Positions 1-32,000 of a stretch of 32,000 bases of DNA are shown here, piece after piece (the first letter of the stretch is position 1; every line of letters begins with the position of its first letter). The notes beneath the pieces are model-generated. The model was not told the DNA's origin. It saw only the letters and a list, made by a program, of their open reading frames with translations, and ran no database searches. This DNA comes from Candidatus Nanopusillus sp. (GTDB taxonomy: Archaea; Nanobdellota; Nanobdellia; Nanobdellales; Nanobdellaceae): assembly GCA_028276785.1 (NCBI GenBank), contig JAPYVP010000001.1, positions 30,001 to 62,000 on the forward strand. Direction: 5' to 3'. The position numbers and the translations under genes were made by a program.

Positions 1-2
1 AA

Positions 3-524
3 AAAGGAGGAAAAAAAGATATAAATAATATATTAGCGTTTATTATATCAACTTCTGCATCATTTTTATTAACAACATTTACTGGTTTTGTTTTATATAC
101 ACAATATTTTGTAGCTTTTATAGTTTCAAAGATTCTAGTATTATTTTTCTTTATACTTATAACAGCTTTCTTAACAAATGGTAAAATATTCGAATTAATG
201 GAAAAAGGAATGTTTTCTGGTGAAGGAAAACGAGGTAGTGCCAGACTTATACCACCAATAATGCTAATAATATTTATTATTGTATTTGCTTTATTATCAA
301 TGTATTATGCATATCAAGATTATTTTTTATCAATAACCTTTGGTACATCTCCACAAGCACAAATTTATACAATAACTTTTAATCCTTATATATTATTTGC
401 AATGATGTTCTTTATTTTAATAGGAATATTTTTGATATTCTCTAGTACTGGTTTTAGTTCTGAAGGTGGAAAAGGATCTGAAAAACAGGAAGCAAAAGGT
501 GGGGATAAAGGAAAATCACAATAA
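3..524 (+). CDS. Small multi-pass membrane protein, probably 5'-truncated by the window edge (alternative start at M198)
   Basis: The frame is open from nt 3, with no in-frame ATG/GTG/TTG before 198. The upstream translation (LAFIISTSASFLLTTFTGFVLYTQYFVAFIVSKILVLFFFILITAF) looks like TM helices, as do two segments after M198. The C-terminal tail is Gly/Lys/Glu-rich. No family recognised. Confidence 0.5.
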   Translation, partial: KGGKKDINNILAFIISTSASFLLTTFTGFVLYTQYFVAFIVSKILVLFFFILITAFLTNGKIFELMEKGMFSGEGKRGSARLIPPIMLIIFIIVFALLSMYYAYQDYFLSITFGTSPQAQIYTITFNPYILFAMMFFILIGIFLIFSSTGFSSEGGKGSEKQEAKGGDKGKSQ

Positions 525-1214
525 TTATTTTTTTATTTCTTCAACTATGCAATCATCTCCACATAATTTTCCTATATCTGAATAAAATTCTGATAACAAT
601 CCAATTGGGATTTCTAATATTGCTTCATAAGTTTCATCCCAGCTCTCTTTTATAATTTTATATTTATTTTTTATTATTCCTATTATTTTAAATCTATTTG
701 GATATACTATAAGTTTTATATTTTTATATTCTACTTTTAATGGATATTTTTTTCTTATTTCTTTTAAAACTTCTTCAGCTTGCTTTTCTACTGGTTTATT
801 TATATCTACATTATATTTTATCATTTCAAATAGTTCTTTAGCTCTTTCATATGTTAATGGCATGTTATTTTTACTATCATATGCTATTTTTCTTATATAT
901 TCAATAATTTGTTTTTTCTTTTCTTCAATTAATTCTCTCTTATATTCTGTTGGTAATGGAATTTCAGAATTTTCTAATATTTCTTTAGCAATTTCAAGAA
1001 TATCTGTAGTTCCGAAAGCTTTCTTTAAAGATTCGCTTGATGCCCTTTCTCCCTTTTTAGAATCTTTAAAAATTTCTTCTACAGCTAATACTTCTCTTAT
1101 ATCTTTTATTTTTCCTTCTTTATATTCAAAAGCCTTTCTTAAATATACAATTATCTCAAAATTATAACCTTCTTTCTTATATTTTATACTTATTTCTGTA
1201 TCTTTATTCTTCAT
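525..1214 (-). CDS. sdo1: SBDS/Sdo1-family ribosome maturation protein
   Basis: 229 aa. The N-terminal FYSH-like region (FEIIVYLRKAFEYKEGKIKDIREVLAVEEIFKDSKKGERASSESLKKAFGTTD) is typical of archaeal SBDS. It sits directly downstream of psmA with an 11-nt overlap, as in the archaeal exosome/proteasome superoperon. Confidence 0.8.
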   Translation of the reverse strand: MKNKDTEISIKYKKEGYNFEIIVYLRKAFEYKEGKIKDIREVLAVEEIFKDSKKGERASSESLKKAFGTTDILEIAKEILENSEIPLPTEYKRELIEEKKKQIIEYIRKIAYDSKNNMPLTYERAKELFEMIKYNVDINKPVEKQAEEVLKEIRKKYPLKVEYKNIKLIVYPNRFKIIGIIKNKYKIIKESWDETYEAILEIPIGLLSEFYSDIGKLCGDDCIVEEIKK

Positions 1215-1920
1215 ATAGTTCTTTTACTTTATGATTTTCAAGTGTTCTAACTTTTTCACCTCTCTTCACATAGGACAATATTAATCTCTCATATGCAAAA
1301 TTATTTCCCAAATATTCTTTTAATACATCTATTCCAAATTTAATTGCTTCATTTAAATCCATTTCTTTATATCTTTCTTCTAATATTGGTGTAATCTTAT
1401 CTTCACCCTCTCCAATTACAACAGCTTTATATCTATAGAATATTCCAGAAGGATCTAATGAAAACAATTTTGGTTCACCATCTTTATCTATCCCACCAAT
1501 TATTAATGATACGGCAAAAGGTCTTATACCACCGAATCTTGTATAAGATTGCATTATATCACTTATTTCCCTTACTAATAATTCTATATCTATTTGTTTT
1601 CCATATTGTAGTTTATGTTGTTGAGCAATTTCTCTTGCATAATCTATTAGTACTCTACCATCTGGTATGAATCCAGAAAATGTTCCAATTATGTGATCAT
1701 CAATTTCCATAATTTTTTCAATAGAATCTGTTATAATTAGTTTGCTTGGAATTTTTTTATCTGCAATTATTAATATACCATCTGTTGCACATATTCCAAT
1801 TGCTGTTGATCCAGCCTTTGCAGCTTGTTTTGCATATTCTACTAATATCAATTTTCCTTCTGGTGAAAATATTGTCCACCCCCTATCCATTGGTCCAAAA
1901 TGCCCAATATCAGTTTCCAT
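1204..1920 (-). CDS. psmA: Proteasome subunit alpha
   Basis: 238 aa. Carries the alpha-subunit N-terminal signature DRGWTIFSPEGKLILVEYA (compare [20 protein letters not shown]) followed by an Ntn-fold body. Confidence 0.92.
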   Translation of the reverse strand: METDIGHFGPMDRGWTIFSPEGKLILVEYAKQAAKAGSTAIGICATDGILIIADKKIPSKLIITDSIEKIMEIDDHIIGTFSGFIPDGRVLIDYAREIAQQHKLQYGKQIDIELLVREISDIMQSYTRFGGIRPFAVSLIIGGIDKDGEPKLFSLDPSGIFYRYKAVVIGEGEDKITPILEERYKEMDLNEAIKFGIDVLKEYLGNNFAYERLILSYVKRGEKVRTLENHKVKELYEE

Positions 1921-1931
1921 AAAGATAAGGT

Positions 1932-2210
1932 TTAAGATATATTTAAAAAAGATTTTGCACCTTTTAATGTTTTAAATATTTTAAAATTTTTTATATTTTG
2001 TAAATATAATAAAAAAATTATTTTGTACAAATGTTTTTTGTTCAGAGATATAATTATTTTTTTATTTATTTCTATTTTATTTAAGTGTAAATCATAATAA
2101 TTTATATATCCAAAATATTTAATAAAATCATTTTTTAATTTATTTTCATCAAAAAAATCTATCAAAATATATCTATTTTTGACTTTTAGCGCCTTTGGTA
2201 GTATTACCAT
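1932..2210 (-). CDS. rnp2: Short Pop5/Rpp14-like RNase P protein component 2 (candidate)
   Basis: 92 aa. The N-terminus LPKALKVKNRYILIDF matches the Pop5 LPPTLRxKxRYIxF motif. IIISLNKKHLYKIIFLLYL matches GIIRCDRNHVYDVIFSLTL, and the C-terminal KIFKTLKGAKSF matches VLGVSGTIKRLKRKF, both recalled from Pyrococcus Pop5. It holds the conserved position upstream of psmA. The alignment was done from memory, not computed. Confidence 0.55.
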   Translation of the reverse strand: MVILPKALKVKNRYILIDFFDENKLKNDFIKYFGYINYYDLHLNKIEINKKIIISLNKKHLYKIIFLLYLQNIKNFKIFKTLKGAKSFLNIS

Positions 2211-3130
2211 TCTTCAACACTATTCATTTTTGCTTCAATATCTTTAAGATTCAATTTTTCTAACATCTCTTTATATCTATTTCTTATTGTAACTTCAGTT
2301 ATTCCAGCAACTTCTGCTATATCCTTTTGTGTCTTTTGTATTCCATGCTTTACACATGCTAAATATATTGCAGCTGCGGCAACCCCTGCTGGACCTCTAC
2401 CTGCAGTTATATCAGATTCTTTTGCTTTATTAACTATTTCTATTGCTGTAGATACGACTTCTGGTGGTAAGTTTAATAATGATGAAAATCTATGTACATA
2501 TTCTGTAACATCTATTGGTTGTATTTTTATCTTTAATGCTTGTAATAAGTGTTTGTATGTTCTTCCTAATTCCTTTTTATGTATGTTTGATGCTTTAACT
2601 ATTTCATCTATTGTTCTTGCAACATCATGCAATCTACATGCTATATATGTACAAGCAGCAATAACTGTTTCTACAGATCTTCCCCTAATTAATCCTCTTT
2701 CAACAGCATCTAAATATAATTTTAATGCCGTTTCTTCTACTTGTTTTGGCAATTGTAAGAATGAAGAAATTCTTCTTAACTCTTGTTGTGCTAATTTTAA
2801 ATTTCTTTCATAAGAACTTGTGGATCTCTGTTGCCATTTTTTCAGTTTTCTGGATAATGAGACATCTTCATCTTCTGATTCTGCCTTTCCAATTTCTGTT
2901 GATATCATACTTGGTATATTGGTATATCTCATTGCACTACCAGTTCTTGATAATTTTTCTGCATCTTCTGAATTTATTGTCCTGTATTCTTTTCCTAGAT
3001 ATGGAACTTCCTCAATTACATAGCCACATTTTGCACATACTAACTCTGCTGTCTTTTCATTGTATATAAATTCTGTACTTCCACATGCTGGACATTTCAA
3101 TTCTGGGTTTTTTATAAGCTTCTGGACCAT
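2204..3130 (-). CDS. tfb: Transcription initiation factor IIB (TFB)
   Basis: 308 aa. N-terminal Zn ribbon CPACGS...CAKCG followed by two cyclin-like repeats (RGRSVETVIAACTYIACR, GRGPAGVAAAAIYLAC). Its stop overlaps the Pop5-like start by 7 nt. Confidence 0.95.
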   Translation of the reverse strand: MVQKLIKNPELKCPACGSTEFIYNEKTAELVCAKCGYVIEEVPYLGKEYRTINSEDAEKLSRTGSAMRYTNIPSMISTEIGKAESEDEDVSLSRKLKKWQQRSTSSYERNLKLAQQELRRISSFLQLPKQVEETALKLYLDAVERGLIRGRSVETVIAACTYIACRLHDVARTIDEIVKASNIHKKELGRTYKHLLQALKIKIQPIDVTEYVHRFSSLLNLPPEVVSTAIEIVNKAKESDITAGRGPAGVAAAAIYLACVKHGIQKTQKDIAEVAGITEVTIRNRYKEMLEKLNLKDIEAKMNSVEEW

Positions 3131-3151
3131 AATAAATTTTTAAATATTATG

Positions 3152-3159
3152 TTTATAAA
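3152..3159 (-). promoter_or_regulatory. Candidate TATA box for the tfb transcription unit
   Basis: TTTATAAA lies 22-29 nt upstream of the tfb ATG on the minus strand, preceded by a purine-rich BRE-like AAAAGG. The AT-rich background lowers specificity. Confidence 0.35.
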
Positions 3160-3227
3160 GTTAACCTTTTAAGCATTATCAATTTTTTACTATTGATCAA
3201 TGAATATAATCCTTAATAATTTTTATA

Positions 3228-4193
3228 TCATTTTGTTAGGACATCAAATTGCTTTCTTATCCATATTATAGAAAATATAGCTAGAGAAAATATTATTACT
3301 TCTATTGGAGTAAATATTATTGAAAATATTGGTAATAGGGCAATAGTTACAATAGATGCAATATAAAATGGTGTATTTGATAATATTAATACATCTCCAA
3401 TAAATTTATTGGAATATACATATCCCCTTCTGATTGATAAGTATGGAGATAATAATATTCCTATTGGTATTATTGATGTGTATGTAAAGAAGAATAAGAA
3501 ATTAAAGAAATAGTAAACAAAACCATATAATAGTGTTGAATAATATGATATATATTTTATTGATGAATATATTATCCACAATAATATTATAGAAATTAGA
3601 AATATCCTTAATAATTCATCATTTCTTACTTCTATATTTTTACTTCTTCCAAGTCTTTTATATTCTATTATTATTGGTTTCATGGAAAATACCACTGGAA
3701 CAAATAATCCAAGTGTAAGTATTGATATTATAATTGTAATTATATAACTTAGATTATGTCTCTTTATATATGTGAAATTTAGTTTTTCACTCTTTGAACT
3801 CTTTATTTTCAGTTGTTTTATATAATTATAAAAGAACAATATTACAAAAATAGATATCATGACGTATAAAAATAAGTTATGTCTAAATATAAAAAACAAA
3901 ATTATTTCCAAAATAATTAATAGATAATAAAAAAATGTATAAGATTCTTTTTTATAAAATGATATTTTTAATTCTGCAATTACATTATCTAGATAAATAT
4001 ATAAACCATAAAAGGATGAAACTAAATTAAATACAAATAAAAATATAAAATATGAAATTATTGTATAAATTGTTGAGAAAAATAAATTACTTAATCCAAT
4101 AAATAAATTATCCCAATGATTAAAAGATAGAAAAAAACCTACAATTATTAAATAATATATTATTCTTCTATCTATTTTTATATATTCAAACAT
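3228..4193 (-). CDS. Polytopic integral membrane protein, unknown function
   Basis: 321 aa, almost entirely hydrophobic helices (about 9 by eye) with short Lys/Arg loops. No family recognised. Confidence 0.6.
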
Positions 4194-4216
4194 ATTTCAT
4201 CTTTTTATTTTTTAAC

Positions 4217-4224
4217 TTTATAAA
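4217..4224 (-). promoter_or_regulatory. Candidate TATA box for membrane-protein gene 3228..4193
   Basis: Palindromic TTTATAAA lies exactly 24-31 nt upstream of the minus-strand ATG at 4193. It is only 8 nt from the lon ATG, so it is wrongly placed to serve lon. Confidence 0.35.
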
Positions 4225-4231
4225 ATATATT

Positions 4232-6094
4232 ATGTCTGAAAATAGAATAATTTCTATAAAGGACCTGTATAATATATTCAAATTTAAAACCACGGAAGAA
4301 ATAAGTGTACCTGAAAAAATATCAGAGCAAATTATTGGACAAGATAAAGCATTGGACATAATTAGAAAAGCTGCTAAACAGAGAAGGCATGTTTTATTGA
4401 TAGGAGATCCAGGTACTGGTAAATCTATGTTAGCACAGGCATTAGCAGAAATATTATCAGAAGATAAAGAACAAGTTAAAAATCTAGAAGATATACTCGT
4501 ATTTCCAAATCCAAATGATGAATATCAACCAATAATAAAAACAGTTCCAATGGGGACTGGTAAAAAGATTGTAGAAGAAATGAGAAAGAGAGTATTAGAG
4601 CAAACAAAGATGTTTAGATATTTTTATATTTTATTATTACTTATATCAGCATTTACTCCAATGTACTTTTACTATGCAGGAAATTATATAATGGCCGGTG
4701 CAACATTTATTGGATTTATGATTTTAATGGCAAGTTTGTCTTTTTCTTTTCAAGTAGTGCAAAGGCAAATAATGAAAAATATACCAAAATTATTAGTAGA
4801 TAATTCAAATAGAACTTCTGTACCATTTGTAGATGCAACAGGTGCATTTGAAGGTATGTTATTTGGGGATGTATTACATGATCCATTCCAATCTGGAGGT
4901 CTTGAAACCCCACCACATCAAAGAGTAATTGCAGGTGCAATACATAAGGCAAATAAAGGTGTATTGTTTATAGATGAGGTTGGAACATTAAGACCAGAGG
5001 TTCAGATAGAATTATTATCTGTTTTACAAGAAAAGAAATATCCAATATTTGGAAGATCTGAGAGATCTGCTGGTGCTATGGTAAGAACTACACCAGCCCC
5101 TGCTGATTTTGTATTAGTGGCAGCTGGAAATTTAGAAACATTGGAAAAATTACATCCGGCATTTAGATCAAGAATAAGAGGATATGGATATGAAGTATTT
5201 ATGAATTCTGAAATATTATTTACTGAAGAAAGTGCAAATAAATTTGCCCAATTTGTTGCACAAGAAGTTAAAAAGACAGGTAATATACCACATTTTACAA
5301 AGGAAGCTGTAATAGAAGTTATTAGGGAAGCACAAAGAAGATCTGGAAGAAAAAGTTATTTAACATTGAGATTAAGAGATTTGGGTGGATTGGTAAGATT
5401 GGCAGGAGATATTGCGAAGGCAAAAGGAAAAAAATATGTAGAATCTGAAGATGTTATAGAAGCAAGAGAAAAAGCATTAACAATTGAAGAACAATTATCT
5501 AAATACTATATTGAAAAAAAGAAAGAATATCAAATAATAAAAACTGAGGGATATGAAATTGGAAGGGTAAATGGTTTAGCGGTAATTGGATCAAGATTAT
5601 ATTATTCAGGATTGGTATTACCTGTCGAAGCAGAAGTTGTACCTGGAGAAGGTAGTAAGGAAATTATTGCAACAGGAAATTTGGGAAAAATTGCAAAGGA
5701 AGCAATAGTAAATGTATCTGCAGTAATAAAAAAGAAATTTGGAGAAGATTTGAAGAAATATAGAGTTCATGTTCAATTTTTGCAAACATATGAAGGTGTA
5801 GAAGGAGATTCAGCTTCAATAACTGTTGCAACTGCAATAATATCTGCATTAAAAAATTGGCCGGTAAGACAAGATTTGGCAATGACAGGTTCTTTATCAA
5901 TAAGGGGGGAAGTATTACCTGTTGGTGGTATAATAGCAAAAATAGAAGCAGCTATAGAATCTAAATTAAAAGAAGTTATAGTACCTGAAGGTAATTATAA
6001 TGATATACCAGAAGATCTATTTGATAAAATAAGGATAACACCTGTAAAAACAATAGATGAAGTTATAGAAATTGCAACTGGTAGAAATATTTAA
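4232..6094 (+). CDS. lon: Archaeal membrane-anchored Lon protease (LonB type)
   Basis: 620 aa. Walker A GDPGTGKS and Walker B VLFIDEV, with a two-helix TM insertion between them ([21 protein letters not shown]...[15 protein letters not shown]). The C-terminal Ser-Lys protease domain has [10 protein letters not shown] and [10 protein letters not shown]. Confidence 0.93.
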
Positions 6095-6118
6095 AAGTTT
6101 TTTTATAAATGAATCTTT

Positions 6119-9100
6119 ATGAAAAAGATATATTTGCTATCATTTCTCTTGTTTTCATTATATTCAATATTTTCTCAAGGGTATAATATATGGCATTCAG
6201 AATATTTATATAAACCAACAGCATTTTTAAGTATAAATTTATTAAATAATAATTTATCTGTAGGTCAAACATTATATTATAATGTATATATAAATTATAG
6301 AGATATTTATTATATACCAAATGCATCATTAGTAATACAAATAATACAAAAAACCGATAATAATGGTATCTACCCATTCCAATTTACATCAAATAATCAA
6401 GTATATGAATATGTTATAAAAAACATATATTTACAACCAGGAGAATCTTTAAATATACAATTAAATTATACAATTCCGGATAATCTACCTTCCGGATATT
6501 ATTATGTTGTTGCATATTTGTACACACCTTTAAGCGAAATAGATGGTTTACCATTTATATATTATCCAGGAGTATATAAAGAATTTTATGTAAATAATCC
6601 AAATAATGTTCCGGAAATTTATATTATAAAAGATCATACATATTTAAGTTCTTCTGCAATATATACATGGGGTAGTTTATTATCATCATCAGGATATTAT
6701 TATTCTTCATTAAGTGGACCTACTGGTTATGGTGTTTCAAATTATATTAATTTAACAGTTGGTATATATTCAAGTATAGATACTAATGCTACTTTGAATA
6801 TTTTAATATCCCCATGGGATGATATTCTATATGATCCAATATATAATTATACTGAGGATATACAATTAAAGGAAGGATATAATACAATAAATATTCCATA
6901 TATAAATGTTGCAATATTGAATCCAAATGCATATTCATTAAAAATAAGTTTACTATATAATAATCAAACAAAATCTATATATAGATTAAGATTTATTGTT
7001 CTAGGTCCAACAACAAGATTGGGAGGTGTATATTTACAGGGTAACGGAAATTTAACATTTATAGTAGCCCCATCTCCAGATCATTATACATATCCAGTTA
7101 CTCCAAATGTAGTGGCAGAAGTATATTCAAATATACTTGGATTTAAAGAGAATATACAATTGGGAAATATAAGTTGGAATAATACTAAATTTACTTATGT
7201 AAATCTAAAGTTACCATTAAATTCTACCAGCTTTGATTTATGTATAAACTTATATTCTAATAATAATTTCTTGAATAATAATTTAAATTATGGTTATTGT
7301 ACATATTATTTCATAAATAAATCAAATACTTATGGAATTCCATTAGATAATTTAATTTATGTAAACTATACAAATAATTACTTCTACATATGTTCAAATA
7401 TTTCTGGAATATTAAATATAGGATACAATTCTGAATCAAACATAATATATACTACAAGTATAAATAATAATTGTTTAAATTATACATTGGATAATGGGGT
7501 TTACTATATTTCTTTCTATTCATCTCAATATTCAAATCAATGGGTAATAGATAATACAGTAATGCAAATTCCATATAATAAAAGTATAAACCAAACCCAA
7601 CCAATAAATAATGTACAAAACAATTATAATTATCCAAACTATTATTTAATAATATTAATAATTTTTGCTGTAATAATATTATTTATGATATTGAGAAGAA
7701 AAAAATTATTTATCTTTGCATTAGTTTTATTACCACTATTATTTAATGTAAATTCTCAGGAACTATATTTAAGTACAAGCCAAATATGTACACCATCAGA
7801 TTCATTAAATATAACAACAAGAGGATTTAATGGATCTGTAACAGTTTCTTATAAGTTTTATAATTCATCTAATGTTTCACAAATTTTCGCAAGTGGTAAT
7901 TATAGTTATTCAGGAAGTAATATATCTATTTATAATTATACAGTATACTTTAATAATTTACCATTAAATTTACCAAATAATATAAATTCTGCAATAATAA
8001 ATTATAATATAACTGTTAAAAATTGTACATCATCCAATTGTAGCCAATATTATTATAATGGATCAATATATTTAAATTATCCATATTATTTTGAATATTA
8101 TGCAAACCCCATATATCAAGGATCAAATGATGCTGGACGAATAATTCCAGGTTGTCCTTCTTCAAGTAGGTTATTAAATAGTACATACTTTAACTTTACA
8201 TTAATTTTTCCAAATGGAACGAGTGTAGTTACTAGAACAAATTGTCCTGGATCGGGAGATTCATACTGGGGTCAAAATTTATGTGATTTATATTTAAGTG
8301 ATTATACTAACGATGCTGGAAATTATACATATTATGGAAGATATTATTATAACAATATATCATTTAATCAATCATTTATTAATAATCCATTACAAGTATT
8401 AGTAGCCAATTCTGGAGAATTTACTACTCAATCATGTTCTCATGCATGGACAATAACCAGTGTTAGTTCAAATCCTATGTCTATATACTTTTCATATTAT
8501 GGACCATATTCAGGATCATATTATACATATTATAATGGAATATATGTTTTAGCGCAGAATACTTCTGTAGGATTTAATGTAAGTAGTGGATATAACATTT
8601 TGTGTAGTGATGGTGTTACAAGAAATAATATACCTTCTGTTGTTGCTTGGTTATATAGTTCAAATCAATATTATAATCCAAGTTCTTTCCAATATGTACA
8701 AGGTATATCGAATCTTCCATTTAATTTCACACAATACGGTATAAGTAGAAATATTGTTTATAATATATATCCAAATAAAGGATTATTAATATCAAAAAAT
8801 TTCCCATCTGGAGATTCTTACTTTACTTTGTATAATTTTAGTAATAATGCTGGTTATTATGTAATATATAGAGATTATATAAAAACAATATGTGATAATC
8901 CGGTGAATTATATATGTGATGCAAATGGAAATTTGTGTAATATTAGTTATATAACTGGACAGGCACAAGGATGGTTACCAATATCTCCAGAACCCGGATA
9001 TTATTTATTAGTAATAAATCCAAATGCTACTGTATACTTACAAAATGTAACGTATTATCCATATATTTACAATGTAGATCCAGGTGTTGCAATTTATATC

Positions 9101-10381
9101 GGTAATATATCTAACGTTGGAATTGGAAATCTTACAATAATTGTAAACCAAACACTTCCAGCTAAATCAATGAGCTTCTTATTACAACAGCAACAAAATT
9201 CACCACTATATATTTATTTCCCAACAAATTTATGTCCACATTATGACTGTAGAATAAATTATAGTGTAACATATCAAAATGCGTATGGATTGACAGTTTA
9301 TCCTTCAGTAACATATTACGGATATGTAGATATCAAATGGAATACATTAAATATATATACTAATCCATCATTAACGCAGATAACATATGGAAAACCATCA
9401 AACATAACATTGGCAATACAAAATACAGGACCAGTACCTGCTAAAAACATATCCGTACAAAATGTATATTATAATCCAAATTGTATACAGGTATTAAATA
9501 CTGGTGGTCAGATAGATTCATTAGATACGAATAGCATAGGTTATTTAAATGTAGAAATTAATATAACAAATCTATATTGTTCTTCACAGGATTATAATAT
9601 AACGTTTACAATTTATGGATGGAATACCTACATATATAATTATTCAATAATATTACCAGTAAGTTATATAATTTCTCCACCAAACGGAGCACAATTACAA
9701 TCATTAACAACATTCAATATAGTAGATAAGAATGCACAAGAATGTTATATAATATTTAATGGAGCTCAATTCTCTAGAAATTGTGATTCAAATTTTGTAT
9801 ATCAACAATATATGTGTGCAGGATCATTATGTAATACGCAAATTCAATCAGTAAATAATTATGCAAAGTTCTTTGGAAATTATATGTACTATAATTATTT
9901 AATGAATCAAACATCAATAATAGGAATAGCAGTTCCAACAAATGTAATAGGTTTATATGTAGGACAAGAATATGAATATATAATCTTGATAAAGAATTTA
10001 GTACCAACAAATATTCAATGTTCTCTGACACCAATTCCATCAACCACAAATAATAATGCAATTGTTACTAACTATAGTGTAAATGGTGTAAATAATAATG
10101 TGTTTACTATAAGTCCTTACGGATCTTCAGAATTAAACATAAGAATCTTGGGAGCTTCTAGTGGTGTAAGTAATTTAATATATGGCATATCATGTAATTC
10201 TACATATGGGTCTTCAACATTTAGTACTCAAGTTCCAATATACATATTGGGACCAAATAATGTAATAGCCAATTATACGCAACCTTCTCAAATAGTAGTA
10301 TCTGAAGGAGTATCTTTAACAGATTTAATTGGAATTGGAAGTTTAATATTGGGATTATTTGTTTTGCTTAGTATAATCTAA
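6119..10381 (+). CDS. Giant (1420 aa) secreted/anchored surface glycoprotein-like protein with two ectodomains
   Basis: Signal peptide MKKIYLLSFLLFSLYSIFSQG. An internal TM hairpin spans residues 508-547 and there is a C-terminal TM anchor (LIGIGSLILGLFVLLSII). The protein has dozens of N-x-S/T sequons. Segments such as LQPGESLNIQLNYTIPDNLPSGYYYV and GKPSNITLAIQNTGPVPAKNISV resemble CARDB/COG1361 S-layer-type beta-sandwich domains. Confidence 0.7.
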   Translation: MKKIYLLSFLLFSLYSIFSQGYNIWHSEYLYKPTAFLSINLLNNNLSVGQTLYYNVYINYRDIYYIPNASLVIQIIQKTDNNGIYPFQFTSNNQVYEYVIKNIYLQPGESLNIQLNYTIPDNLPSGYYYVVAYLYTPLSEIDGLPFIYYPGVYKEFYVNNPNNVPEIYIIKDHTYLSSSAIYTWGSLLSSSGYYYSSLSGPTGYGVSNYINLTVGIYSSIDTNATLNILISPWDDILYDPIYNYTEDIQLKEGYNTINIPYINVAILNPNAYSLKISLLYNNQTKSIYRLRFIVLGPTTRLGGVYLQGNGNLTFIVAPSPDHYTYPVTPNVVAEVYSNILGFKENIQLGNISWNNTKFTYVNLKLPLNSTSFDLCINLYSNNNFLNNNLNYGYCTYYFINKSNTYGIPLDNLIYVNYTNNYFYICSNISGILNIGYNSESNIIYTTSINNNCLNYTLDNGVYYISFYSSQYSNQWVIDNTVMQIPYNKSINQTQPINNVQNNYNYPNYYLIILIIFAVIILFMILRRKKLFIFALVLLPLLFNVNSQELYLSTSQICTPSDSLNITTRGFNGSVTVSYKFYNSSNVSQIFASGNYSYSGSNISIYNYTVYFNNLPLNLPNNINSAIINYNITVKNCTSSNCSQYYYNGSIYLNYPYYFEYYANPIYQGSNDAGRIIPGCPSSSRLLNSTYFNFTLIFPNGTSVVTRTNCPGSGDSYWGQNLCDLYLSDYTNDAGNYTYYGRYYYNNISFNQSFINNPLQVLVANSGEFTTQSCSHAWTITSVSSNPMSIYFSYYGPYSGSYYTYYNGIYVLAQNTSVGFNVSSGYNILCSDGVTRNNIPSVVAWLYSSNQYYNPSSFQYVQGISNLPFNFTQYGISRNIVYNIYPNKGLLISKNFPSGDSYFTLYNFSNNAGYYVIYRDYIKTICDNPVNYICDANGNLCNISYITGQAQGWLPISPEPGYYLLVINPNATVYLQNVTYYPYIYNVDPGVAIYIGNISNVGIGNLTIIVNQTLPAKSMSFLLQQQQNSPLYIYFPTNLCPHYDCRINYSVTYQNAYGLTVYPSVTYYGYVDIKWNTLNIYTNPSLTQITYGKPSNITLAIQNTGPVPAKNISVQNVYYNPNCIQVLNTGGQIDSLDTNSIGYLNVEINITNLYCSSQDYNITFTIYGWNTYIYNYSIILPVSYIISPPNGAQLQSLTTFNIVDKNAQECYIIFNGAQFSRNCDSNFVYQQYMCAGSLCNTQIQSVNNYAKFFGNYMYYNYLMNQTSIIGIAVPTNVIGLYVGQEYEYIILIKNLVPTNIQCSLTPIPSTTNNNAIVTNYSVNGVNNNVFTISPYGSSELNIRILGASSGVSNLIYGISCNSTYGSSTFSTQVPIYILGPNNVIANYTQPSQIVVSEGVSLTDLIGIGSLILGLFVLLSII

Positions 10382-10645
10382 TTTTTTTAACTTCTTTCTT
10401 ATTTCTAATATTGCATCATGAATTGCAGCACCAAGAAACAAAGATGTTAATATATGTAATTCATATAAATATGTTAACATTCCGATTATTGATAAATATA
10501 CATGGTGAACTTTTGCCCTATATTTTTTCGTCCGTGTTTTAATTTCAATAAATAATTCTGGCGAAAATTTTTTAATTATATAATCTGCTGAGAAATATCC
10601 CGCCAAGAATGATAAACTATAAGTTATTGCAATAATATCGCCCAT
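10355..10645 (-). CDS. Small membrane protein, unknown function
   Basis: 96 aa with about 3 hydrophobic segments and a Lys-rich C-terminus. Its 3' end overlaps the giant surface-protein gene convergently by 27 nt. A TATA element sits at the expected distance from its ATG. Confidence 0.45.
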   Translation of the reverse strand: MGDIIAITYSLSFLAGYFSADYIIKKFSPELFIEIKTRTKKYRAKVHHVYLSIIGMLTYLYELHILTSLFLGAAIHDAILEIRKKLKKLDYTKQNK

Positions 10646-10667
10646 TTTATAATAATGTCATTCATTA

Positions 10668-10677
10668 TTTTAAAAAA
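10668..10677. promoter_or_regulatory. Central A/T-symmetric TATA element shared by divergent genes (rps24e and the 96-aa gene)
   Basis: TTTTAAAAAA is centred in the 54-nt intergenic region. It spans -32..-23 from the rps24e ATG (10700) and -23..-32 from the minus-strand ATG (10645). Confidence 0.4.
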
Positions 10678-10699
10678 TTATATCATATAAATTAATTAC

Positions 10700-10984
10700 A
10701 TGGATCTAAAAATAATAAGTAGGGAAAATAATCAATTATTGAATAGAGAAGAAATTATTGTTTTGATAGATCATAAAAATGAACCAACACCAAAGAGGGA
10801 TGATATAAGGGAAAAAATTTCAGCAATGATTGGAAAAAATAAAAACTTAATTGTGGTAGAAAAAATATTGACAGAATTTGGAAAACAAAGATCAAAAGCA
10901 TTTGTAAATGTATATCAAAATGAGGAGGATATGAAAAAATTAGAGCCAAAACATATATTAAAAAGGAATAAGATTATACAATGA
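10700..10984 (+). CDS. rps24e: 30S ribosomal protein S24e
   Basis: 94 aa. NQLLNREEIIVLIDHKNEPTPKRDDIREKISAMIG...FGKQRSKAFVNVYQNEEDMKKLEPKHILKRN is typical of S24e. It shares an ATGA overlap with rps27ae, the conserved archaeal gene pair. Confidence 0.9.
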   Translation: MDLKIISRENNQLLNREEIIVLIDHKNEPTPKRDDIREKISAMIGKNKNLIVVEKILTEFGKQRSKAFVNVYQNEEDMKKLEPKHILKRNKIIQ

Positions 10985-11184
10985 GCAAAGAGAAAGATTT
11001 GAGAATATTAAAATTATACAAGGTTGAAGAAAATAAGGTAATTAGGTTAAAAAAAGTTTGCCCAAAATGTGGAAGATTTATGGCAGAACATAAAGATAGA
11101 TATCATTGTGGATATTGTGGATATACAGAATTTAAGCAAAAAATAGAAAAAAGATATATAAAGGAAATTGGAATACAAATATAG
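10981..11184 (+). CDS. rps27ae: 30S ribosomal protein S27ae (zinc ribbon)
   Basis: 67 aa with C4 ribbon CPKCG...CGYCG and the motif FMAEHKDRYHCG. Sits immediately after rps24e. Confidence 0.88.
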   Translation: MSKEKDLRILKLYKVEENKVIRLKKVCPKCGRFMAEHKDRYHCGYCGYTEFKQKIEKRYIKEIGIQI

Positions 11185-11488
11185 TATAAAATATTTTGGT
11201 CCTATTAGATCTTTTATTGGTTTAATGTTTCAATTGCCAAAAAAAGATACTATATATATTTTAGATCTAAAAAAAGATGTTGAAGGAGGGTTTGTTCACA
11301 CATTCTTTTGTTTAAAACCATTGGACATTTATCTATATAACTCAAATTTCGAATTAGTTCAATATTATAAAAAATTAAAGCCATTTAGAATTATAGTTCC
11401 AAAGAAAAAATTTAGATATATAATTGAAGGTTTGGATATAAATGATGATATGTTAAACTATTCAATAGAATATTTAAAATCTCTGTAA
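11168..11488 (+). CDS. Hypothetical protein, DUF192-like (candidate)
   Basis: 106 aa. The pattern GLMF...HTFFCLKPLDIYLYNSNFELV...YIIEG resembles the DUF192/COG1430 consensus (GLM..., W/FM...PLDI.F.d..g.V, yvLE..aG). The match is from memory only. The start is uncertain because it overlaps rps27ae by 17 nt. Confidence 0.4.
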   Translation: MEYKYSIKYFGPIRSFIGLMFQLPKKDTIYILDLKKDVEGGFVHTFFCLKPLDIYLYNSNFELVQYYKKLKPFRIIVPKKKFRYIIEGLDINDDMLNYSIEYLKSL

Positions 11489-11860
11489 ATTATTAGTTAA
11501 TATTTCTATCTCTATAAACAATCTATCTATTAAACTTTTTACTTCTTTTATTCCATTATTTATCTGTCCAAGAATTTCTATTTTTATACTTGGTGTTATG
11601 TAAGGGTTTTTACTTATTTCTTTATAATATAGAGTTATATAATCCTTTATACTTTCCAAAACACCTATTAATAACTTCATTGAATTTATTAAATTATTAA
11701 TTTCTTGCATTTGATAATTATATAAATAGTAAGGGTTCTCATTAAAATTTTTTTCATATGCATTTAAACTTTCTAATTGCAAAATATTGCTATTTATTTG
11801 TGATAGTAAATTCTTGATTTGGGCTAATAATTGATTTTCTAAATCTTGAATATTATCCAT
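11474..11860 (-). CDS. Hypothetical coiled-coil protein
   Basis: 128 aa with heptad-like Leu/Ile/Asn/Gln-rich helices at both ends. No family recognised. It lies just downstream of the C/D sRNA on the same strand. Confidence 0.5.
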   Translation of the reverse strand: MDNIQDLENQLLAQIKNLLSQINSNILQLESLNAYEKNFNENPYYLYNYQMQEINNLINSMKLLIGVLESIKDYITLYYKEISKNPYITPSIKIEILGQINNGIKEVKSLIDRLFIEIEILTNNLQRF

Positions 11861-11889
11861 AATTAATTAATATTTTAACTATCTTATAT

Positions 11890-11948
11890 TTTTTCAGGGA
11901 GGAGGTGTATTCATCATTTATTCAGTCGCGCGCAACATCATCATATAA
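11890..11948 (-). ncRNA. C/D-box sRNA (2'-O-methylation guide)
   Basis: The minus strand reads AUGAUGA (C, 11944-11938), UGUUGCGCGCGA (12-nt guide), CUGA (D', 11925-11922), AUAAA, UGAUGA (C', 11916-11911), AUACACCUCCUCC (13-nt guide) and CUGA (D, 11897-11894). All four boxes are perfect and the spacing is canonical for archaea. It is also the only GC-rich island in an intergenic region of this window. Confidence 0.85.
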
Positions 11949-12555
11949 ATTTTAATATTCCCTCCTTTTTATCTTTATTTAATATTTCTTTTATTGTTTT
12001 AAAATCTTGATCAAAATATTCTCTCCATTCTTTATGATATAATGTAGATGCTGGGTGTAATGTTGGTATTATTGTGATATTTTTTCCCCATTTATTTACT
12101 TTGAATATTTTTCCCCTTAATTTTGTTATTGAAGAAAATTTTAATTTGAAATAATTGAAAATCCATTTTGTTGAATAATGACCTAAAGTTACTATTATTT
12201 CCGGCTGAATTATTTCTAATTGTTTTTCTAACCAAAAAGAACATGCTTTTATTTCTTCTTCTTTCGGTTCTCTATTTTCCGGAGGTCTACATTTAACAAC
12301 ATTGGTTATATATACATCACTTCTATCCATGTTTAATATATTTTTTATATTTTCATTCAATACTTGTCCAGCTTTTCCAACAAATGGTTTTCCCTGTTTA
12401 TCTTCTTCCCTACCAGGTGCTTCTCCTATAAATAATATCCTAGAATTTGGATTACCGTCTCCAGGAACATAATTTGTTTTATATTTATATAAAGGACATC
12501 TGGTACATTCTGATATTTGATTATTTAGTTCATCAATCATCTTTCTTTTATCCAT
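11941..12555 (-). CDS. udg: Family 4 uracil-DNA glycosylase (4Fe-4S type)
   Basis: 204 aa. CTRCPL...[36 protein letters not shown] is the family-4 UDG motif, and further Cys at VVKCRPP and KACSFW complete the cluster. HPAS lies near the C-terminus. Confidence 0.9.
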
Positions 12556-12588
12556 TAAAAATATAAGTATGATAATTATTTTAGTTTA

Positions 12589-13425
12589 ATGTTTGCACAT
12601 GCTCAAGGTGAATATAATGAATCAAAATGGATAATTATTGGAATTCCATCAGAAATTGGTAGTTTATCACATGTAAAAAATTATATTGAAGGGCCTGAAT
12701 CCATTAGAGATGCATCTTACAGAATATTTTCTCCAATATTTGGGGAAATAAATATGGAAGATATATATGACTATGGAGATATAGATTTGGAAGATATAAA
12801 GGATCTGGATAAATTATATGAAAAAATATATAAAGAAATTAAAAAAATATATAGGAAAGATAAAAAGTACATATTTTTAGGAGGAGATCATTCAATAACA
12901 TATCCAATATTAAAAGTTATTAAAGAAAACTGGGGGGATTTTTACTTATTGTATTTTGATGCCCATCCAGATATTCACCCCGACCCATATCCAAATTATC
13001 AAAGTTTTATTTATCATTTAATAAAGGAAAATTATATTGAACCTGAAAAAATTATTTATGTTGGTATATCTAATTTATCGTTCGAAGAAAAAAATATAAT
13101 AAAGGAGTGGGTGATAAGATATTATAATCCTTTGGATGTTTGGGATAATATAAAAGAAATTTCAAAGGAGATATCAAATATATTAGAAAATAAAAATTTA
13201 TATATTTCAGTTGATATAGATGTATTTGATACAGGATGTGGACATTGGTTAGAAGGTATTGGAATCAGACCATATCATTATTTTAAGATTATAAAAGAAT
13301 TAAGAAATATAAATTTAATTGGTTTTGATTTAGTAGAATTATTTTCAAACGAAGTATGTGATAATTTGGCTGCAAAAATTGTCATTGAATCGATAGCAAT
13401 CTTTAATAAATCTATGCAATCATGA
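12589..13425 (+). CDS. speB: Agmatinase / arginase-family ureohydrolase
   Basis: 278 aa. All three arginase-family metal-binding motifs are present: LGGDHSITYP, FDAHPDIHPD and SVDIDVFD. Confidence 0.8.
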   Translation: MFAHAQGEYNESKWIIIGIPSEIGSLSHVKNYIEGPESIRDASYRIFSPIFGEINMEDIYDYGDIDLEDIKDLDKLYEKIYKEIKKIYRKDKKYIFLGGDHSITYPILKVIKENWGDFYLLYFDAHPDIHPDPYPNYQSFIYHLIKENYIEPEKIIYVGISNLSFEEKNIIKEWVIRYYNPLDVWDNIKEISKEISNILENKNLYISVDIDVFDTGCGHWLEGIGIRPYHYFKIIKELRNINLIGFDLVELFSNEVCDNLAAKIVIESIAIFNKSMQS

Positions 13426-14059
13426 AATGTGTTTGATTAATTCTTTTTACATATACTGTTACAAGTTGATAAAATGTAATATTATTTACTGAATAACATG
13501 GTATGTAATTACATATAATATTTCCATTTGTATTTTCTGTACATGTTATATTTCCATATAAATTTGTTGGAAATAAAAATACAAAAGTTTGATTTGAAGT
13601 ATTTTTATTACTCAAACAAAAACTATATAAGAAATAATAAAAGTCTGAATAATAATTTTTACATATGGTAAATTTGATATAATCTAAAGAATAATATACT
13701 GAAATTGGATACGTATATGTATTACAATTTCCATTGAAATTTATAATTCCAAAACTATAATTACCAATTTCTGCTCTAAATGTATAGGGAAATATTGTAC
13801 AATTTGGAAGCATATTATAATATGTTTGATTGAATTGCCTTATTTTTTCCATTGTTGTGAAGTATATTGGATAATTTGGATATCCTATACAATTTGGAGA
13901 AAATAGGTTGTATATTATTTCTTGTTGATATGAAAAAGAAGTTTGTTCTTTATAATTTGTTAAATTAATGCTAGAAAATATCGCTAATAAAAGTATCATA
14001 CCTAATAAAAATAATACAGTTAATATTGTTATAAATACTATGGAAAATTGTCCTTTCAT
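13412..14059 (-). CDS. Pilin-like protein with canonical class III signal (operon gene 12)
   Basis: 215 aa. The N-terminus MKGQFSIVFITILTVLFLLGMILLLAIF fits the archaeal prepilin motif (K-G | Q-x-S followed by a hydrophobic helix). The mature part is Cys-containing and rich in N-x-S/T sequons. Confidence 0.6.
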   Translation of the reverse strand: MKGQFSIVFITILTVLFLLGMILLLAIFSSINLTNYKEQTSFSYQQEIIYNLFSPNCIGYPNYPIYFTTMEKIRQFNQTYYNMLPNCTIFPYTFRAEIGNYSFGIINFNGNCNTYTYPISVYYSLDYIKFTICKNYYSDFYYFLYSFCLSNKNTSNQTFVFLFPTNLYGNITCTENTNGNIICNYIPCYSVNNITFYQLVTVYVKRINQTHFMIA

Positions 14060-14067
14060 CTTTTATA

Positions 14068-15303
14068 TTAGAGATAATCTTTTATACATTCCTCTGGAAA
14101 TGGTATTGTTTCTGGGCATGTTGGGTTGTTAGGACATTGTCCAGGTAAACATACTGGACATTCTTCTCCACCAATTATACACATATAGCATTCAACTGGG
14201 ATTGAATAATAATATGGGAATGTAAATATTATTTTTGAATCTTCTCTACTTATGCTTACATCACCACATCCATCTATTGCGGAACATGAATATTTTTGAT
14301 CTTGTAATGTACAACTTTTCGATATTGCTTCTTTATTTGTTTCGTTGTATATTCCCGTACAACTATATATACAATTTAGATAATATTTGTTTGTTACATT
14401 TTCATAAAAAACTATTGAAGTAATAGTTATGGATTGTGGATATGTATTCCCATTATAATATACATTATATCTATTATCAGAACATTTTAATATTACTCTA
14501 CAAGCAATTTCTCTAGGATATAAACATATTTCACATAATGGAATATCCACACACTTATGTGGGATTATTGTTTCGTTACATTGAATATACGGATTATTTG
14601 AAAATTGTTCAAATCTCCTTGCACAATTATTGGTTGTAACATTATTAAATAATGTATTTACACAATCTTGAAAAGAACATTCGGGAAATTCTTCTAAAGA
14701 AAATTGGTATGCTAGATTATATAAATAAAATGCTGGATTGTTTGTTATATTTGATGTAGATGCATAGGGAATTATTGAACCAGAGGAAGGTCCAGTAATA
14801 TTTATATATACTCCTTGAACATAAACAGGAAAGTTATAATTATATTTTCCGGAATATATATCATCACATGTTCCTAGAATACCAGCTCGATAATTATTTG
14901 AAAAATTGAAAGATATATTATATGGATGATAGTATCTATATGCAAACAAATATTGTTCCCCATAACTTATTAAGCTTGTAAATCCAGAAGTTAGCAAATT
15001 ATTGTAATATTGAATCGCATTTTCACATGGTTGTGGTAATATACACTGAGGAGGAAAAGAAGCCCAGTTTTCTTTTCCCCAACCACTTGTTCCTGCTACA
15101 TAAGATTTTGCATAACCCTCCTGTGTTAGTGCTGTTTGTAAATATCCTAAAAGGTAGTTTGATAAAGTTGATAAAGATGTAAATCTACCAAAAACAACAT
15201 TCTGATTATAATTATATGTTAATGCATAAAAAGATAGAAGAATTATTAATATAGAAACTGTCAAAAATAGAACTACATAAATACTTTCTGTTTGATTTCT
15301 CAT
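14068..15303 (-). CDS. Cysteine-rich secreted/anchored protein with pilin-like N-terminus (operon gene 11)
   Basis: 411 aa. The N-terminus is MRNQTESIYVVLFLTVSILIILLSFYAL. I count 24 Cys, with a dense C-terminal cluster ECYMCIIGGEECPVCLPGQCPNNPTCPETIPFPEEC. Its start shares an ATGA overlap with the stop of the upstream gene. No family recognised. Confidence 0.6.
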   Translation of the reverse strand: MRNQTESIYVVLFLTVSILIILLSFYALTYNYNQNVVFGRFTSLSTLSNYLLGYLQTALTQEGYAKSYVAGTSGWGKENWASFPPQCILPQPCENAIQYYNNLLTSGFTSLISYGEQYLFAYRYYHPYNISFNFSNNYRAGILGTCDDIYSGKYNYNFPVYVQGVYINITGPSSGSIIPYASTSNITNNPAFYLYNLAYQFSLEEFPECSFQDCVNTLFNNVTTNNCARRFEQFSNNPYIQCNETIIPHKCVDIPLCEICLYPREIACRVILKCSDNRYNVYYNGNTYPQSITITSIVFYENVTNKYYLNCIYSCTGIYNETNKEAISKSCTLQDQKYSCSAIDGCGDVSISREDSKIIFTFPYYYSIPVECYMCIIGGEECPVCLPGQCPNNPTCPETIPFPEECIKDYL

Positions 15304-16505
15304 AATTTTAATTTAACATGAAGGTATATAAGTGTTAATATAATCATTGTTACTACCAATCCATGTATTATACCTAGTATTTTCATTATATTTGGTATAG
15401 ATAATATACTTAATGGAGGACCTCCATATACTGCAAATTCTAGTAACTCTCCAATTACAACTTGTATTATAAGTAATATTCCAATTGTAATACCAATAGC
15501 TTTTTTAATTGGTTTTTTAACATTACTAAATAGTTTATAATGTATTCCCATGAAGAAAAATATCATAGCCATAAGATATCTTGTATGTAGAGCATAAGAA
15601 GTAAAATCTTTATATGATGTAAATAATGCGCCCAAAAATATTATCAAGACCATAGTAAATAGTAAGAAGTAATTTGTGAAATGATCATTTTTCATGCTCT
15701 TATAAATTAAGAAATAAATAATAAATTCAAATATGGATAAAAATATAAGAGCTTTATATACAGTAATCTGATATTTTACAATTAAACCCTCTGAAGCTAG
15801 ATTACTATAAGATGATAACCCGTATATAGCTATAATAAGTTGTAATATTATAATAAAAAATATTAATAAAAATATGTACTTTTTATATTTATAAATTTCT
15901 GATAATTTTTTGAATATTTTTGTTCTTACTATAAGTATTTCATTGCCATTAGAATATACAATCAGAAATAGAAATATGGCAAATACAATAAACAAAGTTG
16001 AATATAATATTTTGAAAGTATAAATATTTGATAATGCAAAATTAATGATTGAACCAACTATAGGCCCTGTTGCTACTTCTAAATCTATGGTTATAACGTT
16101 GATTACCAATTCAAGGAAAAATAGTATTATAAATAAAACTAAAGAAAGCACATAAAATATTAAAGATTTTTTTGAAATATAAAAGTTATTTTCAAATAAA
16201 TAATATCCTAGAGCAAATGCTATAAAGTAAAATATCCAATAATTTATTGAAAGACCAAGTGATAAACGTACTAATAAAGGCCAATCTTGATAATAGAGAG
16301 TTCCAAAAATTATAAATGGTATAAGTAAAAATACTGACTTATATATCAAAGAAGTATTCTTCGAATTTTTTAATATAAAAGATAATAAAAATAGATATAT
16401 TGTACCAAAGATAATTATGTTAATATTAAATTTACTATCAAAAGTAAAAAATAAGAATATTAATAGATATAAAAGAAATAAAATTTTATCTTGTTTTTTT
16501 ACCAT
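15300..16505 (-). CDS. Polytopic membrane protein, Cys-free, unknown function (operon gene 10)
   Basis: 401 aa with about 11 hydrophobic helices. It overlaps the upstream gene by 7 nt and the downstream gene by 4 nt. No family recognised. Confidence 0.6.
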   Translation of the reverse strand: MVKKQDKILFLLYLLIFLFFTFDSKFNINIIIFGTIYLFLLSFILKNSKNTSLIYKSVFLLIPFIIFGTLYYQDWPLLVRLSLGLSINYWIFYFIAFALGYYLFENNFYISKKSLIFYVLSLVLFIILFFLELVINVITIDLEVATGPIVGSIINFALSNIYTFKILYSTLFIVFAIFLFLIVYSNGNEILIVRTKIFKKLSEIYKYKKYIFLLIFFIIILQLIIAIYGLSSYSNLASEGLIVKYQITVYKALIFLSIFEFIIYFLIYKSMKNDHFTNYFLLFTMVLIIFLGALFTSYKDFTSYALHTRYLMAMIFFFMGIHYKLFSNVKKPIKKAIGITIGILLIIQVVIGELLEFAVYGGPPLSILSIPNIMKILGIIHGLVVTMIILTLIYLHVKLKL

Positions 16506-18127
16506 ACTGTTAATTTAGAAACAAGATATCCGCCTAGAAAAGGCATATCTACTGGCAAATATATGTAATATACATATATGTTTGTGTTTGGTGGTATTGG
16601 ATATCCTAAACTTACACTATTTTGACTACTTTGGTAAATATAAGCGTTTAATTCTTCTTTGTTTCCTGTATCGGTAATACAATATGCTCTTGCCATTGCA
16701 ACGCCATTTGATCCAGCATGTGGATCATAATATACTGCAGAAATTATAAACTGATTTGTATTTGGATCCCTATCATTTATTACCCATCTAGTAATATTAA
16801 ATCTATAAAATCCTTGAGCATATGTATTAATACCACCCAAGTAAACTAAAGGACACTCCTTTCCAACAATAATTCCGTTTATATTTTGTATATCATTGTA
16901 TACACCAGTTGGACATCTTATTGTTCTTCCATTTATTTTATATTCACACAAAGGATCTGCTGCTAAAAATACATAATCTGGTTGTCCATTTTTATTTAAA
17001 TAAGAAATATATAGAGCTACTGTTTCATGCCATGGATAATCTATAAATACTTGTTGACAATTTGGTAGTATATTTACTATACCTCTATAAAAAGATCCTA
17101 CAACTAATACCTGACCACCCCCACAAAGGGAATTACCTGTATATCTTGTACCAAATTCTTGTTGACATGCTGCATCTAAATATTCTCTTGGGATTATAAA
17201 ATCTGCTAGTCTATTTATGTCAGTAGCAGTTTTATAAACAGGAGGACCTTGATAATAATAAGGTGTAGAGGTTAAATATTGATTATTAGTTGCTGGACAA
17301 GATCCTGTATATATGCATAAGAATCCAGAAAATAAATTTGGTAAGTTAGATACTGGATGAGCTGGCGTACCACCTACACCTAAAAAATTTGGAAATAAAT
17401 GCCATTCACTATTGGGGCAATATACAGAAGCTTCAGTAAAATTATGATTTGGAAGTATTCTTGATAGAGGTTCACAATATCCTAATCGTATGGCTATTTC
17501 TTGTGATTGTTGTGGATAAAATGATTGTAAGCCCCATGCATTTGTTGATAATGTTTGATGAAAAGGTGCTGTTGCATTGACCCATCCAGCTCCATATATA
17601 GTTAGGCTTACTGGTATATCAATATTCTGTGTATAATTATTTGTAAAGAAATACGTATAATTCCATTCATACCATTGTTTGCCATTTTGATCTGGTGGAG
17701 GTCTCATTGAACATGGATCCCAATTATTTATATTGCCAGCTACTATGAACATCTGGACAATCCATCCAGTTATTGGTGGTACAAAATATATTGTAAGGTT
17801 CCATCTATTTCCATATATACTATTGAAATAATTTGTTATAGTCTGCGATATATTTGTACATATATTTTGATTTATGCAGTATGTATCGTTTCCAGAAGAT
17901 GAAAAATAAGATAATAAAAATGCGTAGGATAAGTTAACTTTATTATCATTAACATATGATAATAAAACAATACTATTCTGGATTGTTAGTGTGTATTGAT
18001 TTTCTACATTATATGTTTGCATTGTTCTTTGATTATAGTTACTTGATATTAAGGTATATAATAGAACTAATAATGATATTATTGAAATTATAATAACAAA
18101 TGTTATAGTATTTATTTGGTTTCTCAT
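16499..18127 (-). CDS. Large secreted/anchored protein with pilin-like N-terminus (operon gene 9)
   Basis: 542 aa. The N-terminus is MRNQINTITFVIIISIISLLVLLYTLI. The rest is a Cys-, Trp-, Tyr- and Pro-rich ectodomain with sequons. No family recognised. Confidence 0.6.
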   Translation of the reverse strand: MRNQINTITFVIIISIISLLVLLYTLISSNYNQRTMQTYNVENQYTLTIQNSIVLLSYVNDNKVNLSYAFLLSYFSSSGNDTYCINQNICTNISQTITNYFNSIYGNRWNLTIYFVPPITGWIVQMFIVAGNINNWDPCSMRPPPDQNGKQWYEWNYTYFFTNNYTQNIDIPVSLTIYGAGWVNATAPFHQTLSTNAWGLQSFYPQQSQEIAIRLGYCEPLSRILPNHNFTEASVYCPNSEWHLFPNFLGVGGTPAHPVSNLPNLFSGFLCIYTGSCPATNNQYLTSTPYYYQGPPVYKTATDINRLADFIIPREYLDAACQQEFGTRYTGNSLCGGGQVLVVGSFYRGIVNILPNCQQVFIDYPWHETVALYISYLNKNGQPDYVFLAADPLCEYKINGRTIRCPTGVYNDIQNINGIIVGKECPLVYLGGINTYAQGFYRFNITRWVINDRDPNTNQFIISAVYYDPHAGSNGVAMARAYCITDTGNKEELNAYIYQSSQNSVSLGYPIPPNTNIYVYYIYLPVDMPFLGGYLVSKLTVW

Positions 18128-18981
18128 TTTAGATAATATAATAGCATAAATAGGCCTATTATTACTATAATTATAACTATTGCTGCTGGCAAAATCAAAT
18201 TAACGTTGTTGTTGTTATTAGTACTTACATTTGGTTGTGGATAAATTAATTGTTGGTTATTATTTGTTAAATTTACTTCAGTTTGATTTATACATTCAAA
18301 TACGCCAGTACAAGATATATAAACAATATTTGGTGGTGGACATTTTTGTAGAAATTCTTGATATAATTGATTTAATGAATAATTGTATGGACATCTAAAC
18401 CAGTTACCTTGGAAAGATAGATTTTCTGGACAATAACCACAGCCGTAAAAATTATGGTAGTATGATAATAGTTGCTGATAGGATTCATTACCTGCTAAGT
18501 AAGAAGGTGGTATATATGGGGGATCAAAACAAGGGTAAATTTGATTAGAACATGGTGGATAATACCAAGGCATATTTGGACAATTTAATAGACTATCACA
18601 TAATGTTTGATTCTCCTCTGGTATAATTACATCTTGATATGCAGATGGAGGAATTAATAGATATGGACTAACTAATGTACCGTTTGGATATTTACAATAA
18701 CTGCTATTTACATATATCAATCCATAACGAGTACAAAATGAATACTCTGGAGGTACATTATTTTCATAATATTGTAGAGCATCAAAATATGTATTATTTA
18801 TAATACAATAGACACCTGTATCATTTGTATAATAAGTTCCTCCACCATATTCACAATAAACTGCTATTGGATTTTTCATAGAATATATACTATTCATAGA
18901 GTATATGTATATAATATATAAAAAAATTATAAAAATAATTATAATAAGTGCTAATAAATTTCTATTTTGCGAGAGTAACAT
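18124..18981 (-). CDS. Cys/Pro-rich bitopic protein with DUF333-like module (operon gene 8)
   Basis: 285 aa with an N-terminal hydrophobic helix (LLALIIIIFIIFLYIIYIY) and a C-terminal TM anchor (ILPAAIVIIIVIIGLFMLLYY). NPIAVYCEYGGGTYYTNDTGVYCI resembles the DUF333/COG3042 motif (NPAsvyC...GG...G.C). Confidence 0.55.
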   Translation of the reverse strand: MLLSQNRNLLALIIIIFIIFLYIIYIYSMNSIYSMKNPIAVYCEYGGGTYYTNDTGVYCIINNTYFDALQYYENNVPPEYSFCTRYGLIYVNSSYCKYPNGTLVSPYLLIPPSAYQDVIIPEENQTLCDSLLNCPNMPWYYPPCSNQIYPCFDPPYIPPSYLAGNESYQQLLSYYHNFYGCGYCPENLSFQGNWFRCPYNYSLNQLYQEFLQKCPPPNIVYISCTGVFECINQTEVNLTNNNQQLIYPQPNVSTNNNNNVNLILPAAIVIIIVIIGLFMLLYYLK

Positions 18982-20518
18982 TTTGTATTGCTACAATTGA
19001 AAACTTAGGAAATGATAGGCCGAAAGGCGACTGCTCAAATGGTATGTATATGTATCCATCTTGCATCCAATAAACCCCTCCACAAGGTGCTCCCATTGCA
19101 GTGCTGCAAGCTCGATAATTTGAATAATATTTATAGCACTCACTTTTACTACGAGTTATCATACGCATTCTACCATCTGAAGTAAAAGCTAAGCATCCTG
19201 TTACACGTCCCCAAGAATTTTGAATTATCCAACATTTTGGAGTTCCATATACTTCTTGACATAGTTGGGATTGTGTATCATATCCAACCAACAGCATAGC
19301 ATGACCCGTATCACCTACAAAATATAAAGGATACATGTTTGGATTAGATCCGCCCTCTCCAGCCATATAGCCACTAACCGTCAATGGTCCATAACACAGT
19401 AAATATTGAATTATTTCCTGACTTGATAGAGACTTCCCTCTTTGAACTAATTCCATAACTTTGTGTGAATAATACATTGGTGAAGTAGGTCCATTATAAT
19501 CAAAACCACATACATCATCAGGATAACTGATGGCATCGTCATTCGTACTACATCCTTTTAAAGTAGAACTATAATATCTTCGTCCAGGATCTGCTGGTAT
19601 ACCATATTGAGATGTATATAGTATACCGTAGTATGGCAAACCACCATTACAACCTATATTATGTTCACAATATTTTGGAGTATTTGGATATCTATAATTG
19701 CACTTTATTGCTATGTATGCGGCAGATAATGTTAATCCTTCATTAGGTTTATTATTTCTTATCATATAGATTGCAGCAATCCCGTTTGAAGATGCAAATG
19801 CCCAATAGTCTCCACAAACCCCTTGATCGCCTACTGGAGGTAAATAATTATTCCCATCTACATCACCCCAGAAAAATTTTGGTTGTCCAGTATATTTAAC
19901 TAAACATCTACTATTTGGGTCAATAGTATTATTAGTTTGATTAGTTTGATTTGTATTATTGTTATTTGTTTGATTGGTATTATTTGTCTGATTAGTCTGA
20001 TTATTTTGATTATTATTATTATTCTGATTTTGATTATTGTTATTATTTTGATTATTATCTGGATTTATAACTATAATAGTCCCGTTAGGCAAATATCGAT
20101 TAAATATAAAAATTGTATCATTAAAATCTGCAGAAATAAAAATAGTATTATTTGTACTAACCAAATATATATAATTATTTGGATATAAAAAACTTACATT
20201 TTGACCATTATTGTATAAAATTACGGATTTATTTTGAAAATTAATCGTATAATTATTATTATTATATTGGATTATTAATTCGTTGTCTCTTGAATATAAT
20301 ATAATTCCACTTGGTATATCAACTTTTATATAATATGTACCTTGCATATTATTTATTGTATCCTGTAAATTTTGTAAATTATTGACAAAATTTTCAAATA
20401 TGAATTTTTCTTGTTCCCTTTTAACATTTGTAGAATATTGATAATAAATTAAGAAAGATAATGATACGATTAATAATATTATTGCTACTGAAAGCAAATT
20501 TAACTGATTCTTTTTCAT
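18962..20518 (-). CDS. Pilin-like N-terminus, beta-rich domain, Asn/Gln/Thr stalk and papain-fold (C1-like) domain with Cys-to-Tyr at the nucleophile position (operon gene 7)
   Basis: 518 aa. The N-terminus is MKKNQLNLLSVAIILLIVSLSFLIYY. PPVGDQGVCGDYWAFASS aligns with papain TPVKNQGSCGSCWAFSA. GHAMLLVGYD aligns with the catalytic His motif and IIQNSWG with the Asn motif. The Tyr codon TAT was read directly at 19805-19807 on the minus strand. Confidence 0.7.
   Translation of the reverse strand: MKKNQLNLLSVAIILLIVSLSFLIYYQYSTNVKREQEKFIFENFVNNLQNLQDTINNMQGTYYIKVDIPSGIILYSRDNELIIQYNNNNYTINFQNKSVILYNNGQNVSFLYPNNYIYLVSTNNTIFISADFNDTIFIFNRYLPNGTIIVINPDNNQNNNNNQNQNNNNNQNNQTNQTNNTNQTNNNNTNQTNQTNNTIDPNSRCLVKYTGQPKFFWGDVDGNNYLPPVGDQGVCGDYWAFASSNGIAAIYMIRNNKPNEGLTLSAAYIAIKCNYRYPNTPKYCEHNIGCNGGLPYYGILYTSQYGIPADPGRRYYSSTLKGCSTNDDAISYPDDVCGFDYNGPTSPMYYSHKVMELVQRGKSLSSQEIIQYLLCYGPLTVSGYMAGEGGSNPNMYPLYFVGDTGHAMLLVGYDTQSQLCQEVYGTPKCWIIQNSWGRVTGCLAFTSDGRMRMITRSKSECYKYYSNYRACSTAMGAPCGGVYWMQDGYIYIPFEQSPFGLSFPKFSIVAIQNVTLAK
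19925..20062 (-). repeat. Low-complexity Asn/Gln/Thr coding repeat (stalk/linker)
   Basis: Encodes PDNNQNNNNNQNQNNNNNQNNQTNQTNNTNQTNNNNTNQTNQTNNT. The DNA is made of degenerate GTTTGATTA / GTCTGATTA-type short repeats. It includes at least 7 N-x-T sequons. Confidence 0.8.
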
Positions 20519-20557
20519 TATGATCTATTAATATCTAAAAAATTTTTTAAAATTTTT

Positions 20558-20998
20558 TTAACTTGGGTTTTCTATATAAATTGTTACATCTGTTGGAGAT
20601 GTTTTTTTAACAAGCAATGGTATTTTTTGATTTGGACTCCCACGTGACAATTCATAGAATAATCCGGAAGTATAATATTGAATCATATTATTTGTTGTAT
20701 TTATTATTACATTGCAAGGCACTGTATAATTATAATATTTGTCATATATGTAACAACTTAGTAAATTACCATTACTATATATATAATTTAGATATTTGTT
20801 TATTTCAATAGTAATATGAAATTCTGTTCCATTATTGGAATAGCACGCTCTTTCAACTGTTGTATATAAATTTTGACATGAAGATATATTTTTATATAAT
20901 AATTGAGTCTCATTATTTATGCCTACAAATTTAAAATATAAATATAAAGATAAACCAAAAGCAACAATTGCTATAATTATCCAAAACCACTTTTCCAT
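20558..20998 (-). CDS. Small signal-anchored protein (operon gene 6)
   Basis: 146 aa. N-terminal helix MEKWFWIIIAIVAFGLSLYLYF, four Cys and several sequons. No family recognised. Confidence 0.5.
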   Translation of the reverse strand: MEKWFWIIIAIVAFGLSLYLYFKFVGINNETQLLYKNISSCQNLYTTVERACYSNNGTEFHITIEINKYLNYIYSNGNLLSCYIYDKYYNYTVPCNVIINTTNNMIQYYTSGLFYELSRGSPNQKIPLLVKKTSPTDVTIYIENPS

Positions 20999-21000
20999 CT

Positions 21001-21414
21001 TTATCCTTGAATATTAATATAAACATAATTTCCTGCCGAATAAATTAATATATACTTTCCAGGATTTATATTATAATTACAATTTTGCATTACAACATTC
21101 GGATCTATGCTGTTTACTTTATTTATTAAATCTTGACATGTAAATGATGGTCCTTGATAATGAATCAAATAACATAAACCTTGGGCTTTTTTATAATAAC
21201 ATGATACTACATTCATTGCAACAGTTGTCATTGAATTTACATTTGTTTCTACTATAGTTTGTGTATTATTATATTTTGGCATTATGTTATCTACATATGA
21301 AGATACGTTCCCTCTTAATACAAATATTATTCCTATAATTGTTATGGTAACAATTATCCCGATAAATATTAAAAAAGTATAATTAATTGGAAGCTCTTGA
21401 ATTCTCATTGCCAT
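21001..21414 (-). CDS. Small pilin-like/signal-anchored protein (operon gene 5)
   Basis: 137 aa. N-terminus MAMRIQELPINYTFLIFIGIIVTITIIGIIFVL. It shares a CY...CY core and a beta-like C-terminus (KYILIYSAGNYVYINI) with gene 4. Confidence 0.5.
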   Translation of the reverse strand: MAMRIQELPINYTFLIFIGIIVTITIIGIIFVLRGNVSSYVDNIMPKYNNTQTIVETNVNSMTTVAMNVVSCYYKKAQGLCYLIHYQGPSFTCQDLINKVNSIDPNVVMQNCNYNINPGKYILIYSAGNYVYINIQG

Positions 21415-21884
21415 ATTATAATATAACTATTGTTGTATATTATAAATATGCTGTTGTATGGATATATTCTTCCTTCACTATTATTTAAACGGAATATAAT
21501 TTTATTTGGATTAAATTTAGTATAATTTTGTACATATTGTATTAATGTTGTCGAATTTAGGACAATATTCTTATTTATATAAACATCATAACATATATCA
21601 AATAATTTATTTGTATTTACATTATTATTGTAACAATTTAATATTAATCCTACTATACTTGAATAAATTGTATCAATACTCTCATTTGAATATATAACAT
21701 TTATTGCAGAAGGATAATATTCTTTGCATGATGGGGAAAAACCGCCCTGTGATATTAATGTTTGACAATAATATGCTTGAGAATTACTAAAGAATTTTGT
21801 ATATATAATGCTTAATATAACTACGGCGGATATTATTGCTATTATTATTATAAATATAGTATCTATTGCTATGTCGTTCTTCAT
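21405..21884 (-). CDS. Small pilin-like/signal-anchored protein (operon gene 4)
   Basis: 159 aa. N-terminus MKNDIAIDTIFIIIIAIISAVVILSIIY. Contains LNCYNN...DICYDVYI and a C-terminal RIYPYNSIFIIYNNSYIII. Overlaps both neighbouring genes. Confidence 0.5.
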   Translation of the reverse strand: MKNDIAIDTIFIIIIAIISAVVILSIIYTKFFSNSQAYYCQTLISQGGFSPSCKEYYPSAINVIYSNESIDTIYSSIVGLILNCYNNNVNTNKLFDICYDVYINKNIVLNSTTLIQYVQNYTKFNPNKIIFRLNNSEGRIYPYNSIFIIYNNSYIIIWQ

Positions 21885-22165
21885 ATATAATGAATACTTC
21901 CGTTATAAATATATATAATTCTATAGCCAGAAGGTATTGTTATTCCATTTATTGTACAATTCTCACTAAGGAACACTTTAATATCAATTATTTCTCTAAA
22001 ACTTTTATCGTATAAATTTTTTAATTGCTGACAATTAATAGTTTGTATATTCTCTCCACCCAAATTATTTTTTACATTATAAATATAATAAAAAGAAAAT
22101 AGACTAGCAGCTACAATTAATATAAAGGTTATTATAATCCAATATATTGAATTTTGAAGTTTCAT
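21881..22165 (-). CDS. Small pilin-like/signal-anchored protein (operon gene 3)
   Basis: 94 aa. N-terminus MKLQNSIYWIIITFILIVAASLFSFYYIY and C-terminal GYRIIYIYNGSIHYI. It has 4-nt overlaps at both ends. Confidence 0.5.
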   Translation of the reverse strand: MKLQNSIYWIIITFILIVAASLFSFYYIYNVKNNLGGENIQTINCQQLKNLYDKSFREIIDIKVFLSENCTINGITIPSGYRIIYIYNGSIHYI

Positions 22166-24132
22166 AATTTTATATCTGTTGGCAAATATGGGCCAAATAT
22201 TGTATATACTACTAATATTCCTACTATTGAAAATATTACATAAAATATTGTTCCAAACAGAAGATTCCTACCTATATAATATGAAGTCATTGTACTATCA
22301 AAGCCATATTTTATTCCAGCACTCATATATGATGTTATTATTACATATTCTATAAAAAATATGCCTATTATTGCTACAAAAAATGTTGGTGGTATTAAAT
22401 TATATAGATTAAATGTGGTTACAATAAAATTGAATAAACTAGATCCACCTCCCAGACCAAAAGATTGGCTTATCAATTGAAAGAAGTATGCAAGTGCAAA
22501 AAGCATTGAAACTATACCATTATTAAAAACTGTAACCATTGCAGAAATTAATGGTACTAGATTTCTTGATGTCATATCTATTAATCCAATTATTTCATTT
22601 AATATTTTTCTTACACTATATCTTATGTTGTTTACATTTTCTAAATTTGTTGATACGTTATATGCAATTTTTGATAAGGTTTCAGGACCCTTTGATGCAG
22701 AAGTAACCAAAAGTTGCATAGACTCTCTTACTAATTTTGATGGATATAAATTTAATGAACCAATTTTTGGATCAAATATAGATGTATTTAAATCATAACC
22801 CCTTCTTAAATTATATAATGTTGTTTTTAGGAAGTTTTCCATAACACCGGAAGATTTTATTATCTTATAATTATAATAGGTTTTTTCAATCACTATTTCA
22901 AATGGATAACCATCTTCTAATAGTGATGCAAATTCGTATACAACAATTGGAAACTCATTTTCTATTTCTTCAATTTCATATATTTTTTTAACTTTTTGGA
23001 AAGATGTCAAATAATAATAAGACCCAATACCTAAACCCAATCCCAGAGGTAATGTTAAAGTTAAAACAGAATATATTAATGCTCTATCTTGATAAACTAT
23101 ATTTAAATAATCACTTAAAAATCCTTGTGGGATAAGAGCAATTTTTATAGCTAAAGAAATTAAATGATAAATTCCTATAATTGCAATCGATCCCAATATT
23201 ATTGAAATTATTATTGCCGGAACTTCTTTATTTCCTAATTTAAATTTTCCAGGTTTTGGTAAATCCTTTGCTAATGATAAATCTGGAACGGCAAATGCAA
23301 ACGGATTTTTTGATAGAAAATTTTGAATTATTAAGAAGGTAATGACAGGTAGAATTATTATATACGAAAATGCTATGAAATAGAAACTTACAGTATTTAA
23401 CAAAAACACAGATATTATTGGTAACATCATCAAACTGACTATAGGCATCATTACTAAGAAAGATATAATAACTGTTGCCGGTTCTTTCAGAGCATCTACA
23501 TATGATTGGGATTTTTCTAAAGATTTCTTTAACACCCATCCTAATATTCTGTCTAATAATTTATTTATATCATCAATAGACGTTTTATATTTAATATTTA
23601 CAATATGTGTCATTGCATATACAAAATCTGGACTTAAATAAAACCATCTTCTCTGATAATATTCCAGTGCTGATTCAATATCTTTAAACTTACTTGTTTC
23701 TAAATTATATAATAATGATTTAAAGTCTGTTGCAATATAACCTTTCATATAATATGCTACATATTTTATTCCATTTTCTAGATTAGGATTTCTTTTTAGA
23801 TATAAAGATAAATATAATATTATCCATACAATTTCTGATGTTACCTGTATTCTAACAATTTGTGTATAGAATATTGGATAATATGCAAAATAGAATGATA
23901 ATATTAGTAAAGATATTAATAAAGAAAAAGCTAATTGAAAGCTTACAAAACTTAAAATAAGATATATAATTATAGAAAATATTGTTATAGTTATTACAGA
24001 GGAAAATATGTTATCTGGATTAGTATTTAATCTATTTAACCATAAATGAAATGCATATTTTTTATATATAGAATTGGGGGCTTTTATTTTTATTAAATTA
24101 AAATTATTGTAAAAATACTCAAAAAAATTCAT
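22162..24132 (-). CDS. FlaJ/TadC/PilC-like polytopic platform protein (two T2SS-F-like repeats), candidate (operon gene 2)
   Basis: 656 aa. Two soluble helical modules are each followed by TM bundles: YPIFYTQIVRIQVTSEIVWIILYLSLYLKRNPNLENGIKYVA...DIESALEYYQRRW and EIENEFPIVVYEFASLLEDGYPFEIVIEKT...LYNLRRGYDLNTSI. This matches the duplicated T2SSF-domain layout of archaeal FlaJ/PilC. The gene sits next to a class III signal protein. Confidence 0.5.
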   Translation of the reverse strand: MNFFEYFYNNFNLIKIKAPNSIYKKYAFHLWLNRLNTNPDNIFSSVITITIFSIIIYLILSFVSFQLAFSLLISLLILSFYFAYYPIFYTQIVRIQVTSEIVWIILYLSLYLKRNPNLENGIKYVAYYMKGYIATDFKSLLYNLETSKFKDIESALEYYQRRWFYLSPDFVYAMTHIVNIKYKTSIDDINKLLDRILGWVLKKSLEKSQSYVDALKEPATVIISFLVMMPIVSLMMLPIISVFLLNTVSFYFIAFSYIIILPVITFLIIQNFLSKNPFAFAVPDLSLAKDLPKPGKFKLGNKEVPAIIISIILGSIAIIGIYHLISLAIKIALIPQGFLSDYLNIVYQDRALIYSVLTLTLPLGLGLGIGSYYYLTSFQKVKKIYEIEEIENEFPIVVYEFASLLEDGYPFEIVIEKTYYNYKIIKSSGVMENFLKTTLYNLRRGYDLNTSIFDPKIGSLNLYPSKLVRESMQLLVTSASKGPETLSKIAYNVSTNLENVNNIRYSVRKILNEIIGLIDMTSRNLVPLISAMVTVFNNGIVSMLFALAYFFQLISQSFGLGGGSSLFNFIVTTFNLYNLIPPTFFVAIIGIFFIEYVIITSYMSAGIKYGFDSTMTSYYIGRNLLFGTIFYVIFSIVGILVVYTIFGPYLPTDIKL

Positions 24133-24137
24133 TACCT

Positions 24138-24902
24138 TTAACTTGTTGCGGCTGGTATGTTAATTAACTGGTTGTATGGTACTCTCATCAAGAATTGACA
24201 TAGTGGCATACCGTTATCATTATTATTTATACCCAGTGCTGCACAATTTCCTGTTACTACTAATATTCCATTACTGACTATCAAGTTTAAATTACATCCA
24301 TGTGCACTATTATAATATTTAAGAACTTTTAACAGTGCAACGAATACTTGGTTTGTAATCCATGTTGGTAATTGTGCGGAACACTGTGCTGGACCTGGAT
24401 ATAATATCTGGGATGGAGAAGAAATGTAAATCGTTGCTTGTCCAGTTTCTACATTAAATGATGTGGTAGAAGAATAATTTCCAAATACATAACTTGTTGC
24501 TTGTACTGGACTATAATATAATGTATCAATGTAATGGCGACATGTTAAATACATACATGCTAATGGTGTTATTTGATATCCCTGATATTGACATTGACTA
24601 GAAGGACCTCCGTATAATTGCAATACTACACTACATGGAACTGCATTTGAACAGATATAATACCCAGGACTTGCTTGTACAAGCCCATTTCCTATGTTTT
24701 CATACCTTGTACAGAATGTTACTGGATCTTGTTGACAATAGTTTAAACAATTAGCAACTGCTTGTTGTATTTGTGTGTTGGATATTTGGCTAATATTTGA
24801 TGATTGTTGCTGAAATAGTCTAATTACAATAACCGCTACTACTAACATTATTATTATTACGAATATCAACTGTACAGCCATATCTATACCCCTTCTTTTC
24901 AT
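24138..24902 (-). CDS. Class III signal (type IV pilin-like) cysteine-rich protein, first gene of the operon
   Basis: 254 aa. MKRRG|IDMAVQLIFVIIIMLVVAVIVIRLF has a basic residue then Gly, followed by a ~22-residue hydrophobic helix, as in a prepilin signal. I count 12 Cys. A promoter-like TATA lies at -24..-31. Confidence 0.6.
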   Translation of the reverse strand: MKRRGIDMAVQLIFVIIIMLVVAVIVIRLFQQQSSNISQISNTQIQQAVANCLNYCQQDPVTFCTRYENIGNGLVQASPGYYICSNAVPCSVVLQLYGGPSSQCQYQGYQITPLACMYLTCRHYIDTLYYSPVQATSYVFGNYSSTTSFNVETGQATIYISSPSQILYPGPAQCSAQLPTWITNQVFVALLKVLKYYNSAHGCNLNLIVSNGILVVTGNCAALGINNNDNGMPLCQFLMRVPYNQLINIPAATS

Positions 24903-24925
24903 AATTAAGGATAAATATTTTATTC

Positions 24926-24933
24926 TTTATAAA
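24926..24933 (-). promoter_or_regulatory. Candidate TATA box (with purine-rich BRE) for the 12-gene surface operon
   Basis: The minus strand reads AAAACA-TTTATAAA-(23 nt)-ATG. The TATA spans -31..-24 relative to the ATG at 24902, the geometry expected for a leaderless or short-leader archaeal mRNA. It lies in a 37-nt intergenic gap. Confidence 0.45.
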
Positions 24934-24939
24934 TGTTTT

Positions 24940-25347
24940 TCAGTAATATATAATAAATTTCATATCTTTTTCATACCTTAATCTTTCTATTATTTTTTTA
25001 TCAATATCAATAGCACTTTTATTTGAGTTTATCGCTAAGGTTCTATCATCAATATAATTACTTTTTCTTATAACAATACTTCTATCATTTGTTAATAATA
25101 AATTTCTTGAGCCATAAGCAATTATACTGTCTATTAAATCATCAACCTTAATTATAATCTTTATTTTTCCTTCATTTAATAAATGATCTTTAAGATCTTC
25201 CGGTAAATCCTTTACAGAATAGTTTGCATTTATACCAATTATACAATCTCCTCTCTCAGTTAGATAATTATCTTTAGTAATTTCTAAGGTGCTTTTATGT
25301 GTTGCTTTTATTAATTTATGCCCTTTAGCTTTTATTACTAATTTCAT
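24940..25347 (-). CDS. DUF371-family protein (conserved archaeal, unknown function)
   Basis: 135 aa. KAKGHKLIKATHKSTLEITKDNYLTERGDCIIGINA...SIVIRKSNYIDDRTLAI matches the DUF371/COG2090 pattern as I remember it (GH.nI.AtH.tT.EiT...lT..GDCIigv ... ViRkS...RT). Confidence 0.6.
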   Translation of the reverse strand: MKLVIKAKGHKLIKATHKSTLEITKDNYLTERGDCIIGINANYSVKDLPEDLKDHLLNEGKIKIIIKVDDLIDSIIAYGSRNLLLTNDRSIVIRKSNYIDDRTLAINSNKSAIDIDKKIIERLRYEKDMKFIIYY

Positions 25348-26176
25348 TTAAGTAATTTAGTATTTCTCTTGTAACATTTCTATTTAAATATTTATCAAAT
25401 CCTTCATATTGAAATATATGATGCAAATCTATTAAATAATATTGACCCCTCTTTAACAATAGATCAAATGCAAATATTTGTAAGTCACATTTATCCATAA
25501 TCTTATATCCAATATCTATTATCTCTTCATCTAATTTATATTCTCTTCCATACCCACCTTGACTGATATTTGCCTTAAAACTATTTTTATTAATTCTCTC
25601 CATTGCGCCAATTGGTTTTCCCACAAAAATTATTCTTATATCTTTCTCATAGGGTATGTATTTTTGAAATATTAAATGTTTTATGTTTATTTTCTTCTCT
25701 AATAAATATTTTTCTAAAAAGTTATATAGTTCTTTTTCATTATCTATCTTATGTACGAATTCTCCTCTATGAACAAACTGATGCTTTATTATCATTGGAA
25801 ATCCTATTTTATTTATTACATATTCTATGTTATCTATTGAATATATTTTTATAAATTCTGGGATTTCTACATATTTATTAAGAATACTGTAAAATAGAGT
25901 TTTTGATATTATGGATTCTTTAACGTGTATGGTATTTATCACTTCTTTCCCATTTTGTTTAAGATATCTTGCTAGAAAGTGTATATCAGATAAAAAAGTT
26001 GATCCAAGGAAAAAGTAATATACGTCATAGTTTAATATTTTTTCATTATATGGAAATATGTTGTCCTTTTCTATATCAATAATATTAATATTATTATAGT
26101 TTTTTATTTCTTCTTTTAACTTTATTATTCTATAATCATGTGAATCAGTTTTTGCAAATATGGCTACTCTACCCAT
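25325..26176 (-). CDS. ATP-grasp enzyme, RimK/LysX-like ligase (divergent)
   Basis: 283 aa. IFQKYIPYEKDIRIIFVGKPIGAMERINKNSFKANISQGGYGREYKL matches the RimK core (iQeyi...DiRvfVvg..v.aamrR....fr.N...GG). Its 3' end overlaps the DUF371 gene by 23 nt. Confidence 0.6.
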   Translation of the reverse strand: MGRVAIFAKTDSHDYRIIKLKEEIKNYNNINIIDIEKDNIFPYNEKILNYDVYYFFLGSTFLSDIHFLARYLKQNGKEVINTIHVKESIISKTLFYSILNKYVEIPEFIKIYSIDNIEYVINKIGFPMIIKHQFVHRGEFVHKIDNEKELYNFLEKYLLEKKINIKHLIFQKYIPYEKDIRIIFVGKPIGAMERINKNSFKANISQGGYGREYKLDEEIIDIGYKIMDKCDLQIFAFDLLLKRGQYYLIDLHHIFQYEGFDKYLNRNVTREILNYLNEISNKS

Positions 26177-26226
26177 TCTTAATATCTAGGGGGTAAAGTT
26201 ATAAGTTTTTTATAAAAATTAATTAA

Positions 26227-26541
26227 ATGGCAAAGTCTGTCAAAAAGTCTAAATCTAAAAAAGTTTCTAAGGTTAATGAACCTAAAAAGAGTTTAAGAGA
26301 ATTATCGGAAATTGATATAACAAAACACTATTTAGTACCAAAACATGTAATATTATCTGAAGAAGAGAAAAAAGAATTATTAGAAAAGTATAAAGTATCT
26401 CTATCAGATTTACCAAAGATTAAAATCTCAGATCCAGCATTAAAAAATTTAAATGTTAAGCCAGGAGATGTAGTTAAGATTATAAGAAATAACCCATGGA
26501 TTGGAGAAGAAATATACTATAGGGTTGTTGTTGAGGATTAA
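26227..26541 (+). CDS. rpoH: DNA-directed RNA polymerase subunit H (Rpo5) with Lys-rich N-terminal extension
   Basis: 104 aa. The core [57 protein letters not shown]...YYRVVV is canonical RpoH. The first ~30 aa ([21 protein letters not shown]...) are additional. Confidence 0.9.
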
Positions 26542-26573
26542 GCTTATAAAAATATCATATATATACATAAAAA

Positions 26574-28094
26574 GTGGCTAATAATAATACAGACAATTAT
26601 ATCTTATTTTATAAATACTTGGAGGAAAATGATCTCTTAGGAGTACAACTTAGGTCCTTTGAATATTTTGTTGATGTAGAAATGACAAAGATTGGAAGGG
26701 AATTGGGGACATTTTCTCCAAGATTATTAGCTCCTGGATTAAGAGATTTGCAATTTAAAATAGAAAAATTGTGGTTGGGGAAGGCGGATTTTATGGAAAA
26801 AGAGGGAGTTTCTAGATTAATATATCCGATAGAGGCTAGAATTAGAAGACTTACATATGCCGGAACAGTGTTTATGGAATTTTCTGTATATGAAAATGAA
26901 ACTTTTAAGAGTAAATATCAGGTATCTATTGGAAGATTGCCAATAATGGTTAGATCAAAATATTGTAATACTTATGGATTATCTGAAGAAGAATTAATAA
27001 AGATCGGAGAAGATCCGACAGATAGGGGCGGGTATTTTATTATTAATGGAAATGAAAAATTAATTGTACTATCTGAAGAACTTGGTACAAATAAATTTTA
27101 TGTTCAAAAGGAGTCTGGTTCTATAAAATATAGTGGATATTTATTATCCGAATCTTTAACCCAATTAAAGGCTCATAGAATGGAGATGACAAAAGATGGT
27201 TTATTATATTTATCATTTGAGAAATATAAAAAAGTTCCATTAATACCACTGGTAAGGGCTTTAGGTTTAGAAAAGGATGTTGAAATAAACCAATTGATTT
27301 CAGAAGGAGAGGAGTTTGAAGAAGTATATATTAACTTATTAGAATTTCAAAATATAAAAACTTCTGAAGATGCAATAACTTATCTAGCTGATAAATTGAA
27401 ATTAACAGGATCTCCAGAAGTTAAAAGAGAAAAATTATTGTCAATATTAGATAATTTATTATTACCAAATATTGGTACATCACCCAATGATAGATTATTA
27501 AAGGCATACAATCTATTGAAGATGGCAAGAAAGATATTATTATTAGCTCATGGAAAGATTGATGAAGATATAAAGGACCACTTTGCAAATAAAATAGTTA
27601 GAACACCCGGAGAATTATTAAGAGAGTTTTTCTTAGTTACCTTAAGAACATTGATGACAGATGCAATGTATCAATATGAAAGATTAGTAAAAAGGGGAAA
27701 AATACCGTCATATACATCTATATTTAGATCAAAAATATTTACTGAAAGATTTGAAAATGTAATGGCTATTGGAAAATGGACAAGAAATAGGACCGGAATT
27801 TCTCAAGCTCTAGATAGAACAAATAAAATTTCTGTTTTATCTCATTTAACAAGGGTTGTTTCTTCAATATCTGGAGAAGCTGAATTATTAGAAGCAAGAA
27901 TGGCTCATGGTACACACTGGGGTAGGTTAGATTTAATAGAAACACCCGAAGGTCATGAAACTGGACTTAGAAAAAATAAAACAATTCTAGCAAAGATAAG
28001 TTTTGAGGAGGTTGATAAGCGAGAATTAATTAAGAAATTGGAGGATATTGGATTAAGGCCAATAGTTAAAAATATTTCAGATATAAAAAAATAA
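26574..28094 (+). CDS. rpoB2: DNA-directed RNA polymerase subunit B'' (N-terminal half of split Rpo2)
   Basis: 506 aa with a GTG start. Contains LRSFEYFV, GRLPIMVRSKYC, DRGGYFIINGNEK and AHGTHWGRLDLIETPEG. The stop lies 1 nt before the rpoB' ATG. Confidence 0.93.
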   Translation: MANNNTDNYILFYKYLEENDLLGVQLRSFEYFVDVEMTKIGRELGTFSPRLLAPGLRDLQFKIEKLWLGKADFMEKEGVSRLIYPIEARIRRLTYAGTVFMEFSVYENETFKSKYQVSIGRLPIMVRSKYCNTYGLSEEELIKIGEDPTDRGGYFIINGNEKLIVLSEELGTNKFYVQKESGSIKYSGYLLSESLTQLKAHRMEMTKDGLLYLSFEKYKKVPLIPLVRALGLEKDVEINQLISEGEEFEEVYINLLEFQNIKTSEDAITYLADKLKLTGSPEVKREKLLSILDNLLLPNIGTSPNDRLLKAYNLLKMARKILLLAHGKIDEDIKDHFANKIVRTPGELLREFFLVTLRTLMTDAMYQYERLVKRGKIPSYTSIFRSKIFTERFENVMAIGKWTRNRTGISQALDRTNKISVLSHLTRVVSSISGEAELLEARMAHGTHWGRLDLIETPEGHETGLRKNKTILAKISFEEVDKRELIKKLEDIGLRPIVKNISDIKK

Positions 28095-28095
28095 A

Positions 28096-29898
28096 ATGGC
28101 ATATGAGGTTTATATAGATAGTATTTTTGTTGGATATGTTGATGACGCTAATAAGTTTATTGAAGAATTTAAGGAAAAAAGAAGAAAAGGTATTATTCCA
28201 TATTTTGTAAATATACATTTTGATGAAACAAGAAATGTTATAGAAATATTAACAAGAAAAGGAAGGATTTTAAGACCTTTAATTGTAGTAAAAGATGGCA
28301 AACCATTATTAAAAAAGGAACATATTGAAAAATTAAAGAAGGGGGAAATAAAGTGGTCTGATCTAGAAAAAGAAGGTATAATCGAATGGGTTGATCCTGC
28401 TGAGGAGGAAAATTTAAATGTTGCATTATATCCAGAAGACATAAAAGAAAATACAACCCATTTGGAGTTATCTTCTTTAGTAATATTTAGTATAGCCACA
28501 TCTTTAGTTCCATTTTCAAATAGAAACCAATCTGCAAGATTAAATAGAGGTGTTAGACCACAGAGACAGGCTCATGCTATATATTCTTTAAACTTCCACA
28601 ATAGATTTGATACTGATATTTCAATATTATATTATCCACAGCACCCGATTACTAGAACATTTTCTTTTAACATATTTAAGGATGATTATGCAATAGGACA
28701 AAATGTAATTGTTGCTGTAATGACACAAGAAGGATATAATATTGAAGATGCAATTATCATGAATAAAGGTTCAATAGATAGGGGTTTATTTAGATCTGTA
28801 TATTTTAGATCTTATGAAATAGAAAGATTAAGATATTCTGGGGGATTACAAGACGAAATTACAATTCCAGATCCTTCAGTGGAATTATATAGAGGTAAGG
28901 ATAAATATAAAAATTTAGAAGAAGATGGAATTGTTGCTGTTGAATCTTTTGTAAGATCTGAAGAAGTCATTGTTGGAAGAGTATCACCCCCAAGATTTAT
29001 TGGTTTAACTTCCGAATCTATTGCAACAGGTTTAAGAAAAAAAGATTCTTCATTAACTACTGGTAGCGGAGAAGAGGGATGGGTAGACAAGGTCGTAATA
29101 ACAGAATCTGATGATGGAAATTTGTTAGTTAGGATAAAATTAAGAGATCTAAGAATTCCAGAACTTGGGGATAAATTTTCTGTAAGACATGGACAAAAAG
29201 GTGTTTTGGGAATGATTGTTGATCCATCGGATATGCCATGGTCTTCTTCTGGTCTTGTTCCAGATATAATATTTTCTCCTGCTGGAATTCCTTCAAGAGA
29301 AACTGTTGGTTTATTATTAGAATTACTTGCTGGAAAAGTTGGAAGTTTGAGTGGAAGATATGTTGATGGAACTCCTTGGTATGGGGAAAGTGAAGAAGAA
29401 TTAAGGAAAGAATTATTATCTTTAGGATTTAGAGAAGATGGAACAGAAACATTATATAATCCTTTAACTGGAGATGAATTTAAAGTTAAAATATTTATTG
29501 GAAGTATATATTATTTAAGATTAAAATATATGGCAAAGAATAAATTACAAGCAAGAGCAACAGGTCCTGTTACATTATTAACGAGACAACCAACAGAGGG
29601 TAAATCAAAGAAAGGTGGTTTGAAATTTAGTGAAATGGAACATGAAGTTCTTGCTGCTCATGGTGCTTCTATATTATTAAGAGAAATGTATTCTTCTGAT
29701 GATACAACCATTTATGTTTGTGAAAAATGTGGTTCTCTTGCTGTTGAAGATAATATAAGAAACAGAGTTTATTGTCCTATTTGTGGTGAAACTGAAAAAA
29801 TATCAAAAGTTAAAGTTTCTTATGCATTTCATTTATTATTAAATGAATTGATCTCTCTTGGAATTTGGCCCAAGCTTAAGTTAGATTACAAATTTTGA
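28096..29898 (+). CDS. rpoB1: DNA-directed RNA polymerase subunit B' (C-terminal half of split Rpo2)
   Basis: 600 aa. Contains GDKFSVRHGQKGV, PDIIFSPAGIPSRETVG, GGLKFSEMEHEVLAAHGA and the C-terminal Zn ribbon CEKCGS...CPICG. Confidence 0.95.
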   Translation: MAYEVYIDSIFVGYVDDANKFIEEFKEKRRKGIIPYFVNIHFDETRNVIEILTRKGRILRPLIVVKDGKPLLKKEHIEKLKKGEIKWSDLEKEGIIEWVDPAEEENLNVALYPEDIKENTTHLELSSLVIFSIATSLVPFSNRNQSARLNRGVRPQRQAHAIYSLNFHNRFDTDISILYYPQHPITRTFSFNIFKDDYAIGQNVIVAVMTQEGYNIEDAIIMNKGSIDRGLFRSVYFRSYEIERLRYSGGLQDEITIPDPSVELYRGKDKYKNLEEDGIVAVESFVRSEEVIVGRVSPPRFIGLTSESIATGLRKKDSSLTTGSGEEGWVDKVVITESDDGNLLVRIKLRDLRIPELGDKFSVRHGQKGVLGMIVDPSDMPWSSSGLVPDIIFSPAGIPSRETVGLLLELLAGKVGSLSGRYVDGTPWYGESEEELRKELLSLGFREDGTETLYNPLTGDEFKVKIFIGSIYYLRLKYMAKNKLQARATGPVTLLTRQPTEGKSKKGGLKFSEMEHEVLAAHGASILLREMYSSDDTTIYVCEKCGSLAVEDNIRNRVYCPICGETEKISKVKVSYAFHLLLNELISLGIWPKLKLDYKF

Positions 29899-32000
29899 TG
29901 ATGAAAGATATATTCTTCAAAAAGATTTCTGAAATTCAATATTCTTTATTAAGTCCAGATGCGATAAGAAAGATGTCTGCAGCAAAAATAATCGTATCAG
30001 AATTATATGATGAAGATGGAACCCCGATAAGGGGTGGGTTGATGGATTTAAGATTGGGAGTAGTAGATCCAAGTTATGTATGTGAAACATGTGGAAAAAC
30101 TGCAGGAAAATGTTTGGGTCATTTTGGTCATATTGAATTGGCAAGACCAGTATTGCATCCCGAGTTTTTACCAATTGTTAAAGAATTAATAAATGCTGTT
30201 TGCCATAATTGTGGTCATGTAAAGTTAACTAAAGAAGAAAGGGAGTTTGCATTAAATAAAATAGAAAGATATAGAAATTCAAGAAGATGGAATAGATTAT
30301 TTAAATTTGTAATTAAGTTTGTATATTCAAAAGCTAAAAAAAGAACAAAATGTCCTATATGTGGATATGAAAATCCAAAAGTTGAATTTAAGAAACCATT
30401 TTATTTTTATGTTAAGGATAAGGAAAATGAAAGAAGAATGTATCCCGTCGAAATTAGGGCAATATTTGAAAAAATACCAAATGAAGATTTACCATTGATC
30501 GGATTTGATTCATCATCTAGACCAGAATGGATGATATTAACTGTTTTACCTGTACCTCCGGTAACAATGAGACCTTCGATAGTTTTGGAAACCGGTGAGA
30601 GAGCAGAAGATGATTTAACTCATAAATTAGTTGATATTGTAAGAACAAATCAAAGATTAAAGGAAGATATAACGACAGGAGCCCCACAAGTAATTGTAGA
30701 TGATATATATAATTTATTGCAATACCATATATTTACATATTTTAATAATACTTTACCAAACGTTCCAAAGGCTCAACATAGATCTGGAAAACCTTTAAAA
30801 TCATTGGTTGAGAGAATTTCTGGAAAAGAAGGTATAATTAGAAGATATTTGCTTGGAAAAAGAATAAATTATAGTTCAAGAGCAGTTATTACCCCAGATA
30901 CAAAGATAAGACCAAATGAGGTTGGAATACCGTTATATGTTGCAAAAACATTAACAGTTCCAGAAAGGGTTACTGAATGGAATATTGAAAAGATGAAAGA
31001 ATATATATTAAACGGACCTGAAAGATATCCGGGTGCAAATTATGTAATATCGCCAGATGGAAGAAAAAGAGTAATTACTGAAGAAAATAAAGAAACACTT
31101 GCTTCAATGATAGCACCAGGTTGGATTGTTGAAAGACATTTAATGGATGGGGATATTGTATTATTATTAAGATATCCTTCTTTACATAGATTGTCAATGA
31201 TGGGTCATTATGTTAAAGTACTTCCTGGAAATACTTTCAGGATAAATCCAATAATATGTAAACCTTATAATGCAGATTTTGATGGAGATGAAATGAACGT
31301 ATTTTTACCAAGAAGTGAGGAAGCAAGAGCAGAAGCAGAATTTTTAGCAGAAATATCAAATAATTATATTACTCCAAGGTATGGAGACTTTATTGTTGGT
31401 ATGATTCAGGAAATGATAACTGGACTATATTTGATAACACAAGATGATGTAAAAATACCAATTAATCAAGCCACACAGTTAATATATATGTCTAATGCTA
31501 ATGATAAAGATTTGGAGAAATTATCTAATATTATTAAAAAGGCAAAGGAGGAAGGAAGGGATTATCTAACTGGAAAAGAAGTTGCTTCAGTATTCTTGCC
31601 AAATGATCTTAATTTTGAAAATGATAAAATAAAAATAGAAAATGGAATGATAGTTAGGGGATATCTAGACTCAAGTTTAATAAAGGCGGAAAAGGGAAGA
31701 TTATTTGTTGTACTATATAAATTATATGGAAAGGAATATGTGACAGATTTATTACAAAAATATAGTTTATTAGGAATATATTATCAATACAATTTGGGAA
31801 TTACTATGTCTATTTCAGATTTTGATTTGCCTGAAGAGGCAAAAGAGGAAATAAGAAAGATAATAGAAGATACACAAAAGGCAATAGATGATTTATATAA
31901 ACAATATATTGAAGGAACTCTAGAAAGGATTGCTGGCAGAAGTTTAAAAGAAACATATGAATTAAAATCCATGCAGGCGGTATCTGAAAGTGTAACAAAA
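29898..32000 (+). CDS. rpoA1: DNA-directed RNA polymerase subunit A' (Rpo1N), 3'-truncated by the window edge
   Basis: This ORF is absent from the ORF track because it has no stop in the window. ATG at 29898 (or 29901) overlaps the rpoB' TGA. It translates to MMKDIFFKKISEIQYSLLSPDAIRKMS...CETCGKTAGKCLGHFGHIELARPVLHP and carries the catalytic NADFDGDEMN near 31,270-31,300. The frame is open to nt 32000. Confidence 0.93.
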   Translation, partial: MMKDIFFKKISEIQYSLLSPDAIRKMSAAKIIVSELYDEDGTPIRGGLMDLRLGVVDPSYVCETCGKTAGKCLGHFGHIELARPVLHPEFLPIVKELINAVCHNCGHVKLTKEEREFALNKIERYRNSRRWNRLFKFVIKFVYSKAKKRTKCPICGYENPKVEFKKPFYFYVKDKENERRMYPVEIRAIFEKIPNEDLPLIGFDSSSRPEWMILTVLPVPPVTMRPSIVLETGERAEDDLTHKLVDIVRTNQRLKEDITTGAPQVIVDDIYNLLQYHIFTYFNNTLPNVPKAQHRSGKPLKSLVERISGKEGIIRRYLLGKRINYSSRAVITPDTKIRPNEVGIPLYVAKTLTVPERVTEWNIEKMKEYILNGPERYPGANYVISPDGRKRVITEENKETLASMIAPGWIVERHLMDGDIVLLLRYPSLHRLSMMGHYVKVLPGNTFRINPIICKPYNADFDGDEMNVFLPRSEEARAEAEFLAEISNNYITPRYGDFIVGMIQEMITGLYLITQDDVKIPINQATQLIYMSNANDKDLEKLSNIIKKAKEEGRDYLTGKEVASVFLPNDLNFENDKIKIENGMIVRGYLDSSLIKAEKGRLFVVLYKLYGKEYVTDLLQKYSLLGIYYQYNLGITMSISDFDLPEEAKEEIRKIIEDTQKAIDDLYKQYIEGTLERIAGRSLKETYELKSMQAVSESVTK

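Follow-up and report, generated by a model that had tools for sequence, protein, structure and literature searches.

A conserved box C/D sRNA at the udg stop codon of Candidatus Nanopusillus, with two predicted targets in the 16S rRNA head domain

The window considered here, positions 30001-62000 of contig C26, is a 32,000-nt stretch of DNA from a Candidatus Nanopusillus MAG (Nanoarchaeota) of 597,562 bp, which comprises 39 contigs, has 25% G+C and is 85% complete. Public sequencing runs that contain the stretch are mainly hot-spring metagenomes. On the minus strand of the window, a 204-aa ORF belongs to the uracil-DNA glycosylase (UDG) superfamily (PF03167, E 2e-37). The closest public udg loci, with 90-97% identity, are those of Candidatus Nanopusillus sp., Ca. 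Nanopusillus acidilobi and Ca. Nanobsidianus stetteri, and that of Nanoarchaeum equitans has 59% identity. An 80-nt gap separates udg from the next gene on the same strand (start 11860), and most of this gap is occupied by the elements of a box C/D sRNA (Table 1).

Read on the minus strand from 11944 to 11894, the RNA comprises AUGAUGA, a 12-nt guide, CUGA, AUAAA, UGAUGA, a 13-nt guide and CUGA. Its terminal boxes (AUGAUGA and CUGA) conform to the consensus RUGAUGA and CUGA, and the internal D' box (CUGA) and C' box (UGAUGA), separated by a 5-nt loop, give it the double-guide symmetry of archaeal box C/D sRNAs. The C-D' and C'-D spacers of 12 and 13 nt agree with the expected length of about 12 nt, and the D spacer is 12 nt in one relative (G015). 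The TGA stop codon of udg (11943-11941) forms nucleotides 2-4 of the C box (11944-11938), which begins one base before the stop. A preliminary description of this DNA had read the four consensus boxes, the two guide lengths and the stop codon within the C box in the same way; the span it gave (11890-11948) does contain the RNA, of which the core is 11894-11944 and the remainder a few flanking bases. The G+C content over the RNA is 38% in a 60-nt span, compared with 25% for the genome.

Table 1. Features of the udg-sRNA locus and further box C/D candidates of the genome.
Feature	Position	Strand	Basis or remark
Box C/D sRNA core, 51 nt, C box to D box	11894..11944	-	Sequence, pattern scan, sub-threshold full-length Rfam matches, 17 related loci
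C box AUGAUGA	11938..11944	-	Sequence; udg stop UGA (11943-11941) lies within it
D' guide UGUUGCGCGCGA, 12 nt	11926..11937	-	Sequence; pairing with relatives' 16S
D' box CUGA	11922..11925	-	Sequence; invariant in 17 loci
D'-C' loop AUAAA, 5 nt	11917..11921	-	Sequence and length (4-5 nt) variable among relatives
C' box UGAUGA	11911..11916	-	Sequence; invariant in 17 loci
D guide AUACACCUCCUCC, 13 nt	11898..11910	-	Sequence; pairing with relatives' 16S
D box CUGA	11894..11897	-	Sequence; invariant in 17 loci
udg, 204 aa, family-4-type uracil-DNA glycosylase, likely sRNA host transcript	11941..12555	-	PF03167; adjoins the sRNA upstream in 17/17 loci
A/T tract AAAAAUAUAAGA, immediately 3' of the D box	11882..11893	-	ATATAA begins 29 nt upstream of the ATG (11860)
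Downstream gene, 128 aa, no Pfam family	11474..11860	-	Its start is the 3' limit of the space for the sRNA
Other C/D sRNA candidates	C2:2692-2742(+), C4:4340-4388(-), C31:2022-2069(-), C32:2305-2354(+)		Genome scan
Weaker C/D candidates	C22:1446-1492(+), C32:50900-50947(+)		Genome scan

The proteins required for such an RNA are encoded elsewhere in the genome. Fibrillarin (PF01269, E 2.9e-85) and Nop5 (PF01798, E 1.7e-54) are adjacent on contig C39 and L7Ae (PF01248, E 8.8e-30) lies on contig C20, so that a methylation sRNP can be built. A second, weaker L7Ae-family match (E 3.8e-13) lies outside the window at C26:63660-63911 and has one TAA inside the matched stretch. Several of the other C/D candidates have features of their own: each guide of the C2 candidate has an 11-bp match to 23S rRNA, the two sites being about 50 nt apart (LSU 1934 and 1985), and AAGGAGUAGCUA, the D guide of the C32:2305 candidate, is almost the same as the one in N. 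equitans sR14. The C box of the C22 candidate likewise contains the TGA stop of an upstream ORF, and a TAA stop falls within the D' guide of the C32:50900 candidate.

To assess conservation, 31 relatives were searched with a pattern for the element, and a looser pattern was then applied. The element is present in all 12 other genomes of the same genus (g1) that were searched and in two further genera of the same family (g4 and g3), and it was not found in the other families searched among the relatives. At all 17 loci of these three genera the sRNA lies immediately 3' of udg, over a range in which UDG protein identity falls to 59%. The alignment of the 17 loci shows unchanged D', C' and D boxes, a C box of the form RUGAUGA in 15 loci (AUGAAGA in both g3 loci), and guide cores that are retained as GCGCGC in the D' guide (15/17) and as ACCUCCU in the D guide (17/17). 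Variation is found at guide position 1 or 2 beside the D' and D boxes, at the box-distal ends of the guides, in the D'-C' loop and in the flanks, which is the substitution pattern expected of a guide RNA that forms a duplex over positions 2-11. The 128-aa gene downstream is conserved 3' of the sRNA in g1 and g4, with identity down to 41%, and was not detected after the sRNA in g3.

Overlap of the stop codon with the C box is seen in every g1 and g4 locus. In genus g3 (genomes G018 and G017; ~1467-1523), the udg frame is about 15 nt longer, enters the D' guide region and ends in TAA or TAG. In these loci the D' guide is A+T-rich and matches nothing in 16S, whereas the D guide persists, with a tenth pair gained. 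Judging from the alignment, the g3 RNA has the look of a double guide that is being reduced to a single one where coding sequence overlaps it, and this loss of the D' guide agrees with a published rule by which guides that overlap an ORF tend to become orphans (PMC6009581). In N. equitans, in an Aenigmatarchaeota-labelled MAG, in a Woesearchaeota MAG and in Ferroglobus, udg has no sRNA after it. The N. equitans udg has the same KFI end, followed by a TAA stop, so that the RNA arose at the stop codon, or was relocated there, within the Nanopusillus family.

The 16S rRNA gene of this MAG was searched for and is not in the assembly, in which the 23S gene lies on contig C15. The target search used the 16S genes of relatives from the same genus and family, whose target sequences are identical to one another. 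The preliminary description had proposed a search of rRNA with the guide complements, and both guides proved to match the relatives' 16S in sense orientation. Positions 2-12 of the D' guide, counted from the D' box, pair with 16S ACGCGCGCAACA in 11 contiguous Watson-Crick pairs, and the complement of this guide, (A)CGCGCGCAACA, forms the helix 30 3' strand of 16S. Positions 2-10 of the D guide, counted from the D box, form nine pairs with 16S AGAGGAGGUG, followed by one mismatch and two further pairs; the complement, AGAGGAGGUG(c)AU, is a sequence conserved in archaeal 16S, where it lies at the helix 34 base. The nucleotide at N+5 is G1198 for the D' guide and G1009 for the D guide in N. acidilobi numbering, which correspond to E. 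coli G1231 and G1048 by alignment to rrsB. By standard E. coli helix numbering, G1231 belongs to helix 30, in its 3' strand, and G1048 to the base of helix 34, on its 5' strand.

On same-genus 16S, both guides thus have a complementarity of at least about 9 bp with a Watson-Crick pair at position 5, which is C-G in each case. For nine g1 and g4 genomes, the RNA can be compared with the target segment of the same genome's 16S, and the contiguous Watson-Crick pairs number 9-11 for D' and 8-9 for D. A tenth genome, G018 of genus g3, has a D duplex of 10 bp and no 16S target for D'. The nucleotide opposite guide position 5 is always the same G across the genomes compared. Compensatory covariation between guide and target is absent, and the targets never vary among the relatives. 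When guides were shuffled, 4 of 5000 D' guides reached 11 bp and 244 of 5000 D guides reached 9 bp; the latter rate is high because the C/U-rich, low-complexity composition often recreates CCUCC. The D guide match alone is statistically modest, and its weight comes from conservation across three genera. Within this genome's 23S, no convincing site was found for the D' guide, and a candidate D site at position 79 was rejected as weak (eight pairs including one G-U near N+5, with a mismatch at position 2). From these complementarities, the two 16S sites are the predicted 2'-O-methylation targets of the RNA.

How the RNA is transcribed is suggested by its position. No independent sRNA promoter is evident at the locus. 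In a whole-genome survey of 454 ORFs of at least 150 aa, TATA-like hexamers peak sharply at -29 from ATG codons, and transcripts appear to be essentially all leaderless. Since the TATA-like motif peaks at this distance, the ATATAA in AAAAAUAUAAGA is likely to be the TATA box of a leaderless downstream gene. RNA-library contigs from two metatranscriptome studies run across the junction of udg coding sequence and sRNA (X19, 11910-12263; X20, 11905-12015 and 11891-11965), as RNA or as the DNA that RNA libraries can also contain. Contig cover is absent at 11687-11890 (X19) and 11400-11850 (X20), a gap that is evidence of nothing. One 133-nt X20 contig matches 11891-11965 exactly and continues, from right after CUGAAAA, with 58 further letters, and 28 of the 30 positions shown match sense-strand Nanopusillus 16S at ~1270-1297. 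This sense-to-sense junction has probably arisen by template switching or ligation between two abundant RNAs. Its place three bases after the D box, in a single low-depth contig, is a weak hint of an RNA 3' end at 11891. The earlier suggestion that the sRNA is processed from the udg 3' end is therefore plausible with respect to the bridging contigs and to literature precedent, and these contigs do not show RNA ends reliably.

Stop codons within box C/D genes have been described repeatedly in archaea. According to a review passage citing Tripp 2017, about 25% of archaeal C/D genes contain the stop codon that ends the gene upstream, nearly half of them in the C box, and most such RNAs are summarised there as processed from longer transcripts (PMC7994747). 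In Pyrobaculum, 23 cases have been reported in which the stop codon is provided by RUGAUGA (Lui et al. 2018, PMC6009581). Most C/D sRNAs of N. equitans overlap mRNAs and do not have paired ends (Randau 2012, PMC3491384).

Three other accounts of the element must be weighed against that of a 16S guide. UGA-containing boxes are short and UGAUGA-like strings are plentiful in A/T-rich genomes, so that a box-like motif could arise by chance in an A+T-rich intergenic spacer and have no function. Folding of the locus gives nothing better than shuffles (z 0.94), which can be read in the same way. The lack of an internal fold is however usual for archaeal C/D sRNAs and thus expected, the ends of N. equitans sRNAs having been reported as unpaired (PMC3491384). 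Moreover, a strict four-box pattern matches the 598-kb genome five times and 20 shuffled genomes not once; when D' and C' may differ by up to two mismatches, the figures are seven matches and 0-2 per shuffled genome. Together with the G+C-rich guides, the conservation and synteny at 17 loci and the matches of both guides to 16S, this leaves a functionless chance motif with a negligible probability. Alternatively, the element could act mainly in cis: a kink-turn bound by L7Ae at the stop codon of udg would define the 3' end of the mRNA or adjust the translation or stability of UDG, the guides being incidental. The overlap of C box and stop codon throughout g1 and g4 would suit this account; in addition, L7Ae binding to mRNA k-turns has been proposed to regulate translation (PMC5539422), and roles in mRNA stability have been raised by Lui et al. 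for 3'-overlapping sRNAs (PMC6009581). However, in all three genera the guide cores are under the same strict conservation as the boxes, and they match 16S, and a pure k-turn would need neither; udg itself does not need the element, given that N. equitans udg has no sRNA. An element that acts mainly in cis is accordingly improbable, and a cis effect may exist in addition to the guide role.

The remaining account concerns the D guide, in which the preliminary description had correctly noted an anti-Shine-Dalgarno (anti-SD) string, CACCUCCU. It had concluded that the target would be an SD-like sequence and not an rRNA helix, and such an RNA would methylate or mask SD-like GGAGG in mRNA 5' regions. 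The 16S of four relatives from the family ends in ...CUGCGGCUGGAUC followed by UAGUU (GGAUC/UAGUU), with the anti-SD ACCUCC cleanly missing, as already reported for Ca. Nanopusillus acidilobi (PMC10783764); in other families of the order and class, GGAUCACCUCCU is kept. A trans-acting RNA could thus in principle carry the only such sequence of the cell. Against this, the guide matches a 16S sequence of universal conservation over 9-10 bp, and its N+5 pair is Watson-Crick; the complement of the guide is the helix 34 base, and the proposed target gives way to an rRNA one. The mRNA 5' regions, which had also been put forward for a search with the guide complements, show no SD signal: GGAGG occurs at -18 to -3 in 1 of 454 upstream regions and in 3 of 454 in a control window, and the genes look leaderless from their TATA peak. 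Genome-wide, the guide complements were found only on the antisense strand of the sRNA gene itself and, as a sole further 11-mer, inside the RadA coding sequence (LGGGV), which was set aside as a coding coincidence. The likeness to an anti-SD arises because archaeal 16S helix 34 contains the SD-like GGAGGAGGUG; since the helix carries GAGAGGAGGUGCAUGG, a guide against it must read ...CACCUCCUC. An mRNA-directed anti-SD role is therefore very unlikely, and a tempting reading of the RNA as an anti-SD mimic is removed.

The best explanation is that the locus encodes a bona fide archaeal box C/D sRNA, most likely the 3' tail of the udg mRNA, which acts as a double guide for two sites in the 16S head (probability about 0.9). 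The evidence shows the motif with its conservation and synteny, the pairing with 16S of relatives and the encoded proteins of the machinery; the identity as a box C/D sRNA given in the preliminary description holds on each of these grounds, spacers and boxes included. Co-transcription with udg, processing, methylation and any chaperone role are inferred. The RNA would be transcribed as the 3' tail of the udg mRNA, in keeping with the lack of an evident promoter and with a C box that begins one base ahead of the stop, and would be trimmed to ~51-55 nt once L7Ae, Nop5 and fibrillarin assemble on C/D and C'/D'. The double guide would then pair with two 16S stretches in the 3' major (head) domain and direct 2'-O-methylation of the nucleotide opposite the fifth guide position, G1198 for D' and G1009 for D. 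These sites are ~190 nt apart in sequence and adjoin the same junction in the secondary structure, so that the RNA may also hold both strands during folding of the 30S head, a role that has been proposed for sR15 and sR17 of N. equitans (PMC4644070).

It is conceivable, if rather doubtful, that the main selected role is that of a long-range clamp for 30S-head folding rather than a methylation guide, and that the fusion to udg could couple mRNA 3'-end formation to sRNP assembly. The 5' strand at the helix 34 base and the 3' strand of helix 30 would be held until the enclosed subdomain had formed. If true, this would partially replace assembly factors that have been lost from reduced genomes; Nanoarchaeota do not have RsmA/Dim1 (PMC5389701). 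With respect to the preferred reading as a methylation guide, the pairing evidence indicates that the RNA, which is conserved and conventionally built, guides or at least pairs with two head-domain sites of 16S. It is a textbook case, in which fusion to a stop codon is documented as common and the likeness to an anti-SD is a coincidence. In the literature searched, no description of C/D sRNAs was found for Nanopusillus-type Nanoarchaeota, and the RNA adds a well-supported C/D guide with two predicted 16S methylation sites to a very small repertoire.

Among known systems, the matches to Rfam below threshold are exclusively to archaeal C/D families, namely sR11 (RF01150; 26 bits, E 0.0076) and snoPyro_CD (RF00095; 23.6 bits), and no match was obtained in the whole window at gathering thresholds. 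Both alignments span the full box architecture (models 1-57 and 1-58, respectively), whereas the guides of these families are unrelated to those of the Nanopusillus RNA. The RNA was not assigned to either family, given scores of 26 bits against 39 and 23.6 bits against 45. Published sRNAs with a stop codon in the C box (PMC7994747, PMC6009581) have the same sense orientation at the 3' end of a protein gene and the same RUGAUGA stop, likewise without an obvious promoter of their own and with maturation expected from a longer transcript. Nothing essential differs here, apart from a genome of ~0.6 Mb and a D box that adjoins the TATA-like box of the next gene.

The region targeted by the D guide is a known methylation cluster (PMC4644070). 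In the pan-archaeal alignment, the D target is G1024, and two nucleotides further 3' lies G1026, which is listed four times as a predicted target, including that of Sulfolobus acidocaldarius sR6 (PMC4644070). The guide of M. kandleri sR120 also pairs at G1026, as deduced here from its sequence. Both of these sRNAs have GCACCUCC-type guides complementary to GAGAGGAGGUGCAUGG at the helix 34 base, and their N+5 nucleotide is G1026 (E. coli G1050, aligned here), in contrast to G1024 (E. coli G1048) for the Nanopusillus RNA. G1024 is predicted as a target in none of the seven species compared in that study (PMC4644070). In N. equitans, a pattern search and the published list yielded no sRNA with a CACCUCCU-type guide.

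The target of the D' guide is G1218 in the pan-archaeal alignment, which is also the predicted target of the D guide of N. equitans sR15 and of the D' guide of Pyrobaculum calidifontis sR31 (PMC4644070). N. equitans belongs to the same phylum, and sR15 has a similarly compact architecture without a terminal stem (PMC3491384, PMC4644070) and a C' box of UGAUGU. It pairs with the 3' strand of helix 30 (ACGCGCGCA...) in the same register, including the mismatch at position 1, with G1218 at N+5. sR15 is a long-range guide that binds opposite strands of helix 30 and is a proposed folding chaperone (PMC4644070). The partner guides differ, that of sR15 being directed to G930 in the 5' strand of helix 30 and that of the Nanopusillus RNA to the helix 34 base. 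sR15 is also one of the N. equitans sRNAs listed as having a promoter and terminator of their own, and there is no overlap between it and udg (PMC3491384); located at L053:3219-3272, it lies ~1.1 kb downstream of udg on the same strand, with two minus-strand ORFs between. This proximity is weak synteny and may be a remnant of ancestry shared with the Nanopusillus RNA. sR15 was considered as an ortholog and not retained, given that only G1218 is shared, on D' instead of D, and that the other guide is directed to helix 34 instead of G930. The Nanopusillus RNA is thus functionally related to sR15 and not a straightforward ortholog, orthology being not established. A helix 30 target (E. coli G1231) that is common to both lineages, with its guide in the D half of sR15 and the D' half of the Nanopusillus RNA, illustrates the guide shuffling that has been described for other archaea.

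Follow-up and report, generated by a model that had tools for sequence, protein, structure and literature searches.

What kind of apparatus is encoded by a dense run of genes for surface proteins in a tiny, host-dependent archaeon of hot springs? The question is raised by a 32-kb stretch of DNA (as a whole referred to as the window) from a nanoarchaeon of the Nanopusillus/Nanobsidianus type, which belongs to the DPANN family Nanopusillaceae and lives as an ectosymbiont. A pilus-derived host-attachment device had been proposed in the initial annotation. A platform protein, class III-like N-termini and a conserved cluster were found in agreement with this proposal, while the filament and its attachment to a host are what we infer.

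The locus consists of 12 tightly packed, co-oriented ORFs at positions 13412-24902 of the minus strand, on which all features given below are located. They are numbered G1 to G12 from position 24902 downwards, and each of them overlaps or almost touches the next. Their coordinates and the sizes of the junctions agreed with those given in the initial annotation. Overlaps of 4 nt occur at 22162, 21881, 18124 and 15300, and longer ones between G4 and G5 (10 nt), G7 and G8 (20 nt) and G9 and G10 (7 nt). The remaining genes are separated by 5, 2 and 8 nt, and by one larger gap. The TATA box reported upstream of the operon was recovered by reading the sequence (TTTATAAA, 24926-24933) and lies 24-31 nt upstream of the ATG of G1. 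The operon transcript is probably leaderless or carries a very short leader. In each of the six other genomes compared, a TATA-like octamer was present at this distance as well. Its position is thus kept in seven genomes including the window although the flanks have diverged, which exceeds the chance expectation for an AT-rich genome. The sole sizeable gap in the operon (39 nt, A/T-rich, 20519-20557) may hold an internal promoter; judging from gene coordinates and sequences, orthologous loci keep a gap of 24-36 nt at this position.

Whether the cluster is conserved in relatives had been raised together with the earlier reading, and conservation was clearly found. Synteny of the operon extends to nine more Nanopusillaceae loci, among them those of N. 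aerobiophila, YN1, N. acidilobi and Nst1, and all 12 genes have orthologs in matching order in other genomes. Comparison with Nst1 was possible for ten genes and gave dN/dS values of 0.075-0.39. The kept order and these values indicate that the 12 genes are real. The surface proteins evolve at three to five times the rate of the platform protein G2, which would be expected of proteins in contact with a host. In the proteome of an N. acidilobi co-culture, no ortholog of any of the 12 genes was detected.

G2 (656 aa, polytopic, 22162-24132) had been likened to FlaJ/TadC platform proteins. The protein itself gave no direct Pfam or PDB match. Among its full-length relatives, PF00482 was matched by four of 13, and a profile search retrieved 1437 full-length members of the family, five of ten sampled matching T2SSF and nothing else. 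A weak internal duplication was also detected in G2, as in T2SSF proteins. In five of six distant loci (L003, L004, L015, L016 and L017) a T2SSE ATPase is encoded directly upstream of the G2 relative, and in two of these five (L015 and L016) the relative is directly followed by runs of pilin genes with KRG/Q and KG/IE N-termini (the slash precedes the putative +1 residue). The most distant relative examined (L005) is a solitary G2 homologue with neither ATPase nor pilin genes beside it. G2 contains no cysteine, and its dN/dS of 0.075 versus Nst1 reveals strong purifying selection, the gene being as constrained as housekeeping genes. Taken together, the transitive profile matches, the ATPase-adjacent relatives and the assignment to arCOG01814 support the earlier proposal that G2 is a platform protein, namely a divergent member of the TadC/FlaJ (T2SSF) type. 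The operon had also been called uncharacterised, which does not hold for the platform gene: the N. acidilobi ortholog Nps_00520 is already filed in arCOG01814 (N. acidilobi supplementary data), the ortholog in N. aerobiophila is annotated as 'type II secretion system protein', and a discussion of nanoarchaeal FlaJ/TadC homologues has been published (Jarett et al., 2018; PMC6142677). The term stands for the set of pilins and for the complete operon, no description of either having been found in the searchable literature.

The candidate major pilin G1 (254 aa, 24138-24902) starts with the class III signal MKRRG/IDMAVQLIF and has a single TM helix at its N-terminus and a head domain containing 12 cysteines, 11 of which are at least 80% conserved. 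The canonical motif KR[GSA]/[ILV][DE]MA, with its conserved acidic +2 residue, is kept in five orthologs, which bears out the prepilin signal initially assigned to this gene. It matches the KG/IE found in an Aenigmatarchaeota locus, in pilin genes located behind platforms of the G2 family. The AF2 model of G1 (pLDDT 79) displays a helix (residues 2-37) and an alpha/beta head. No PDB match was obtained by fold or sequence, the model resembling no solved pilin or archaellin, and the family is limited to Nanopusillaceae (39 clusters).

Nine further products had been described as having a basic N-terminus followed by a hydrophobic helix. This was confirmed for G3, G5, G7, G9, G11 and G12, which share a conserved, class III-like M[KR][NSGA]Q start and one hydrophobic helix, while G4 and G6 have the single-helix architecture without the motif, G6 is not basic at its N-terminus and G8 has a Sec-type signal. 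G3 (94 aa, 21881-22165) starts with MK[NSLG]Q and has one TM helix, 2 cysteines and a weak NCBIfam hint of a class III signal domain (E 0.069). G4 (159 aa, 21405-21884) starts with MKNDIAID, and orthologs of G5 (137 aa, 21001-21414) with MK[NS]QEMP; both are small pilin-like proteins with one TM helix and 4 invariant cysteines. The start of G5 is comparable to KRG/QELS in the Woesearchaeota locus L015. G6 (146 aa, 20558-20998) is a small N-terminally anchored protein, also with 4 invariant cysteines; it starts with MEKWFW, preceded by MRNQ only in the most distant ortholog. The most canonical euryarchaeal-type signal in the operon, MKG/QFS, is found in G12 (215 aa, 13412-14059), a pilin-like protein with one TM helix, 8 invariant cysteines and no PDB sequence match. 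Each pilin-like protein has one N-terminal TM helix. Only within their first 30-65 residues are the proteins alike, at modest probabilities. At the putative -1 position, N or S is as frequent as G or A, and single orthologs carry L, I, V or Y. Such a distribution is atypical of known substrates of PibD, FlaK and EppA.

The larger products are more diverse. G7 (518 aa, 18962-20518) combines an MKKNQ N-terminus with one TM helix, an N-rich linker and the papain-family (C1) domain that had been noticed before (PF00112, E 6e-17). In the window genome only, the catalytic cysteine is replaced by tyrosine (QGVCGDYWAF, codon TAT, versus CG[DN]CWA in six of six orthologs); the papain His and Asn are retained in the five sequences aligned. 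The domain is carried by two different N-terminal modules in different species, that of YN1 sitting on a G6-type module, which indicates module shuffling. G9 (542 aa, 16499-18127; M[KR][NSA]QIN, one TM helix, 14 cysteines) belongs to a family limited to Nanopusillaceae (MJ1_0107, Nst1_645). Its AF2 model (pLDDT 60) matched no solved pilin or archaellin, and in a Foldseek search the only matches were weak, to beta-sandwiches of the lectin/CBM/PA14 type (best E 6e-3, TM no higher than 0.38), so that G9 may carry a beta-sandwich binding domain. G11 (411 aa, 14068-15303) is a further large pilin-like ectoprotein with an M[KR][NSV]Q.E start, one TM helix, 24 cysteines and no PDB sequence match.

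Two products are of another type. A pilin-like nature of G8 (285 aa, 14 cysteines, 18124-18981) was rejected, since its orthologs display ordinary signal peptide-like N-termini and a conserved C-terminal TM helix with a basic tail; G8 is thus a Sec-type secreted, C-terminally membrane-anchored protein. It contains 11 sequons versus 3.1 expected and a weak DUF333 motif (E 0.009). G10 (15300-16505) is the extra 401-aa polytopic membrane protein noted earlier, with about 10 TM helices, no cysteine, four invariant histidines (H307, H322, H381 and H396) and a GExLE motif. It gave no Pfam or PDB match, and it was rejected as a relative of G2, the two being unrelated by comparison. A G10 paralog follows G12 in some relatives and is absent from the window.

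An extracellular character of the products was indicated by their composition. The cysteine counts of G1, G3-G9, G11 and G12 are 12, 2, 4, 4, 4, 14, 14, 14, 24 and 8, most of them conserved, and in all predicted ectodomains the number of conserved cysteines is even, charged residues are scarce and sequons are in excess. In a surface set made of the ten operon ectoproteins and a neighbouring 1420-aa surface protein, 2.97 sequons per 100 aa were counted versus 0.51 in cytoplasmic neighbours, and 6-13% of the residues are charged versus 26-40%.

As the initial annotation had stated, no assembly ATPase, KaiC-like protein or prepilin peptidase is encoded in the window: T2SSE, KaiC and A24 domains were found in none of the ORFs scanned. 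ATPases are available elsewhere in the lineage. In N. acidilobi several ATPases belong to arCOG01817 and one to arCOG01818 (N. acidilobi Supplementary Data 1); for at least one of its secretion ATPases (Nps_01175) no platform gene is annotated among the listed neighbours. FlaI paralogs exist in Nst1 (PMC3655853), and for a nanoarchaeal T4P ATPase the cognate pilins were not found (Makarova et al., 2016; PMC4858521). The annotation of N. acidilobi contains no prepilin peptidase, nor does one appear in the sets of archaellum genes reported for N. aerobiophila and YN1. Nanopusillaceae nevertheless make archaella, with arl genes that are scattered rather than clustered (PMC10117864). As archaella are assembled without an annotated peptidase, its absence is an annotation gap and does not speak against processing.

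From these data the operon probably supplies a lineage-specific archaeal type IV filament (TFF) machine of the Nanopusillaceae with all of its parts but two, the ATPase and the signal peptidase. The pilin-like proteins would insert into the membrane, be trimmed by a signal peptidase of class III and be assembled by G2, powered by a secretion ATPase encoded elsewhere in the genome. G1 would form the shaft, and the small G3-G6 a priming or tip complex, like minor pilins in bacteria. The large modular G7, G9, G11 and G12 could be shown on the fibre as adhesins or enzymes engaging the glycosylated S-layer of the host, with G8 and G10 serving as envelope accessories. On sequence grounds, the operon is thereby a candidate for the structures by which these cells hold their hosts.

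A TFF core could also build a short envelope stub, a bindosome-like pseudopilus that holds functional proteins with class III signals at the cell surface instead of a long adhesive fibre. The size of four pilin-like products (215-542 aa), one of them with an enzyme domain, would suit such a structure, as would the resemblance to Sulfolobus, whose class III-signal substrate-binding proteins need small pilin-like Bas proteins (PMC4858521; 10.64898/2026.04.22.720090). The proteome without orthologs points the same way, and no matching long filament has been identified. However, no solute-binding or ABC-transporter domain is encoded in or beside the operon, and G1 resembles a dedicated shaft subunit, with a signal motif common to the tandem small pilins of related loci. 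A pseudopilus is considered unlikely, although it keeps appreciable weight.

Against any TFF machine were counted the lack of ATPase and A24 genes in the window, the non-canonical -1 residues, the mutual likeness limited to the N-termini, G2 without a direct match, the models of G1 and G9 unlike pilins, the proteome, and the fact that no filament is linked to these genes. Several of these points, together with head domains unlike any pilin, the lack of an annotated A24 peptidase in the lineage and the solitary G2 homologue of L005, would agree with no filament system at all. The genes would then encode co-regulated, N-terminally anchored, disulfide-rich surface glycoproteins (envelope/S-layer accessories or host-contact proteins) beside a TadC-like protein that lost its ATPase partner or has another role. 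This is judged improbable, as in ten loci the strongly constrained G2 is fixed beside these genes, the class III motif of G1 is exact and retains the acidic +2 residue, and archaella are assembled in the lineage despite the missing peptidase annotation. The least probable reading by far is a part of the archaellum, namely accessory or minor archaellins together with a FlaJ. The scattered arl genes and the FlaJ-like G2 would allow it, but no product matches an archaellin domain or FlaF/G/H/I, and in N. acidilobi the archaellum ATPase, the FlaH-type ATPase and FlaD/E are encoded at a separate locus (Nps_00925-00940). YN1 was reported with FlaBDEHIJF, and the source paper does not connect those genes to the operon. 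Moreover, G2 shares arCOG01814 with a second protein annotated as 'T2SS protein F' and not with an annotated FlaJ.

The preferred reading, a lineage-specific TFF machine, was compared with known systems. The Woesearchaeota (L015) and Aenigmatarchaeota (L016) loci encode platforms homologous to G2 (22-28% identity over most or all of the length), placed first and followed by 7-9 genes with class III N-termini and the signal motifs [KR]G/I[ED] and [KR]G/Q. Unlike in the window, their T2SSE ATPase gene is part of the operon and immediately precedes the platform gene. The proteins encoded behind the platform are small (62-274 aa) and for the most part poor in cysteine, whereas the pilin-like proteins of the window reach 542 aa and are cysteine-rich; the window also encodes the papain domain, the Sec-type anchored protein and the extra polytopic protein.

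In the Methanococcus maripaludis Epd operon (system/clade 1), 11 genes form one transcription unit, and many minor pilins are required for piliation. Szabo et al. reportedly found in 2007 that Epd pilins have Gln at +1, to be compared with MKG/QFS of G12. A peptidase of its own (EppA/EpdA) and two platform genes distinguish Epd from the window, which has no peptidase, and no homology was found between the window proteins and Epd pilins. The Thermoproteales-specific T4P subclades 4B/4D/4E, from Thermoproteota and not DPANN, lack detectable sequence homology to G1 and G3-G12, and their likeness is architectural, as drawn from the published description (PMC4858521). Almost all their components have multiple conserved cysteines, and they comprise a large S-layer-like, C-terminally anchored protein, a large putative adhesin/minor pilin bearing a signal peptide, several small minor pilins and additional membrane proteins, as in the window; in some of these loci, ATPase and TadC are encoded elsewhere. 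The Sulfolobus bindosome (Bas, subclade 4I) likewise places large class III-signal functional proteins on a TFF core, and among the further products of its locus are additional membrane proteins and a secreted protein of about 500 aa (PMC4858521; 10.64898/2026.04.22.720090). It encodes its own ATPase, while the window has no solute-binding proteins or ABC transporter. Finally, the modular type IV pilins of Streptococcus sanguinis (PMC8179133) are bacterial and their domains unrelated to those of the window, but PilB joins an N-terminal pilin module to a functional/adhesive domain shown by the filament, an arrangement to which that of G7 and G9 can be compared.

The second gene (G2, 656 aa) of the operon at 13412–24902, whose twelve minus-strand genes are numbered G1 to G12 from the promoter end (G1 24138..24902; G12 13412..14059), was proposed in the initial annotation to encode the polytopic platform protein of an archaeal type IV filament system. 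Taken alone, G2 had no match in Pfam or the PDB and none to the platform family T2SSF (PF00482) even at E up to 1. Direct membership of G2 in PF00482 was thus not found, members of the family scoring 26.6–36.1 bits against a cut-off of 25.2. Among the phmmer relatives of G2 (down to E 2e-53, over 98% of the length) there are PF00482-matching proteins, one of them above the gathering threshold, and a profile of the G2 family recovered 1437 full-length representatives. T2SSF was the only Pfam family that recurred, being present in five of ten sampled members, and both halves of the protein gave matches, in keeping with the weak internal duplication that hhalign detected.

The genomic context of distant G2 relatives was also analysed. 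In five of the six distant loci read (L003, L004, L015 from Woesearchaeota, L016 from Aenigmatarchaeota, and L017), the gene of the G2 relative overlaps the end of a gene for a secretion ATPase (T2SSE), and in L003 an A24 prepilin peptidase is encoded nearby as well. The sixth, L005, has neither ATPase nor pilin genes adjoining the G2 homologue. In the Woesearchaeota and Aenigmatarchaeota loci, the platform gene is followed by seven to nine pilin-like genes, the products of which start with KRG-QELS, KRG-QIEMS or KG-IE (hyphens here and below mark the putative cleavage position) and continue with a hydrophobic helix. The ortholog of G2 in N. acidilobi belongs to arCOG01814, which it shares with a second gene annotated as 'T2SS protein F' and adjoining an ATPase, and the ortholog in Nanobdella aerobiophila is annotated as 'type II secretion system protein'. 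A genome-wide profile survey with a narrower G2 alignment returned five loci only. The proposed homology of G2 to T2SS-F/FlaJ was therefore recovered through the PF00482 matches of its relatives and through genomic context, evidence which is indirect but consistent and makes G2 a platform protein of the T2SSF/TadC/FlaJ family, as required of a system of the type IV filament superfamily.

The N-termini of the remaining products were compared in ortholog alignments. That of G1 (M[KRG]K[KR][GSA], then [ILV][DE]MA[VI][QE]L[IV]F and about 20 hydrophobic residues) is a textbook class III signal with the acidic residue conserved at +2, and the motif [KR]G-I[ED] is common to G1 and the tandem small pilins of the Aenigmatarchaeota locus. 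A class III signal was found in G1 (KR[GSA]-[ILV][DE]MA) and in G12 (MKG/N-QFS; KG-QFS in the window, KN-QFS in the orthologs). It was found only loosely in G3 (MK[NSLG]Q in most orthologs), G5 (MK[NS]QEMP in several orthologs), G7 ([KR][NSY]Q), G9 (M[KR][NSA]QIN) and G11 (M[KR][NSV]Q.E), where N, S, G or A occupies position -1, with an occasional L, I, V or Y. The motif is absent from G4, which has a basic start (MKNDIAID) and one helix, and from G6, which starts with MEKWFW and is preceded by MRNQ only in the most distant ortholog. Each pilin-like protein has exactly one N-terminal transmembrane segment. G3, G5, G7, G9, G11 and G12 share an invariant Gln, preceded by a small residue that varies and is the putative -1 of a euryarchaeal 'KGQ'-type cleavage site. 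Asn or Ser often takes the place of Gly at this position in these genomes of 23–25% G+C. The pilin-like grouping made in the initial annotation failed for G8, the orthologs of which display a Sec-type signal peptide and, at the C-terminus, a conserved transmembrane segment that has a basic tail. Strain YN1 and the Nanopusillaceae MAG locus L008 have another G8-like gene, a shorter one.

Beyond the N-termini, little resemblance to characterised families was obtained. Similarity among the pilin-like proteins in hhalign was confined to the N-terminal 30–65 residues, which is typical of pilins, though no proof. Searches against Pfam (all 12 products) and NCBIfam (ten) gave the C1 (papain) domain of G7; the remaining hits were noise or very faint N-terminal hints. 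Nothing significant was obtained for G2, G10, G1, G9, G11 and G12 when the PDB was searched with single sequences and with profiles. In a pilin fold, an alpha-helix protrudes at the N-terminus and packs on a head of beta-sheet. The AlphaFold model of G1 (pLDDT 79) comprises a helix at residues 2–37, a second helix and four short strands, with a mixed alpha/beta head; neither a PDB match at E <= 0.001 with Foldseek nor a solved relative by profile search was obtained for it, and its N-terminus matched GspG weakly (E 0.015). The model of G9 is of low confidence (pLDDT 60) and its best Foldseek matches, all insignificant, were beta-sandwich binding domains (PA14-type yeast adhesins, carbohydrate-binding modules, lectin-type and ephrin-receptor ligand-binding domains), a likeness to be taken as a hint only.

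The composition of the ectoproteins has an extracellular character. The ten ectoproteins of the operon contain 12, 2, 4, 4, 4, 14, 14, 14, 24 and 8 cysteines, always an even number, and most of these positions are conserved in at least 80% of the orthologs; G2 and G10 have no cysteine. In a surface set made of these ten ectoproteins and a neighbouring 1420-aa surface protein, N-glycosylation sequons reach 2.97 per 100 aa, where composition predicts 1.69; cytoplasmic neighbours have 0.51. Cysteine content is 3.0% against 0.66%, and charged residues account for 6–13% against 26–40%. The 1420-aa protein itself (6119–10381, plus strand; 54 sequons, 25 Cys, no Pfam match) resembles two surface proteins fused head to tail. 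The first of the two would have a Sec signal, an ectodomain and a transmembrane segment, after which comes RRKK at about residue 530, and the second a further signal-like segment, another ectodomain and a C-terminal transmembrane segment. By gene order, its counterpart in N. acidilobi should be Nps_00425, annotated as 'S-layer domain' with 4 TMD.

The window has a G+C content of about 25%, and archaeal markers (split RpoB, RpoH, TFB, a proteasome subunit and LonB) are present in its flanks. A protein of a 'Nanoarchaeota archaeon' MAG shares 95% identity with G2, whose 90%-identity cluster takes in Nanobsidianus stetteri Nst1 and several Nanopusillus MAGs. The operon proved to be conserved, its gene order being unchanged in nine further Nanopusillaceae loci. 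The full gene set is present in the complete genomes of YN1 (around YN1_4460) and N. aerobiophila MJ1 (about MJ1_0104-0115), in two Nanopusillus MAGs (L011, L012) and in the Nanopusillaceae MAG L008; two loci (L006, L007) stop inside the operon. In the published gene table of N. acidilobi, the operon corresponds to Nps_00470-00525. Where contigs are long enough, the loci share an upstream flank with the RNA polymerase operon, RimK and DUF371, and arginase downstream. YN1 and L008 have two extra small genes and a rearranged papain module. On the Nst1 contig OBNano_10008 (L010 18728–21969, compared with window 10001–14717), G11 breaks off after residue 196, neither G12 nor arginase is present, and the block downstream has the opposite orientation to that of the window. 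The genome may truly be rearranged here, or the 2013 single-cell/metagenome assembly may have introduced the break.

Compared with Nst1, dN/dS was 0.075 for G2, within the 0.035–0.11 of flanking housekeeping genes, and 0.21–0.39 for G1 and G3–G10. These values indicate purifying selection on all these genes, with the surface parts evolving three to five times faster. Cluster counts agree with this difference, just two 90%-identity clusters being found above 79% identity for G2, against about thirty each at ~67–94% identity for the G1 and G9 families.

The junctions of the twelve genes, read from coordinates, match the tight packing described in the initial annotation. Overlaps of 4 nt occur at four junctions and of 10, 20 and 7 nt at three others; the gaps measure 5, 2 and 8 nt, apart from one of 39 nt at 20519–20557 (minus strand). 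This sole real intergenic gap is A/T-rich (TTTTAAAAAATTTTTT), a gap of 24–36 nt is kept before the G7 ortholog in other genomes, and the sequence might harbour an internal promoter for the distal genes. A TATA box (TTTATAAA) is located at 24926–24933 (minus strand), 24–31 nt upstream of the G1 ATG. At the same spacing, each of the six further genomes compared has a TATA-like octamer within diverged flanking sequence, which speaks for a genuine promoter and for a transcript with little or no leader.

G7 (518 aa) carries the only recognised enzyme domain of the operon, with a match to PF00112 of 62.9 bits against a cut-off of 20.7 (E 6e-17). Its catalytic Cys-His-Asn triad is incomplete in the window: His and Asn are kept, and Tyr occupies the Cys position. 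The codon concerned (238, at 19805–19807, minus strand) is TAT in the window and TGT or TGC in the orthologs, the Cys being kept in all six examined (CG[DN]CWA), among them Nst1, which has ~87% nucleotide identity to the window over the upstream half of the region. This single-base change could be a real inactivation, leaving a pseudo-protease kept as a binding module, or an error of sequencing or consensus. The N-terminal module that carries the C1 domain in YN1 is of the G6 type; the G7-type N-terminal module exists there as a protein of its own, 141 aa long. The domain-shuffled genes lie at 13201–14940 and 15785–16210 in the locus L001 and at 13201–13971 and 14928–15359 in L008; no C1 domain was found in the called genes of the latter. 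The different carriers in YN1 and the window show that the enzyme domain moves between pilin-like proteins.

The second polytopic protein, G10 (15300–16505, 401 aa), has about ten transmembrane segments and no relatives detected outside the lineage. Only its C-terminal ~110 residues are well conserved. It lacks Cys and has an invariant GExLE motif and two invariant His pairs, H307/H322 and H381/H396, each spaced i,i+15 inside transmembrane helices, a pattern that recalls bis-haem membrane cytochromes. G10 was rejected as a second, degenerate platform protein (hhalign probability against the G2 family below 1%) and, as far as the sequence tells, as the missing A24 peptidase (no invariant Asp, no GxGD motif). 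In several relatives, a 13th gene after G12 encodes a polytopic G10 paralog with 29% identity (L009 20640–21686; L012 20784–21809; L001 from 21375; Nps_00465 in N. acidilobi). This paralog is absent from L011 and from the window, where instead G12 runs into the convergent arginase gene, with an overlap of 14 nt (13412–13425). Elsewhere in the window, a 321-aa polytopic membrane protein without Pfam match is encoded at 3228–4193 (minus strand). It was likewise rejected as A24 peptidase, as inspection by eye revealed no convincing Asp pair or GxGD motif. Its counterpart in N. acidilobi should be, by gene order, Nps_00415 with 9 TMD.

The observation that the window encodes no secretion ATPase, KaiC-like protein or A24 peptidase held for the ORFs scanned (no PF01478 match), and no T2SSE/VirB11 ATPase was found in the orthologous loci either. 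Published tables of N. acidilobi list several arCOG01817 ATPases and one arCOG01818 ATPase elsewhere in the genome, and among the neighbours listed for one of them, Nps_01175, no platform gene is annotated. For Nst1, three paralogs of FlaI have been published in addition to FlaI itself, four FlaJ/TadC homologues were counted by Jarett et al. (PMC6142677), and pilins matching a nanoarchaeal T4P ATPase were not found by Makarova et al. (2016). No prepilin peptidase is annotated in N. acidilobi, none of the A24 type (prepilin/prearchaellin) is among the archaellum genes reported for N. aerobiophila and YN1, and Makarova et al. (2016) likewise noted its absence in two nanoarchaea. Archaella were nevertheless seen on N. 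aerobiophila, YN1 and YN4, and N. acidilobi, N. aerobiophila and YN1 all either assemble archaella or express proteins of the archaellum, so that the gap is a property of annotation in this lineage and not evidence against processing. Two gaps are exposed by the operon: the annotations of Nanopusillaceae appear to lack the class III signal peptidase, and the cleavage motif of the lineage appears to tolerate Asn or Ser at -1. As for expression, none of the 12 orthologs was detected in the co-culture proteome of N. acidilobi, a data set of little depth that covers membrane proteins poorly; RimK, RNA polymerase and other neighbours were detected. Kato et al. reported transcription of 735 of 736 N. 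aerobiophila genes, and a search of the YN4 supplements for expression data gave no match.

The operon is best read as a lineage-specific variant of an archaeal type IV filament system, with an ATPase gene that would have been separated from the platform and pilin operon. G1 would then be the shaft subunit, G3–G6 minor pilins, and G7, G9, G11 and G12 modular pilins displaying enzyme and binding domains, with G8 and G10 as envelope accessories. A serious variant is a bindosome-like display stub, against which stands the finding that neither SBP nor ABC domains are encoded in the operon or its flanks. It is less likely that the genes simply encode a group of anchored surface proteins. A role in the archaellum is unlikely, as no archaellin (ArlB/FlaB) or FlaF/G/H/I match was obtained in the cluster with Pfam or NCBIfam and the archaellum genes of N. 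acidilobi are located at other loci. The platform gene has already been classified and briefly discussed (PMC6142677); the searchable literature held no description of the operon, its pilin-like families, the papain-bearing modular pilin or G10, and no mention of the locus tags of the operon.

In the cultivated Nanobdellales N. aerobiophila, YN1 and YN4, attachment to the host is through a large organelle of cone, portal and filament, the proteins of which are unknown according to the authors (PMC11420986, PMC11104419). The filament or tube measures 7–8 nm, emerges from the cone-shaped organelle, crosses the host S-layer and is described as reaching into both cytoplasms; N. aerobiophila has a second, rough appendage of ~15 nm whose identity is not known. 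The operon is found in N. aerobiophila and YN1, and it is conceivable, if rather improbable, that it builds one of these structures, either the 7–8 nm filament or tube with its portal or the rough appendage. If so, the host S-layer would be opened and gripped by a papain-type protease carried on the pilus and by modular pilins resembling lectins. G10 could then be a novel kind of partner that binds haem or metal, and a class III peptidase of a new type would be required for processing. The width of such filaments scales with subunit size, and a shaft subunit of ~250 residues would give a thick filament of archaellum size. A shaft of this kind would fit the rough appendage better than the thin tube, and a tube that extends into both cytoplasms is hard to reconcile with a pilus. 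The operon offers in any case a concrete candidate gene set for the attachment proteins of Nanobdellales. Should it encode merely an ordinary adhesive pilus, it would still be instructive, with pilin modules carrying large disulfide-rich domains and an enzyme.

By published description, the closest architectural parallel is the Cys-rich T4P loci of Thermoproteales. Beside extra membrane proteins, those loci encode an S-layer-like protein with a C-terminal anchor, a large protein resembling adhesins and minor pilins of small size, and in some cases the ATPase and TadC are absent from the locus. The closest homologous loci are the ATPase-platform-pilin operons of DPANN archaea represented by L015 and L016.

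Follow-up and report, generated by a model that had tools for sequence, protein, structure and literature searches.

A strain-private and probably inactivating Cys-to-Tyr allele at the nucleophile position of a papain-family protein of Candidatus Nanopusillus

The active site of papain-family (C1) peptidases is described, in papain numbering, by a nucleophile, Cys25, located at the start of the central helix, by the catalytic His159 and the Asn175 that orients it, and by Gln19, which contributes to the oxyanion hole. The family also includes non-peptidase homologues, such as Plasmodium SERA5 and the silicateins, in which the nucleophile is substituted by Ser, and in these proteins the substitution is conserved throughout a lineage and linked to a role documented as non-proteolytic or altered. 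The other described systems that the present locus calls to mind are the archaeal type IV pilus (T4P)-like systems, which combine a TadC/FlaJ platform with pilins bearing class III signal peptides (Makarova, Koonin and Albers 2016, PMC4858521; Jarett et al. 2018, PMC6142677), and of which some have cognate pilins that were not identified in the phylum Nanoarchaeota (PMC4858521). Our literature search found no paper joining "Nanoarchaeota" and "peptidase C1", and the searches on Nanopusillus with protease or pili returned general T4P background only; no description of a protease head on a T4P-like carrier was found in the literature searched, nor was there any evident example of a Tyr-substituted papain-like pseudo-protease among the matches listed.

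Here, we analyzed a C1-family gene (table 1) found on the minus strand of a 32,000-nucleotide stretch of DNA from Candidatus Nanopusillus sp. (hereafter, the window), which is part of an archaeal chromosome. At the nucleophile site of this gene, the minus strand reads GGG GTT TGT GGA GAC TAT TGG GCA TTT, the TAT codon standing where relatives have TGT or TGC. The original prediction, made from the window alone, was that the nucleophile is a Tyr (Y238, TAT at 19805-19807) in an otherwise retained active site, with Gln232, Cys235, His406, and Asn434 in place: direct reading of the minus strand confirms the coordinates and the residue number, and this reading together with the alignment of orthologues confirms both the Tyr and the accompanying residues. 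Cys235, three residues from Tyr238, is invariant in 40/40 aligned sequences, and the rare departures from Gln at the position of Gln232 are found in a subclade (P0038/P0039) that has Thr or Ser there. As argued below, we consider, with a probability of roughly 0.75, that this substitution is a recent, real, strain-private, and probably inactivating missense allele, and not the mark of an evolved pseudo-enzyme.

Table 1. Positions, in the window, of the C1-family gene, of its parts and active-site codons, and of the neighboring genes of the cluster
Feature	Position	Strand	Evidence
C1-family protein gene, stop codon included	18962..20518	-	ORF list (518 aa), Pfam Peptidase_C1, 39 full-length orthologues
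N-terminal module, conserved, aa 1-150: charged leader, hydrophobic helix aa 4-22, long helix to aa 57, beta-sheet domain	20069..20518	-	Hydropathy, AF2 model, dN/dS
Spacer, low-complexity Asn/Gln/Thr, aa 151-204, 8 N-x-T sequons, putative glycosylated stalk	19907..20068	-	Sequence and sequon positions; disordered in model
C1 head, aa 205-518, with Cys-rich insertion and C-terminal extension after NSWG	18965..19906	-	Pfam envelope 224-461; family alignment conserved to C-terminus
CAA codon, Gln232, oxyanion-hole Gln (papain Gln19 equivalent)	19823..19825	-	38/40 Gln in alignment
TAT codon, Tyr238, catalytic-nucleophile position	19805..19807	-	Direct reading; TGT/TGC in relatives
CAT codon, His406, catalytic His	19301..19303	-	40/40 His in alignment
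AAT codon, Asn434, triad Asn within NSWG motif	19217..19219	-	39/40 Asn in alignment
254-aa protein, first cluster gene, N-terminal hydrophobic helix, 12 Cys	24138..24902	-	Weak GspG match
656-aa polytopic membrane protein, putative diverged two-repeat T2SSF (TadC/FlaJ/PilC-like) platform protein	22162..24132	-	Homologues matching PF00482; ~9 hydrophobic segments
Four small genes (146, 137, 159, 94 aa), N-terminal hydrophobic helix, 2-4 Cys each; candidate pilin-like/surface subunits	20558..22165	-	No family matches
Downstream co-directional genes: 285-, 542-, 411-, 215-aa Cys-/sequon-rich proteins with N-terminal helix; 401-aa polytopic membrane protein	13412..18981	-	Order kept in L002, L003, L036

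The membership of the protein in the C1 family goes far beyond chance resemblance. The Pfam Peptidase_C1 model (PF00112) matches aa 224-461 with an E-value of 6.1e-17 and a score of 62.9 bits, for a gathering cut-off of 20.7, and the phmmer alignments to PDB chains, of which dipeptidyl peptidase 1 and cathepsin L are the best sequence matches, agree with the C1-like domain that had been proposed for this region. In these alignments, Tyr238 is matched with the catalytic Cys in dipeptidyl peptidase 1 (CGSCYSF) and, in a cathepsin L chain, with the nucleophile position, which is occupied by Ala in that chain (CGSAWAF); in both enzymes, His406 and Asn434 are matched with the catalytic His (tnHAvllvgy) and with the NSWG Asn, respectively. 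The domain had been delimited at 19019-19906, that is, aa 205-500, and this span holds as far as it goes, but the conserved head really reaches the C-terminus of the protein (aa 518, nt 18965). No match to an I29-type inhibitory propeptide was found in the Pfam scan at E <= 1. The full-length AF2 model, computed from the 40-sequence alignment, has a mean pLDDT of 56, with a confident R-lobe and an L-lobe whose pLDDT is below 50 around residue 238, and the top matches of this model in a Foldseek search of the PDB, namely falcipain-2, cathepsin B, and cruzain, are weak (E 0.01-0.02). An attempt to deepen the alignment by a word-indexed search gave family members only, even at E <= 10, and in an exhaustive profile search covering 1.84 billion cluster representatives, 5 of them reached E <= 1e-30, with generic C1 proteins coming next at about 1e-16. 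All homologues are from Nanoarchaeota (Candidatus Nanopusillus, Nanobsidianus stetteri, and Nanopusillaceae), where database entries for orthologues already bear labels such as "Peptidase C1A subfamily [Ca. Nanobsidianus stetteri]" and "C1 family peptidase [Nanopusillaceae archaeon]", and the family is small, isolated, and confined to this phylum.

From an architectural perspective, the head is carried by an N-terminal module and a spacer that evolve differently from it, the module being under stronger constraint (dN/dS 0.09-0.27) and the C1 head being the faster-evolving part of the protein. The window protein begins with MKKNQ, followed by LNLLSVAIILLIVSLSFLIYY, and its sole hydrophobic segment spans aa 4-22; across the family, the N-terminus follows the pattern M-K-[KRG]-x-Q-L-N, after which comes, again, the sole hydrophobic segment. 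The "pilin-like N-terminus" of the original prediction stands as a resemblance: a short, positively charged leader and a hydrophobic helix of ~20 residues do occur at the extreme N-terminus, as in class III signal peptides, and a diverged TadC/FlaJ-like gene lies nearby. The conserved small residue (Gly/Ala) of such signal peptides is, however, not what is found at -1: Gln5-Leu6-Asn7 is invariant, whereas the residue before Gln5 varies among orthologues (N/Y/G/D/S/L), a variability that, as far as can be read from sequence, is atypical for a prepilin-peptidase site, where Gly or Ala is expected. The AF2 model of aa 1-152 (pLDDT 75.8) comprises a helix at residues 3-57, eight strands, and a short helix, an outline that recalls a pilin by resemblance only, as the Foldseek search of this modeled module against the PDB gave no significant match and no solved pilin; no relatives of the module were detected outside the family either. 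The spacer is variable in both length and composition, being G-rich in P0061, P/S-rich in P0062, and N/E-rich in P0043. In the window protein, 8 of the 15 N-x-S/T sequons are concentrated in this spacer, such that the sequon-rich part of the predicted "glycosylated stalk" stands and its glycosylation is probable from these motifs. On the opposite strand, an ORF of 83 aa rich in Ile/Leu (19937-20188, plus strand) was dismissed as the reverse-complement shadow of the Asn-rich spacer.

The C1 gene comes sixth in a series of twelve co-directional genes (13412-24902). For ten of them, the C1 gene included, the product has a hydrophobic helix at its N-terminus and an even number of Cys, and most of these ten products have many sequons as well; the remaining two genes (656 and 401 aa) encode polytopic membrane proteins without Cys. 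None of the eleven neighboring cluster proteins gave a match above threshold in Pfam and NCBIfam scans, the closest hint for the 254-aa protein being a weak match between its aa 12-68 and the N-terminal portion of the GspG pseudopilin model, which falls well short of the cut-off (E 0.015). The 656-aa protein likewise had no direct Pfam match, and its family profile found nothing among PDB sequences; its full-length homologues (25-28% identity), for their part, match T2SSF (PF00482), as best seen in P0055 (E 2e-53 to the 656-aa protein), in which T2SSF scores 31 bits (E 2.7e-7), above the cut-off of 25.2, and more weakly in P0056 and P0059. The T2SSF positions correspond, in the 656-aa protein, to aa 105-236 and 399-515, which points to the two-repeat layout of the TadC/FlaJ/PilC platform proteins and, by transitive homology, to a platform-like identity of its gene. 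Neither a secretion ATPase nor a prepilin peptidase (Peptidase_A24) was found among the window ORFs scanned. The window also carries genes that mark it as archaeal chromosome, namely those of TFIIB, the proteasome alpha subunit, LonB, a split RNA polymerase subunit B, Rpb5, S24e, and SBDS.

The C1 gene and the gene of a diverged TadC/FlaJ-like protein lie together in one conserved 12-gene surface-structure cluster. Two Nanopusillus MAGs keep the whole neighborhood gene for gene, with most neighbors 91-98% identical, one neighbor 80% identical, and the C1 protein 83% and 81% identical, and gene order is kept in L036, a more distant genome whose C1 protein is at 34% identity. A variation on this arrangement is seen on the 773-kb contig of strain YN1, where the upstream 146-aa module is fused to a C1 head via a Pro/Ser linker (YN1_4420), four locus tags away from the TadC-like YN1_4460.

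With this background, we looked at the nucleophile position in the relatives of the window protein. In an alignment of 40 sequences, made of the window protein and 39 full-length orthologues from Nanopusillus and Nanobsidianus (51-88% identity), 39/39 orthologues have Cys in the nucleophile column and only the window protein has Tyr. Cys is also found in the three divergent members that were checked, P0043 (34% identity, GICGNCWAN), P0061 (GSCGDCWAY), and P0062 (GDCGDCWAF). At the DNA level, a scan of metagenomes with a degenerate pattern allowing TRY at the nucleophile codon recovered 32 loci, every one of them with TGT or TGC, and when locus L003 is added the tally for the 33 other loci is 29 TGT and 4 TGC, TAT being restricted to the window and to one further contig, L001. 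The nearest relative, L027, which shares 90.2% nucleotide identity with the window over the whole gene, has TGT. Further away, the motif matches among 145 distant C1 representatives comprise 137 Cys and 0 Tyr, and ten non-Cys motif matches fall at an unrelated site upstream of the C1 domain. Within C1, a Tyr in place of the nucleophile appears, in this regard, unusual. The Cys content of the proteins is worth mentioning here as well: it is odd in 38/39 orthologues (15, 17, or 13) and amounts to 14 in the window protein, as expected if one free catalytic thiol had been lost from a disulfide-paired set. That Cys is uniform among the orthologues, the 33 other loci, and P0043, P0061, and P0062 is the very outcome that the original prediction had named as counting against itself, and its proposal that the head is a pseudo-protease serving as an adhesin that binds ligands is not supported, since Tyr is private to one strain and every orthologue has Cys. 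Such rarity in a single strain is the look of a deleterious mutation.

As for the selective regime of the allele, we relied on pairwise Nei-Gojobori dN/dS, on relative branch lengths, and on counts of private changes at invariant columns. The dN/dS of the C1 domain ranges from 0.28 to 0.40 for pairs that include the window and from 0.33 to 0.51 for pairs that do not; with L002 as outgroup, the branches leading to the window (~0.036 dN) and to L027 (~0.034 dN) are of equal length; and among the columns on which the other 39 sequences all agree, 2 carry a change private to the window (C238Y and V492I), the corresponding count for the other sequences being 0-6. When the comparison is narrowed to the 7 closest sequences, the window-private changes are 3 (C238Y, G276R, and V492I), all involving G-to-A. 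The mutation sits on a short terminal branch, no relaxation of constraint on the window lineage is seen by any of the three measures, and no accompanying substitutions are seen in the cleft. Pseudogenization in progress, which we had considered, was rejected for want of a relaxed-selection signal on this lineage, and the same tests gave no positive evidence for neofunctionalization.

How the TAT codon is to be explained depends, to begin with, on whether it is real. If the true codon were TGT and the consensus base 19806 were wrong, for instance through cytosine deamination damage, a single transition at a site otherwise invariant in >70 sequences would be readily understood, the more so as G-to-A on the coding strand is a typical deamination signature. 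Yet the JGI metagenome contig Ga0392390_00285 (L001) encodes an identical 518-aa protein with the same TAT, and it shows 3 other differences from the window in 7232 bp (17401, 18620, and 18904), so that it does not represent the same assembly; moreover, the exact 518-aa protein is found in three blocks of the sequence index, and G276R and V492I, the other changes private to the window lineage, likewise involve G-to-A, in keeping with genuine AT-biased mutation where the genome has 26% G+C. The sequencing error at 19806 that had been feared at the outset is unlikely now that a second, non-identical contig also reads TAT, and random sequencing error in general is unlikely too, although the two contigs may come from related samples and may not be fully independent; an artefact of whatever origin seems to us very unlikely.

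A real codon could still be the trace of an evolved pseudo-protease, whose head would have abandoned catalysis to become a peptide- or ligand-binding adhesin on its stalk. The ORF is indeed intact, Gln232, His406, and Asn434 are kept, the C1-domain dN/dS of window pairs is not elevated, the allele is common to two slightly different contigs, and the head evolves faster than the N-terminal module family-wide, as expected of a host-facing surface. However, with 3 private substitutions on the terminal branch, residue retention and an unchanged dN/dS are almost uninformative, and the very short length of this branch deprives the intact ORF of meaning for a new function in the same way; in addition, Tyr occurs in one strain, against Cys in all 39 orthologues, in 33 further loci, and in the three divergent members checked (down to 34% identity), no accompanying changes were seen in the cleft, and a Tyr in place of the nucleophile would tend to get in the way of canonical, substrate-like binding. 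We regard an evolved pseudo-protease as unlikely on this basis. A retained catalysis, in which Tyr238 itself or a neighbor such as Cys235 would serve as nucleophile, or in which the chemistry would have switched, could invoke the intact His406, Asn434, and Gln232 and the proximity of Cys235; but the latter, besides being invariant, is aligned to the conserved disulfide Cys of papain-family enzymes, the even Cys count of the window protein fits a state in which all Cys are paired, and the distant C1 representatives offer no Tyr at their motif matches. A Tyr nucleophile in the papain fold is, to our knowledge, without precedent, and this option strikes us as extremely improbable. A bolder scenario would have the Nanopusillaceae C1 proteins be carrier-plus-head subunits of a T4P-like filament that presents a protease to the host envelope, and C238Y be a newborn, selected switch to a non-cutting, host-binding module in one strain; taken as a whole, it is a long shot.

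The missense allele that we favor is best understood against what the family as a whole is likely to do. Its members would be cell-surface cysteine peptidases of the papain family, built from a membrane helix, a module, a sequon-rich spacer, and a disulfide-rich C1 head, and the conservation of the Cys-His-Asn triad and of the oxyanion Gln across the family leads to the expectation of an active extracellular protease. This peptidase would be extracellular, anchored to the membrane or to a filament, probably glycosylated, and stabilized by disulfides, and it would be co-inherited with the T4P-like surface apparatus of an obligate ectosymbiont. Its site of action might accordingly be sought at the contact with the host archaeon, where it could cut host envelope proteins or harvest peptides. 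In the strain at hand, a single G-to-A transition, from TGT to TAT, would have replaced the nucleophile Cys238 with Tyr, and because the thiol is then lost and a bulky side chain comes to occupy the cleft, the window protein is most likely catalytically dead, a loss of activity that we infer from general knowledge of papain-family catalysis. The tolerance of the allele could possibly be due to redundancy, to drift in a bottlenecked clonal population, or to a benefit of non-cutting, and with regard to the first of these, a compensating C1 paralogue may lie beyond the 32-kb window. Against a reading of the allele as inactivation only, an intact ORF and a dN/dS that is not raised also fit a retained non-catalytic function.

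If it were true, a new, Tyr-type papain pseudo-enzyme would be a notable addition to the dead-enzyme homologues, when a strain-private missense allele is, taken alone, ordinary. What the latter offers here is a naturally occurring and probably null variant of a protease otherwise kept throughout a family of obligate archaeal ectosymbionts, and comparing strains with and without the allele, if possible, would provide a ready-made test of the need for this protease in life on the host. More interesting than the Tyr allele, in our opinion, are the carrier-plus-head architecture and the conserved pilus-like cluster in which it is found, and the occurrence of the head on a different carrier module in YN1 suggests modular surface proteins that deserve experimental attention.

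Compared with the systems introduced above, the cluster is akin to archaeal T4P-like systems in its two-repeat, putatively T2SSF-related membrane protein and its many small Cys-rich proteins with an N-terminal helix, and differs from them in that neither a secretion ATPase nor a prepilin peptidase was found among the window ORFs scanned, in the variable residue that precedes Gln5, and in a module without a solved-pilin match. The likeness to the C1A papain family, as represented by cathepsin L, dipeptidyl peptidase 1, and falcipain-2, lies in a profile match that extends over both lobes and in the motifs Q-x-x-C-G-x-[C]-W-A-F, G-H-A-x-L-L-V-G-Y, and N-S-W-G. Unlike these enzymes, the window family has a membrane helix, a 150-aa module, and a spacer in place of a detected I29 propeptide, together with a Cys-rich insertion after NSWG, and the window strain has a Tyr as nucleophile residue, such that the window copy is a C1 family homologue but does not bear the nucleophile of an active enzyme. 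With SERA5 and the silicateins, finally, it shares a papain-fold domain that is devoid of the catalytic Cys and keeps the other active-site residues; in contrast to theirs, its substitution is confined to one strain, all orthologues having Cys, and, judging from the sequences compared, the window protein is not an evolved non-peptidase homologue of the SERA5/silicatein kind, for its substitution is conserved in no lineage.

Across Nanopusillus strains, the two ends of the papain-family (C1) protein evolve at different paces, with dN/dS values of 0.28–0.51 in the C1 head versus 0.09–0.27 in the N-terminal module of the same protein, a roughly threefold higher rate in the head. The C1 protein is also among the most divergent of its gene cluster, and it ranks first in divergence when the cluster is compared with that of L002, a Nanopusillus MAG with a syntenic neighborhood. 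Opposite the Asn-rich spacer that separates these two parts lies an 83-aa Ile/Leu-rich ORF, which we regard as a composition artifact and whose reading as a gene we rejected.

The head is also found on another carrier. In YN1_4420 (P0062/P0208) of strain YN1, a homolog of the module encoded by the 146-aa gene upstream of the C1 gene is fused to the C1 head through a Pro/Ser-rich linker and stands in for the usual N-terminal module; the same head is thus borne by a different carrier. Within the family, an orthologous subclade (P0038 and P0039, 51% identity) carries Thr or Ser where the other members have the oxyanion-hole Gln (PPAETKFCGACWAV), and the Trp of NSWG is replaced by Phe, but the Cys, His, and Asn are retained.

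Features of the window discussed here
Feature	Coordinates	Strand	Remarks
1420-aa ORF	6119-10381	+	signal-like N-terminal segment; hydrophobic C-terminal anchor, aa 1397-1415
Gene cluster	13412-24902	-	
C1 head	18965-19906	-	
83-aa ORF	19937-20188	+	
N-terminal module	20069-20518	-	
146-aa gene	20558-20998		module homologous to the YN1_4420 carrier, 55% identity over 110 aa, E 8e-40

With regard to the cluster as a whole, all 10 of the proteins with an N-terminal helix have an even number of Cys (2–24), Cys is absent from the two polytopic membrane proteins, and four proteins share an N-terminal start of the form M-[KR]-(x)-[NG]-Q (one MKKNQ, one MKGQ, and two MRNQ). Contig L001 is nearly identical to the window, from which it differs at only three positions in 7.2 kb (17401, 18620, and 18904); all three differences are non-synonymous (H243N in the 542-aa protein, P121L and I26M in the 285-aa protein) and fall within the two surface-protein genes directly downstream of the C1 gene, which fits the excess of non-synonymous SNPs reported for nanoarchaeal surface proteins (PMC6142677). 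Elsewhere in the window, the 1420-aa ORF, in which we counted 54 N-x-S/T sequons and 25 Cys and for which no Pfam match was found, may encode an S-layer protein or another large protein of the cell surface.

Outside the family, the nearest protein is P0063 (482 aa, source Logan; E 1e-16), which starts with a hydrophobic helix and continues with a module of a long helix and beta structure, then a region rich in Cys, and finally a C1 head that carries SNICKLRYGKNGCWIIRNSWG. This layout is similar to that of the window's C1 family, and hints that the carrier-plus-protease design extends beyond Nanopusillaceae.
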